A stretch of DNA of 58,915 nt, filler included, from Dugesia japonica (taxonomy: Eukaryota): the NCBI GenBank assembly GCA_001938525.1. It is 6 parts of 6 records of this genome, joined end to end, with 100 filler letters (N's around TTAATTAATTAA, not from the genome) between each part and the next. Parts side by side here need not be neighbours in the genome. Positions count along the whole stretch, not along the records: positions 20,767 to 29,688 come from MQRL01616569.1; 5 more parts are not named here. The stretch is one strand, 5' to 3'. Positions 1-58,915 of the stretch are shown here, in pieces (the first letter of the stretch is position 1; the number at the start of each line of letters is the position of its first letter). A program made the translations under genes and the position numbers. Below the pieces are notes generated by a model. That model saw only the letters and a list, made by a program, of their open reading frames with translations, made no database searches and had not been told where the DNA came from.

Positions 1-739
1 ATGATGAATACAATATTAAAAGTTTATTATGCATATTCTAAATAATTTTATATTTGAATATTATAAATTTTACATATTAATTCCGCGTTTGTCGAAATGT
101 TCGGCCCTTTAAAGTGCAATGTTAACAATTTCATTTTATTATTTAAGCTCTCCTATTTTGAAATATCATTTCTAATTGTAATCTAAATATTTTGCCATAG
201 TTTTTCCATAAAATCAGTGAAAACGTTAAGCAACCCAATAAATTTAATTTATTTATTGTGTAAGATTGTTTTTAAAAGCGGATTTAATTCTTTTTTGTAT
301 TTTGAAGCGGAATTTATTAAAATCAGATTTATTAAATATTTAATTTAAATCATCAAAATAGTTTGTAAAAAAATTTTTTGATTTTTATGCAATTAACAGT
401 TTAAGGCAAAGGAATTTTAAAATTTATTTTGTTTATAGAAAACAAAATTTTATATTTTAAAATCGTTTAAAGAAAGCGAATTTAAATTTATAATTTGTGT
501 TAAATCTAAAATTTGTAATATTTTATAATTTTTATAATTTTATTGCAATTTANAAAATTATTAAATTTCTGTTTTATTCGAAATTATATTTATTATTGTA
601 TTTTTGTTACGTTATTTATTAAAAAATAAAATAAACTGAATTAGTAACATATTTTTGAATAAACTGATATGTTTTTAGATTTCCATTTTGAATATCAATT
701 TTTTAAATTTTTTTGAAAAAGATAAAACTTTTACGCTTC

Positions 740-1420
740 ACAGAAAAAAACGTGAACAACTATTAATTAAAGAGGATAAACCTGAGATTGACGTGTTTTT
801 CAAAAATTAAAATAATTAAAAATTTTAAAAGAAATTAGTATCAATAAATTAAATTTTAAAAGAATTTTTTAATAAAATAATATTGATAAAAGGTTTTTTT
901 AAAAAAATATGAATTGGAAGAGTGTTTAAAAATTGATAGAAAAAATAACTTTATTTTAGTATTTTAATATTGTGATGGTTTAAAAATTTTAATATTAAAA
1001 TATTTTAATGTGTTAAAATTTTAATATTGCGATATTTTAGTGTTAATAAAATAAATATTTTGAATATTTTAATAATGTAATACATTGGTCTTCAGAGTGG
1101 GTTCCGCAAAAAAAATTTTATACGTATTTTAAAAGCTTTAACAATTTTTTTGTTTAATATTTATTAATATAGTTTTGTTTATAAAATCCGTTATTTTTGA
1201 ATTTTTTATTATTAAGCATGCGTTTACGATTAACAATAATTTCTCTCAATATTGCCAGTTTATGTCAAGATAGGCATGCACACCCAAGCCATTAATTTAA
1301 AAATTAAAATATTTATTTAAGGTTTTTGTTAAATATTGTATAAAAAAAATTAAACTTATATTTTAAAAAGTTAATTAGGGTTCCGCAAAAAAAAATTTGT
1401 AAAAGGGTTCTGCAAGCATA
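740..1420 (+). mobile_element. Degraded hAT (Charlie/Buster-like) 3' remnant
   Basis: About 1245-1295 reads NIASLCQDRHAHPSH*, typical of the Buster/Charlie transposase C-terminus. Repeated GGGTTCCGCAAAAAAA subterminal motifs at about 1099 and 1378. Confidence 0.45.
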
Positions 1421-1837
1421 TATAGTATAATTTAATTTTAAGTATTTAATTTAATTAAAATATTATATAAGGACAATAATAATAATCAAATAACAATAAA
1501 TTCAAATAATAATAGTAAACTCATAATAAATTTAACAAGGAAAAATTCATCGATAATAATCAAATAATAATGATAAATGGTTAATAATAATAAATGGTTA
1601 ATTATGATAATAAATGTGCAATAACAATAATAAAGAAAAGTCTAAATCTTTTATCTAAATTATAATTTAATATATTAATTTTTTTTCAATTCAATTTGTT
1701 TGAAAAAATTATTTTTTTGAGATTTAATTTTAAAATAAAAGAATTATAATTTCATAGACCAATAAAATTTAGATGAAATCTTAAGAATTTTGTAACAAAG
1801 ATTTATTATCGTTTTGAATCTTTCAAAAAGACATCAT

Positions 1838-1988
1838 CATATTCCTGAAGAAGACAAATGTCGAAAATTTGAATTTCTATAAAAATACATTTTATTTTGA
1901 TCGAAGCTTTTTCTTTATTTTAATGAGATCTGAAATGCGATCAATGGTTAAGTCCAACAATTATTCTACCAATAATTCTTGTAATTAT
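1838..1988 (+). mobile_element. Single arm of a Penelope-like pLTR/retrozyme-type repeat with a minimal hammerhead motif
   Basis: ATTC-CTGAAGA-A-GAC AAAT GTC-GAAA-AT-TT-GAAT at 1841-1874, followed by a TTTTGATCGAAGCT...GTCCAACAATTATTCT tail shared with the 19.5 kb and 28 kb copies. Confidence 0.6.
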
Positions 1989-2206
1989 ATAAATTTTTAT
2001 GCTGTGTTTTGGTTTGTCTTGTAATTAAATAAATTTTGGAAATGGAAAGTGGTGATTTCTTAATTGTATCAATGAGTACTCCAAACTCATCTAACAATAT
2101 GAAATGTTAATTGTTATTGAACTTAAAAGATTGAAAGATGTTTTAATTAGAAAATCTGAATTATTCAACACATTAAGCCGCATGTACTTAAAAACTGAAC
2201 ACTTAC

Positions 2207-2687
2207 CGATCATAAATTACTTTTTGCCAGTCTCTTTCCATTGACAAAATTTGCAGAGATGATAAACTTTTATAATTTACAAAGATTGCAGTAATATCTT
2301 TTCGGTGTCTTAATTTCTCAATTAATTTCTCATAATTACCTGAAGTAAAAAATGTTTTCGCCATAATAGTTCTGGTATTAGCGATTTCCTATATTTGTCA
2401 AATGTAAAATGTTTACAATTTAACACCATACTTCACCTATTACTTCCCATCTTAATGTGTTAATGAGTGCCTTAGCTTCGAAAATAGACTGGATTTGTGC
2501 GCCTGGTTTCAAAAATAATTTACCATGACTCCGATCTAACATATTTTTCAACAGAAGTGCTAATGAAAATTTGATTATATACTAGGTTGTAAAATGAGAA
2601 CTTTATGTCCAGATTTAGGAAGAAGATGACAATCAAGATCATGCCTTAATTGATTAAAATCAGCATCTACTTCCTCATTAAATGTAT
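2207..2687 (-). CDS. GTPBP6: HflX-family mitochondrial GTPase (GTPBP6-like), three 5' exons: 2687-2583, 2535-2432, 2388-2207; the gene continues beyond the left edge and the start exon is unresolved
   Basis: Splicing two GT-AG introns (47 and 43 bp) gives LLPKSGHKVLILQP-NRSHGKLFLKPGAQIQSIFEAKALINTLRWEVIGE-EIANTRTIMAKTFFTSGNYEKLIEKLRHRKDITAIFVNYKSLSSLQILSMERDWQKVIYDR. This matches the HflX/GTPBP6 N-terminal pattern EAxALVxTL...FGxGN...VFxN...W...xDR. Not present in the ORF track. Confidence 0.8.
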
Positions 2688-3919
2688 CTGAAACATCAAA
2701 ATTAAAAATTAAATAAGAATTTAAATATCTTTTACCAATCCAATAAAATCACTTCAAAATTTCAGTAAAATCATATATTAAATCATATATTAAAATCATA
2801 TATATCTATTGTAAGAAAAATTTTATTATTTAAAATATTTCATAAACGCACAAATTGGAAAAATTGTTTCAAGTGTAACTTTATTAATTTTGTAAGAAAA
2901 AATTAAATGATTATTTCATCACATTCCAATAATATTAAACATTTAAAAAATCATAATTATAAATAATCAAAAGTCACACCAAAATTAGGTATATTATGAT
3001 TACTAAATTCGTTTTTACCAACAAAACATTTTTTATTTCAAAAAATATTTTAACAAGCAAAGATCAAAGTTGCTGTTCTTTTATTTTCAAAAATTCGGTA
3101 TAGCCTTATTCAGAAACTATTTTTCAAAAAATTCTTATTGAAAATTTTGACATAAAAACCGATTTTAAATAAATCTGAGTAAAATCAATTTTCATTGGTT
3201 TTTAATTGTAATATAAAATTAAATGAACATTTTCTCGGTTAATTACTGATAATATTATGATTACATCAAAAAACGACAATTTTAAAAAAAATATATAAAA
3301 TTCCACAATATTTTAAACTATGAAAATGTTTTGTTTAATTTATAAAAAAATTGTCTACGATAAGTAATTTAATTTATAGGATTTTTTATAGTCCATTATA
3401 TAAACATATGTAAATATTATTAGTTAAAGCAATATTATTCACATAATCTCGAAACAAATTTTATTAAAACGAATTGTTCATTTTAATGAAATTTTGTGTG
3501 CGACCTTATGAAAAGCAATTTTTATTGTTGCAGTACTCAGATACAAAAAATGTTCCCATACCTGTGTTAAACTTTTGTTTCATTTCAATCTGCAAAAAAT
3601 TGTCAAATTTTCAAATTTTCTTTTTTCGAACCCGTCCTCAAATAAATATTGTAATTTTGTAATTATTGTAATATTAATTTAAGTTAACAATTATTAAATA
3701 GTATTATTTCATTTTATTATTTTAAACAAATTTTAATTATTTATTGTTAATTTTATCAATTAAAATAAAAATTCCAATATTAAACCTGAATAATCTATAG
3801 AAATTGTAAATATAGTTTGAGACAGTTTAATTTTTTGACAGTTTAATTTAATCATTTAATTTAATTAAATAAAGGTAGAAAATGTAAAAATTGGAAAATT
3901 AAATACACCTGATTCAGTT

Positions 3920-3965
3920 TTTACGAGATATATACGTTCCGCGGCAACTCGCGTAAAAAATTAAG

Positions 3966-3966
<1 letters not shown>
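3920..3966 (+). mobile_element. Possible Helitron 3' end remnant
   Basis: GC hairpin CCGCGGCAACTCGCG followed about 10 nt later by TTAAGT (a degenerate CTAG|T); it sits next to a (TA)n(GA)n tract. Confidence 0.3.
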
Positions 3967-3968
<2 letters not shown>

Positions 3969-4013
<45 letters not shown>

Positions 4014-4025
4014 TAGATATATATA
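3969..4025. repeat. (TA)n(GA)n microsatellite
   Basis: Seen directly. Confidence 0.95.
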
Positions 4026-4721
4026 CTGTGTTTCCCCGAAAATCAGACCCAATCTTACATTAATTTTACAACTAAAAAACGTAAGTGTTTATATTCGGCA
4101 AAGATTATAAAATTACCGAGAGGAAATCTAAAAACACAAAACAAGTTTCAAAGTTTTTATCGAAAAATGCTAATTATTTAATAAAGCATACAAAAAATAA
4201 ACAACATTAAAATATCAATTCATTAATATATAATATATAATTAATATAATTAATATAATTAATATAATTAATATAATTAATATAATTAATATAATTAATA
4301 TAATTAATACAATTAATATCATTAATATAATTAATAATTAAAATATCAATTCATTAATATATAATATATAATTAATATATTTAATATAATTAATACAATT
4401 AATATAATTAATATAATTAATGTAATTAATATAATTAATATAATTAATATAATTAATATAATTAATATAATTAATACAATTAATATCATTAATATAATTA
4501 ATANNNNNNNNNNNNNNNNNNNNNNNNNNNNTATTCCAACACAATCAATATATCCTCTTCTGAAATGTCGTCATACTATAAAATCCTACTCCCCATAGGT
4601 GCGCGGTGCTATTTTTACCCGAGGGTTTATTTTCATGGTAGGCCTCATATTAAAACAATTATTAAGAATCGTAGCAGGGATTATTTTCGGAGCGTGTCTT
4701 AATTTTTTTGGGGAAACACAG
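4026..4721. mobile_element. Non-autonomous Tc1/mariner-superfamily (Tc2/pogo-like) element containing a 9-bp AT tandem array
   Basis: TIRs CTGTGTTTCCCCGAAAATCAGAC ... GTCTTAATTTTTTTGGGGAAACACAG, with TA at the left flank. Internal (ATTAATATA)n array at about 4206-4503 with a duplicated block of about 130 bp. Confidence 0.65.
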
Positions 4722-5073
4722 CACGTATGAATTTATGCATGCAATTAAAATTTCTAACCATCGAATTCTGTTGACAAAGTTCGAAATGAATTTATTAATC
4801 TATTTTTCACAAGTCTTGATTTCAACAGGAATCCAAAAAACCTGATTTTTAGAGCAGCGTGCATTTGTGTCTTAATAAAATTTAAAAAAATACAATAAAA
4901 TAAAATTTCAACTTTAAAACAACCAATTTTATGTCATACAAAATGTTTCTTTAAAATGATATTTTCAATATGAAAAAATTTAAAGTTTTGAAATATTTAT
5001 TACGAAAACAGCTCAACAGAAAATTATAAATGAAACAATACAAGTTCAACAAAACGAAAAATATATTGATTTG

Positions 5074-6770
5074 CTAATCAAATCCAGTATTAAATCTTTG
5101 AGTTTCACCTAACCAACGCCGTTCTGTATTATTAGATTGGGACGTATATCTAAGAAAGTTTCGAAACAATCTACGATTACCACGATCATAATTTCGATAA
5201 TTGTTTATATTGAAATTATTATTCGTCATATTTCTATTAACTCCACTGTTATAATAATCCATCGATCGATTTCCATCAGAGTAGTAATAATTGATATCTT
5301 GGGCTTCATCATTATTATAAATATACTCATCGTATTTTCTATTAAAATAATACAACTGACAGTCATCATTTGTGTAATTTTCACCAATACTAAATATTGA
5401 ATAATTTGAATTGTAAGCATTATTTTCTGGTCGATTATACTGAACATTCATTGTGTTTTTAATTTTATTACTTTCTATCTCAAATACACAATTCTTTTCT
5501 TCATTCTTATCAACTGAAATACTCTTGGAAATTTCAATGTTTACAAAATTATGTGGTTTTTGAATTTCTTCGGGATTCGATTTCTTTAAAATGACTGATC
5601 GATTTTCCAATGAATTCTCTGGACAATTATCGATATTGACCAAATTTAAAGAGTCGTGGATTTTTGTAGAGGATTCAATATTTTCCCGACTATCAAATTC
5701 ATCATTAAGAACATCTGAAAAATCTAAAATCGATTGTGGAATTAATTCTTCTTCCGGTGTATCACTTTCTTCAGTAATATGTTCTGGATTAGATTTTGTA
5801 GTTTTATTTGTTGAATTGCAGATGATATGATTTTTATTTACAATTTTATTTGGTAAAGGTATATTTTCTAGAACTACTTCACTACAATTACTATCGATTG
5901 GATTTTCAACAGACAAATAAACATATGGCTTTTTCAAATTCATTATTTTAATTGAAGGCTTAGGCTTCGAATATAAAGTGCGATTACATAACATATCATC
6001 ATCAATGCTTGATTCAATTTCTTTATCGGGAACATCAATTTTTAAAAAACTATTCAATCTCTTCTGAAAATCAAGAAGGAAACTTTCCTGAAGATTAGAA
6101 ATGGTTTTATTTCCTCCTAAACTATTCATATATTCCGGTAGAACCTCAAAACACAAATGTTCAAATGGATTATTTGTGTTAACCGTTACGTTTTTATTAC
6201 CAATATTGCTCAATATATGTTGTCGTATTTCAGCGAAATCAGAAATGAAATTATCGGTTATTTTCAGGGAAATTTCGTTATATAAACACTGATTAACCTC
6301 ACTAGTAACACAATCATTCCATTCTTCAACAACATCAAAGTCATTGAAATCAATTTCTTCAATTTGTAAAGATTGCGTATTTTCATCGAGTGCGCTTTCT
6401 TTAATATCGTCATTAAATTGAAAGGTTTCTAATGAATCTTTACTATTAACAAAAGTTTCTATTTCACTTTCAGATTTAGAAAATGTTCCACAGATTATTT
6501 TCGAATCGAAATGTTGAAGATATTCATCCAATTCTTTAAATTTGTTTTCAATACCTTTTTGAGATGATCTGAAATATTAATTTTGTGTAAGTAGAGAAAT
6601 ANNNNNNNNTTCCGTAAAAATGAAATACTTAATTCTTGATTTAAACAAGGTGATAGCAACACGGTGTCTATGATCCGTTTTAAATACGTCTTCTCTAGAT
6701 TTACTCAAAAACCAAAATTAATTACATGTACTAGAGCTTTTAAAGCGAGCAGTTCTCCATTATCAGATCT
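5074..6770 (-). CDS. Hypothetical protein: large acidic, Asn-rich terminal exon (6568-5074) plus a probable upstream exon (about 6770-6629)
   Basis: The 485-aa ORF stays open back to a TTTCAG acceptor at 6569. The upstream exon (DNGELLALKALVHVINFGFLSKSREDVFKTDHRHRVAITLFKSRIK) ends in phase at a GTATTT donor. No domain recognised. Confidence 0.65.
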
Positions 6771-7199
6771 TGTGTGGTAGTAGGTAGATAGTGGTGCATA
6801 TCACCACATAAAATTTATCACCAATCGAGCCAACCCCGTCGACGATCGAAAAAGTGGTGATAAATTTTTAAAAATAAATTAAAAGTGGTGTTTAATTTTT
6901 CCTGTGTATTTTAGTTGAGAAAATTTTTATTTAAAAATAAATTTAAAGTGGTGATTTTCAGTGTAGAATACTGGGAGTGTATTCAACACTTTTTTACGAT
7001 ATTTCTAAATTACCTTAGTGTGCTAGTGTATTTTTAACTGATCACAAGTAATTAGTGCTACTAAGACAATATTTACAAATTTAACAATTCTTATCTAGGG
7101 GTAGAAATTAAGTTTTTACCGAGTTATATAGCGTTTTATCTGCCTAAATAGGTGTAATGGACAATCCGGAATTGATGAAAAATAGATTTTATTTATCGA

Positions 7200-7500
7200 G
7201 ATATGGTTACAGTGACAAAATCTACCTTAAAAGGAAAAAATTTTAAATTAAGAGGACATTTTTCTGGATATCAAACTATGACTCAACTAAAAATCACCAA
7301 TTTTTTACAGCTGGTATCGAAAAGCTTCATAATAGATGGCAACGATGTATCAATAGTGAAGGAAGCTATTTTGATTTTATGAGAGATGACATTGAATTTC
7401 TCTTTCCTAATAAATCCAAAAAAATTTGTATAAATAAATTGTAAACTTCGTCTTTGCTTGTTTTTAATAACTCTGCAAAAACTTAGTCTTCAATTCTATA
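7200..7500 (+). mobile_element. Mariner transposase C-terminal remnant
   Basis: LKGKNF ... STKNHQFFTAGIEKLHNRWQRCINSEGSYF, the canonical mariner C-terminus. Confidence 0.75.
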
Positions 7501-7889
7501 TATTTCTTAGCGTATAACTTATTTTCAATATTTTAATAAATATTAGAATAAATTTGGCTTCATTTCCTTGATATTTCTATTAATCTGTTATGGATAAATG
7601 TAAAAGAATATACTTAATTTTTGAATAAAAAGAACAACATTTCAATGATTATAATTAATGTATATGAATTTAATTAATGTATATGAATATAATCCAATAA
7701 TAGTGTGACCATTCAAACACAGTATTGATATGCGCATCAAGATCGTTTTGAGTACTATGTGAATTTTGAAATAAGATTTCGCCTTTAAAATAATCATTTA
7801 GTNNNNNNNNNNNNNNNNNNNNNNNNNNNNNNNNNNNNNNNNNNNNNNNNNNNNNNNNNNNNNNNNNNNNNNNNNNNNNNNNNNNNNAC

Positions 7890-8225
7890 TCACTAGGAAA
7901 AATCTGTTTATAAGTGAAAAGATAATAAGAGTAACAATGTAAATACCCGCTAATTCGCTTTTTGAAGAATTTAAGAACCAGATAGAAAAAATCTTAGATA
8001 TTAACAGGAACTGCAACTAAAGGATTGGAGAAACTTTAGCTCATTTAGTAAAAGAAATAGTAAAATTTATGTCAAAATGTTATTACTTTTCATTGCAACT
8101 GAGCAAACCAAAATAAATAACAGCTATAGCACAATTAAAAATTCGCATAATGATGGGGCTTGACATTTTTTTGAAAAACTTTCTAAAATTCTTCCATTGA
8201 AGCACAATAGTAGAAAAATTCATTC
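7890..8225 (-). CDS. Possible hydrophobic exons, perhaps the 5' part of the 5-6.8 kb gene
   Basis: MNFSTIVLQWKNFRKFFKKMSSPIIMRIFNCAIAVIYFGLLSCNE and QFLLISKIFSIWFLNSSKSELAGIYIVTLIIFSLINRFFL, each ending at a GT donor-like site. Linkage is not established. Confidence 0.25.
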
Positions 8226-8779
8226 AGTTTTTAAAATTTCTGTAATTTATAAAGATATAAAAAAGTTATTTTTAATAACTACCTAGGAATCTTCGTTTTG
8301 AGCATTATGGAGAACGGATTTTTTTAATTTTTGGCTTCATTGTAATTCAATATATTTTTCATCAAGAATCTGTGAAAAAATTATCGATTTTCAACATGTA
8401 ATTTCAATTTTAACAAAATTAATTAATTTTTTAAATCAGTTGCCCAGCAACGTAAGTTATTAGAATTTCCTTTATTTCCAATCGACAACGCACAGCTTAA
8501 CTACACAATAAAAGCTTATTGAAAGAAAAAATAGGCAATGTATGAAAATATTTATCAATTATAAGTGTAAGATTGGCTAAATGGGGCGTTATATTGTAAA
8601 AAATTTAATAAAACAATTTCATTATAAAACACTAGATCGACAATATGAATATGGTGTGCGTTGTTTGTGGGAAAATATGATACGTAGAAAATGAAAACAA
8701 TCATTTATCCGACATTTTCAATATACCGAAATGAGATGTGCTTAAGTAACGATAAAAAAGCTTAAATGATTTGTGGTTA

Positions 8780-10050
8780 TTTCACCGAAAGTTAAAGGAT
8801 TTATTTTATCGCAATGCAAATGTTACGAATAACTAGAAAATAAAAATTGGTTTATCATTCTTGAATTTCTCTCTAACGTAACGGCAAAGTTTATCGAAAT
8901 ATAAAATTAGAGAAAATCCATTGATGCATATGTAAAACAATATATTAATTAAATTCATTCTATCCTCAGCTATCGTTATTTAAATTACATTTGATAAAAT
9001 CTTATCATATTTTTGTGGCAAAAAATGGAATTTTGGAATAAAAATTCCAGATAAATTATTTAAGTTTTATTCCCAAGAATTGAGGATTTTGTGATATTAT
9101 AGCTTGTTATATTTTTTTTTAATATTCGTTAAATATTAGTGAAAGTAATGTACTTGCTACAATTCTTAAATATGTCCAACTTAGCATCTGGAATTGATGT
9201 AATAAATTCTTAAACCAATTCAATTTTGAAAACATAATAAGGTGATAAAAAGTTTTAGAACTAAGGGGCCGTCGCTAAAGTACCTCCCGTTCAGGAGGGG
9301 AGGAGGGAGTCTAAGAAAGTGTTACAGTTTGTGACACCGGGGAGAGAGGATAAAGATCATATGTGACGACACATGTTTTAATTTTTTTATAATACATATA
9401 TAACCTGAATACACAAAAAACCTGAAAAAGACAGTGATGTTTAACTTTCCTTGTGATTGACGTATTCTGACAGAATCTATTATTAGAGTATAGTGTTTTA
9501 GATTTAATTTAAATGAGTAGTTAATTTTTGAAATAATTTTTTAGTTCCAGAGTGTGACGTACTTTCAAGGAGGTTCAGAGATTTTTGTGAATGACTGTGA
9601 TAAAGGGGGAGGGGTAAAATTGTAAAAAAAATAGCGTAACATACTTTATGTACGTTCCCTAAGTCGATAAAAGCAATTCTATTTCCGAACATGTACGCTA
9701 AAAATTTATACTCAATAGGTAACTCCGATTACATTTAGAATTATGATAAATCTGCAGAAGAATCACTGGGCGAAATTTCTGTCAAATTTATATGTAAAAT
9801 ATTTGAAAACATTTATCAAGAAGCGCTTGCAGTAAAAAAATAACAAGGGAATTAAACGATATACTTCAGGATGCTATCAAATTTATAATTATAAAACCGT
9901 ACTTTCAACAACTGTCTATTTTGAAATCTTTGTAAAGAAATGGACTCTGAATACAAAAGTTTGTTATTATATGCAAAAGTAAGATGGATTTTAAAAGGGC
10001 GATGTATAAGAATATTATTGCTATTAAAAAATGAAATAGCAATTTTTTAA
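8780..10050 (+). mobile_element. Fragmented hAT transposase remnants (GTF2IRD2/Buster-like) with a MITE in the middle
   Basis: 9810-10050 reads IYQEALAVKK...LNDILQDAIKF...LCKEMDSEYKSLLLYAKVRW..G (compare IHREALA...LLLHTEVRWLS). About 8820-8900 reads LENKNWFIILEFLSNVTAK. Confidence 0.65.
9265..9659. mobile_element. MITE with GG termini and a TAA TSD (Zator/Harbinger-type)
   Basis: TAA|GGGGCCGTCGCTAAAGTAC ... ATACTTTATGTACGTTCCC|TAA: imperfect 19-bp TIR and 3-bp TWA duplication. Confidence 0.7.
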
Positions 10051-10539
10051 TAAAAACTCCTAAACGCTATTTAAATATATGTCCTATTACAATATTTAGG
10101 TCGTTTAAAAGTTCTTATACATTAAAATTTCTGATTATGTTATCAGTATATATAATTTGAAAAATTTGTACAAAAACTTAAAAGATTATTGTAATTTCAA
10201 AAAAATATCTAAATTTTATCAAAATTTAATAATAAACTAGGTATATGTCACACATCTAAAATGAATACGGTCTGTAAATGAAGCTTTAGTAGTCTAAAAT
10301 TTCGATAATGGGAAATAAAATAAATTAGTTAGACTGAAATCATTTATTACGAAAATAGAATTAATTCACGATAAAGTGGAAACATAACAAAACAAAGGCT
10401 TCCCTGTTAAGGAAAAAATCAGCAAACAAGAAAATTATGATCATGAAAAATGCGTAGTTGTTTAAAATCTTAGTTAGAGCTATGGAATAATAAGAATTAA
10501 CGTAATCATTGTTACTTCATAAATATTCTAAGCACATAG

Positions 10540-11150
10540 TTATTGTTCAAGTATGATAGATGACAAGGATATTATAACTGGCGACCACATTAGGACTGTG
10601 AATGCGAGATTTGATGCGGAAAGCAATTTTAGATGCGTTACCAAAAAATGCGCAACTTAAATGTCAGACAATATGATGGTAAAGGAGCAGAAGAAGCTTC
10701 AAAATGGTTCATGAATATACAGCAGGAGTTCCCAACCTATGGCCCGCTGGCCAAAAGTGGCCCACTAGGCATAAAAAAGTGGTCCTCATTCTCTCAAATA
10801 ACAAAAAAATATCTATAGGCCCTATAGATTATAGTGTTAAACATTAGCAATTAAGTGCGCAAACTAAAATTTATCTATTCCTATTTCAAAATGAAAATGT
10901 AAATTCTAAACATGTAAAATATACTTTGTTTTTCTTATATATATTACATTTTAAAATTATTTTTAACCTTGTGGCCCTCCAAATTATCCAAATAAATGAA
11001 AGTGGTCCTAAGCCAAAAAAAAGGTTGGGAGCCCCTGATATAGAGGAACTATTATTAACAAATTCAATTTGTTGGATATCTTTGATTTACTATTGTCAGA
11101 TGAAGCAGGAATTATTTGGAAAGAATTCAAAAAGTTTGAGATAAGCAGTA
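10540..11150 (+). mobile_element. Ty3/gypsy 5' fragment: LTR end, PBS and decayed gag interrupted by a hAT MITE
   Basis: ...TTATAAC-TGGCGACCAC PBS at 10579. Then MRDLMRKAILDALP...RQYDGKGAEEASKWFMNI|EELLLTN...FDLLLSDEAGIIWK, similar to the gag at 27.5-27.9 kb. Confidence 0.6.
10723..11037. mobile_element. hAT (Charlie-like) MITE
   Basis: TIRs CAGGAGTTCCCAACCT / AGGTTGGGAGCCCCTG; 8-bp TSD ATATACAG / ATATAGAG. Confidence 0.85.
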
Positions 11151-11700
11151 GCTTCGCCGGGAAGAAAGTTACAAGGATTTTATAAGACAACCAATTGGAT
11201 TCCATAAATCTTGGAATTCCTAAAAATTAACCAATAGAAGGAAGTGGTACGATATGGCTTGATAAATTAAGTCAATGAGAATTGTTAAAATCTCGTATTA
11301 TATTGTTGAGTCAATAGGAAGATTGGATCGCATCAGAGAATAAGTATAAATACCGTAACAATTCTCATGAAAATCATCATAAAAATTTCACTTTCAAGTG
11401 TTAAGATTTCTTAAAACAATATTAAAAGATATGCAACGGTTTCTGCTGACTTAAAAGGAAAATAAATGAATTATTGTAGATAATACTATGGATTTATTGC
11501 TGGTTATGCTCCATGCTCCGGATTATCAATTTCCTCCCATGAGCAATTATGTAACCTATTATATTGCGTAAAATAAACTTGTAGTAATCCGTCAAAAAAT
11601 AATTTTCTAATCTAATGATTTATGATTTCCCCGATTTAAAGTAATACTCTTTTGGAAGTAATCGATTACTCATAACCATAACTCTCGGATTTATTAATGA
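11150..11700 (+). mobile_element. Partial copy related to the TGTTGGGG solo-LTR family
   Basis: CCAAT/TCAAT clusters followed by GTATAAATACCG and ATGCAACG motifs, as at 21.8-22.1 kb. Confidence 0.45.
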
Positions 11701-11734
11701 TAATAATAACATTGACTAAGAGTAATGATGATGA

Positions 11735-11753
11735 TCATAATAATAATAATATT

Positions 11754-11805
<52 letters not shown>

Positions 11806-11810
11806 TTAAT
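11735..11810. repeat. (AAT)n microsatellite running into a gap
   Basis: Seen directly. Confidence 0.95.
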
Positions 11811-11910
11811 NNNNNNNNNNNNNNNNNNNNNNNNNNNNNNNNNNNNNNNNNNNNTTAATTAATTAANNNNNNNNNNNNNNNNNNNNNNNNNNNNNNNNNN
11901 NNNNNNNNNN

Positions 11911-12305
11911 AAAATTCCTTTCCCAAGTCAGTTTGTAAATTATCAGGATGTCCATCGTCAAATATTAACTTGATTGCAGCTTCCATTTAATTTGCAGATT
12001 TTGACTTGACTTGAACAGCTCTCGCAAATCTACTAAACACGTCGATACATTTTAAAATGTACTTTTAACCTTTATTAATTTTTGAATAAGGCATTATTTC
12101 TATCAAATCCATTTGCCTAAAATAGTCAATACCAAATTTTTATACGCTCTTGTTGGAAATCTTTTCAATATTGATTTGTTTAGACTATACTCTAGTTGAC
12201 TCAATGACCACTTTTGCGTCTTGTCTTTCGAATTTTGTGTTGCTTTCCATAGTTTTTTCACTCCTTTGAATCCTGATGGACTTTTTGGTTCTGTCTATAT
12301 CATCT
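11911..12305 (-). pseudogene. Polinton/Maverick (adintovirus-type) rve integrase, degraded
   Basis: EPKSPSGFKGVKKLWK...YSLNKSILKRFPTR...FGID...QMDLIEIMPYSKINKG*KYILKCIDVFSRFARAVQVKSKSA...PDNLQTDLGKEF, with stops and a frameshift; truncated by a gap. Confidence 0.85.
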
Positions 12306-12404
12306 TGGTTTTGTTTATTACAACAATTTGATGCAAATCTTAAATTAATTCTAGGTAATGATTCTAAATTTAACATTGTTTATATCAAATTTTGTATATA
12401 TTGT

Positions 12405-12746
12405 TTATGCAAAATTTGTTAGGCCTAATGCAGCCAATGCAATAGGTAGTAATGCAGCAATAAGGCCACCATGGTGTTTGTATAATATTTTCTTTATTAC
12501 TTTTTTATTCTTGGTATGTACAAGTGTAAGCAATTACCTTTTATGCTTTACCAATGCTTGTTTTCTAACTTTGCTTATAACTACATTACCACGAACTATG
12601 TTAACAATAATCTCTAGTAAATCGTTAACAACTAATGATGGAAATGATTGTAGCATTTTTGCTTTAGACTCTTTTGTAGCCTTGAGTAATAGATGAAAAT
12701 ATGGAAGACTTTGTTGAAATTTCATAATTTTTATTAAATATAACAC
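12405..12746 (-). pseudogene. Polinton/adintovirus PX-like virion protein with a GG cleavage motif and a C-terminal amphipathic helix
   Basis: The ORF reads through one stop: ...DLLEIIVNIVRGNV...KHKR*LLTL...KKILYKHHGG|LIAALLPIALAALGLTNFA*. It lies immediately upstream of the Polinton integrase. Confidence 0.65.
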
Positions 12747-12811
12747 TTAGGTATTTGTTTATAACTATATCCATTTTCCATTTTCTGATAGTTTCTATCC
12801 AAAGCTTTTGG

Positions 12812-13109
12812 CTAATTTTTGAACTCGTTCAACTGCTTTTTTGCTTGTTTCTTCTTTGTTGACTTCTTTTTAATAACAATCTTTGTCGACTTCTTTGTTG
12901 TCTTCTTTATTGTTTTGTNNNNNNNNNNNNNNNNNNNNNNNNNNNNNNNNNNNNNNNNNNNNNNNNNNCTTTGTTGACTTCTTTTTAATAACAATCTTTG
13001 TCGACTTCTTTGTTGTCTTCTTTATTGTTTTGTTATCTTTTGGATTGTTATTTTGTTTAATCATTTTATTCTTGGGTTTATCAACTATAACTTTAGTAAA
13101 TTTTGCCAT
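12812..13109 (-). CDS. Lys/Thr-rich basic peptide, probably a Polinton core (DNA-condensing) protein remnant
   Basis: MAKFTKVIVDKPKNK...KTIKKTTKKSTKIVIKKKSTKKKQAKK; same strand as, and adjacent to, the PX-like gene and integrase; spans a gap. Confidence 0.4.
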
Positions 13110-13149
13110 TTGTAAATAAAATAATAAAAATTACGTTTATTGTTTATNT

Positions 13150-14258
13150 AGGTAACAACGCTTGGATTGAAAATATCAGTTCTCACTTTAAGTTCATCTG
13201 GACATTGTTGTGTAAAGTATATAAAAAGATATCCATATGGGTTGTCCAAGAGAAATAAGGCTAGATTGTGGGAAAGCCTTCGAATTCAGACTTATGAGAG
13301 AGTTTGCAAAGAAGTTTGGTTTTCAAGTCCTTATCATCACAATGCAAATGGACAAATTGAAAGATATTTCAGGACAGTTCGAGATTTGATTAATGCNNNN
13401 NNNNAGGAGAGAAAGACAAGTTGAGCAGATATTTTATCTGAAATAGAATTTACGATGACTGCAACAAAGAAGGCGACTGGAAAGAGCCCGGCTGAGATTT
13501 GTTTTGGAAAGAAAATTAGCAGAGAAAAGTGGTACGAGTCAGGTTTTTCAGAGAAAAACAAGGAGAACATTTTAAAAGTGACTATTTATAGAGAATTCAA
13601 AGTAGGAGATTATGTCGTCATCAAGGTGGATACAAGAAATAAAAGCCAAAACAGATTTGAAGGTCCTTATCGAATAATTGAGAGAATTCACGAAAGACAG
13701 TATGCCGTACAAGAAGAAAATAGACAGCGACTAGAAAGAAATGTGGAAAAACTTAAAAAGTTTCTTAAAAAGGAGGATATAAGGAAATAATTATAACTGG
13801 TGACGAAATTAATAATTATAAATTAATAATTAATTCAGCCAATAGAAATTGATTAAATTGTAGATAATATTTTTATGATTCTCATATAATTATATAATTG
13901 ATATAGATGTGTGAATTGAGATAAATTATGTCTAAAAATAATTGTGATTTTGAAAATGAATTACCAATTGAANNNNNNNNNNNNNNNNNNNNNNNNNNNN
14001 NNNNNNNNNNNNNNNNNNNNNNNNNNNNNNNNNNNNNNNNNNNNNNNNNNNNNNNNNNNNNNNNNNNNNNNNNNNNNAAAATAATCATGAATACTAATTT
14101 ATTATTTTTTTGTTGAAATTAGTTCCTTTGTTGAAATTAATTTCTTTATTGAAATTAGTTCTGCATCTCTTATTTATCACGTTGTATTTAACAACTGTCA
14201 AGCTGAATCTTTGCTAGTTAGCAAATCTGTATCTAGTACACCCTCGTCAAATATTACA
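13150..14258 (+). mobile_element. Ty3/gypsy 3' fragment: integrase C-terminus, PPT and 3' LTR (about 13778-14258)
   Basis: SSPYHHNANGQIERYFRT, ATGKSPAEICFG, FKVGDYV and the GPY motif (RFEGPYRI). PPT AAAAAGGAGGA, then T(A)TAAG ... TTACA. Confidence 0.85.
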
Positions 14259-15362
14259 GCAAAAACTGACAGAATAATAAGTTTGCATGATAACTCGTGA
14301 ATCGATTGCGTTGTACATTAATAGCTCTCTTTCTTTAACTAAAAAGGTCGAGCTTAAGATTTTCGTGGTGTTGTGCACTTTGAGACTGAATGTGAACGGT
14401 CGGAAGCGTAAGCTGCAGAAGATTGACATACCGTACTTAAGCCTAGTATAACTAAACTATGCAGGCTAATCAATCAGTTCAAATTGAACGGTTCGGTTGG
14501 ATTTTGTTAGAATTTTGTGTAATCATAATTGGTGTCTGACATCTCATTGTGATTTGAATGATACTTGTTTTGATACTGTAGAAATAAAATTAAAGTTTAA
14601 TTAATGAATTATAAGGGTNTGTAAATAGGTTATGATGAAATGTCAATCAGCTCATTGCGATACTAATGATATCTTAATTGAAAAGTAGAAATAAAATTTA
14701 ATGGGTTTACAGGATTTAGACAGTTGTGAATCGTAAGGATACATAAGAAAGTTATGTAAACATGATAGATATGCCCATCATCTTATTTCGATAAAAGCGA
14801 CACCTAATTTATTAAAATTATTAAATTTTATTTAATTTTGAAATGGTTCATTATAAGGTTGTGTAATCATTCTATAAATGCTCTTCAACTCATTACTGTT
14901 CGAATGATATATATTTTNNNNNNNNNNNNNNNNNNNNNNNNNNNNNNNNNNNNNNNNNNNNNNNNNNNNNNNNNNNNNNNNNNNNNNNNNNNNNNNNNNN
15001 NNNNNNNNNNNNNNNNNNNNNNNNNNNNNNNNNNNNNNNNNNNNNTCAAATTAGGTATGAAGTTTAAATAAGTATAGATGAGTCAAAACAACAGTCACAA
15101 ATGCCATACCAAAAGTCAAAAGTTGCTACTTAGTCAAAACCATCAATCAAAAATAATCCAGTTGGTCAAAAATGGTTACATTCGATCCGAAAATGGTAGC
15201 ACATGTCTAAATTTGAAACCAGTCAGTCACCAAAAATGGATGGCCGTGGAGGGTACCGCTCAGTCGTGGTTCGGTGCTGAAATATCCCTCTACTTATAAA
15301 AATATATATATTAATGTATAAATTCTTTACAAAATATATTTCAAAATGTTAATGAAATTTTT

Positions 15363-16298
15363 TTAAACAATAAATTGAACTAACTTCAATTTCTCAACAA
15401 TTATTTCTAATAAATCCAGGTAAATATATTGGCACATCTCAGACATTTCATTAAAAAAATCCACTAATTGACACAGAACACACTCATTAAAATTGTAATT
15501 GATAAAAAATGTTTGACAGTAAATTGATGCGCTTAATAATAAAAAATCTGTATTAGAAGATTTGAATGGAATTGAATATAAATGTTTGTCATTTTGATCT
15601 TGAAGCTTCAACTGCTCGGATTCTCTTTGAATTGAAAAATAATCATTGAACTCAATACAACTATTATTAGTAATGAAAATTAAATTTTCAAATAAGACTT
15701 TTATCGATTCTGGAATTCGATTAGGTATTTTATACATTAAAAATGCAATAGTAACACACACATCAATTAATATCATATGTTCTTGTAGTAATAAACAACC
15801 TGCTAAATTATTCCATAATACTGCTGAATTAATAGTCAACCATTCACAGGCTTGATTAAACCATTCCAAAGTTGTAAAAATACAGCAAATTGTATCTAAG
15901 CTGTTTAAGGTAACTGAAGGTCTGTCATTGATGACATTTTCTGGATGGATTTTATCACAATGTAAACTTAATAAATTTTCACAGATTTTTTTTTGGCTAT
16001 TGACGATTGGTCGAAAAGCTAAAAATCGTTTTAGAAACATGTCTTTTGAAATTCCATTTATTGATTTACACAATGAAAATAAAACATTATCGCTTTTGTA
16101 AATATCGATTTTAGATTGCCATTCTTTTTTAAAACATTTTTGTCCAATTGTATATTCGATTTCTGCTTCTAAACAAATTTCTTTCGGAAACTTGTTTTGA
16201 TAATCCCATGAAGGATGGCTAATATTATTATATTCCTTAGTGACTTGTTTCCTAATAAATTCATTTTTATTTAAAGATAGAATTTCAGATTTAGGCAT
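15363..16298 (-). CDS. Hypothetical protein, 311 aa, intronless ORF
   Basis: Uninterrupted ATG-to-stop ORF of 936 bp in highly AT-rich DNA, with an in-frame stop shortly upstream of the ATG. Globular/helical composition; family not recognised. Confidence 0.65.
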   Translation of the reverse strand: MPKSEILSLNKNEFIRKQVTKEYNNISHPSWDYQNKFPKEICLEAEIEYTIGQKCFKKEWQSKIDIYKSDNVLFSLCKSINGISKDMFLKRFLAFRPIVNSQKKICENLLSLHCDKIHPENVINDRPSVTLNSLDTICCIFTTLEWFNQACEWLTINSAVLWNNLAGCLLLQEHMILIDVCVTIAFLMYKIPNRIPESIKVLFENLIFITNNSCIEFNDYFSIQRESEQLKLQDQNDKHLYSIPFKSSNTDFLLLSASIYCQTFFINYNFNECVLCQLVDFFNEMSEMCQYIYLDLLEIIVEKLKLVQFIV

Positions 16299-16560
16299 AG
16301 TTATGAAGTTAAGAAATCAATTGTATTAAATTAATGATTCAATTTGTTTGAATTTTTTAAATTTAATTATTGTAAGAAAATACATTTTAATTTTATTGAC
16401 AAAGTTAACTTTAAAATGGGCTTCCAAGGAATTTATAAGAAAATATTGATAAATATAAAAAATACTTATTACTGAAGCATAGAAATCATTAGGAATTACA
16501 TTGGAGGAGAATCTTGACATTTTATCGTTAAAACTATTTTATTCTGGAGATAAACAAATA

Positions 16561-16639
16561 CAGTCAACCCCTTCTATACTACCAAAAATATTTATCTTAA
16601 GCAATTCCTGAATTTTGGCGTTATAACGAGGATTGACTG
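16561..16639. mobile_element. Tiny pogo/Tigger-like MITE
   Basis: TA|CAGTCAACCCC ... GAGGATTGACTG|TA. Confidence 0.65.
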
Positions 16640-18082
16640 TACTAATAAACCACTTATATAAATATACCATGTCTTTAGAGAGTCTAAATTTTCATAAATT
16701 TGCATTCAAACAAAGATAATATTCTGAAAAATCTGGGAAAAATTTGAAAATACAAATAATCGGAGAAAAATAACGAAATAATAATATGAAATTTCATGTA
16801 TCTAAATAATTAGAAAATTAAATGAGAAAAACAATATGAAAAACAAAATTAATGCAAGAAATTTAAGAGACATCTCCTAAATAAGTAAAACCAAACTCAA
16901 TAATATATAAACCGGTGGAAAAGTTAAAAAAAGAGTAAATTAACACTCACTAAGAATAATATTAATAATTACACTTGTAACGGTTTGGTTATAAAATATG
17001 CTTTCAAATTTGCTATTTAAAATCATACAGTATCTCATGTTTTAATTATACTNNNNNNNNNNNNNNNNNNNNNNNNNNNNNNNNNNNNNNNNNNNNNNNN
17101 NNNNNNNNNNNNNNNNNNNNNNNNNNNNNNNNNNNNNNNNNNNNNNNNNNNNNNNNNNNNNNNNNNNNNNNNNNNNNNNNNNNNNNNNNNNNNNATTGAT
17201 CAAGCTTTTATCGTCATTTTTTGATTTGAAAAAATTTACCTCTGCAAATCTCTCATATATTTCTTTGTGTTTTTTTTTGGAAGTCAGAAATAACTTTCTG
17301 GCAATGGTTTTCTCTTGTAATCTTGACATATTCTCACTTCAAAAACCAACTGAAATCGCTTAAAATGTTATCGTTATAATTTCAATTTCGTTGTGGCACT
17401 ATCCTCTATCAACAGTGAAAGATTATCTAATTGATTCAATTCCATCTGTAATCCTCAACTGTAATGGTTGCCAATTAAACTTTAGAATTTTTGTTGNTCA
17501 TACCTTTCTTTTTAGTTTTATATTTTATTTCTTTTTTAAACTTTTGTAAAATTTTATTTGATTAATTATAATATTGTCAGATTTTTTTTGATTTCAAAAC
17601 TCAATGTTCATTTTGTTTATTTTTCTTCTTGTTTGAATTACATTTATCTTTATTCGATTAAACTTTTGAGTTGTTGTTGCTCATCCTCTTTATTTTTAAT
17701 TTTATGTTTTTTTTACTTTTTAATTAATTAATTTAATTATTTTATATATGATATTTCATGTTTTTAGGTATTGCCCAACATTCAGAAGCCTTAGAATAAC
17801 AAATACTCACAGGCATATTGTACAAACATTTATTTGTCATTAATATACATATAGTTATATTCCATCTTTTTATTAATTTCATACAGCTTTCTAATTAATT
17901 AAAATTTTTAATTTATTTGGAAATTTAATAAGTCTTTATTTTACTCAAGCCTAGCAATGTTATACTTAATCAAGTAAAAAAAAATTTTACATTTAAAATT
18001 TGAAATGAGTTCAATGAATTACATTGTGATTGTGCATTAAAACCTGTAAATCGATTAACACATTAAATACAGTCGTCTAGTC

Positions 18083-18361
18083 CAGTGTTTTTCAAACTAT
18101 GTTTGGATCGTAACTCAAAGTCAGAATACAATACAATAATAATTTTAGTTATTTTCAGTTCACTTCTTTATTAGATTGAAGTATCTATCTATGTATTATT
18201 TTTGAATAAATATTTATGGTATGAACTTTTTTGACTTATTTTTAACTTTGTAGTACATTATCGGCAAGAACAATCATAGTTTTCTAAAGAAAATTTTTAT
18301 CTTGGATAGAGATGCCAAATTTTTTTTTTGGGTCGGAATCAAAATAGTTTGAAAAACGCTG
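18083..18361. mobile_element. hAT (Charlie-like) MITE
   Basis: TIRs CAGTGTTTTTCAAACTAT / ATAGTTTGAAAAACGCTG; degenerate 8-bp TSD GTCTAGTC / GTCAAGTT. Confidence 0.75.
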
Positions 18362-18900
18362 GTCAAGTTGACCTAATATTTCTATATATCTGAGGTCGGT
18401 TGATTACTAAATCCAACGAAAATAAGCTATCATTATTAAATGAATTATTCCTGAATCAATTGCTCTTTCTTTTTATTCATATTATTCCATTGATTTGGCA
18501 TGTTTGATTGAGGTAGAATCCCAAAATAAAAGATACCGATTATCATTAAAATCCACTTGGTAGATTAAGATCAAACCATTTACCTAAAACATATTGAGTT
18601 GATCATGCTTTTTTTGAAATCAACGATATCAATTCCATTAACTCTGAAAAGATGATTTTTTTCCCTCTTTTGTAACTGTAATTAATGTGATTTCAGAACT
18701 CACGCTTGAATACAAGAATAACAGTGAGATTCATAATTAGTACTTTCTGTTTTGAAAGTAGTTAGGTTATTTTCAATATCATACTTCCACAATTCATTTA
18801 AAATTAAAATTATACAATTTATCACAATAATATAATAAATATTAATCACTATTACTGTAAAATGTTTAAATACTTAAGAACAAATATCGGTTTACTATAT

Positions 18901-19311
18901 AAAGGGCGTGGGAAAAAGGGCGCATCAAAAAGGCAACCATCAAAAAGGTGACTGGTTTTTTTAAGGTTAATTACATTAATTAAAGGTTAGAAAAAATTAC
19001 ATGAATTGTGAGAAAAATGATGTTGTGAAATCCTATACTTAACTTTAATTAAGATTCAGGAACTACGACATTAAAATTAATGTAAAAATTTTGAGTAAAT
19101 ATACGTTGTTCAGAATTATTTAAATTTTATCTAACCTATTTTTATTAATTTTTTNTAATCTTCAATGAATGTAATTAATGTAATTTTTGCTAACCTTTAA
19201 TTAATGTAAGTAACCTTCTGAAAAAACTAGTCGCCTTTATCGATGCTTACCATTTTTATGTGCGCCTATTTGCATGCGGGCTATTAATGGTTGCCCTTTT
19301 TCACGTCTTTA
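18901..19311. mobile_element. Fold-back MITE with long TIRs and ~15-bp subterminal repeats (MULE-like)
   Basis: AAAAAGG(G)CG-type repeats on the left are mirrored by CGCCTTT/GCCCTTTTT on the right. GGTTAATTACATTAATTAAAGGTTAG is inverted at about 19190-19215. Confidence 0.6.
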
Positions 19312-19533
19312 TTTGAGGATATCCAAATGTTAGCTGATTTGAATTTTGTTTCTTTTGAATCTCCTATTCTATGTTTAATGCTTAAATTGATCTGTATGTT
19401 AATTGATTTTTTANTTATATATTTCACAATTTCTTTNATATTTATAAATTTACTTTTGGATAATTCCTTTAATAACCAGTCTATATTTCAATTGTCAATA
19501 TTACTTTGTTAAACTAATAATTTATATTTTTAC

Positions 19534-19808
19534 AATTGCAATTATTTCGAGAATAATTGTTGGACGTTGATCGTTTTTTAGAATTCATTTAAAATAATAG
19601 CTTCGATCAAAATAAATTGATGTTTTATAGATATTCAAATTTTCGTCAATTGTCTTCAGGAATTTGATATTCCTGAAGACAATTGTCGAAAATTGGAATA
19701 TCTTTAAAACAACAATTTATTTTGATCGAAGCTATTACTTTATTTTAATGAAATCTTCAATGCGATCAATGGTTAAGTCCAACAATTATTCTCGCAATAA
19801 TTGTAATT
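19534..19808. mobile_element. Palindromic (head-to-head) Penelope-like pLTR/retrozyme-type insertion with two hammerhead-like motifs
   Basis: Imperfect palindrome of about 275 bp centred near 19665. The plus arm reads GATATTC-CTGAAGA-CAATTGTC-GAAA-AT-TG-GAATATC and is mirrored on the minus strand. Confidence 0.65.
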
Positions 19809-19996
19809 ATATTAATTTATACCTTATTGATTTAATTGGTTAATTGATCAAATTTACTTATTGTTTTATTTAATTCATCGCAATTAAAATCGAATCAAAA
19901 CGTCAAATGTTGTAATATGTATTTGACTATAAATAGTAAACCATTATCTAATTAATACATTTAACGTATTAAGTAAAATAACTTTTTAAAGACATA

Positions 19997-20292
19997 TTAT
20001 TTGTATGTTTCACCGTCTGAAAATAAATTACTGATAATTTCTGAAATTGAATTTCTATTTTTAGTCTTTTTCGAAAGAATGAATAAGTTTTCCGCCATTG
20101 AAGTCTGTCGTTTAATTTTTGTTAAATAATTTGGTACTTTCGAAATAACAAGATTTCTAAGAATGCATAACAGTTGTAAGAAACGTTGTCGGTTTGAAGC
20201 ATGAATTTCTAGAGAAAGTGATGCCAATTTTTCTAAAAATTTCTCCGCAATACGTACCGATTTTATATTATCTGGTGTTTCTAAATTTTTTC
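19997..20292 (-). CDS. Orphan terminal exon of an unknown gene
   Basis: After a TTTTAG acceptor, about 97 open codons (KNLETPDNIKSVRIAEKFLEKLASLSLEIH...FSDGETYK*) with coding-like composition. Confidence 0.45.
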
Positions 20293-21163
20293 TAAAAAAA
20301 AATATTGAATTAGAAATAATATCTTAACAAACTGAATATTATTTTAATTATAAACATAAAATTATTAACAATTTTAGTTTATTTCCGTCATTTTTATTCA
20401 TTTATTTGCTATTTTATTGTGTAAAAATTGCATATCACATCAAATGAAAATCAAAATTGAAATCACAAATTTCCTAATGTTGAAATTGTTTCAATTTTAG
20501 ATTTCCAACAATGGTCAAATATGTAAAGAGAGGCATAACATTATTAACCAGACCTAGGACAAAAGGTAAGGCAAAGGAGTCAATTGCTCTGGTTAATAAT
20601 TAGAAATAGTGCCAAACTTTGTAGTTTTTGTAATATTGATAAAACGGAAAAATAATATAAAACGAANNNNNNNNNNNNNNNNNNNNNNNNNNNNNNNNNN
20701 NNNNNNNNNNTTAATTAATTAANNNNNNNNNNNNNNNNNNNNNNNNNNNNNNNNNNNNNNNNNNNNTTGAGATTTTTTATCTGCTGTCTGCTGCTTTATA
20801 CTTTTGCACACTGGTTTGATAATTTTTTTCTATTTCTAGTTGGTAATCGGTAATGACATTGCTGTGGTATATGGCGATTTCTCTATCTTGCGATTTAGTG
20901 TAGAATTGACATCTTCAATTTTATAGATGGGTTTGAATTTGGAAATTTCTAACAAAATTAAAATTTGAGATGATCGCAATGTGACCGCAATTTTGTTTTC
21001 CAACCCTTCTTTTTTTCCAAATTTCCAGGAGTGTTTATACTCTTTTAAGAGTAATTTATGTTTTTTATTGGATGGAATGAATTTAAAATTAATTCAATTT
21101 GTTAATAAATTATTTTGATTTATTGCATTTCATTTTTATTAATGCAAAATCTATTGATTTAAT

Positions 21164-22649
21164 TGTTGGGGTGAAACACTTGAGTTTGAAAAATAAACCA
21201 GCGATTAGGTACCCTTGAAATTTGAAAGAATGTCACAAGAAAGAAAATAAAGAACACAGACAAAAGAATGTGTTAGACCAGTTACCGAAAGTAATAATTA
21301 AAGAAAAAACCGAAACAAAGGAACTAAATATGGGAAAGGATCCGTAACCTAGTGAGTTACAAAGGAAGAAAATAAATGTTGGAAGACAAAAAACGGACGG
21401 AGAGAACAAAGAAAGGAAAATAACGGAAGAAATAATTCATGTAATAAAAGAAAGAAAGTCAAAGGAAATAATCAACTTACAGAAAATAAATTAATTAGTG
21501 AAAGAAAAACAGCGAAATTAAATTAAAGTTAAATCAGGAAAATAAAGAAATGAACAGCAAATTAATATTTTGGAAGAAAATAAAATAAATTATTTATTTA
21601 TTTAAATAAAATAAATCGAACAATTTAAAATAAATTATTTTTAAAGAAAAATAATTATTTCGTGAAAAATGGCAAAAACGACGACTTCTCATGGTGGAAA
21701 AATTAGCAATTTAAAAGATTCTGGTCAAGAAAAAATCAGAGATCTTGAGAATTTAAGTTAAAAAATCGTTATGAGACTCAGAGAAAAGATACAAGGGTTT
21801 GAAGGTTGACCAATAGGTTTGGAATCCAAAAATATCAACCAATAAAAAGAACTCACATGACGTTCAAGCCAATGGAAACGTCAGAAAAGTCGTACAATTA
21901 TAAATAACCAATCAAAGGAATGGGGTGTGAAGAGAAACCGGTATAAATACCGATGTAATTTTCACCAAAATATCTAACTTTTTATCAAGAAAATAACGTA
22001 ATTGAACGGAGATTTTTTAAAGTGAATATTCTTGTTATTCAATTACGGATGCAACGATTTTCGATTTGAACCGAATATGGAAATTTATGGTGGACCCATT
22101 GAATCATTAATATCCACCGAGGAAATGACAATTTAAATCTTTTGCTTGCTCCAGATCGGTATCCAGACCACGTTAGTTTTATTGTTTGTCTTATTTGTTA
22201 AATTAATGTNTAACAAGTGGTGTTTTGATAATTGAATATATTTTCCACTTGTTAAAATCTTGCGTTCTTGATAATTTTAAACCTTAGGGTATGGATTGTT
22301 AAACTAAACGTAGTAATTAACTGAACCCAGCTAAATATGCTTAATTCGAAAAAAGAAAATTTATAATTATTTAGGACTCAACTGACTGATAAAATCAAAA
22401 TCCAATAAAACCGGTTATAAACGGAAAGCTAACAAAATTAATGGTTGATAAGTATGATTTGAGAATCAAGCGAGTGTCATGAAGTAGTAACCCAAATCAA
22501 AGGAATGCGAGTCTGCACTCGGATTCTGAGTCAACGGCTCCATTCCGAAGATCTGGAAATTTTGAAGGACACCAGATTAAAATACTTGGCGGGGTTTTTT
22601 AAGTCCAATTACCCTAGACTTATCCGCCCACTTAGATAAAACCCCAACA
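21164..22649 (+). mobile_element. Solo-LTR-like element, family A copy 1
   Basis: TAAT|TGTTGGGGT ... ACCCCAACA|TAAT (4-bp TSD); CCAAT boxes and GTATAAATACCG at about 21940; homologous to 56420-58743. Confidence 0.75.
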
Positions 22650-23866
22650 TAATTATTAATTCGTTTAATAATTTGATTATTATTTTTATTGTTCGTAAAT
22701 CATCTGTATTATTCGAAATTAAAATTGATTTATTGTAATATCTATTATTTATTTATTATCGATTTTTTAAAATATAATTCATTTATATTTTTTCCAATTT
22801 ATTTTCAGTTCGTATTTCGTGTTTGTTGAATATTACACTACTGTTGGGGAAATTCAAAACTAAGATCAACACTAAAACATACACATTCATGATAAAAACA
22901 CATTTATATATCCACATCTTAAAACACAAACCCAAGACAAGTATACACATATAACATACAAAGCAGTATTCGAGTCAATCAACAAACTCAAACCAAATCC
23001 ATCAGATGAGCGATTCTTATCAGGGCAGATTAATTACATTGTTTGATCACTATATTGTTTTGACGTTATTTGAATATTGATCTTGCGAAATAATTGACTA
23101 TGGCATTATATAGTTACATTTATTTAATCTTGTATATTTATTTGATATTTCTTTTTAGTGTATTATTATATTACTAATCAATGATAATTTTGGATTATTT
23201 TTAAAATTTTTATTGTAATCAAAATTTATGCTCATGATTGTATTTCATAATTATTTGTTTATCGATTCGGATTTTAAAAATTTTACGAATTTTTATGTAA
23301 GTAAAAATTCTATAGTTTATTGGATCTTTATTTTATATTGGATTTTCAAGTAAGTATAAATAATAATTTATGGAAAATTTTCANAATTCTGCATGATTTT
23401 AATAAAATAATCACTTTATTTATGTATGTCTTATTAGCGGTCTCTAGTATAAATAGAGACTATATTTTCATTATTTTTACCCATCTTTTTAGATTATTTA
23501 ATAAGAGCTAAAACCTACTTGGGTGGCAGCTCAGAGTAATAAAATAAAAAACGCTTAATACGATTGTTGTAAATCATTTATTTTAATATAAACCTTTTCA
23601 AAGTAATTATTATTTAATTTAAAAAGTCGACTATGTAGCTCATTTTTATTATTATTGATTATATAATAACGATATTAAGACATAAGGTCCCAATATAACG
23701 ATAATATACAAGTTATTGGATTGTATAATATATTAAAATCAGTTCATATTCACTCAACTGCTCATTTGCTTTGGCAACAATCCCTAAAGCATCTCAACAC
23801 TACAATTTTCTGAAGATTTTATCTCTACTACTTTTCAATTGTTATTCATGATGGGTTCTGTCTCAA

Positions 23867-23868
<2 letters not shown>

Positions 23869-23922
<54 letters not shown>

Positions 23923-23972
23923 NNNNNNNNNNNNNNNNNNNNNNNNNNNNNNNNNNNNNNNNNNNNNNNNNN

Positions 23973-24006
<34 letters not shown>

Positions 24007-24007
24007 A

Positions 24008-24046
<39 letters not shown>

Positions 24047-24050
24047 GCTA
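23869..24050. repeat. (ATT)n microsatellite
   Basis: Seen directly; it is the source of the spurious poly-L/poly-Y ORF. Confidence 0.95.
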
Positions 24051-24345
24051 TTATTCTTACCCTGATTAATATCACCATTATTGTTATTATTGTGACTGTT
24101 TTACATATCCGTAGCGTTAATACTATGGTCAGTAACTTGCTTATGCTTCCAATTACTATTAGTTGTCACTTTGTTGATATTATTATTGTTTTTTATCACC
24201 ATGGTTGTTATTATGTCAGTGAAGTCAATGTCATTGCCCTGAGTATCTCTGCTATATGTAACATATCCGCCGCCATCACCTCAATAATTTCGTTATGAGG
24301 TACACCATTATAGACTCTTGTTATTATCACTATTTTTATAGTTGT

Positions 24346-27300
24346 GGTTAAAAGACTTCAACTTTCCATAACTATTTATTATAACAAAAACTATTTTTTA
24401 ATAATGAATTATTTAAACAAATAATATCATTTAATATTAATAAATTTAAATCTTTATATCAGTTTATAAATGATATATAACTGCGCTCTCTCTCTCTCTT
24501 TAATTTTAATTTTCTTCAGCCATTCAAGTCTTCTGGGTTTAAGCTGTCCTGCATAATCTTTAAGCAAGTGGTGTGTGCTCATAAATTTAATAATTTTGTA
24601 AGGACTTTCATACCTGAAACCTTTTTTCTTTAACATGTGTGGTTCTGCTTTCACTAATACTTTCCCCCTTCTTCAAAATGTCTGGATGTTCGTTTTACAC
24701 ATTCGTATTTGCTTAATCTTTTAGCTACTTTCTGTATATTTTTATGTGCTAGTTTTTTCATTTCTTCGTGTTTCGGATTTCCTTCTTGTGGTAATCCGTG
24801 TAAGACTAGTCTTCTTCCAAAGATAATTTCAAAAGGAAGTAATTTGTCTTAACCTAATTTCGTGCAGCCGTTCTTTATCGTTGTTAACATCATATCTCGA
24901 AGTATTCTAATATTTATTTTTGCTAAACCATTTGATTGATGTTGATATGGGGACGAAAATTCTTGTTGAATCTCAAACTTCTCTGCGAGTGACCGCATTA
25001 ACTTTTCTTCAAATATTTTTGCTCTGTCGCTCAAAAATGATTTTGACTTACCAAAAGATATATCCAGTTTTCCTTTATTGCTTCAACTATCGAAGTTTCA
25101 TTCTGTTTACTTAACGCTACGAATGACACTAATTTACTATGCCTGTCAACCATGACGAGAACATATTTCTTTTTGGTTTTCACTTCTGGAAATTAACTTG
25201 TTCTAGTGGTCCAGATTCTGTTCTTTGAATAAGAAATTCCTTTGTTTGCCAAGTGTACGTTTTACGCATTTTACATATCATACATTTTTATAGTTGATGT
25301 TCTACATTTTTTTGCATATTTGGTCAAAAATAAGTAACATTCAAATACTCCACCAGTTTTTGGCTGCTCACATGACATAACTCATCGTGTGTAAAATCTA
25401 TAAGGTCAAGTATCAATTTTCTTGCCAGTAAAATTCTTTTCTTGTCTCTTTCATTGATAAATAGTATCTCATCATCCAACGCAAACTGTTCTAATTTGGG
25501 AAAATATTTACTTATGGTCACCATTGTGCTCAGATTATTATTTATCATTCCACTTTCAATATATTCAAGGATTTCTCTCGTTATTGGATCATTTCTCTGT
25601 ACTTCTTTAATATGGCTTCTATCAAAGTTTGTTTTGTCTAAAGTGTTGTTTCTTTTAACTAGATATCGTTCCCCTTTTACATATTGATGTATAGTCTGAA
25701 ATTGTGAATAAAGGTGTTCTCCTATCCTTAAAAGTCCATCAGCATTTCCATGAGCTGCTCCTTTTCCAAATTTTAGTTGAAAATTGAATTCTGCTAGATT
25801 TGTTATCCAATTTTTGAAACTGAGAACTAATTGGCTAACTAGTCTTTGTCATAAAAGTCAATGCTTTATGATCCGTTGTTGCTCTAAATTTCTTGTCATA
25901 CAAATAGTGTTTAAAATACATCATAAACTCATGCGGAGCTAACAATTTCTTGCGAGTAACACAATACTTTTTTTTGGGATTGTATAAAGTTCGATAATCG
26001 TATACTATGACCTGTTCCAATCCATTTTACATTATTTGACTCAAAACCAATCCAATTGCTCCAAAACTAGCATTAATATCCAATATCATTTCGCCCCTAT
26101 TATTTGGGAAAGTCCAAATCGGATAACTACACAATTTTATCTTCAAAGATTATCATTATTGTAGGTCCTGTCGTTTCAATGTGATGTGGCATCAGTTTCG
26201 TAAATCCAAGATCAAATTTTGATGCCATAAATATATCTTTGTAAGTTTTTATCATTTTTCATACTTCTTGACTGATATTATTTGAAGTATTAAAGTCATT
26301 TTTTACTTTTTCTGTATTATCAATAAATAGATTTCCATCGTTTGAGTTAATAAAATCAACTTCAGTGATTTTCATTCCGAATAGCTTTATCATATTTGAT
26401 AAATTTTAGATACATATTTCTAACAATTACTACTTCTTTCTCTCTTAGCTTCCCATTCCATTGTAATTTCAGTTTAGTTTTCGCGTTACATTTTTCTCCT
26501 TTTTCAGAAAACACTCCTGCTAGAACAATGTGTGATGATGATAGATCAGGTGATCCAATTCTTCTCCACACATCTGCACTAATGAGTAATATTGCTGTTC
26601 CTGAATTCCATAACATCTCAATGTCATATCCATAGCAACGCATTTAACTCAATTCTCTTTCATCTCTCTTCTGAAACATCTTATCATCGAACATCAATTT
26701 TTCATCTCGGCGTATTTTCTTTGTTATTTCAACCTCACTGAGGAGATGGATGCAGTGGGTTGCTGATCGTTTTTTTAATCATCATCGTCGTGAAGAAACG
26801 TCGTGTATATACTCAATTTTTTCACCACTGTAAAATAACATATCATCTCCTTCTGCAATACATAATATCTTCAGAAATGTAGAATATCTGTTTCGAATTA
26901 ATGGACAATCTCGAAAATTATGACCTTCTTTTCTACAAATTAAACATTAGTCTTTTAATAGACCATTCATTCTTCTATGTCTTGTATCTCCACAGCAAAA
27001 ACATGCTCCCGGTGCTAAAACGTCTTCACGCGGAGGATTCTTTCCTTTGGCTTTAAAATAAAGCTTATTGGTTGTACACTTCATCGAGTATCGAGGAAAA
27101 CTATTATTTTTGGCCTGTCTTTGGGTCTGAATTTCATTTGCACAATACAAATTCTCTTTGAAAACAATTGGCCGATTTCTTGTACTTGGATCGTTTTGAG
27201 TATTCATTCGTGGATGAGGTTTTGAAAACTTTGACTGATAATCATCCTTCTTCACTGTATTTGTATAGCTGTTTTTTACGACATTAACAGAATATGCTGG

Positions 27301-28304
27301 TATCAATTTTATCCAAATTTCTAGCTAATTTTCGTCTGTGAATATCAGTAAGTTCTGGTTGAAGAACAAAAGATTCTTTCAATTTTTTGCTTCTTACACC
27401 ATTAATTAAAAATATTGTTGCAATTTCATCTAGAGATTTTTTACTCGCAAAAACTTTGTTTACTATTTTTCTTACTCTTTACTTGAAATTACGATATTTT
27501 TTAGTTAGGTCTTATTTGATCTTGGACAAAAGTGTTATTTTATCCATCAGTGTCTCTGAAATCATAAATGATTCACGAAACCGTTTTTTGCAGACCTCTT
27601 TCGTCAAAATTACATCTTCTTTGCATTTTTCCACCCATAATTCTTTCGCATCTTGTCTCATTAACATATCAAAAGCAAATGATATCTCTATTTGAATAAA
27701 CACAGCAAATTATTTTGTCTTTTGAATCCATTCATCAGCTGNTTCAGATGAACCCTCGAAAAAACTTGGTTTTGGGATAAGCAATTCTTGTGTTGAAGAT
27801 GGCAGCTTTGCAAAAATAATTTGGCGAACATCTTTTTCTTTTTTCGTCAGTACGCTTATTTTGGCGTGGTCGTCAGTTAAAAGACTTGAACCTTCCATAA
27901 TTATTTATTAAAACAAAAACTATTTATTAATAATGAATTATTTAAACAAATATTATTATTTAATATTAATAATTCATTTAAAATAAAAGCTTCGATCAAA
28001 ATTGTTTTTTTTATATTTGGTATTTGATAGCAATTCGATATTTCGACTAAGTCTTTTTCAAGAATTGACTTTTTGTTGTCAAAAAACAAATTGAAAAGTC
28101 AATTCTTGAAGAAGACTAAGTCAAAATATCGAATTGCTATCAAATACCAAATAAAAAAACAATTTTGATCGAAGCTTTTATTTTAAATGAATTCTNNNNN
28201 NNNNNNNNNNNNNNNNNCCAACAATTATTCTCGCAATAGTTGCAATTGTAAAATAATATTAAGAAATTTAAATCTTTATATCCTTTTATAAATGATATAT
28301 AACT
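24346..28304 (-). mobile_element. Full-span degenerate Ty3/gypsy LTR retrotransposon with the RT core deleted
   Basis: 5-bp TSD GTTGT on both sides. LTRs at 28304-27875 (interrupted) and 24482-24346 with AGTTA...TAAC(T) termini. PBS TGACGACCAC, gag with CCHC knuckles (CFCCGDTRH; CxICRKEGHxxxDC), protease (LWNSGT), RNase H (D.NASFGAIG; TDHKAL), integrase (HDELCH; SSPYQHQSNGLA) and PPT AAAGAGAGAGAGAG. Confidence 0.9.
27970..28253. mobile_element. Palindromic hammerhead-bearing insertion inside the gypsy 5' LTR
   Basis: Absent from the sister 3' LTR and flanked by a duplicated TAATATTAA. The arms read CAATTC-TTGAA(G/A)A-A-GAC TWA GTC-(G/A)AAA-TA-TC-GAATTG on both strands. Confidence 0.7.
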
Positions 28305-28477
28305 GTTGTCATTGACTAATTATTATTGATATGGTGGTTGGATCCCATACCAATCTGTATCCGTAGTACGTTAATATTTAAGCAATAGGTTACTCGTAAA
28401 TTATTCGTCGGGTTTAAGTCTGACCATTTTAAATTAAAGCGAATAACTTTCATGAATTTTACCATTTTTAATTTCAG

Positions 28478-28643
28478 GAATGCCAAGTACCCCACATATA
28501 ATATTCTAAATGATCCGCTATGCGCGAGAGCTAGCGCAAAGCATCAATTGCTTGAACATTTATTGAACCCCAATGACGAAGAACGTCTTGATAAAACCAA
28601 TCTAGCGTGTTTCGCAGATATATTCCTTTTAGAAAACTATTGA
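28478..28643 (+). CDS. Orphan terminal exon or pseudo-exon with weak kinase subdomain XI-like sequence
   Basis: TTTCAG acceptor, then NAKYPTYNILNDPLCARASAKHQLLEHLLNPNDEERL...*. Confidence 0.25.
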
Positions 28644-28879
28644 TGATTTTGATTCTTAACTCGCGTTATTTAATTATTAAATAAAAATTACTATCTATTC
28701 TTGACTTTTTTAACAAATCTTTTAACTGTGCTTTACTTTTTTGAAAAACCTGTGCAACTGTGTTGCTGTACTAGTGCATCACTATTTACCTACTATGTAT
28801 TTTAATGTAAAGATAATAGTAAGTAAATAGTGTTGTACTGGCTTACTCGATTCTAACTATCAAACCATTTATTTGATCT

Positions 28880-29200
28880 AGAAATTTTGGTTGGTTCAAG
28901 CGATTTCAGTCAATTATTTCTTTGAGATTCGTCAGTTTGGGTAATTTTTGAGCAATTTGGTTAGATCTTTCCTCTAGAATGGCCATTGTTGGTGAATCTA
29001 TTGAATCTTTACTCGGTATTGGTCAATTATGGTCAGTACTTTGGGTGATTCATTCAACGTTTTTCTTGCATTAGTCAGTTTGGGTAACTTTTATGTGAAT
29101 TTGGTCAAATTTTTTATCAGTAAGATCAAATCAAGTCAAATATAGTCGATTTGGGTAATGTCGGTCAATTATTTACTCGTTATGGGCAAACTTGGTTTAT
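28880..29200. repeat. Diverged copy of the GGTCAA/TTGGGTAA complex repeat
   Basis: Same motifs (TTTGGGTAATTTT, TTGGTCAAAT) as the 38.8-42.8 kb arrays. Confidence 0.65.
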
Positions 29201-29810
29201 TATTTGCTCACAAGAGTAATTGCAGAATGACTCGAGAATGGCAATTATTACAAATACAAAAATTACAATAAAGAAAGAAATTTAATTCCAATAAAATCAG
29301 TGTAAATTATAATATTAAAAATTAAATATTTAATTAATTAATTTCGCAAAAAGAAAGGTCAATTAGTGGAAAAAGAAGAAGAAACTAATAACTTTGGACA
29401 GGATGATCAGAAAATGGTAGGACAAGAAAAATTGAATAGAAATTAAAGCATTGCCTCCACGAACTTTAGAGTTAATCGAAGATTTCAGAAACAACGTTAT
29501 ATTTCTAAGACAGATAACCGATTCCCAACAAATGGAAAAGAAAGAAATTGCCGAGGACGGTAAGAGTTTTAAAGTGGTTAGAGAAGATTCAATGGCGGTA
29601 ATTAGCAGGAAGATGGTCGAGTACAAAGAGCTCAAATCTAGTTGGGCACAACAAGCACAAAGGATAGCGTATGCAAAGTGGGCAGAAANNNNNNNNNNNN
29701 NNNNNNNNNNNNNNNNNNNNNNNNNNNNNNNNTTAATTAATTAANNNNNNNNNNNNNNNNNNNNNNNNNNNNNNNNNNNNNNNNNNNNAAAATTTATTAT
29801 TTATTTTTCA

Positions 29811-30865
29811 TCAACAATAATCGTGCATCACTCGACAGAAATCAGAGAAATCTCGTCGGATCGGCGGCAAATGGTTCTTGCTCAGCAATCGATTGCACAC
29901 GAAACACGGCTGCGAATGCAAATTGGAAAAGCTGCGCAACCATTCTAAAAATTTCTGATTTTGCTCGGACGGAGAGAAAAAATTCGATCGCAAATGCGAT
30001 AGAAACGCGACTGCCTCGACAGTGATTTCTCTGAACAACCTCATTTTGCTCTGGCTGAAATAATCGATTTTACTTTTCACATCGAAACTTTGCTCGGGTC
30101 CGCAAGAATTGTTTTCACTAAACGACTCCATTGGACCTTTGCAGAGAACGAGTGCCAACTCGGCTCCTTCGAATCGCATCAAACAAGAAAGGACATCGTC
30201 GATTTTCACTAAAATTGTGGTCGAAATCGTGGTTTGTTGGACGACAGTCGACAGCAGCTGAGGAAATTTTCCCAACAGATAAGAATAATCGAAATTTTGT
30301 TTATTCTGTAGAGAATTGGAAATATTTGTCGTAAAAGCACTCTTCCTATTGAGAAATCGATATTAATTACATCATAAACTCGCCAGTTTACCTTTTGATC
30401 AAATCGCAATTTGCTAATTGATTTTCAACATTTTCGCAAAAATTCGATAATTTCTTTTGATATCTCTTGTATCGAGGTAATGCAATAATCAATTCTTGAT
30501 CTTTACTAGTCAAGTTCGCAGGCATCATTCCTTCAACGTAACAATTCTGAACATAATTCAATTCGACTTTCATTTTCTGAAATTTCAAGGTTTGATTCTC
30601 GATTTCATCAACGATTTTCCTTAAAATTTTATGTTTACAATTTCATTATTCTTTATATACTTTATGTAAGCCAATCGTTCAGGTGTTGCATCTTGAAAAA
30701 TCAAAGATTGCATTTGTAGTTGTAAATACTTCAACTGTTCATTTAAATTATTAGCTGTTGAAGAAATATCACTCAACAATTTCTCTTTCTCCTATAATTA
30801 TAATTTAAAAATTCATAAATATAAGAAAATTATTAAAATCATTTTAAAATATCTACATATTGCAT
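29811..30865 (-). CDS. MED27: Mediator subunit 27; probable exons 30865-30857, 30791-30661, 30619-30392, 30345-29811
   Basis: The C-terminus FLEWLRSFSNLHSQPCFVCNRLL..LPPIRRDF...HDYC* matches the MED27 zinc-binding tail, and LIKR|KSA spans a 46-bp intron. GT-AG phases are consistent; the 9-bp first exon is tentative. Confidence 0.85.
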
Positions 30866-32199
30866 ATTATTAAAACACTTAAATAAACTCTTATAAATAT
30901 CTTAACAAATGAAAACAATTTTTTATGCAAACAATTTAAACGCTATTAAAAATAATATATATGTAAATATCATTTTAAAATTAAAATGTAATATTAATAA
31001 AATGTAAATAGCATATATTATTATCTAAATTTATAATCTTTACAGATTAGATAGAGGGTTCAAAATAAATATCAAAAGTGTACTTAATATTTGTTACAAA
31101 TTATCATATTTAAATTTTGAGGTAATAAACTTTTAAAATTCAAAATTTTTAACCAGAATCTTTCAAAAAATAATAATAATGAAAGAAATTTTGTCTTGTA
31201 GTCCTTTCATAAAAACTGGAGGCTAACCTACAATTTTTGTAGAAGTAGTTGCTTAAATGTTTTAGTGTTATTATTTTTGTGTTTAATTACTTTAGGTTAG
31301 GATTCTAATTAAGCTATGTAAATTTTGTATTTGCTCGTTAATATTTTTTTCAGATTGTAATGTGTATTATTTAATGAATTTAATAAATAAATGAAAAGTA
31401 ATAATACAAATCAAAAAGTAAAGGAAATAAAATATACCAAGCAAGACAGATAGAAAATCATTTCAACTGGTATTGTCATTGGTCTTAATTTTTCTGTTTT
31501 TCAATCAGCTTATTCTGCTTATTAGCTACCAGGAATAACAATATTAAACAGAAAGATACTCAAACAAAATCTGTATTTTAATAAAATCCTGTTTTGTGTA
31601 TAAAACTATAAATAAAACTTTTTCTAATTATTGCTGCGTTCGTATGTTTGCTAAGGTTATTAATTACAAGTGAAAGTTGGCCAGTATAAGTTTGAAAAAG
31701 GCAATTAGAATATTAGTCAGTAAAAGCGATTGACTTTTGTAGTAATTCATGTATTTTCTATTAGAGTAATTTTATGGAAATTACAATTGTCTCTATAAAT
31801 ATAGATTATATAAATTTTTGCTGTTAACCAGTAAAAGGGAGAACAAAATAACGGATAAAAATAAAACTGTTTGAATAAAAAATCTACGTTACGTAAAAGG
31901 ATTGATTTATATTATCAGTATTTTTCCCAAAAAAGAGCCTTGTTAACTATCAAAAGTAATTACAAAATTAAATAAAATTTTAACTAGAGTTATATATATA
32001 TATATACACACACCTTCAGAAAAGTAATAAAAATATCATTGTTAAAGAAATCAAATATTAGTTGAGTGTTTCAGTTAATGAATTGATAGAATACATTTAG
32101 AGTCAGATAAATATCNNNNNNNNNNNNNNNNNNNNNNNNNNNNNNNNNNNNNNNNNNNGTGGTTTTATTTAATTTCTAAGAGGAATTTAGGCGTTTTTT

Positions 32200-33200
32200 C
32201 AGTAATATTATTACTTATTCTAGTAGAAAGTTTTAATATATTGTAATTAAGTTCAAGATAGGGTTTTTAACTTGAGAATTAAATGAAATTAATTTTTGTA
32301 AATCTTTCCAGACCAATTTCATTATAATTTAATAGTAGAAATTATTTTTCTTAAGATAATAAGAATTCCTTAAATAAGATTTCAATAATAAATTTAAACT
32401 TATCTAATCAAAGCCACAGAAATAAACAAGACCCATGAAAAAAAAACAACGGATCTTTTAATGAAGATAAACAACTTCTAAAAGTATTTTCATGAGATAT
32501 TTATTAAAACACTCAAGAATCATCAGTTTGTAAATGAAATCATTGAATTCTAAAAATTCAATAATGGTCTGAAAACGTTTTGACATCAATTTACTACGGA
32601 CACCCATTTTTACCATTGTCTAACGTTTTCAAATTTCTCTCCCAAATTTTGTTTACTCACCCATTACCAAAATTAAAATATTTTTGTTGAAAAATATTTT
32701 GAAATATATATTATCAAGACAGCTCTCTAGTTTGGTTGTTTTCTAATTTACTTCTGTCATTTTTAACATTGATATAATATATAGTGTGATAAATTAAGGT
32801 TGCAATAAAGTAATAATACTAGAATAGGCAAAATTCGGATTGAAAGTTACATGTTGCCCTTTTTAGATATTTTTGTAACTAAATCATATCTGACTCTCTA
32901 CTAACAGTGTCAAACCCAGCTTTTACTAAAAGCCAATTTTGAGTTAATTTGTTATCCGCCCTCAATCTCATAAACGTGTTCTTTTGATGAACTTAAATTT
33001 TATATCCTATCTAAATTATTTTTTTAATCTCATTTATCTTCTAATTTAGCTTCAATACTGTGGACTATGTAAAAATATTTTTTAAAGCTACGGAGAAAAC
33101 ACAATTATGGTTTTGAATCTAAATTCTTCTGATTGTTGTTCGTGATAATATTATTCTAAGGATAATTTTTCTTGCTGCTTCGGCTATTTCATCTGGAGTG
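32200..33200 (-). pseudogene. Highly decayed non-LTR (LINE) reverse transcriptase remnant
   Basis: Frameshifted motifs in the right order: AFSK/AGFDTVSR (compare DFSKAFDTV), NGCP* (compare GxPQG) and TDDS (compare YADD). Confidence 0.3.
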
Positions 33201-33949
33201 GAAACATGTATTTCACTACCAAAATTTGGCTCAATGATTAGTTAATCAATTTTATTTTTAATTTAATAATTCATTAATAACAAATTTTTTTATGAATATG
33301 TCATTTTCATTTAAAATTGTTTCTTGTTAGAACCAGTTGCTGATGATCACTTTTAAATTTTCATGGTTGTGAGATCTGATGAGTGCAATTTACGATTGTC
33401 TATGAGCAAAAACTGGCTGTGGAAATAAACACTCACAATACACTCAGAAGTAGGAAATTAGATTTCATTTATTTCTCGATTATTTCCTAGTTTTTTGAGA
33501 TTCTGTCAGTTGTTTAACTTTTTAGCTAATTTAAATTTGTTCAAATATAGATTTCTTAAATTTTCAGCTGTTAATAAAAAGTGGATATTATGTGAGAAAA
33601 AAATTAGTTGAAATTTTTATTAAACATTTTTCTCAAAATATAAATATGAATATAAAAATATTTCCATAAAAAACAGTTGAAATTTCAAATTTCAAATAAA
33701 GCAAGTTGAAAAATACTTATAAATGATTTCTATTTAATTTAGCTAAACATCTGCTCTCTCAATCATCATAAATTATTGTTTTTAATATTTAAGTTGAAGT
33801 GTAGCTATTTAATAAAATTCAGTTATTGTGCCATATAAATTTCTAAAATTCCACTGTAAATAAAATAATTATTAATCAGCTGCTTTATCAATATCATTTA
33901 TAATTAGATTTACAAAATAAAAGTTATGACTTTTTTATTTAGAAAAGAA

Positions 33950-35194
33950 AAACTTCCTGGAATGTAAAATATTCAACAGAGTTCGGATTTATTAAAAAGG
34001 GGAACAAAGATGCATCTGCAGCATTTTGAACGATTTGCTCGTCACAATTTTTAATTACATCCACTGGGCGGGTGGACATTTTACAACACATTGAAACTAA
34101 GCGTCATAAATCATCAATCGAAGCAGGATCGTCGAGTAAAAAACTAAGTAATTTCAAGAAAATCGATGCAACTAATGATGATCTCATAATCGCTGCATTA
34201 GCTTTTAACACCGCAAAACACAATTTATCTTTTCGGTTAAATGACTGATCATCACAATTGATCAAACATTTTTATGACAACAGCTATAATAACAAACTTA
34301 ATCTCACCATTCATTGACAACAATATACGTGATGAAATCAAAAATATAAGTTTCGCATTATTAACCCTTTCACTCCCGGCGTTTCCAATTCAATACACTT
34401 GCATTTCCGGATAAACAGTAATGAGAAGGTTTTCATATTACATATCATTTTAAAATGTTTAATAAGGCCAATCGTATGCATAAGTTGTTTTGATTTCAAA
34501 TTGTTCAACCACAAAGTTAGAGGTGTTGTAATGCACAGTAATGTTAATCTCAAACTTTGTGTTTCTTGAGTGCTTTAAAATTTATCCTACAGTCGTAAAT
34601 TATGAAAGAATGTAATAAACAACACAAACAAACAATTATATACCCAAATTGTGAAAAATTAACATTTATATTTGATTTTCTAATGAATTTTATATGTTAA
34701 GAATATGTAGATTTCCAAAATTCGAAATTCTGTAAAGTTGTACAATCTTTATTTAAAAAAATTCTTTCTATTCAAAACTTTGTTAAGTAAACTTAATCTA
34801 TCATTTGAAACCAAAAATTTCAAAATACACTTACCGGCAATGAAAGGCTATGAAAGGGTGTCATTCAAATAAATAGTTCAAGTAAAAAATTATTGCATTT
34901 TCAGCAGAAAATACCAAATTATATTTTGGTAGTTCAGAAAGAAAAGGAATGAATTGAAACGTGATGTTATTGGAAATGGTTGCTGCGCACATATCGCCTA
35001 TAATTCATCAAGTGCAGGATGTGGAAATATTAGAAATAGAAATTTATAAAATGTAATTTCTCATGAAATATAATACAAAATAAAATATAATTGAATATAA
35101 AAAATTATTAATTTGTTTTATTTTTAGGATATTAAATTGGTAAAATAATTTTCTTAAATGCCCCGTGTTTTTTCAAAATTTAGCTGGTCACCCT
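33950..35194 (+). mobile_element. hAT element remnant with a BED-finger-like N-terminus and a TAGGGTGACCA-type terminus
   Basis: AF*TICSSQFLITSTGRVDILQHIETKRHK; AFNTAKHNLSF; GNGCCAHIAYN; right end TGGTCACCCTA. Confidence 0.65.
34361..34850. mobile_element. piggyBac-like MITE nested in the hAT remnant
   Basis: TTAA|CCCTTTCACTCCCGG ... CCGGCAATGAAAGG; the right end is degenerate. Confidence 0.45.
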
Positions 35195-36699
35195 ATAACT
35201 AATTGAATATTAATAAAAAATAAAATTTAGGAGGATAAAATGCAAAGTTTGAGATTGGATACGAGTGAAGAGCGAATTGATGATTACTGAATATGGCTGA
35301 TGATGATCGGTTCTCTTATCTTAATTATTCTGATATTTTATCGTAAGCTGTATAATATTTTTTTTCATCATCTAGTTATAATTATATTATTTGTACTAGT
35401 AACAATTATTTATCTTCTTATTTTATTTTTATTTAGTAATTGATATTCATTTAAAATTTTATTTTTTTTAAATTAATAAGTTTTCTTTACAGACAAAATT
35501 TAAGTATTTATAAAGAATGTCGCCCTAGGATTTTGATATTTTATGAATAGAACTAACAGTTAACTTTAATAATTTGCTGAATTACTAACTAGTTGTGAAT
35601 ATATAGTTGAAATCTCGTTTTAAATGATTGTTCAGTAAACCAATTAATTCTTTTGATATTATGATAAAATTTAGTAACTGTTTCATTATATGATTTATCT
35701 AGATGGACAGACACTTTACTAATCAAGAAATACGAATGTGCACTCAAGATGGAGGAGTTCGGTTTTCAATACCGATGGTAAATAGTATGCCAAACTTGTG
35801 AGATTCACAAGGCGAATTCAGAAACGACATTAAACCTTGGTGAGTCTAAGAAGATAAGCAAGTCAGGATAATCGTCAATTTACTCGAACAGATCCTTCGG
35901 TTGAAGCATGAGCGGGTAATCCAACTCGAGAAAGCGTATGTCCGACGAAAAAACGAGATAAGAGACTAATGGCTAAAATCACTCAGCATCTACAACACCC
36001 ACCAACAGCCTCAACTCAGGAAAAGATTACGAGGAGACGACATGTAGAGTATCAAAAAACCACGAAACGCCTGTTGAATAAAGTCGAACGAATGATACCG
36101 ATGGTCGTTCCATATTTAATGGATGATGAAGAGACCACAAAGCAATACTCCATTCCTGTGTAGCCGTAATAGCGAATTTAATGTTCGTGATCTGTACAAG
36201 TTCCTGATTATAATATACTCGTCCTCTGATTTATTCTCACCTGTTTGTCTTTTTTCGTATATATTATTTAAGACAGTCTTAATTAATTAAACCAAACTGA
36301 TGAATATACTGATATTGTACTTTAAAAAGTATTTAATCGAATGTTAGCAATTATTTTTGATGTAAATATGTCGACACAGACTAGAAAATCTAACCGCGAG
36401 AAATTAATAACTAAACAGAAAAAGCAGGGAGGAGTTAAAGAAACTGTGCAAAAAGTTATCAGAGACCACCGAGGAAACTCGTTTATCCAAGGAGAGAATA
36501 AAGGCGATAAGCAGTCAAGTGAGTCACAACAGAAAATGGAAGCGGCCACTCATGTAGAATAATTGAATGTTTGCTTGATATTAATAAGTCATTCGCAGAC
36601 AGAGAAGCAAAGACATTACAATCGGATATGTGTTTAGAGAATAAAATAAACCAGCATGTCTGCCTTAAGTCTTTGAGACCTTCTACCGAAGGTCTTCAA

Positions 36700-37090
36700 A
36701 ATATGGTATATTAGGGATACTTTTAAATCACGATGATGTTCACATAAGGCTTCAATTATGGTCGAATATTTGAATAGTATGGTAACCGACTTGCTTTTAT
36801 ACCACTTTTACCTTCCAAACGTAGATCTCTATGACTTTTGGTTTTTCAAAAATATAAAAAACCTTTTAAAGTGGTCGATAATTTGAGATTGAAGAGTTAG
36901 ATAAAGATGCTCATTTCTTTTTTTGACATAATTTCTTCTATTACTAAGGTCAACCCTATCACAAATGAAAAGATATGCTGGGTCGGAATATTAGAGTTTT
37001 TGAAGATTAAATTTAGGAATTTTGTGAAATCTTTGTAATATTTAAATGAAGTTTTCGTTTTATCATATATACTAAAAACTTTTCAGTTAT
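36700..37090 (+). mobile_element. Mariner-like transposase C-terminal remnant
   Basis: PNVDLYDFWFFKNIKNLLK (compare YSPDLAPCDFWLFPKLK). Confidence 0.55.
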
Positions 37091-37637
37091 ACTAATTGTT
37101 AGATGAGTTTGGATAACTTATCTGATCATTAATATCAAAATTCAACTCCATAGGAAAATTTATTCACAAACAAAACTATAACCAACACTATTTGTTTATT
37201 CAAACAAATTAAAATCAATGTTTTAAATGGTGATCGCTTTTTCAAGTTTTTTAAAAATTTATTTAAGGTCATTTAAATTTTTCATTCAAACTTAAAACAA
37301 ATTTTTACCTTGTTATTTTAAAACGTAATTTAACATTTAACAAAATACTCATTCGTTATTTAGTTTTCATTTACAAATAAAAATTTTTTAAATAAAATAT
37401 TTTAAGATGAAAAACCACCAACATCACAAAAATTTCAACTAGCTTTGCAAAACATACTCACACTAATCATTTTCTTATAAAACTTTCGGTATATTTTTCA
37501 ATGTTAAATAATTTTTGGACGTTTTTTACATACCCTATAAAATCAATAATATTAATAGAAAATTAAACAAATTAAAACTGATATTATTCATATATTATTC
37601 CATTTATTAATCATCAGATAAATTTAAACAAAGTTAC

Positions 37638-37720
37638 TTAAATAACATCAACATTATACTCATTGAAGAGTAAGAATTAAATATTGAACGAATGATCTTT
37701 TGGTGGACCGTATCTGCCAT
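37638..37720 (-). CDS. Candidate first coding exon of an unknown gene
   Basis: TTTCAG acceptor, 5 nt, then ATG: MADTVHQKIIRSIFNSYSSMSIMLMLF, ending at a GTAACT donor. It lies just downstream of an ETS-motif region. Confidence 0.35.
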
Positions 37721-37989
37721 ATCTCTGAAAATAAATAAAACTATTTACGAAATTAATAAACTTTAATTAATAAAAAAATCAAAAACAATGGTGGATTTTT
37801 TAAAAATAAGAAACAAGCTATTAAAAAAAAATATTTATTAAAACTTGTTATTTAAAAAATATTTTTAATTAGTTTTTTTAGGTTTGAAAATGACTTATTA
37901 ATAGAAAATTAATAAATTAAAAAAAAAGTTTACTCTAAACATTATATTTTACATTAGAAATTTAATCTTTAATGCCTTATACAAAACTC

Positions 37990-38420
37990 TATCCCGAAAT
38001 GACCGGAAGTCTCTCCAGTCTATTTCGCTTTACACTCATTACATGTAAAATGATAAACCAAATTAGACCAGAAGTCAGTGTGTAGATACGTGCCCACTGA
38101 ACCAACCTTTACATCTACCCGCAAATAGCTTTAATTTTTGGTGGTTTAGAAATTTTGCAATCTTTAGCAAATATTTTTCTTTTTCAACTTCGATTGGTTC
38201 TAAGTTCGCGCGAGAGTTTTGAATTTTGATTTATTTTGTTTAAAAGTAAATGCATGATTTCGAATTTAGTATATATTCTAAAGGAGTACTATTGAAAAAT
38301 GCTTGCTTCTCATCGCAAATAGTAAGTTTGTGCTGAACCATCACTTCCGTGTGAGATAAATCTTTGAAAAGTGGTTTAGGTTTGATGTGTAATATATGTA
38401 AAATAATTACGCGGAAATAA
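37990..38420. promoter_or_regulatory. Putative promoter island with ETS-type motifs
   Basis: ACCGGAAGT at 38002-38010, reverse CGGAAGT at 38343-38349 and CGCGCG at about 38207; locally raised GC/CpG. Confidence 0.3.
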
Positions 38421-38845
38421 AAATAATAATGAATATTTTTGTTTCATTGTTTCAATATTAATTAATGAAATTGATATATTACTTATTGAAATTTGTATGT
38501 AACTTAATCAAATCACTGTGTACTCATGGAAATAATACATATTTTGTATGAAAATGTGTATTTTAGTATACTTTTTAAAATTTTGATAATGCTTGTAAGA
38601 TGTGTGTATATATTAGAATGAAATTAATTTTTATTTTAATGTAATTAATGAAATTTGTTATGTGATAATGAAATAACTCCATCTTTTTATAAACTTTGGT
38701 ATTATTTGTATGAAATTATTATTGAAATTGATAAATTACTTATCAANNNNNNNNNNNNNNNNNNNNNNNNNNNNNNNNNNNNNNNNNNNNTTAATTAATT
38801 AANNNNNNNNNNNNNNNNNNNNNNNNNNNNNNNNNNNNNNNNNNN

Positions 38846-41800
38846 NGTTGGTTTGGGTAATTTTTGGGCGTTTTGGTCAAATATTTTCCTCGGCATTGAT
38901 GATTTTTGGGTGATTTAGGTTAAATTGGTTCAAAATTTCCTCGGTGAGGTTGAATGAGGTCAATTTTTGACTGGTTCAGGTAAAAATTGGTTGAATAATT
39001 CTTCGTGTTTAAGTAGTTTGGGTAAATTTAATTGGATTTTGATTGGTTCTGGTGAATTTGGTCGAAAACTTTCTCGGTGAGGTTGAATAAGGTTGATTTT
39101 TCATTGGTCCAGGTGAATTCGGTCAAATATTTCCTCAGGATCGGTCGGTTTGGGTAATTTTTCAGTGATTAAGTTGAATGTGGTTAATTTTTGACAGGTT
39201 TAAGTGAATTCGGTCAAATATTTCCTCGATGAGATCGGTTTAGGTAATTTTTGGGTGATTCGGTCAATTATTTTCTCNNNNNNNNNNNNNNNNNNNNNNN
39301 NNNNNNNNNNNNNNNNNNNNNNNNNNNTTAGTTGAATAATTCTTCGTGTTTAAGAAGTTTGGGTAAATTTGGTTGGATTTTGATTGGTTCTGATGAATTT
39401 GTTTGAAACTTTTCTAGGTGAGGTTGAATAAAGTTGATTTTTCATTGGTCCAGGTGAATTCGGTTAAATATTTCCTCGGGATTTGTCGAATGCGGTTAAT
39501 TTTTGACAGGTTTAGGTGAATTCGGTCAAATATTTCCTCGGTGATATTGGTTTAGGTAATTTTGGGTGATTCGGTCTATTATTTTCTCAAGATTGGTTAA
39601 TTTGGGATTAACTTTTACGGAAATTCTTTGAAAAAGTAGAATTTGTTTAAATTTTCAAATGTTTTAAAATTACTTTAAACTTTTGTGGTAAATTGGTGAA
39701 ATTAGATCATTTTGTTTAAATTTTACGATTTTTAAAATTTTAAAATCAAATTTTTATGGAATCCCGGAGAACATCTGAAATTTCGAAAATGTTTGAAAAT
39801 TTTTTTATCGAGATTTTTGCATCAATCGATGGAAAATTCGATGGAGATTATTTTTCACAAATAAAAATTTTTCGAAAAAATTATTTTTCATCTTTAGATA
39901 AANNNNNNNNNNNNNNNNNNNNNNNNNNNNNNNNNNNNNNNNNNNNNNNNNNTTTGGGTAATTCGGTCAATTATTTTCTCAAAATTGGTTAATTTGGGAT
40001 GAATTTTTGCGGAAATTCTTTGAAAAAGTAGAATTTGTTTAAATTTTTAAATGTTTTAAAATTACTTAAAACTTTTGTGGTAATTTGGTGAAATTAGGTC
40101 ATTTTGTTTAAATTTTACGATTTTTCAAATTTTAAAATCAAATTTTTATGGAATCGGGAGACCATCTGAAATTTAGAAAATTTTTGAAAAATTTTTTTGT
40201 CGAGATTTTTACATGAATCGATGGAGAATTCAATGGAGATCATTTCTCACAAATAAAGATTTTTCGAAAAATTTATTTCTCATCTTTACATTAAAATATT
40301 ATATCTATTAGATAGAAAATTCTTTGTTGATTCCAAATATATAAATCTAAAAACGCCAAAATTTATCTGGAATGAAATAAATAGGGTTTTGTGGTGAAAA
40401 TTTTCAAAACTCAGAGTTTAGCGCTCTGATCTCTGTCCACAGAGAACTGCTATCGATTCAAATTTAGTATTATTTTACTCAGAAAGAAAAAGTGACTGTA
40501 CAAAGTTAAAATATCGTCTCGGAAAAAATGCGTTCTAACGAAGATATTCGGCTGTCATCTCGGATTTGGTAACTTTTTTCGAAAATTGAAAAAGTATCAT
40601 AAAAATCGTCAAAAAGGTATCTTTTCGACAGAGAATCTTTCACTGTTTTTAAATATGTAAATCTATACTCACCAAACCGTATAGATAAAACGTTATATTG
40701 AAAAAACATGTATTTCATTTTTGAGAGTCTTGGAGGGAATTATGAAATTTGGAAAGGGTAACTTGAATGTAATTATAAATTATTCTATCCAATAGAGAAG
40801 TTTATGTTGAATAAGAAAAACATTGTTACAAATTACCAAACCTTATAGATAAAAAGTTATAAAGAAAAATACAAAGTGTAAAATAAATGGACAATCATAG
40901 GAATCGAACCACCACAGTAGGGGGATAGTGGCGGTCTGGCGCAGCACACATGTAGTACCCCCGCCCTCCGCCGTGACGTAACGAAACATAATCCTAATGT
41001 ATTTAGTCGACGATTTGAATTTGCACACCTATGAGGCAATATTATGTAACTGCGCCAGTATTTTTTATGTGTATTTACNNNNNNNNNNNNNTTTGCACAC
41101 AAATTATGTCATAGATTAATTTCATCGCCGGGAAAATTTACGTAATAGGATTAAGTGGTTTGATTTTTTAATTTATTCTTTAAGTGGTTTGATTTTGTCC
41201 TATGTTTTTAGTTGGCAAAAGTTTTCAGGCCTTTTTAAGCTGTAGATTTTTTAAGGCTTTTTAAGTGGTAACTGTTTTTAAATTTTTCTAATGTATTTAG
41301 TTGGGAAAGTTTTTTAGGCTTTTTAAANNNNNNNNNNNNNNNNNNNNNNNNNNNNNNNNNNNNNNNNNNNNNNNNNNTGCACACAAATTATGTCATAGAT
41401 TAATTTCATCGCCGGGAAAATTTACGTAATAGGATTAAGTGGTTTGATTTTGTCCTGTTTTTAGTTGGCAATAGTTTTTCAGGCTTTTTTAAGCAGTTGA
41501 ATTTTTTAGGCTTTTCTAATGTATTTAGTTGGGAAAGTTTTTTAGGCTTTTTAAACAGCAATATTTTTTAGGCTTTTTAGTTGGGAATTTATTGGTGAGG
41601 TCAAATAAGGTCTATTTTTATTGGTTTTAAGTGGTTTTGTCCAAATTTTATTCGGTGAGGATGAATAAGGTCGATTTTTTGGGTGATTCAGGTGAATTTG
41701 GTCAACTATTTCCTCGGTATTGCTTAGTTTGAGTAATTTTCAGGCGTTTTGGTCAAATGTTTTCCTCGGCATTGATGATTTTTGAGTGATTTAGGTGAAT

Positions 41801-43845
41801 TTGGTTAAAACGTTTCTCGGTGAGGTTGAATAAGGTCTATTTTTGGATGGTTCAGGTGAATTTGGCCAATTTTTTCCTCGGCATTGNNNNNNNNNNNNNN
41901 NNNNNNNNNNNNNNNNNNNNNNNNNNNNNNNNNNNNCCCCCCTCTACGTAATCATATTATTACATAACTGTTTTTAAATTTTTCTAATGTAAATAGGCGG
42001 CGGCACACATTTTTGTTCGTTACATTATTTAATTAATCTTATCGCGAGATTATTACATAACTGTTTTTAAATTTTTCTAATGTAAATAGGCGGCGAACAC
42101 ACAAATTATGTTATGAGATTAATTGCATCAGTGAAATTTTATGTAATAGGATTAACTGTTTTAAAATTTTTCTAATATATTTAGTTAGGAAAGCTTTAAG
42201 GCTTTTTAAACAGCAATATTTTTTAGGCTTTTTAGTTAAGAATTTATTCGGTGAGGTCAAATAAGGTCTATTTTTTATTGATTTTAAGTGGTTTTTGTCC
42301 AAAATTGATTCAGTGAGAATGAATAAGGTTTTTTTATGGATGGTTCAGGTGAATTTGGTCAATTATTTCCTCGGGATCGGTTGGTTTGGGTAATTTTCGG
42401 GCGTTTTGGTCAAATGTTTTCCTCAGGATTGATGATTTTTGTGTGATTTGGGTGAAATTGGTTGCAATCTTTCTTGATGAGGTCGAATGAGGTTGGATTT
42501 TGATTGGTTCTGATAAATTTGGTCGAAAATCTTCTCGGTGAGGTTGAATAAGGTTGATTTTTCATTGGTCCAGGTGAATTCGGTCAAATATTTCCTCGGG
42601 ATTGGTCGGTTTGGGTAATTTTTGGGTGATTGAGTCGAATATGGTCAATTTTGATAGGTTTAGGTGAATTCGGTCAAATATTTCCTCGGTGAGATCGGTT
42701 TAGGTAATTTTTGGTTGATTCGGTCAATTATTTTCTCAAGATTGGTTAAATTGGGATGAATTTCTACGGAAATTGTTTGAAAAAGTAGAATTTGTTGAAA
42801 TTTTCAAGTTTTATTAAAATTACTTTAAACTTTTGTGGTAAAATTGGTGAAATTAGNTCATTTTGTTTAAATTTTACGATTTTTAAAATTTTCTTAATCA
42901 AATTTTTATGGGAATCCGGGAGAACATCTGAAATTTAGAAAATTTTTTAAAAATATTTTTGTCGAGATTTTTACATCAATCGATGGAGAATTCGATGGAG
43001 ATTATTATTCAAAAAATTATTTCTCATCTTTAGATAAAATAATCTTGATTATTAGATAGAGAATGTTTTGCTGATTCTAAATATATAAACCTAAAATCAC
43101 CAATGTTTATCTGGAATGAAATAAATAGGGTTTTGTAGTGAGAATTCTCAAATTTTGAATTTTAGTGCTCAATTTTCTTTGCGTACATAACTCATATTGT
43201 TTAAAATTTAGTATTATTTTACTCAGGAGAAAAAAAAGAAGACTAGAAATTTTTATTTAAAATATTCGGAGAATTAGGAATCTAGGCGAGATTTTATTTT
43301 TGGCATAACGCTGATGCGGGATTTAAAAAATCTATACACTATAAATAACTCTGAAAAAAAGAAGAATCAAACAAGGGTCTCCACAATTATTACTGAAAAC
43401 TTCTTGCTCGATTTGAAGAAAGTTTATCACCCGAAATTCCTAAATCTCTTAATCAAATTTCTCAACTGACACTGAAAAAATTTGTTCGGAAAGTTAAAAT
43501 GTCGTCTCGGGAAAAATGCGTCGTAACGAAGATATTCAGAAATTCAACGTTTTTCGAAATTTAAACATGTATCTCAAAAATGGTCAAGAAGGCATCTATT
43601 TGATAGAGAATCTTTCACTGATTCTAAATATGTAAACTTTAAGTCACCAAACCTTACAGATAAAAAGTAATATAGAAAAACATGTACTTCATTTTGGGAC
43701 TCCGGGAGGGAATTATGAAATTCAGAAAGGGTAAAATTAAAGGGTAAAGGTAACTTGAATTTAAACATCAGAGTATCTATTCGATAGGGAATTTTATTTT
43801 GAGTAGGAAAAACATGGTAACAAATCACCAAATCTTGTCTGGGAC
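38846..43845. repeat. Complex G/T-skewed tandem repeat arrays within a duplicated composite unit (copies at about 38846-40850 and 41580-43845, with a partial extra copy around 39.3-39.9 kb)
   Basis: Recurrent GGTGAATT(C/T)GGTCAAATATTTCCTCGG and TTTGGGTAATTTTT. A shared tail beginning GAAATTCTTTGAAAAAGTAGAATTTG occurs at about 39620, 40010 and 42770; 40500-40845 is paralogous to 43490-43835. Confidence 0.9.
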
Positions 43846-43946
43846 NNNNNNNNNNNNNNNNNNNNNNNNNNNNNNNNNNNNNNNNNNNNNNNNNNTAAAT
43901 CTCTTAATCAAATTTCTCAACTGACACTGAAAAAATTTGTTCGGAA

Positions 43947-46900
43947 TTATTTCAATTTCCTTCTACTTTTCAATGTTCTCCTAGCGTTTGCAGCTGCAGC
44001 ACCAGTAGCAGATAAATTCGGGGCATTATTAACACCACTGCTGAATTGAAATAATCCCTGTTGACTTGGATTAAAATTGAATCCTGTTGAATCAGTCGCA
44101 GGATTAGGAAATGTTGTATTGTTGTTTCCTGCTGGAACTGAACTAGAACTTCCAAATTGGAATGGATTGTTGTTTTGAACAACATTTTGAACTCCGAACA
44201 TATTTGATGGTGTTTGGTTGTTATTACTCGGCAAAGAGAATTGCGGAGGGTTTTGATTAACTGTCGGCTGCTGGTGGCTGAAATTCAATTGAGGTGTGCT
44301 GCTGAATGTATTCGATTTTGTATTTTGTGCACCAAACACGCTCATTGGTTGAGTGTTGAATGTAAACGAAGATGAAACCGGCAGTTGTTTCGATGGCTCG
44401 ATTGTTGCTAAAGGAGCGGTTGTAGTGACAGTTTGTATTGATCCAAATATCGTTCCAGAATGACTCGATTGTGAAAGAGAATTATTTCCAAATAGAGANC
44501 TACTTGATCCGCCGAACTGAGAAGATCCGGGATTGGTAAATAATGATGACGACGATTGTTGCTGTGCAATATTCGAGTTCTGTTCTGTGTTTGATGATTG
44601 GCCAAATTGAAATGTAGAACTTGTACTCGATTTGCCTTCATTGCTCGTTTGTCCAAACAGAACCGCTGGTTTCGAATTCGTATTTCCTGTTGAAATTACT
44701 GTAGAATTCGAAACTTGACCAAAAACGAACGGACTCGGTTTAGAAGTTGACGTTTCTCCGTTATTTAATCCTTGACCAAAAGAAAACGGCTTATCATTGG
44801 ATGAAGAAGTTGAAAACATTGATGATGCATTGCTGGTAGCATTCGACGATTGCCCGAATGGAAACAATTGATTACTAGGAAACATGGTTTTTCCTGAAGA
44901 AATTGTTGTTCCTGTTGCTGTTGATGTTTGAACAATGGAAATTGAGGTGTCCCCCGAACAAGGAACTTGTCCAAATGCGAATGGACTTGTAGTTAACGAA
45001 GATGATGTCGTTAGAGTATTCGAGGTTTGATTGAAATTTGACGTAGACAGTGTAGAGTTTTCTCCGGCATTTGATATATTTCCAAACGAAAACGATTTAC
45101 TGGCAGGAAATGATGAAGATGTTGCTTGTTCGGAATTTGGTAACTTTCCAAATAGAAATGGAGCACCATTTGATGATGTAACTGATGATTTAACTTCCGG
45201 TTCTTTCGGTTGACTAAAAGAAAATGGTTTTGACGATAAACTTGATGTATCAGCACGAGTTATAAGTTCAAAAGATTGATTTGTAGATGCCGTCGAAACA
45301 CCACATGTAGTAGTTATCGGTACTTGTCCAATAGAAAATGCTGTCGATAAAGAGCTCGATTCTGACGTTTTTTCAAAGAACGGCTTTGTTGACAAAGACA
45401 CATTTTTTGTATCTACTGTTTGTCCAAACGAAAGAGGTTTCGATAAAGAGCTTGATTCTGACGAAGGGTTTGTCGAGTCTACTGCTTTTCCAAACGACAA
45501 AGAACTCGATTCTGTATTTGTTCCAAAAGACAACGGCTTTGTTGATGATAATCCAATTGTAGAATTGTTTAATTCTTTATTTGAGTCGACAAATAAACTT
45601 TGTTTGGAACATTTTGAATTTGAGGTTTCCACAGAAGCATTACTTATTTCTAGTGGAGAAGATCTATTAATATTAGAATCCTCGACTTTGGTATTAAATA
45701 TAGTTGATGTTGATGTAACATTAGCGCTGCCACAAGAAACAGGAGTAGAATATTGAGTAGTAATCGAAGATAATTTTGAGAAATCCATTTTTATTTCACT
45801 GGCAGCAAATCCGCTTGATATTGAAGTTTTCTGATGTTTGCTGGAACATTTAGATGTTACGTTTTCCTCAGTACTGTCTAAGGAATTTTCCCTAGGTAAA
45901 TCTTCATTGACATTACTTTTCTCCGTAAATATTGTTTTCTTTGGTAATATTAAGTTACTGGAATTTTTCTTTGAAATATTTCCACAATTACTACATTGCA
46001 ATGATTCCTCGAAATTTTCAGAAAAACAAGTATCGCATCTCCACAATTTATCTGATTTCATATTTACATTTATACGCTTATGATAATCACTTCGTTCTTT
46101 TTCAGAAATTTTTGACTTGAACTGAAATTTCACGGTATCCTCGAGATGGAAAGATAAATATTCTTCATCATTTACTGTCTGAGGTGGCCTAAAAGTAAAT
46201 TCTAAATCCGGACTCGGTGATCTTAGTGGATTAGAAAAATAATCCACTTCAGTGTTTGTTGATATTGATTTTTTCAGCGTTGGAATATTATTAAATTTCA
46301 ATTGATTTGATTTAATTTCGTTTAATTTTGGATAATCATAATTATTATTCAACGATTCTGAATCTAAATCTATATCTTCGACATAGCCCAGACGTTTCAT
46401 TTTTTTAGTGTGTTTCGAACGAATTGGGCCACAATTACTTCGTAAATTATCATTAGATGAACCAGATATTGTTACTGCTTTAATCGGTAATGGTTTTTTT
46501 CCCACTATTGGTGGTATTGGTCTAGAATATGGACTATACGATATTTGTTGCATAGATTTAGGCGAATTTATTATTTTTTCTTTCGCAAGCAAGGTTGTTA
46601 ATTTATCCGCCGCTGTGATAGGAGTTGTTAATTTGTCCAATTTTTCAAGAATTCTCTTAGCTGGTGAACTAATAAATTCTTTAGCATTTTTGAAAGATTT
46701 ATTTGAAATGGGAGAAATAATTTTTTGTGAAACATTTAAATTCCGAGGATATTTAGAATTAATATTCAGAGATATGTCTTCTGTATTTCCCAAATATAAA
46801 CGCTTAGATGAGCGAGGGTGCAGTGAAGATACACCACTTGTAGATACAGAAATATTACTTGTTTCACTGAGTTCTGAAGCAGTATCATTAAAATTATTGT

Positions 46901-47348
46901 AAACACTGAATTTATCTTGTAAAGTATTATTTGGCTTGATAATTCTGGAAGTTGGAAGAGATTTAAGGTCATAATGCAATCTAGCCCTCTTTATTTTAGA
47001 TTCATCTTCCTCCTTGCCAAAAGCTACAGATGCTACACGTCGATTAGAAGTTCTAATAGGTGACAATTTATTATCGAATGGCACTTCAGATACATTTTCT
47101 CTGGCAGTAGAATTGAATGGAAATAGACTTGTTAACGAATCACTCAGTTTTTGAAAAAATGACTAAATAAGAATTATAGTTAAATAAAGTATGAAATTAT
47201 AATAAAACTAATTAAAAAAATATTTAAAAAAAAACATGAACAGTTACTTTATTTTTTGACATATTCAAAATTTAAGTAAATGTGTCGTGTGTTTAAACAA
47301 ATACAGTGCTTTATGTAGAAAAAATAAATTTACCTCTTTTGAACGCAT
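43947..47348 (-). CDS. NUP153: Nucleoporin Nup153-like; exons 47348-47334 and 47162-43947 (about 1076 aa)
   Basis: MRSKE|SFFQKLSDSLTSLFP; SSPAKRILEKLDKLTTP (compare SSTARRILQSLEKMSSP); RanBP2 zinc finger WRCDTC..N...C..C; many FxFG/PFxFG repeats; basic tail ARRTLKSRRKLK. Confidence 0.88.
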
Positions 47349-49577
47349 TTTACAAAATAATATAAATAATATATTTTACAAACAAATTTTTTTAAAATTT
47401 TATAAGTTGGCATTTAAGCTAATAATATAATAATTATTAATTAAATAAAAATGCAATGTAAGAAATCAAAAAATAATTGCAACTTTTACATGAATATAAA
47501 AGATTGAATTCTTTTTTCTTTACAAAAATTCATTATTTGAAAAAACTTTGATAATAAAGTTTATTTTTTTAAATTTTCATAAAACTAAAATTATTTTAAT
47601 AATCCTATTTACCCCAAAATTTAAATGTTTGTTAAAAATAATTTTAAAGCATTATTCTTGAAATTAAATTTTAATTTACATAATGCCATTTATATATCAG
47701 ATATATTATAAATTAGTCATATAAATTAATTGTACAAAGTAAAGNCAAAGATTATTAATTAATGAAATTAATTATTAAATCCAACTAGGCGCTTGTGTTT
47801 GTGGGGCCTAAGGGGGCAACGGATGAGCGGAGCAAATTAGACACATTCTTCATTTTATAACCACGATAAATAACTTTAAAATACCATAAATTTATAGGAA
47901 TTTTATACTTACAAAAACATACTACCAAAATGATCGTGAAAATTTGTTTATTAACCAAAATTTATGAAAAAGAAACTTATCAATTGCTTTCTCAGTCTGA
48001 GTTTTAGGAAAGAACATTCATTATAAATTTTAGGATGAGCGTTAATCTTCGATAAAATTATTTTCTTTGAAATATAGTTAACTGCCTGAAGCATAGCCAA
48101 TTCTAAACAAAATTTATTCATATAGTCACGTTGTAAAAGTTTTTTCCTGATAATTGTTAGTTTGATGAGGACAACCCTAATGGCCAACATTATGAAGATA
48201 CTATCTAGTACCTGCTTACATACTCCATTATTTTTGCATGGTCTAAACTCACCATCTTTATTTACTCGAATGTATTACTGAATGATAACATGAATTGCAT
48301 TCCTCGATTTTGAAAAGAACAATTTTTTTCACTGAAAGTGCCTTTGGATGTAAGGGCTCAAAGTGGTTCACTTGCTCTAACGGCAGATCAGAATCCAACA
48401 TTGATATAAGTTATGCTAAAAACTTAAATTTTGATAATTTTATAATCTGTTTATAAGGTCACATATTTATTAAAAAGAACTCTAGTTAAATAAAATTGTT
48501 TAATTCAATTAATAATATTATTGATGTTTTCAGCGGGTATTTTTTAATTTTGTAAAATTTCTATCCACATAAAAATGAATGTTATATAAAACTTAAAAAT
48601 AAATAAAATTCAAATTAGTATTCATAAAATTTTATAAATATTTTCAATTTTTATTGAAAATAATAATTTGAAATATTTTTAAAATGACAAAAATAATATT
48701 TCCTTTCAATATAATATTTTAAAATTAATGCAAGAATTTTANNNNNNNNNNNNNNNNNNNNNNNNNNNNNNNNNNNNNNNNNNNNNNNNNNNNNNNNNNN
48801 NNNNNNNNNNNNNNNNNNNNNNNNNNNNNNNNNNNNNNNNNNNNNNNNNNNNNNNNNNNNNNNNNNNATATTTTAATCTATTGTATAATATAATAAAAAG
48901 TTTTAATATATTAAAAAATTATGAAAATCTGATATAAATCTGATATAAATCTATTATAAATCTATTATAAATAATCAATAAAAAGTTTAATAAATAAAGA
49001 GGAAAATATATTTCAACAAAATTTTAATTTTCTATGTCATAGATCAAAACTAATAAAACTGAATAATCACATTAGATGAAAATTTTAANNNNNNNNNNAA
49101 GTCAACAACCAGAATATTTCACCTCTAATGCAATTGAATAAAAACTTTTAATTATTTAAATGGCGTCAACACTGATATTTTGTGTTTTTTTATATTATGT
49201 TATTTTTATTCGGAATTTGTTTATAAAAGTTCAAAGATTATTTGGATTTTTTAAAATTTGCAAAATTTAAAATTTATTTGATAACTTTTTAAGTCTTAAA
49301 AGATCATAAAACCTGATAAATATTTCCTAAAAATAAAAAATTAAATTTAATATGAAAATCTTTGAAAATTATATTTAGATTTTACAAAAGCATGAATAAA
49401 TTTACAAATTGGATTTTATTTAAATATTCATGAAAATAATTTTTTGAAATTCTGTGTGATAATCTTTAAATACAATTTTTTTAAAATTTGTATATTTTGT
49501 TAATTTTTATCTAGAATGAATATTACGTATAATGATCAACACTTGATAAGTAGTTATAGTAGTACGATTGAAAGCCA

Positions 49578-49675
49578 GCAGGTGGTTTTCCTAGCCTTAT
49601 GGTTCAAAATCCCCTGTGTGCTTGAAAGCACTCGCTCGCTGGATTTCTCATCATTGGGCTAGGAAAAGCATCTGC
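49578..49675 (-). ncRNA. Structured RNA-like island with type I hammerhead topology and a variant core
   Basis: 20-bp terminal stem. The minus strand reads CCTAGCCCA-ATGATGA-GAAATCC...GGATTTT-GAAC-CA-TA-AGGCTAGG, with an inner GTGCT TTCA AGCAC hairpin. Confidence 0.45.
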
Positions 49676-51111
49676 AGACTTTAAAGTGTACTCATATAAC
49701 TACTTGTTTCATTTTTGTAAAAATAAATCAACAGGTATTTTTTTTAAAATATAAAAAAAGAAAAAATATTTTAAAATTAAATTTTAAATAATAAACCGTG
49801 ATGGTGAATTTAAATCATGATGATTCAAAATATGTATTAAAATCATTTAATAAAAATTTAATTTTATTAAATGAAATAGATTATTTAAATGTAATTCATA
49901 ATAAAATAGTATAGAAATGTTATTCTTTTATTTTTTAATACAGAGGAATTTNNNNNNNNNNNNNNNNNNNNNNNNNNNNNNNNNNNNNNNNNNNNTTAAT
50001 TAATTAANNNNNNNNNNNNNNNNNNNNNNNNNNNNNNNNNNNNNNNNNNNNGAAAATCAATAATTTTACAATTTCAAAATTAAATCAGTTATATAAACAG
50101 CCCAGATATGGTAATGGAATACAGGAAAGATGTTGATTATAAGGAAGCAGATAGAGTGTCGAGAACTTCGAACTTCAAAACAAAACAGAGCACCAAACTA
50201 AGGTTAGCTAACTCTCTGACAAGCTAGATTCAAAGCAAAGAATTAGCTTATGCACTATTTAAGGGATACATAATCATCGGAAAATTTCGGAAAAGAAACT
50301 AGGGCATTCTTAAATGCATTTTTGTTTTCAGGAGGGATATTTCTAACCAACTTATCAACATATTAATTTAGAAGAAGCAAACAAAAACTCTTAGAAACCC
50401 AATAGTATTTAAGAAAGTCAATGATTAAGGAATAAATCTGAATGTCATAAAAATACAAAGATAAGACAGAAAGAACGAAAGGGTGGATGAAGAATGCTGC
50501 AATAGATTTTACATTGTTACATCTAACAAAAATTCTTTCGAATGGTTCAAAACTTTGTTTCTTAGAAAAATGTCTACTATGCTGCTTTAAAAAATATGGA
50601 CGTTTTATTTCTAAAATATTCACATAACAAATACTTAAAACAGACAAATTTATTCGGTATACGAATTTTTGAATTGCTCAATTTAGGACATGATTTTTAA
50701 ACAATGAAATGCTTATTAACTTTTATGTGACATTGTAAATCATGTAAATTTCTTTCAACTATTCCTTTGTATTGAGTACAGTATTTAATTCTGAACTATA
50801 TTTTTGATTAATACGAGATATTTAATAAAATACTTTAGAAAACAATTTAATATTTTAAGTAAAATATCAATAAGTTGTAATTAGTTTTATAATTAATTTT
50901 TTAATTAATAATTAAATCTATATAATTCAATTACTTTGAAAATGACGAAAATTTGTTATATTTAAATACAAAATTAGTTCGAAAAAGAATTTTTTAATTA
51001 TTAAATTAGTAATATTTTTGTAAATAAATACATTAACTTCAAGAACGTTCTTTATGTTTTGTTTTAATTTGTTCAGAATTCAATAAATCGTTATCTTTTT
51101 GTTACTAAGAT

Positions 51112-52940
51112 ATGTTGGTACGTCTTACATGTTAATTAGATGATATCTTTTATAATTAAATAATTTAGCCTGGAGCTCAAATTGTATTGTTAAAAGAGGG
51201 CACTGATACCTCCCAAGGTATCCCTCAAATTATGTCAAATATTACAGCCATTCAATCAATTGCTGAAGCTGTAAGGACAACTTTAGGCCCACGAGGAATG
51301 GATAAATTAATCATAGACGAAAAATGTAAATTAATTTTCTATTTTTAAATTTTTTATTGTATTAAATAGCCAAGGCGACTATCTCAAATGATGGAGCAAC
51401 AATTCTTAAATTGCTTGATGTTGTTCATCCAGTTGCAAGTACTGTTGTACAAATTGCTTTATCACAAGATGATGAAGTTGGAGATGGAACTACTAGCGTT
51501 ATGCTTTTAGCTAGTGAATTTTTAAAGCAGGCTAAATCATTTATTGAAGAAGGGGTCCATCCAGAACTAATTCAGAAAGCCTATAAGAAAGCTGCGAAAT
51601 TAGCTTTGAATTATCTTAATGAATTATCAGTTAAAATTGAGAAAGGAAATGACGCTGAAAGACGTAGTTTATTAGAAAAATGTGCTTCAACTGCGTTAAG
51701 TTCTAAATTGGTTGCAACATATAAAGATTTTTTCTCTAAGCTTGTTGTCGATGCTGTCAGCAGTTTAGATCATTTGCTTCCTTTGGATATGATTGGTATT
51801 AAAAAAGTACCCGGAGGTTCATTACAAGACAGTCAGTTAATTGCTGGTGTAGCATTTAAGAAGACATTTAGTTACGCTGGTTTTGAAATGCAACCTAAAT
51901 CATACAAAAAACCCAAAATTTCTCTTTTAAATATTGAATTGGAATTAAAATCAGAGAAAGAAAACGCTGAAATCAGAGTTAGTTCTGTTGAGGTAATATA
52001 TTAAAAACGTTATCCTAAATTTTAATATTTTAAATTATTTACTAACCAGGAATATCAAAGAATTGTTGATGCTGAATGGCAAATTCTGTATGATAAACTT
52101 GAAGCAATTCATAAAAGCGGAGCTAAAATTGTTTTGTCTAAATTACCAATCGGTGATGTGGCAACACAGTATTTTGCTGATCGTGATATGTTCTGCGCCG
52201 GTCGAGTAACTGAAGAAGATCTTAAAAGAACCATGGCTGCTTGTGGAGGAGCTATTCAGACAACAGTAAAGGATATTACTGATGATACTCTTGGTAAATG
52301 TGAATCATTCGAAGAGGTACAAATTGGTGGAGAAAGGTAACTTGATAAAATTTTTAAGATTTATTGACTTGGTTTTAGATTTAATATTTTTGTTGGATGT
52401 CCCGAAGCTAAAACCTGCACCATCATTCTGAGAGGTGGTTCAGAGCAATTTATGGAGGAAACTGAGCGATCCTTACATGATGCCATCATGATTGTGAGAA
52501 GAGCAATGAAGAATGATGCTGTAGTTGCTGGTGGTGGAGCAATTGATATGGAAATCAGTAAATATCTCAGAGATTATTCCAGAAATATTCATGGTCGAGA
52601 TCAACAATTTATTGGAGCAATGGCAAGAGCATTTGAAGTAATTCCACGACAACTGTGTGAAAATGCCGGCTTTGATGCGACTAATATATTGAATAAATTG
52701 CGTCAGAAACACGCTCAAGGCAAAATTTGGTGTGGAGTTGATATTTTGAATGAAGACATTGCTGATAATTTCGAGGCCTGTGTTTGGGAACCTGCTCTTG
52801 TCAAGTCCAATGCAATTACAGCTGCAACTGAAGCTGCTTGTATGGTGTTGACCTTAGATGAGACAATCCGTAATGCTAAATCAAAAACTCCGGAAGACAA
52901 TAGACCCGTAAAAATGCCAGGACGTGGCAGACCTTGTTAA
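51112..52940 (+). CDS. CCT7: T-complex protein 1 subunit eta; exons 51112-51117, 51169-51325, 51370-51992, 52050-52336, 52379-52940
   Basis: [44 protein letters not shown] and the eta-specific [19 protein letters not shown] and [11 protein letters not shown]; four GT-AG introns of 42-57 bp, all in phase. Confidence 0.97.
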
Positions 52941-53149
52941 TATTCAATTCTGCGTTTTGTAGGATGTTTGTTTAATAAATTGGTTTATTCTAATTTTATT
53001 TGGAAATTCATTTTAATATTTAATTTAATTGCGATTAATAATTCCGAGATTGTTATTTAACAATGCAAAATATCTGTATTTATAATTGGAATTTAATAGT
53101 AATTTGTGTTCAAAAATATTTTTTTGTACGATAAGATCAATGATTTAGT

Positions 53150-53520
53150 TTTTGTTTGATGGCGAAATTTTATGTGAAAATATTATGATTGTCATCTAGA
53201 TTTTTATGGTGTTTTGAGATTTCGATTTTTTTAAAGATTGTTTTGAGGTTTAGATATGCCTTGTTTGCTTAGTTCTCTAGATTGACGCATTGGTTTCCTA
53301 GATATAGAAGTATTTATAGAAATGAGTATATCTTTGGTATTTTAGAGTTTTTTAGCAATTCCATTTAATCCATTTTGTGTATTCCAACTTGAACAATAGA
53401 TACAAATCCAAAACAAACTTATGCTAGGTAACTGGAATCTTATTCTATCTATATCGTGTTACATACTTACAAAAACTTACTTTTGTGGCTCGTAATATTA
53501 GAATCTATTGACCAGATTCT
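53150..53520 (-). pseudogene. Possible Penelope-like element ORF remnant (post-RT region)
   Basis: ICSSWN...IAKKL*NTKD, resembling the PLE thumb region (ICSSW...I..LL..N.YP); heavily degraded. Confidence 0.25.
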
Positions 53521-55294
53521 GAAGTCAGGTTCTAACTTAAATTCAGCCCTGAATAATATCTTAATCATTGGTTTCCGACTAAATAATTAATACATGATTA
53601 ATGGGTATTAAATATTTAAATTTCGGGCTTAAATATTTAAAATAATTTTTTAAATATCCCAAATATTTTAAATTAATTTTATCACAAATTTATTTGATTT
53701 TTATTTTTCATTGAATTTTAATGCAGTTAGAACTAAATAGCTTCCTTTCAAGCATTTGGCGAAGTGCCCATAATCAGATTTTCGAAGAGTCACACTGACT
53801 CATACCCTTGCTGGAGTGACTGAACATTTTAGTTTGGATTAATTTATTTTAGAAGCTTAATTTCTTTCAATCAAATCAAGCAAGTAAAATCATTTTCAGA
53901 CAAATCAAATAAACTTAATTGAAGAAATTTTATTAATTACATCTTCAACAATTAATTGTTACCTTCGTCCAATTCTGTAATCGTGGTCAATATGTTTGAT
54001 AGCGGTTGGATTTTTATCTATGATTAAATCAGCAACATTATCCTTTAAAATTCTATACTCTTGTTAGCTTCATAAAGAGGGTCATTTAATTNNNNNNNNN
54101 NNNNNNNNNNNNNNNNNNNNNNNNNNNNNNNNNNNNNNNNNTTATCTTGAGAGTTTGCTTCGAATAGTTGCGCCTGTGCAATCGGAGTACACAATATTCC
54201 TTTTTTAAACCAATAAACTTCTAACTTCAATTCAGATTCATTTTTNTTCACATTTTATGTGGATAACACTGAAGAAAATATAAGTTTTGGATCAACATGT
54301 TCCAAAGTTAGACAATCACAGCCTAAAAGACTGGGCCGCCATAAAAAATCAATTCCTGACGAAGACAAAGTTGAAACTAAACCAACATTCACAACAAGGA
54401 ACCAAGAAAATAAAATAAATCAAGTAAATGGAAAAATTAATTAAATATATTTTCAGAATAAAATAAATAAATTGGATAATTATTGGAATAAATTTGAAGC
54501 AAATAAAAAATACTGCTGAATAATCGACTAAAATATCAGAAAAGATGCAATGTAAGAATATTCTGATGTAACTTTTACGAGAAATCCGAAAGAATAAATA
54601 AAATTTTTAGAAACTATAAGAAACCTAGTNNNNNNNNNNNNNNNNNNNNNNNNNNNNNNNNNNNNNNNNNNNNNNNNNNNNNNNNNNNNNNNNNNNNNNN
54701 NNNNNNNNNNNNNNNNNNNNNNNNNNNNNNNNNNNNNNNNNNNNNNNNNNNNNNNNNNNNNNNNNNNNNNNNNNNNNNNNNNNNNNNNNNNNNNNNNNNN
54801 NNCATGACTCATAGTTATGTGGATCTTGATCACCTAATTTAAATAATGAAATTATATATAACAATTAGAAAATAAAACTTGTATGCTTCATTGTTTATTT
54901 TGATAATTCCATTTTATGACGATATGCTTCAATGTTTTGATAATAATCTTCAATGTGTCAACTTGTGTTCGAAAATTTCAATGCAATATTCCCTTGTTTG
55001 ATGTTTCAATGAAGTGCTCCGACAAATGATGAAATTATCAATCACTATGATTAATATATTTTCCGCATATGATGAATGTATAATGCACTTAGTTATTTGT
55101 TAACTGTATTCTAAATATAATTTAATATTTTTCATTAATCTATTAACAATTTTTTTGTTCATTAAAGTATGGGTTCCAAAGTGTGTCGCGAGAAGTTTTA
55201 GAATTTTATTATGATTACTGGATATTATAATTAGAATGGAGATGAGGGTCTAGAAGAAATGTTTGGGTACTTGCTTCTAGACGAGATGTATCAC

Positions 55295-55870
55295 CCAAGT
55301 AATTGCAAGAAATTTGGAAGCAAAGGTAAGTCAACAAATAAATACCTCACGGATTAACAGAAATTCAAAAAAAACGACGTTTTGGGGTATTAGCAGCATT
55401 TTTTTTGTGCAGCAATAACAAATTTTTCGTTTATCAGATTGCTACGTGCGATGATAACTACATACTGTAAGACAGCCTTCGACGTTCTGCGTAATGGTTA
55501 GATCGAAATTAAGGTCCTAAATATTGTTCTAAGACAAAGCTGCACCAAAAAAGGTTATGTGACTATTTGGTTATCTTCGACAGGTCTGATCCAATATGAC
55601 TTCTTGAATATTAATGAAACAATGGCAGAAGAAGTGTATGAAATGAACCAGAAACTGAAGCTGAGGTATCTGGCTCATGTCAACAGAAAGAAGTCACTAA
55701 TTCATAATAACACCCAGCCACACGTCGCACAATATACACTGCAAAAATTAAACCAGTTAAGCTACGAAATTTGGCCTCACTCTACATACTCATCAGATCT
55801 CCCACCTACCAATTACCATTTTTTCAAATATTTTGACAAGTTCTTGGACAAGACAACCTTCAACAACCGA
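55295..55870 (+). pseudogene. Mariner (Mos1/Hsmar-type) transposase remnant
   Basis: IPHGLTEIQKKRRF; IATCDD.YIL; RRSA*WLDR; KLHQK; HNNTQPH; PHSTYSSDLPPTNYHFF (WVPHEL, DD34D and YSPDL motifs). Confidence 0.9.
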
Positions 55871-56419
55871 GATGTTTTATTAATACTGTTAGATGAATCT
55901 GTCACATTCATTTTTGCATTGAAAAAATTAACACTTTTCATTCCAAGATTTATTCAAGACAAAAGAAAAAGACATCTCAAACCATACCTACATATATCTT
56001 TAAAGATTTTGTTGCATGTAGAACTCTCGATTCTTATTCTATTGAGATAAATACACTTGTAACTTGTTGGTAGAAATGCGTACATAGCACTTGGTTTTAT
56101 TTTGATTAATATAATTTGGTATAAGCCGAAATCTGTTCATTTCGAGTAGAATATTAAAAATTGTAATTTATTTCCTTCAGTCTAATTATAACGTCGATCG
56201 ATTCTTCTTCAAAGCAGCCGAAATTTCTAAAGATTTGTATGAGGTAATAATCGGTAAGATGATTGACCCAAAGCTAGAAGAAAGATACAAAATATCAGAA
56301 AACAAAATCAATAGGTACGAAGCTTGTGTACNNNTACTGGTAAAAAGAGCAAAAGACGTTTTTGAAGACCTAGAAGAATCAGTCTATACAGACAGGGGAT
56401 GTAAACTACTTTATATAAT

Positions 56420-58743
56420 TGTTGGGGTTCCATCTAAGTAAGTTAAAATCAAATTGTGTCTAGGGTAATCTGGCCTAGTAAAACCCCGCGAAGAATTTGA
56501 TCTAGTGTCCCAAAAACTAGATTTTCAGAATGGAGCCATTGACTCTCAACTCGTAGTTAGAGTACAGACTCGCATTCCTTTTGTTTGAGTTCTTATTTCA
56601 TTATAATCGCTTTACGCGGTGAAGCGCGCTTACTACTGTTTGTCAATGATGATTTATCTTTTAGTTTAAGGATTATTTAAGGATTATCTTTTTAGCAGGT
56701 TATCAAAAAGATTTTATGAGAGTTATGGCTTTTATTGTTATCATCGAGACTTAATATAAAGGATTATGGAAAAGTGAGTTTGTTGTTAATTTCCTAACGT
56801 TCTGGATTCATACTTAGAAATCATCAATATGCCTTATTGTTATTAGTTAATCATTACTATCGTGATTTATTATTGGTCGTTTACCTTTATCACTTATACT
56901 AATCACTTATACTAATACTTACAATTTTTCATTAATTTAGTTGTGGCTAATAATGGGAACTACCCCTATTAACTAACTGGAGTTCATTATAGGAAATTAT
57001 TATTATTACCAATATTTATCAATTATTAAGGGTCAATTTTATAATTATTATCGTCCAACATTATAACCTAATGAATTATTATTAGGGGAAATTATTTACT
57101 ACTGTCATCATTAGTTATTATTATCATATTTATCCTTATTATTATTTTTACGGTCTTTATTAGATCAATATTACTAATTAAAAATTGTTTATTCCCACTT
57201 ATTTAAGAGGGGAATATATCTTTATATTATAGATATAAACTATCATGATAAGACATTATAAATGTAAGCCATTAATCAAACAATTACTATAATAAGGTCA
57301 TTTATGAAAATTTTTAATTAATATCCTTAATCAACGGAACTTTATTTACCGTTACGTAATGTTTTAATATCTAAGGTTCTATTACAATTACCAAAAGAAA
57401 TTCGATTACATAAAGGTTTCATTATCATTAATAAAATTCTATTAAACATTAAATTGTAGAAAACATAAATTAACAAAGTCTTACGTGAGTCATCCATGGT
57501 CCGGAGCAAGCACTTGATTGATTTGTAATTGCTATCAAGAGTTTATTGTATATATTCAACTAGCGACTAATGTTCTTTCTTCGATGCATTCATGCGCAAC
57601 TATCATCTTCTCTACATTCATGCGCAACTATTTATCTTTTGTGCACCCATGCGCAACTTTCATCTTCTGTGCACTCATGTGCAACTATTTTATTCTTGTA
57701 ATTAATTGATTTAATCATTGATGCATGAATTCAGTACGCCAGCTATTGTCTTCCATTCATGCACATATGTGACACTACCATCCGATTACTAATCTTATAT
57801 TGTATCATTAATTGCTGTACCAACTGGTTAATTTGATTTCTTCTAACTGATGGTTCTGCCAAGTCGGAAACTGTTGTTGAAAAAAAGAAAATTAGGCAAT
57901 GTCTTACCGCTTCAAAAATCGATAATTTCAATTGTTAATTTTAGCTGAAAATTTTATGCTAATTGATGGCCAAAATTGAACGGTATTTATACTAAATTCT
58001 AGTATGCCTTCTTTCTTTTCATTGGCCAATGCATATGTTTGGATTTTTCTTGTGTTTTCATTGGACAAGATACTCAAATTCTGTCACCTGACTTCTTATT
58101 ATTGGACAAACTTTTGGAATTCCAAAATTATTGGAATTTGATTGGTTAATTTTAAAATCCTTACGACTTCTTTCCTGATCTAGCCATGATCTTCTGGTTT
58201 AGATTTTTGAAATCTCTGATTTTTTCTGATCTATAATTTTCTTTACTGATAATTTTTCTTAACTGTAAGCCTTCTTTTTTCGATATTTCTGTATAAATTA
58301 AAGTTCTTTTTATAATAAATTATTTTAATTTATATAATTTATTCTATTTAATAAAATAAATGATTTATTTTCTTTTCTTCATAATTTATTAATTGGATTG
58401 CCGATTTTTGTTTTTAAATTGAATTTCAATTATTATTTTAATTTAATTTTCTTTATTTCGCTTAATGAATTGATTGCTTGGTTATTGCTTGTAATTGTCT
58501 TTGTCTTCTCTATCTGTTGATATTTACTGTAGTTTCTTTTCTTTTCGTTTACTAAGTTATTCCTTTTATTTCGAGATTTTTTTAGTTGTGGCACAGGTTT
58601 TAATTTTCTACTCATTTTTTCAACTAATTTTCCCCGACCTTTTATCGGCTAGATTCTTCCTTTCTCTTTTTCATGTCTTTTTTTCAACTTCTGTCTTACT
58701 CATCGCGATTATTATTTCTTATACTAGGTGTTTCACACCAACA
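56420..58743 (-). mobile_element. Solo-LTR-like element, family A copy 2 (longer, inverted)
   Basis: TAAT|TGTTGGGGTT ... TTTCACACCAACA|TAAT. Shares both ends, the GGAATGCGAGTCTG motif and the CCAAT/TATA block with 21164-22649; contains 4 x ~28-bp TGCGCAACT tandem units at about 57590-57690. Confidence 0.75.
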
Positions 58744-58915
58744 TAATATTAGGGATATAATTAATTAACTAATTGATTTAAATAATATATATGTATTTAT
58801 ATTTATATGTGTATTTATATTTGTGTCACATAATTCGCATCATAAATTCTTCGAAAGATAATGAATATTCCATCTTATGTAATTATAAGAAATGGAAAAT
58901 ATTATATCATAATTT

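Follow-up and report, generated by a model that had tools for sequence, protein, structure and literature searches.

Based on the anatomy of five related sequence arms in a 58,915-nucleotide stretch of Dugesia japonica DNA (the window), we propose, with a probability of roughly 0.7, that the arms are pLTR insertions of a Penelope-like element (PLE), very short and truncated at the 5' end, and that an inverted arm, where there is one, was made during the insertion itself. Membership of the PLE order is likely for these arms, but the reverse transcriptase (RT)-endonuclease that defines it was found neither in the window ORFs scanned nor by peptide searches. The proposal draws on features that were observed directly, namely the anatomy of the arms, target duplications, an empty site, high repetitiveness, a sharp outer end and covariation within a hammerhead ribozyme (HHR) motif.

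BLASTN and nhmmer searches of the window recovered the arms at three loci, near 1.8, 19.5 and 28 kb, and at the latter two they stand head-to-head, in agreement on both points with an earlier note on this DNA. No sixth arm was found in the window by BLASTN or by an nhmmer profile built from the five; with this profile, which is derived from the same sequences that it scores, the five arms reached 73–154 bits and all seven other rows at most 2.3 bits. The arms and the insertions that they make up are as follows.

1836–1999 (element given as 1836–1990), plus strand: 1.8 kb arm, found by BLASTN and nhmmer; a single arm with a complete C3:G8 core and an ATG at 1923.
19527–19812, no strand assigned: 286-bp head-to-head insertion with two full arms and a 5-nt centre at stem I.
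19527–19666, minus strand: 19.5 kb left arm (BLASTN, nhmmer).
About 19667–19812, plus strand: 19.5 kb right arm (BLASTN, nhmmer).
27970–28253, no strand assigned: 284-bp head-to-head insertion with a short inverted left arm, a small loop and a full right arm.
27970–28073, minus strand: 28 kb left arm (BLASTN, nhmmer).
About 28098–28253, plus strand: 28 kb right arm (BLASTN, nhmmer), broken by a run of 22 N that leaves part of it unreadable.

The two fold-backs are unlike each other in their centres and outer ends, the terminal bases differ between the two ends of the 19.5 kb copy, and the 28 kb left arm ends 58 nt before the outer end that the other arms have in common. Three different inner ends occur in the window. 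For the 1.8 kb arm, an inverted left partner and a target site duplication (TSD) were sought, and none was convincing. A fourth candidate, at 54346–54380 (54356), carries a perfect CUGACGA-stem II-GAAA half-motif preceded by 7 nt identical to the 5' strand of the 28 kb stem I; it was dropped as probably due to chance, as it has no 3' strand of stem I, scores 2.3 bits against the arm profile and lies in a coding-like stretch, and it is possibly a distant relative of the arms. Metagenome contigs gave no match to a two-box pattern. A 17-base pattern matched 119 loci in these contigs, all of which were checked with the arm profile; the top score was 19.6 bits, and the matches were treated as chance, none spanning the whole arm among the best 25 of 130 rows.

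That the 28 kb copy is a genuine insertion, as had been claimed, follows from comparison of the two LTRs of a decayed retrotransposon (126 of 136 aligned bases identical), one of which was hit while the other contains the empty site.

24345–24484, no strand assigned: sister LTR, lacking 27970–28253 and containing the empty site at 24432–24440.
27877–28305, no strand assigned: LTR hit by the 28 kb insertion, from comparison with the sister LTR.
27961–27969, plus strand: left copy of the 28 kb duplication, 9 bp perfect and up to 12 bp with one mismatch.
28254–28262, plus strand: right copy of the 28 kb duplication, from the sister LTR comparison.
19518–19526, plus strand: left copy of a perfect 9-bp direct repeat at the 19.5 kb fold-back.
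19813–19821, plus strand: right copy of the same repeat.

The sequence TAATATTAA flanks the 28 kb insertion on both sides and is present once at the empty site. The match continues to 11 of 12 bases, and base 27970 agrees with the empty site, not with the arm; the LTR family in public contigs has C at row 24441, and the sister LTR and the left junction have T. Since the first "insert" base matches the empty site rather than the arm, a duplication of 10–12 bp is more parsimonious, and it probably has this length, with a 2-nt microhomology at the left junction; the earlier figure of 9 bp would then be the length of the perfect match. The repeat at 19.5 kb was absent from the earlier note and was found here, at boundaries that were picked by a scan of nearby positions and deviate by no more than a base from where the other arms predict the end to be. 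TSDs were measurable at two sites only, each 9 bp when perfect and reaching 11–12 bp with one mismatch. In public contigs, no joint jumping the whole 28 kb insertion occurred among the best 15 of 467 joints.

The window has a G+C content of 27% and is animal DNA with the host genes CCT7 and Med27 plus decayed transposons. The hit element (24345–28305) is a minus-strand decayed LTR retrotransposon with short LTRs (~140 bp), many relatives in public contigs and some RNA reads; to its right lies a high-copy, RNA-covered repeat (29149–29688) containing an open frame of 102 codons that has no Pfam match. Nested complex direct repeats of 45–560 bp, repetitive in public contigs, occupy 38800–43850 and 28885–29200, one family having an outlier downstream of the LTR. 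Immediately to the left of the 19.5 kb insertion, 18901–19310 holds a second fold-back, unrelated to the arms, in which several inverted pairs are combined with short direct repeats in subterminal position; it resembles a MITE or a DNA element of the Foldback type. An inverted repeat at 49548–49705 (arms of 65 nt, 77% complementarity, 28-nt spacer) is probably another small MITE. A partial mariner-type transposase remnant (PF01359, score under the curated cut-off) lies at 55502–56050, and two dispersed repeat pairs in inverted orientation, at 72–75% identity, link 22468–22619 with 56458–56612 and 21560–21756 with 58199–58394. CCT7 (T-complex subunit eta, 51366–52940; identity at most 83% to the relatives listed) consists of long ORFs separated by very short gaps, which suggests small introns. 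A tree of one CCT7 exon with 33 of 120 listed hits sets the sequence loosely beside two flatworm rows, without starred support, so that the tree speaks only for an animal, probably an invertebrate. A minus-strand ORF of 1071 codons (43947–47162), Ser/Thr-rich with FG-like repeats and no Pfam match, resembles a nucleoporin of the Nup153 type.

At its inner end each arm starts with stem I, a 7-nt core, an extra A, a 3-bp stem II closed by a G-C pair and GAAA, after which come two bases, U-H and the second strand of stem I. The extra A, between A9 and G10.1, was seen in three of the five arms and is obscured in the other two by a 3-nt deletion; the G10.1-C11.1 pair is present in all five rows. 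The following motifs were delimited outside the 19.5 kb locus, where both HHRs lack the same 3 nt.

1838–1879, plus strand: minimal type I HHR of the 1.8 kb arm, complete C3:G8 core, one stem I mismatch.
28029–28069, minus strand: minimal type I HHR of the 28 kb left arm, core complete in its U3:A8 variant with G12 kept, predicted cut after 28037.
28098–28138, plus strand: minimal type I HHR of the 28 kb right arm, core broken by a U3-G8 wobble and A at position 12, predicted cut after 28130.

Complete cores are therefore seen in two of five arms (1.8 kb and 28 kb left) and broken ones in three, the loss of G12 in the 28 kb right arm and the 3 nt missing at 19.5 kb affecting positions that matter to a hammerhead core. 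The 28 kb left core is counted as complete because U3:A8 is a natural variant according to excerpts of Cervera and de la Pena 2014 (PMC4209133), a paper on minimal type I HHRs in the pLTRs of metazoan PLEs; the earlier count of four damaged cores falls to three on the same ground. A search with motif models, which had been suggested as a check, came out divided. A minimal-HHR descriptor passed three of the five arms, compared with a mean of 0.01 and a maximum of 1 in 200 resampled windows, a significance that is somewhat overstated as the descriptor was loosened after the arms had been seen; Rfam gave no hammerhead match in the window, and its three weak miRNA-type matches to the hairpins were under the gathering scores. 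The isolated HHR folds at 28 kb are weak (-4 to -5 kcal/mol), and for the 1.8 kb and 19.5 kb left segments the HHR fold is not the minimum free energy (MFE) structure.

Changes on both sides were found in 4 of 13 pairs, affecting stem I, C3:G8/U3:A8 and the dimer helix, and 89% of 65 cells are paired vs. 21–48% in slid controls. The covariation score was reached by 9 of 500 shuffles, a figure that is not a probability; the five rows come from two subfamilies and represent at most about four events. The helix III tetramer would be the most telling case, as it is palindromic in both subfamilies (AUAU in the two 28 kb arms, AAUU in the other three; 100% paired), which is what folding as a dimer requires. 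Compensatory changes, an extra nucleotide between A9 and G10.1, the G10.1-C11.1 pair and a palindromic helix III tetramer are the four hallmarks of PLE minimal HHRs in the excerpts of PMC4209133, and all four seem to be present in the arms, the first of them on at most about four events. Together with the descriptor matches, this supports the earlier assignment to PLE-type minimal type I hammerheads: the features that can be tested in sequence are largely present, and cleavage is a prediction.

The inner halves of the arms are 65/68 identical within the 28 kb locus and 52/58 within the 19.5 kb locus, compared with 39–40/58 between the loci, and the inner arms of each fold-back have private defects in common, which argues that both were copied off one template or were homogenised later. 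The outer half of the 19.5 kb left arm is closer to the 28 kb right arm (62/65) than to its own partner (68/79), while the outer half of the 19.5 kb right arm is closest to the 1.8 kb arm (82/89). The 19.5 kb left arm, whose inner half groups with its own partner and whose outer half groups with the 28 kb right arm, is therefore a mosaic with a switch near an invariant box, and such an arm would require a template switch, a second template or conversion.

Each of the four full arms ends in an ATG-started frame that is open to the end, at 28 kb as follows.

28187–28253, plus strand: open frame of 22 codons that begins with ATG and reaches the sharp outer end, a candidate start of the PLE ORF plus tail.

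This makes doubtful the earlier description of the family as non-coding. The candidate ATG lies about 50–57 nt after the predicted cut site, and the distance from cut to outer end is 110–123 nt in the four full arms and 67 nt in the 28 kb left arm; the extension beyond the common part is one-sided (58 nt) at 28 kb and two-sided at 19.5 kb. Indels after the ATG measure 6 and 3 nt, and those before it 4 and 11 nt. There is no synonymous bias, non-synonymous codon differences exceeding synonymous ones in five of six pairwise comparisons and equalling them in the sixth. Searches with the arm peptide, which are weak tests with about 22 real residues, revealed no parent protein: the first gave one candidate and none at E<=10, and the single match of the second was an unrelated laminin-G/PKD repeat protein. 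No RT or GIY-YIG domain linked to the arm occurred among the 14 of 29 long window ORFs that were scanned against Pfam. The autonomous PLE partner that the earlier note had proposed to look for was therefore found neither in these ORFs nor in the peptide searches.

Evidence at the level of the family comes from public runs compared with 24100–29688 only, as Logan contigs of two runs, X1 (guessed to be DNA) and X2 (kind unrecorded). The summed depth in three element bins was 85,000–220,000 vs. 9–21 in flanking unique bins in X1 and X2, and as contig depth is not copy number, this supports only that the element is very repetitive. Among the best 24 of 4051 loose-end rows, 225 (X1) and 236 (X2) contigs end at 28253 and at least 144 in each run at 28254, with unlike, AT-rich flanks (agreement 0.45–0.48). 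Since the contigs stop here and their flanks differ, several hundred separate insertions appear to have one sharp outer end in common. Loose ends at 28012 and 28149–28153 were considered as truncations and dropped, because they coincide with the points at which two inner subfamilies diverge. Short palindromic junctions without an HHR, leading from 28002 to 28162 with 3 or 10 letters between, were also found; at most other joints listed (best 15 of 467) the intervening sequence is unread, and most of these may be copies of the other inner subfamily.

Both fold-backs are near-perfect hairpins, with folding z-scores of -23.5 (19.5 kb) and -27.3 (28 kb), and none of 200 shuffles at either locus was as stable. 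The earlier prediction that the transcript folds back into dsRNA is supported by this, provided that both arms are transcribed. Because the HHR fold can be imposed on the 28 kb fold-back RNA only at a cost of about 49 kcal/mol (-85.2 vs. -133.9), a transcript across both arms would be a plain duplex with the HHR fold masked, the masking hairpin amounting to 134–146 kcal/mol. The idea of a ribozyme facing out on each strand suffers accordingly, as the two cannot both work in a full fold-back transcript, in which the antisense arm pairs with the HHR. Poly(A) reads of X22 were 87–126 deep over the element bins in each direction and absent from an adjacent unique bin, and 88% of the mapped X22 reads continue into unlike sequence. 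No pile-up of RNA read starts or ends was seen at the predicted cut sites in two RNA runs at about 100x depth. This does not discriminate, since the same absence of RNA-seq read ends at the HHR cut site is reported, in excerpts of Frangieh et al. 2024 (PMC11167929), for PAc, the Poseidon element of Anolis carolinensis.

Several published systems resemble the arms in part, and the comparisons that follow hold for the excerpts of the papers cited. The Cercyon-type minimal HHRs of Schistosoma mansoni (PMC4209133) likewise have a vestigial, palindromic helix III and an extra nucleotide before stem II, and Schistosoma HHRs in the same paper have G10.1-C11.1, the U3:A8 variant and thousands of dispersed, heterogeneous motifs; like the fold-backs, they include opposite-strand pairs 100–700 bp apart, ascribed there to what are probably truncated PLEs. 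Stem II is 3 bp here and 7–8 bp in the Schistosoma families, whereas stem I is 6–7 bp here and 4–5 bp there. In Adineta vaga (Arkhipova et al. 2013, PMC3846280), Pen2a_Av and its relatives show a head-to-head inverted pLTR with a palindromic junction, and the pLTRs, as may also be so here, have TSDs of 8–10 bp, AT-rich targets and solo copies; Pen2a has a 9-bp TSD and a pLTR plus tail that covers the first 22 codons. The inverted pLTR in Adineta, however, adjoins a full or long element, whereas only two ends are present here, copy number is low there and high here, and the one-sided extension is 31 nt there and 58 nt here. PAc (PMC11167929) shares with the arms AT-rich targets and 3' ends fixed at roughly 100 nt past the HHR, in addition to the lack of read ends at the HHR cut, but has its start codon inside the HHR, whereas the candidate ATG here lies past the predicted cut. 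Animal non-LTR retrozymes (PMC7229834; bioRxiv 10.64898/2026.07.22.740005) are, like the arms, short, carry a type I HHR and are probably PLE-derived and PLE-mobilised; they form head-to-tail tandems with mostly canonical HHRs and circular RNAs, in contrast to the single or head-to-head arrangement and minimal HHRs found here. MITEs and fold-back DNA transposons (PMC8969392) match the fold-backs in shortness, long inverted arms, high copy number and 9-bp duplications, but not in the unequal mosaic ends, the single-arm copy, the variable centres or the ribozyme motif. Retrozyme and MITE each fail on a defining feature: head-to-tail tandem units are present at none of the three loci, and matching terminal inverted repeats do not occur at both ends of every insertion, although the two TSDs are compatible with a fixed length of 9 bp. 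The PLE combination of a fixed 3' end, 5' truncation and an inverted, 5'-truncated copy at the 5' end is found.

We infer a PLE parent, a priming site and a snap-back step, and picture their interplay as follows. The arm would be the pLTR end of the parent, composed of the minimal hammerhead, a leader of about 55 nt and the first ~22 ORF codons up to a fixed point; helix III, formed from the palindromic tetramer, would require a second copy of the HHR in the parent RNA. A PLE protein would cut AT-rich DNA with a stagger of about 9–12 nt, and reverse transcription would start at a fixed internal site about 110–125 nt downstream of the HHR cut, creating the sharp outer end. In the excerpts of PMC11167929, PAc starts internally, downstream of the HHR, at AT-rich cuts, with internal initiation shown in vitro and HHR cleavage not needed. 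The cDNA would end early, either within about 30 nt upstream of the HHR or downstream of it, and could then be joined straight to the target, giving a single arm as at 1.8 kb. Alternatively, it could fold back or switch template and be copied outward; the product would be a head-to-head pair, and its second arm could either end prematurely, as at 28 kb, or reach full length, as at 19.5 kb. The inversion might arise by self-priming, as proposed in the excerpts of PMC3846280, or by priming from both target ends, a route suggested by the extension of both strands by PAc. Fold-backs would then be insertion products, mostly new each time, and the ribozymes passengers that decay afterwards.

The combination of a fixed outer end with a variable inner end appears to favour such a PLE origin, and so do the hammerhead hallmarks, the closer likeness of the inner arms within each fold-back than between loci, and the clean 28 kb duplication beside a left arm that lacks its outer 58 nt, since a transposase would need the missing part. 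The in-frame indels and the ATG frame may be counted on the same side by analogy with the pLTR plus tail of Adineta Pen2a. On the other side stand the absence of linked RT or GIY-YIG sequence from the window ORFs scanned and the peptide searches, an ATG frame without synonymous bias, two perfect duplications of 9 bp and two fold-backs of about 285 bp, as a MITE would have, and also the missing Rfam hammerhead, covariation that comes from two subfamilies and the lack of a read-end pile-up. The mosaic 19.5 kb left arm would speak against a simple snap-back, unless there was a template switch or later conversion.

The nearly equal lengths of the fold-backs (284–286 bp) could also mean that each one is transcribed and re-inserted whole, as a non-autonomous element dependent on a PLE, with the outward pLTR ends as cis signals. 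The earlier note had likewise described a ~280-bp fold-back family moving as a unit, a description that fits poorly with centres and ends that differ, a single-arm locus and a 28 kb left arm that is 58 nt short. According to the excerpts of PMC3846280, nothing beyond the pLTRs is needed in cis for mobilisation in trans, and PLEs that are putatively non-autonomous have been described (PMC8557442). The two HHR-less junctions have a contig depth of 27–33 vs. about 6 for single-copy contigs, but palindromic contig words count twice, and a depth of 30 may equal about two copies. Family sequence is present in the X22 poly(A) reads, but the 88% that run into unlike sequence look as if embedded in host transcripts, and the 134–146 kcal/mol hairpin masks the HHR. 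The 238 and 283 contigs that leave the 28 kb sequence at 28012, like the 19.5 kb left mosaic, suggest that the mosaic arm type may be a subfamily. With neither centre nor left end common to the two fold-backs and a single arm at the third locus, we consider this explanation unlikely. A bolder form of it, to which we allow a small but real chance, is that the fold-back multiplies as a unit to thousands of copies as a PLE pLTR pair with unlike ends and swappable modules, that an inner (ribozyme) and an outer (ORF-start) module are joined at the conserved box, and that it spreads by PLE priming at both ends or by capture by a DNA transposase with 9-bp TSDs. No description of such a unit was found in the open-licence papers that were searched.

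Mutator-like transposases make 9-bp duplications, and an ordinary or PLE-derived MITE moved by a transposase of this duplication length, the HHR being a relic or irrelevant, would account for the perfect 9-bp duplications at both two-armed loci, the long inverted arms, the sharp end in hundreds of contigs, the very high repetitiveness and the AT-rich targets; the short HHR-less palindromes could be internal deletions. We regard it as decidedly unlikely, for the 28 kb left arm lacks its outer 58 nt and nevertheless adjoins the duplication, itself better read as 10–12 bp with a 2-nt microhomology, the 19.5 kb copy has unlike terminal bases at its two ends, and one locus has a single arm. Nor would a MITE explain why the HHR stems covary or why helix III is palindromic. 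That the hammerhead likeness arose by chance in an AT-rich repeat would agree with the lack of an Rfam hammerhead match, with isolated folds that are weak or not the MFE, with the three broken cores of five and with the perfect half-motif at 54356 that has no second stem I strand, but it would demand a very remote coincidence in the face of three descriptor matches where 200 resampled windows average 0.01, paired changes on both sides of stem I, C3:G8/U3:A8 and the dimer helix, and a position and orientation as in a pLTR.

The arrangement as such is already described in print, in the opposite-strand pairs reported in excerpts of PMC4209133, and an origin of the arms as truncated PLE insertions would place this genome among the animal genomes already known to be strewn with fragments of PLE ends. 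On this reading, hairpins of the kind are best annotated as PLE ends and not as MITEs or microRNA precursors, for which Rfam gave only the weak matches above. If the hairpin does move as a unit, it would be a link between retroelement ends and the origins of MITEs. As a MITE born of a retroelement, it would also supply, across the genome, long hairpin RNA directed against the element that it came from. Tiny insertions with two arms and clean junctions, in their hundreds to thousands, offer good material on how PLEs come to be inverted head-to-head, by self-priming or by priming from both target ends, and products such as the mosaic copy at 19.5 kb can tell these models apart.
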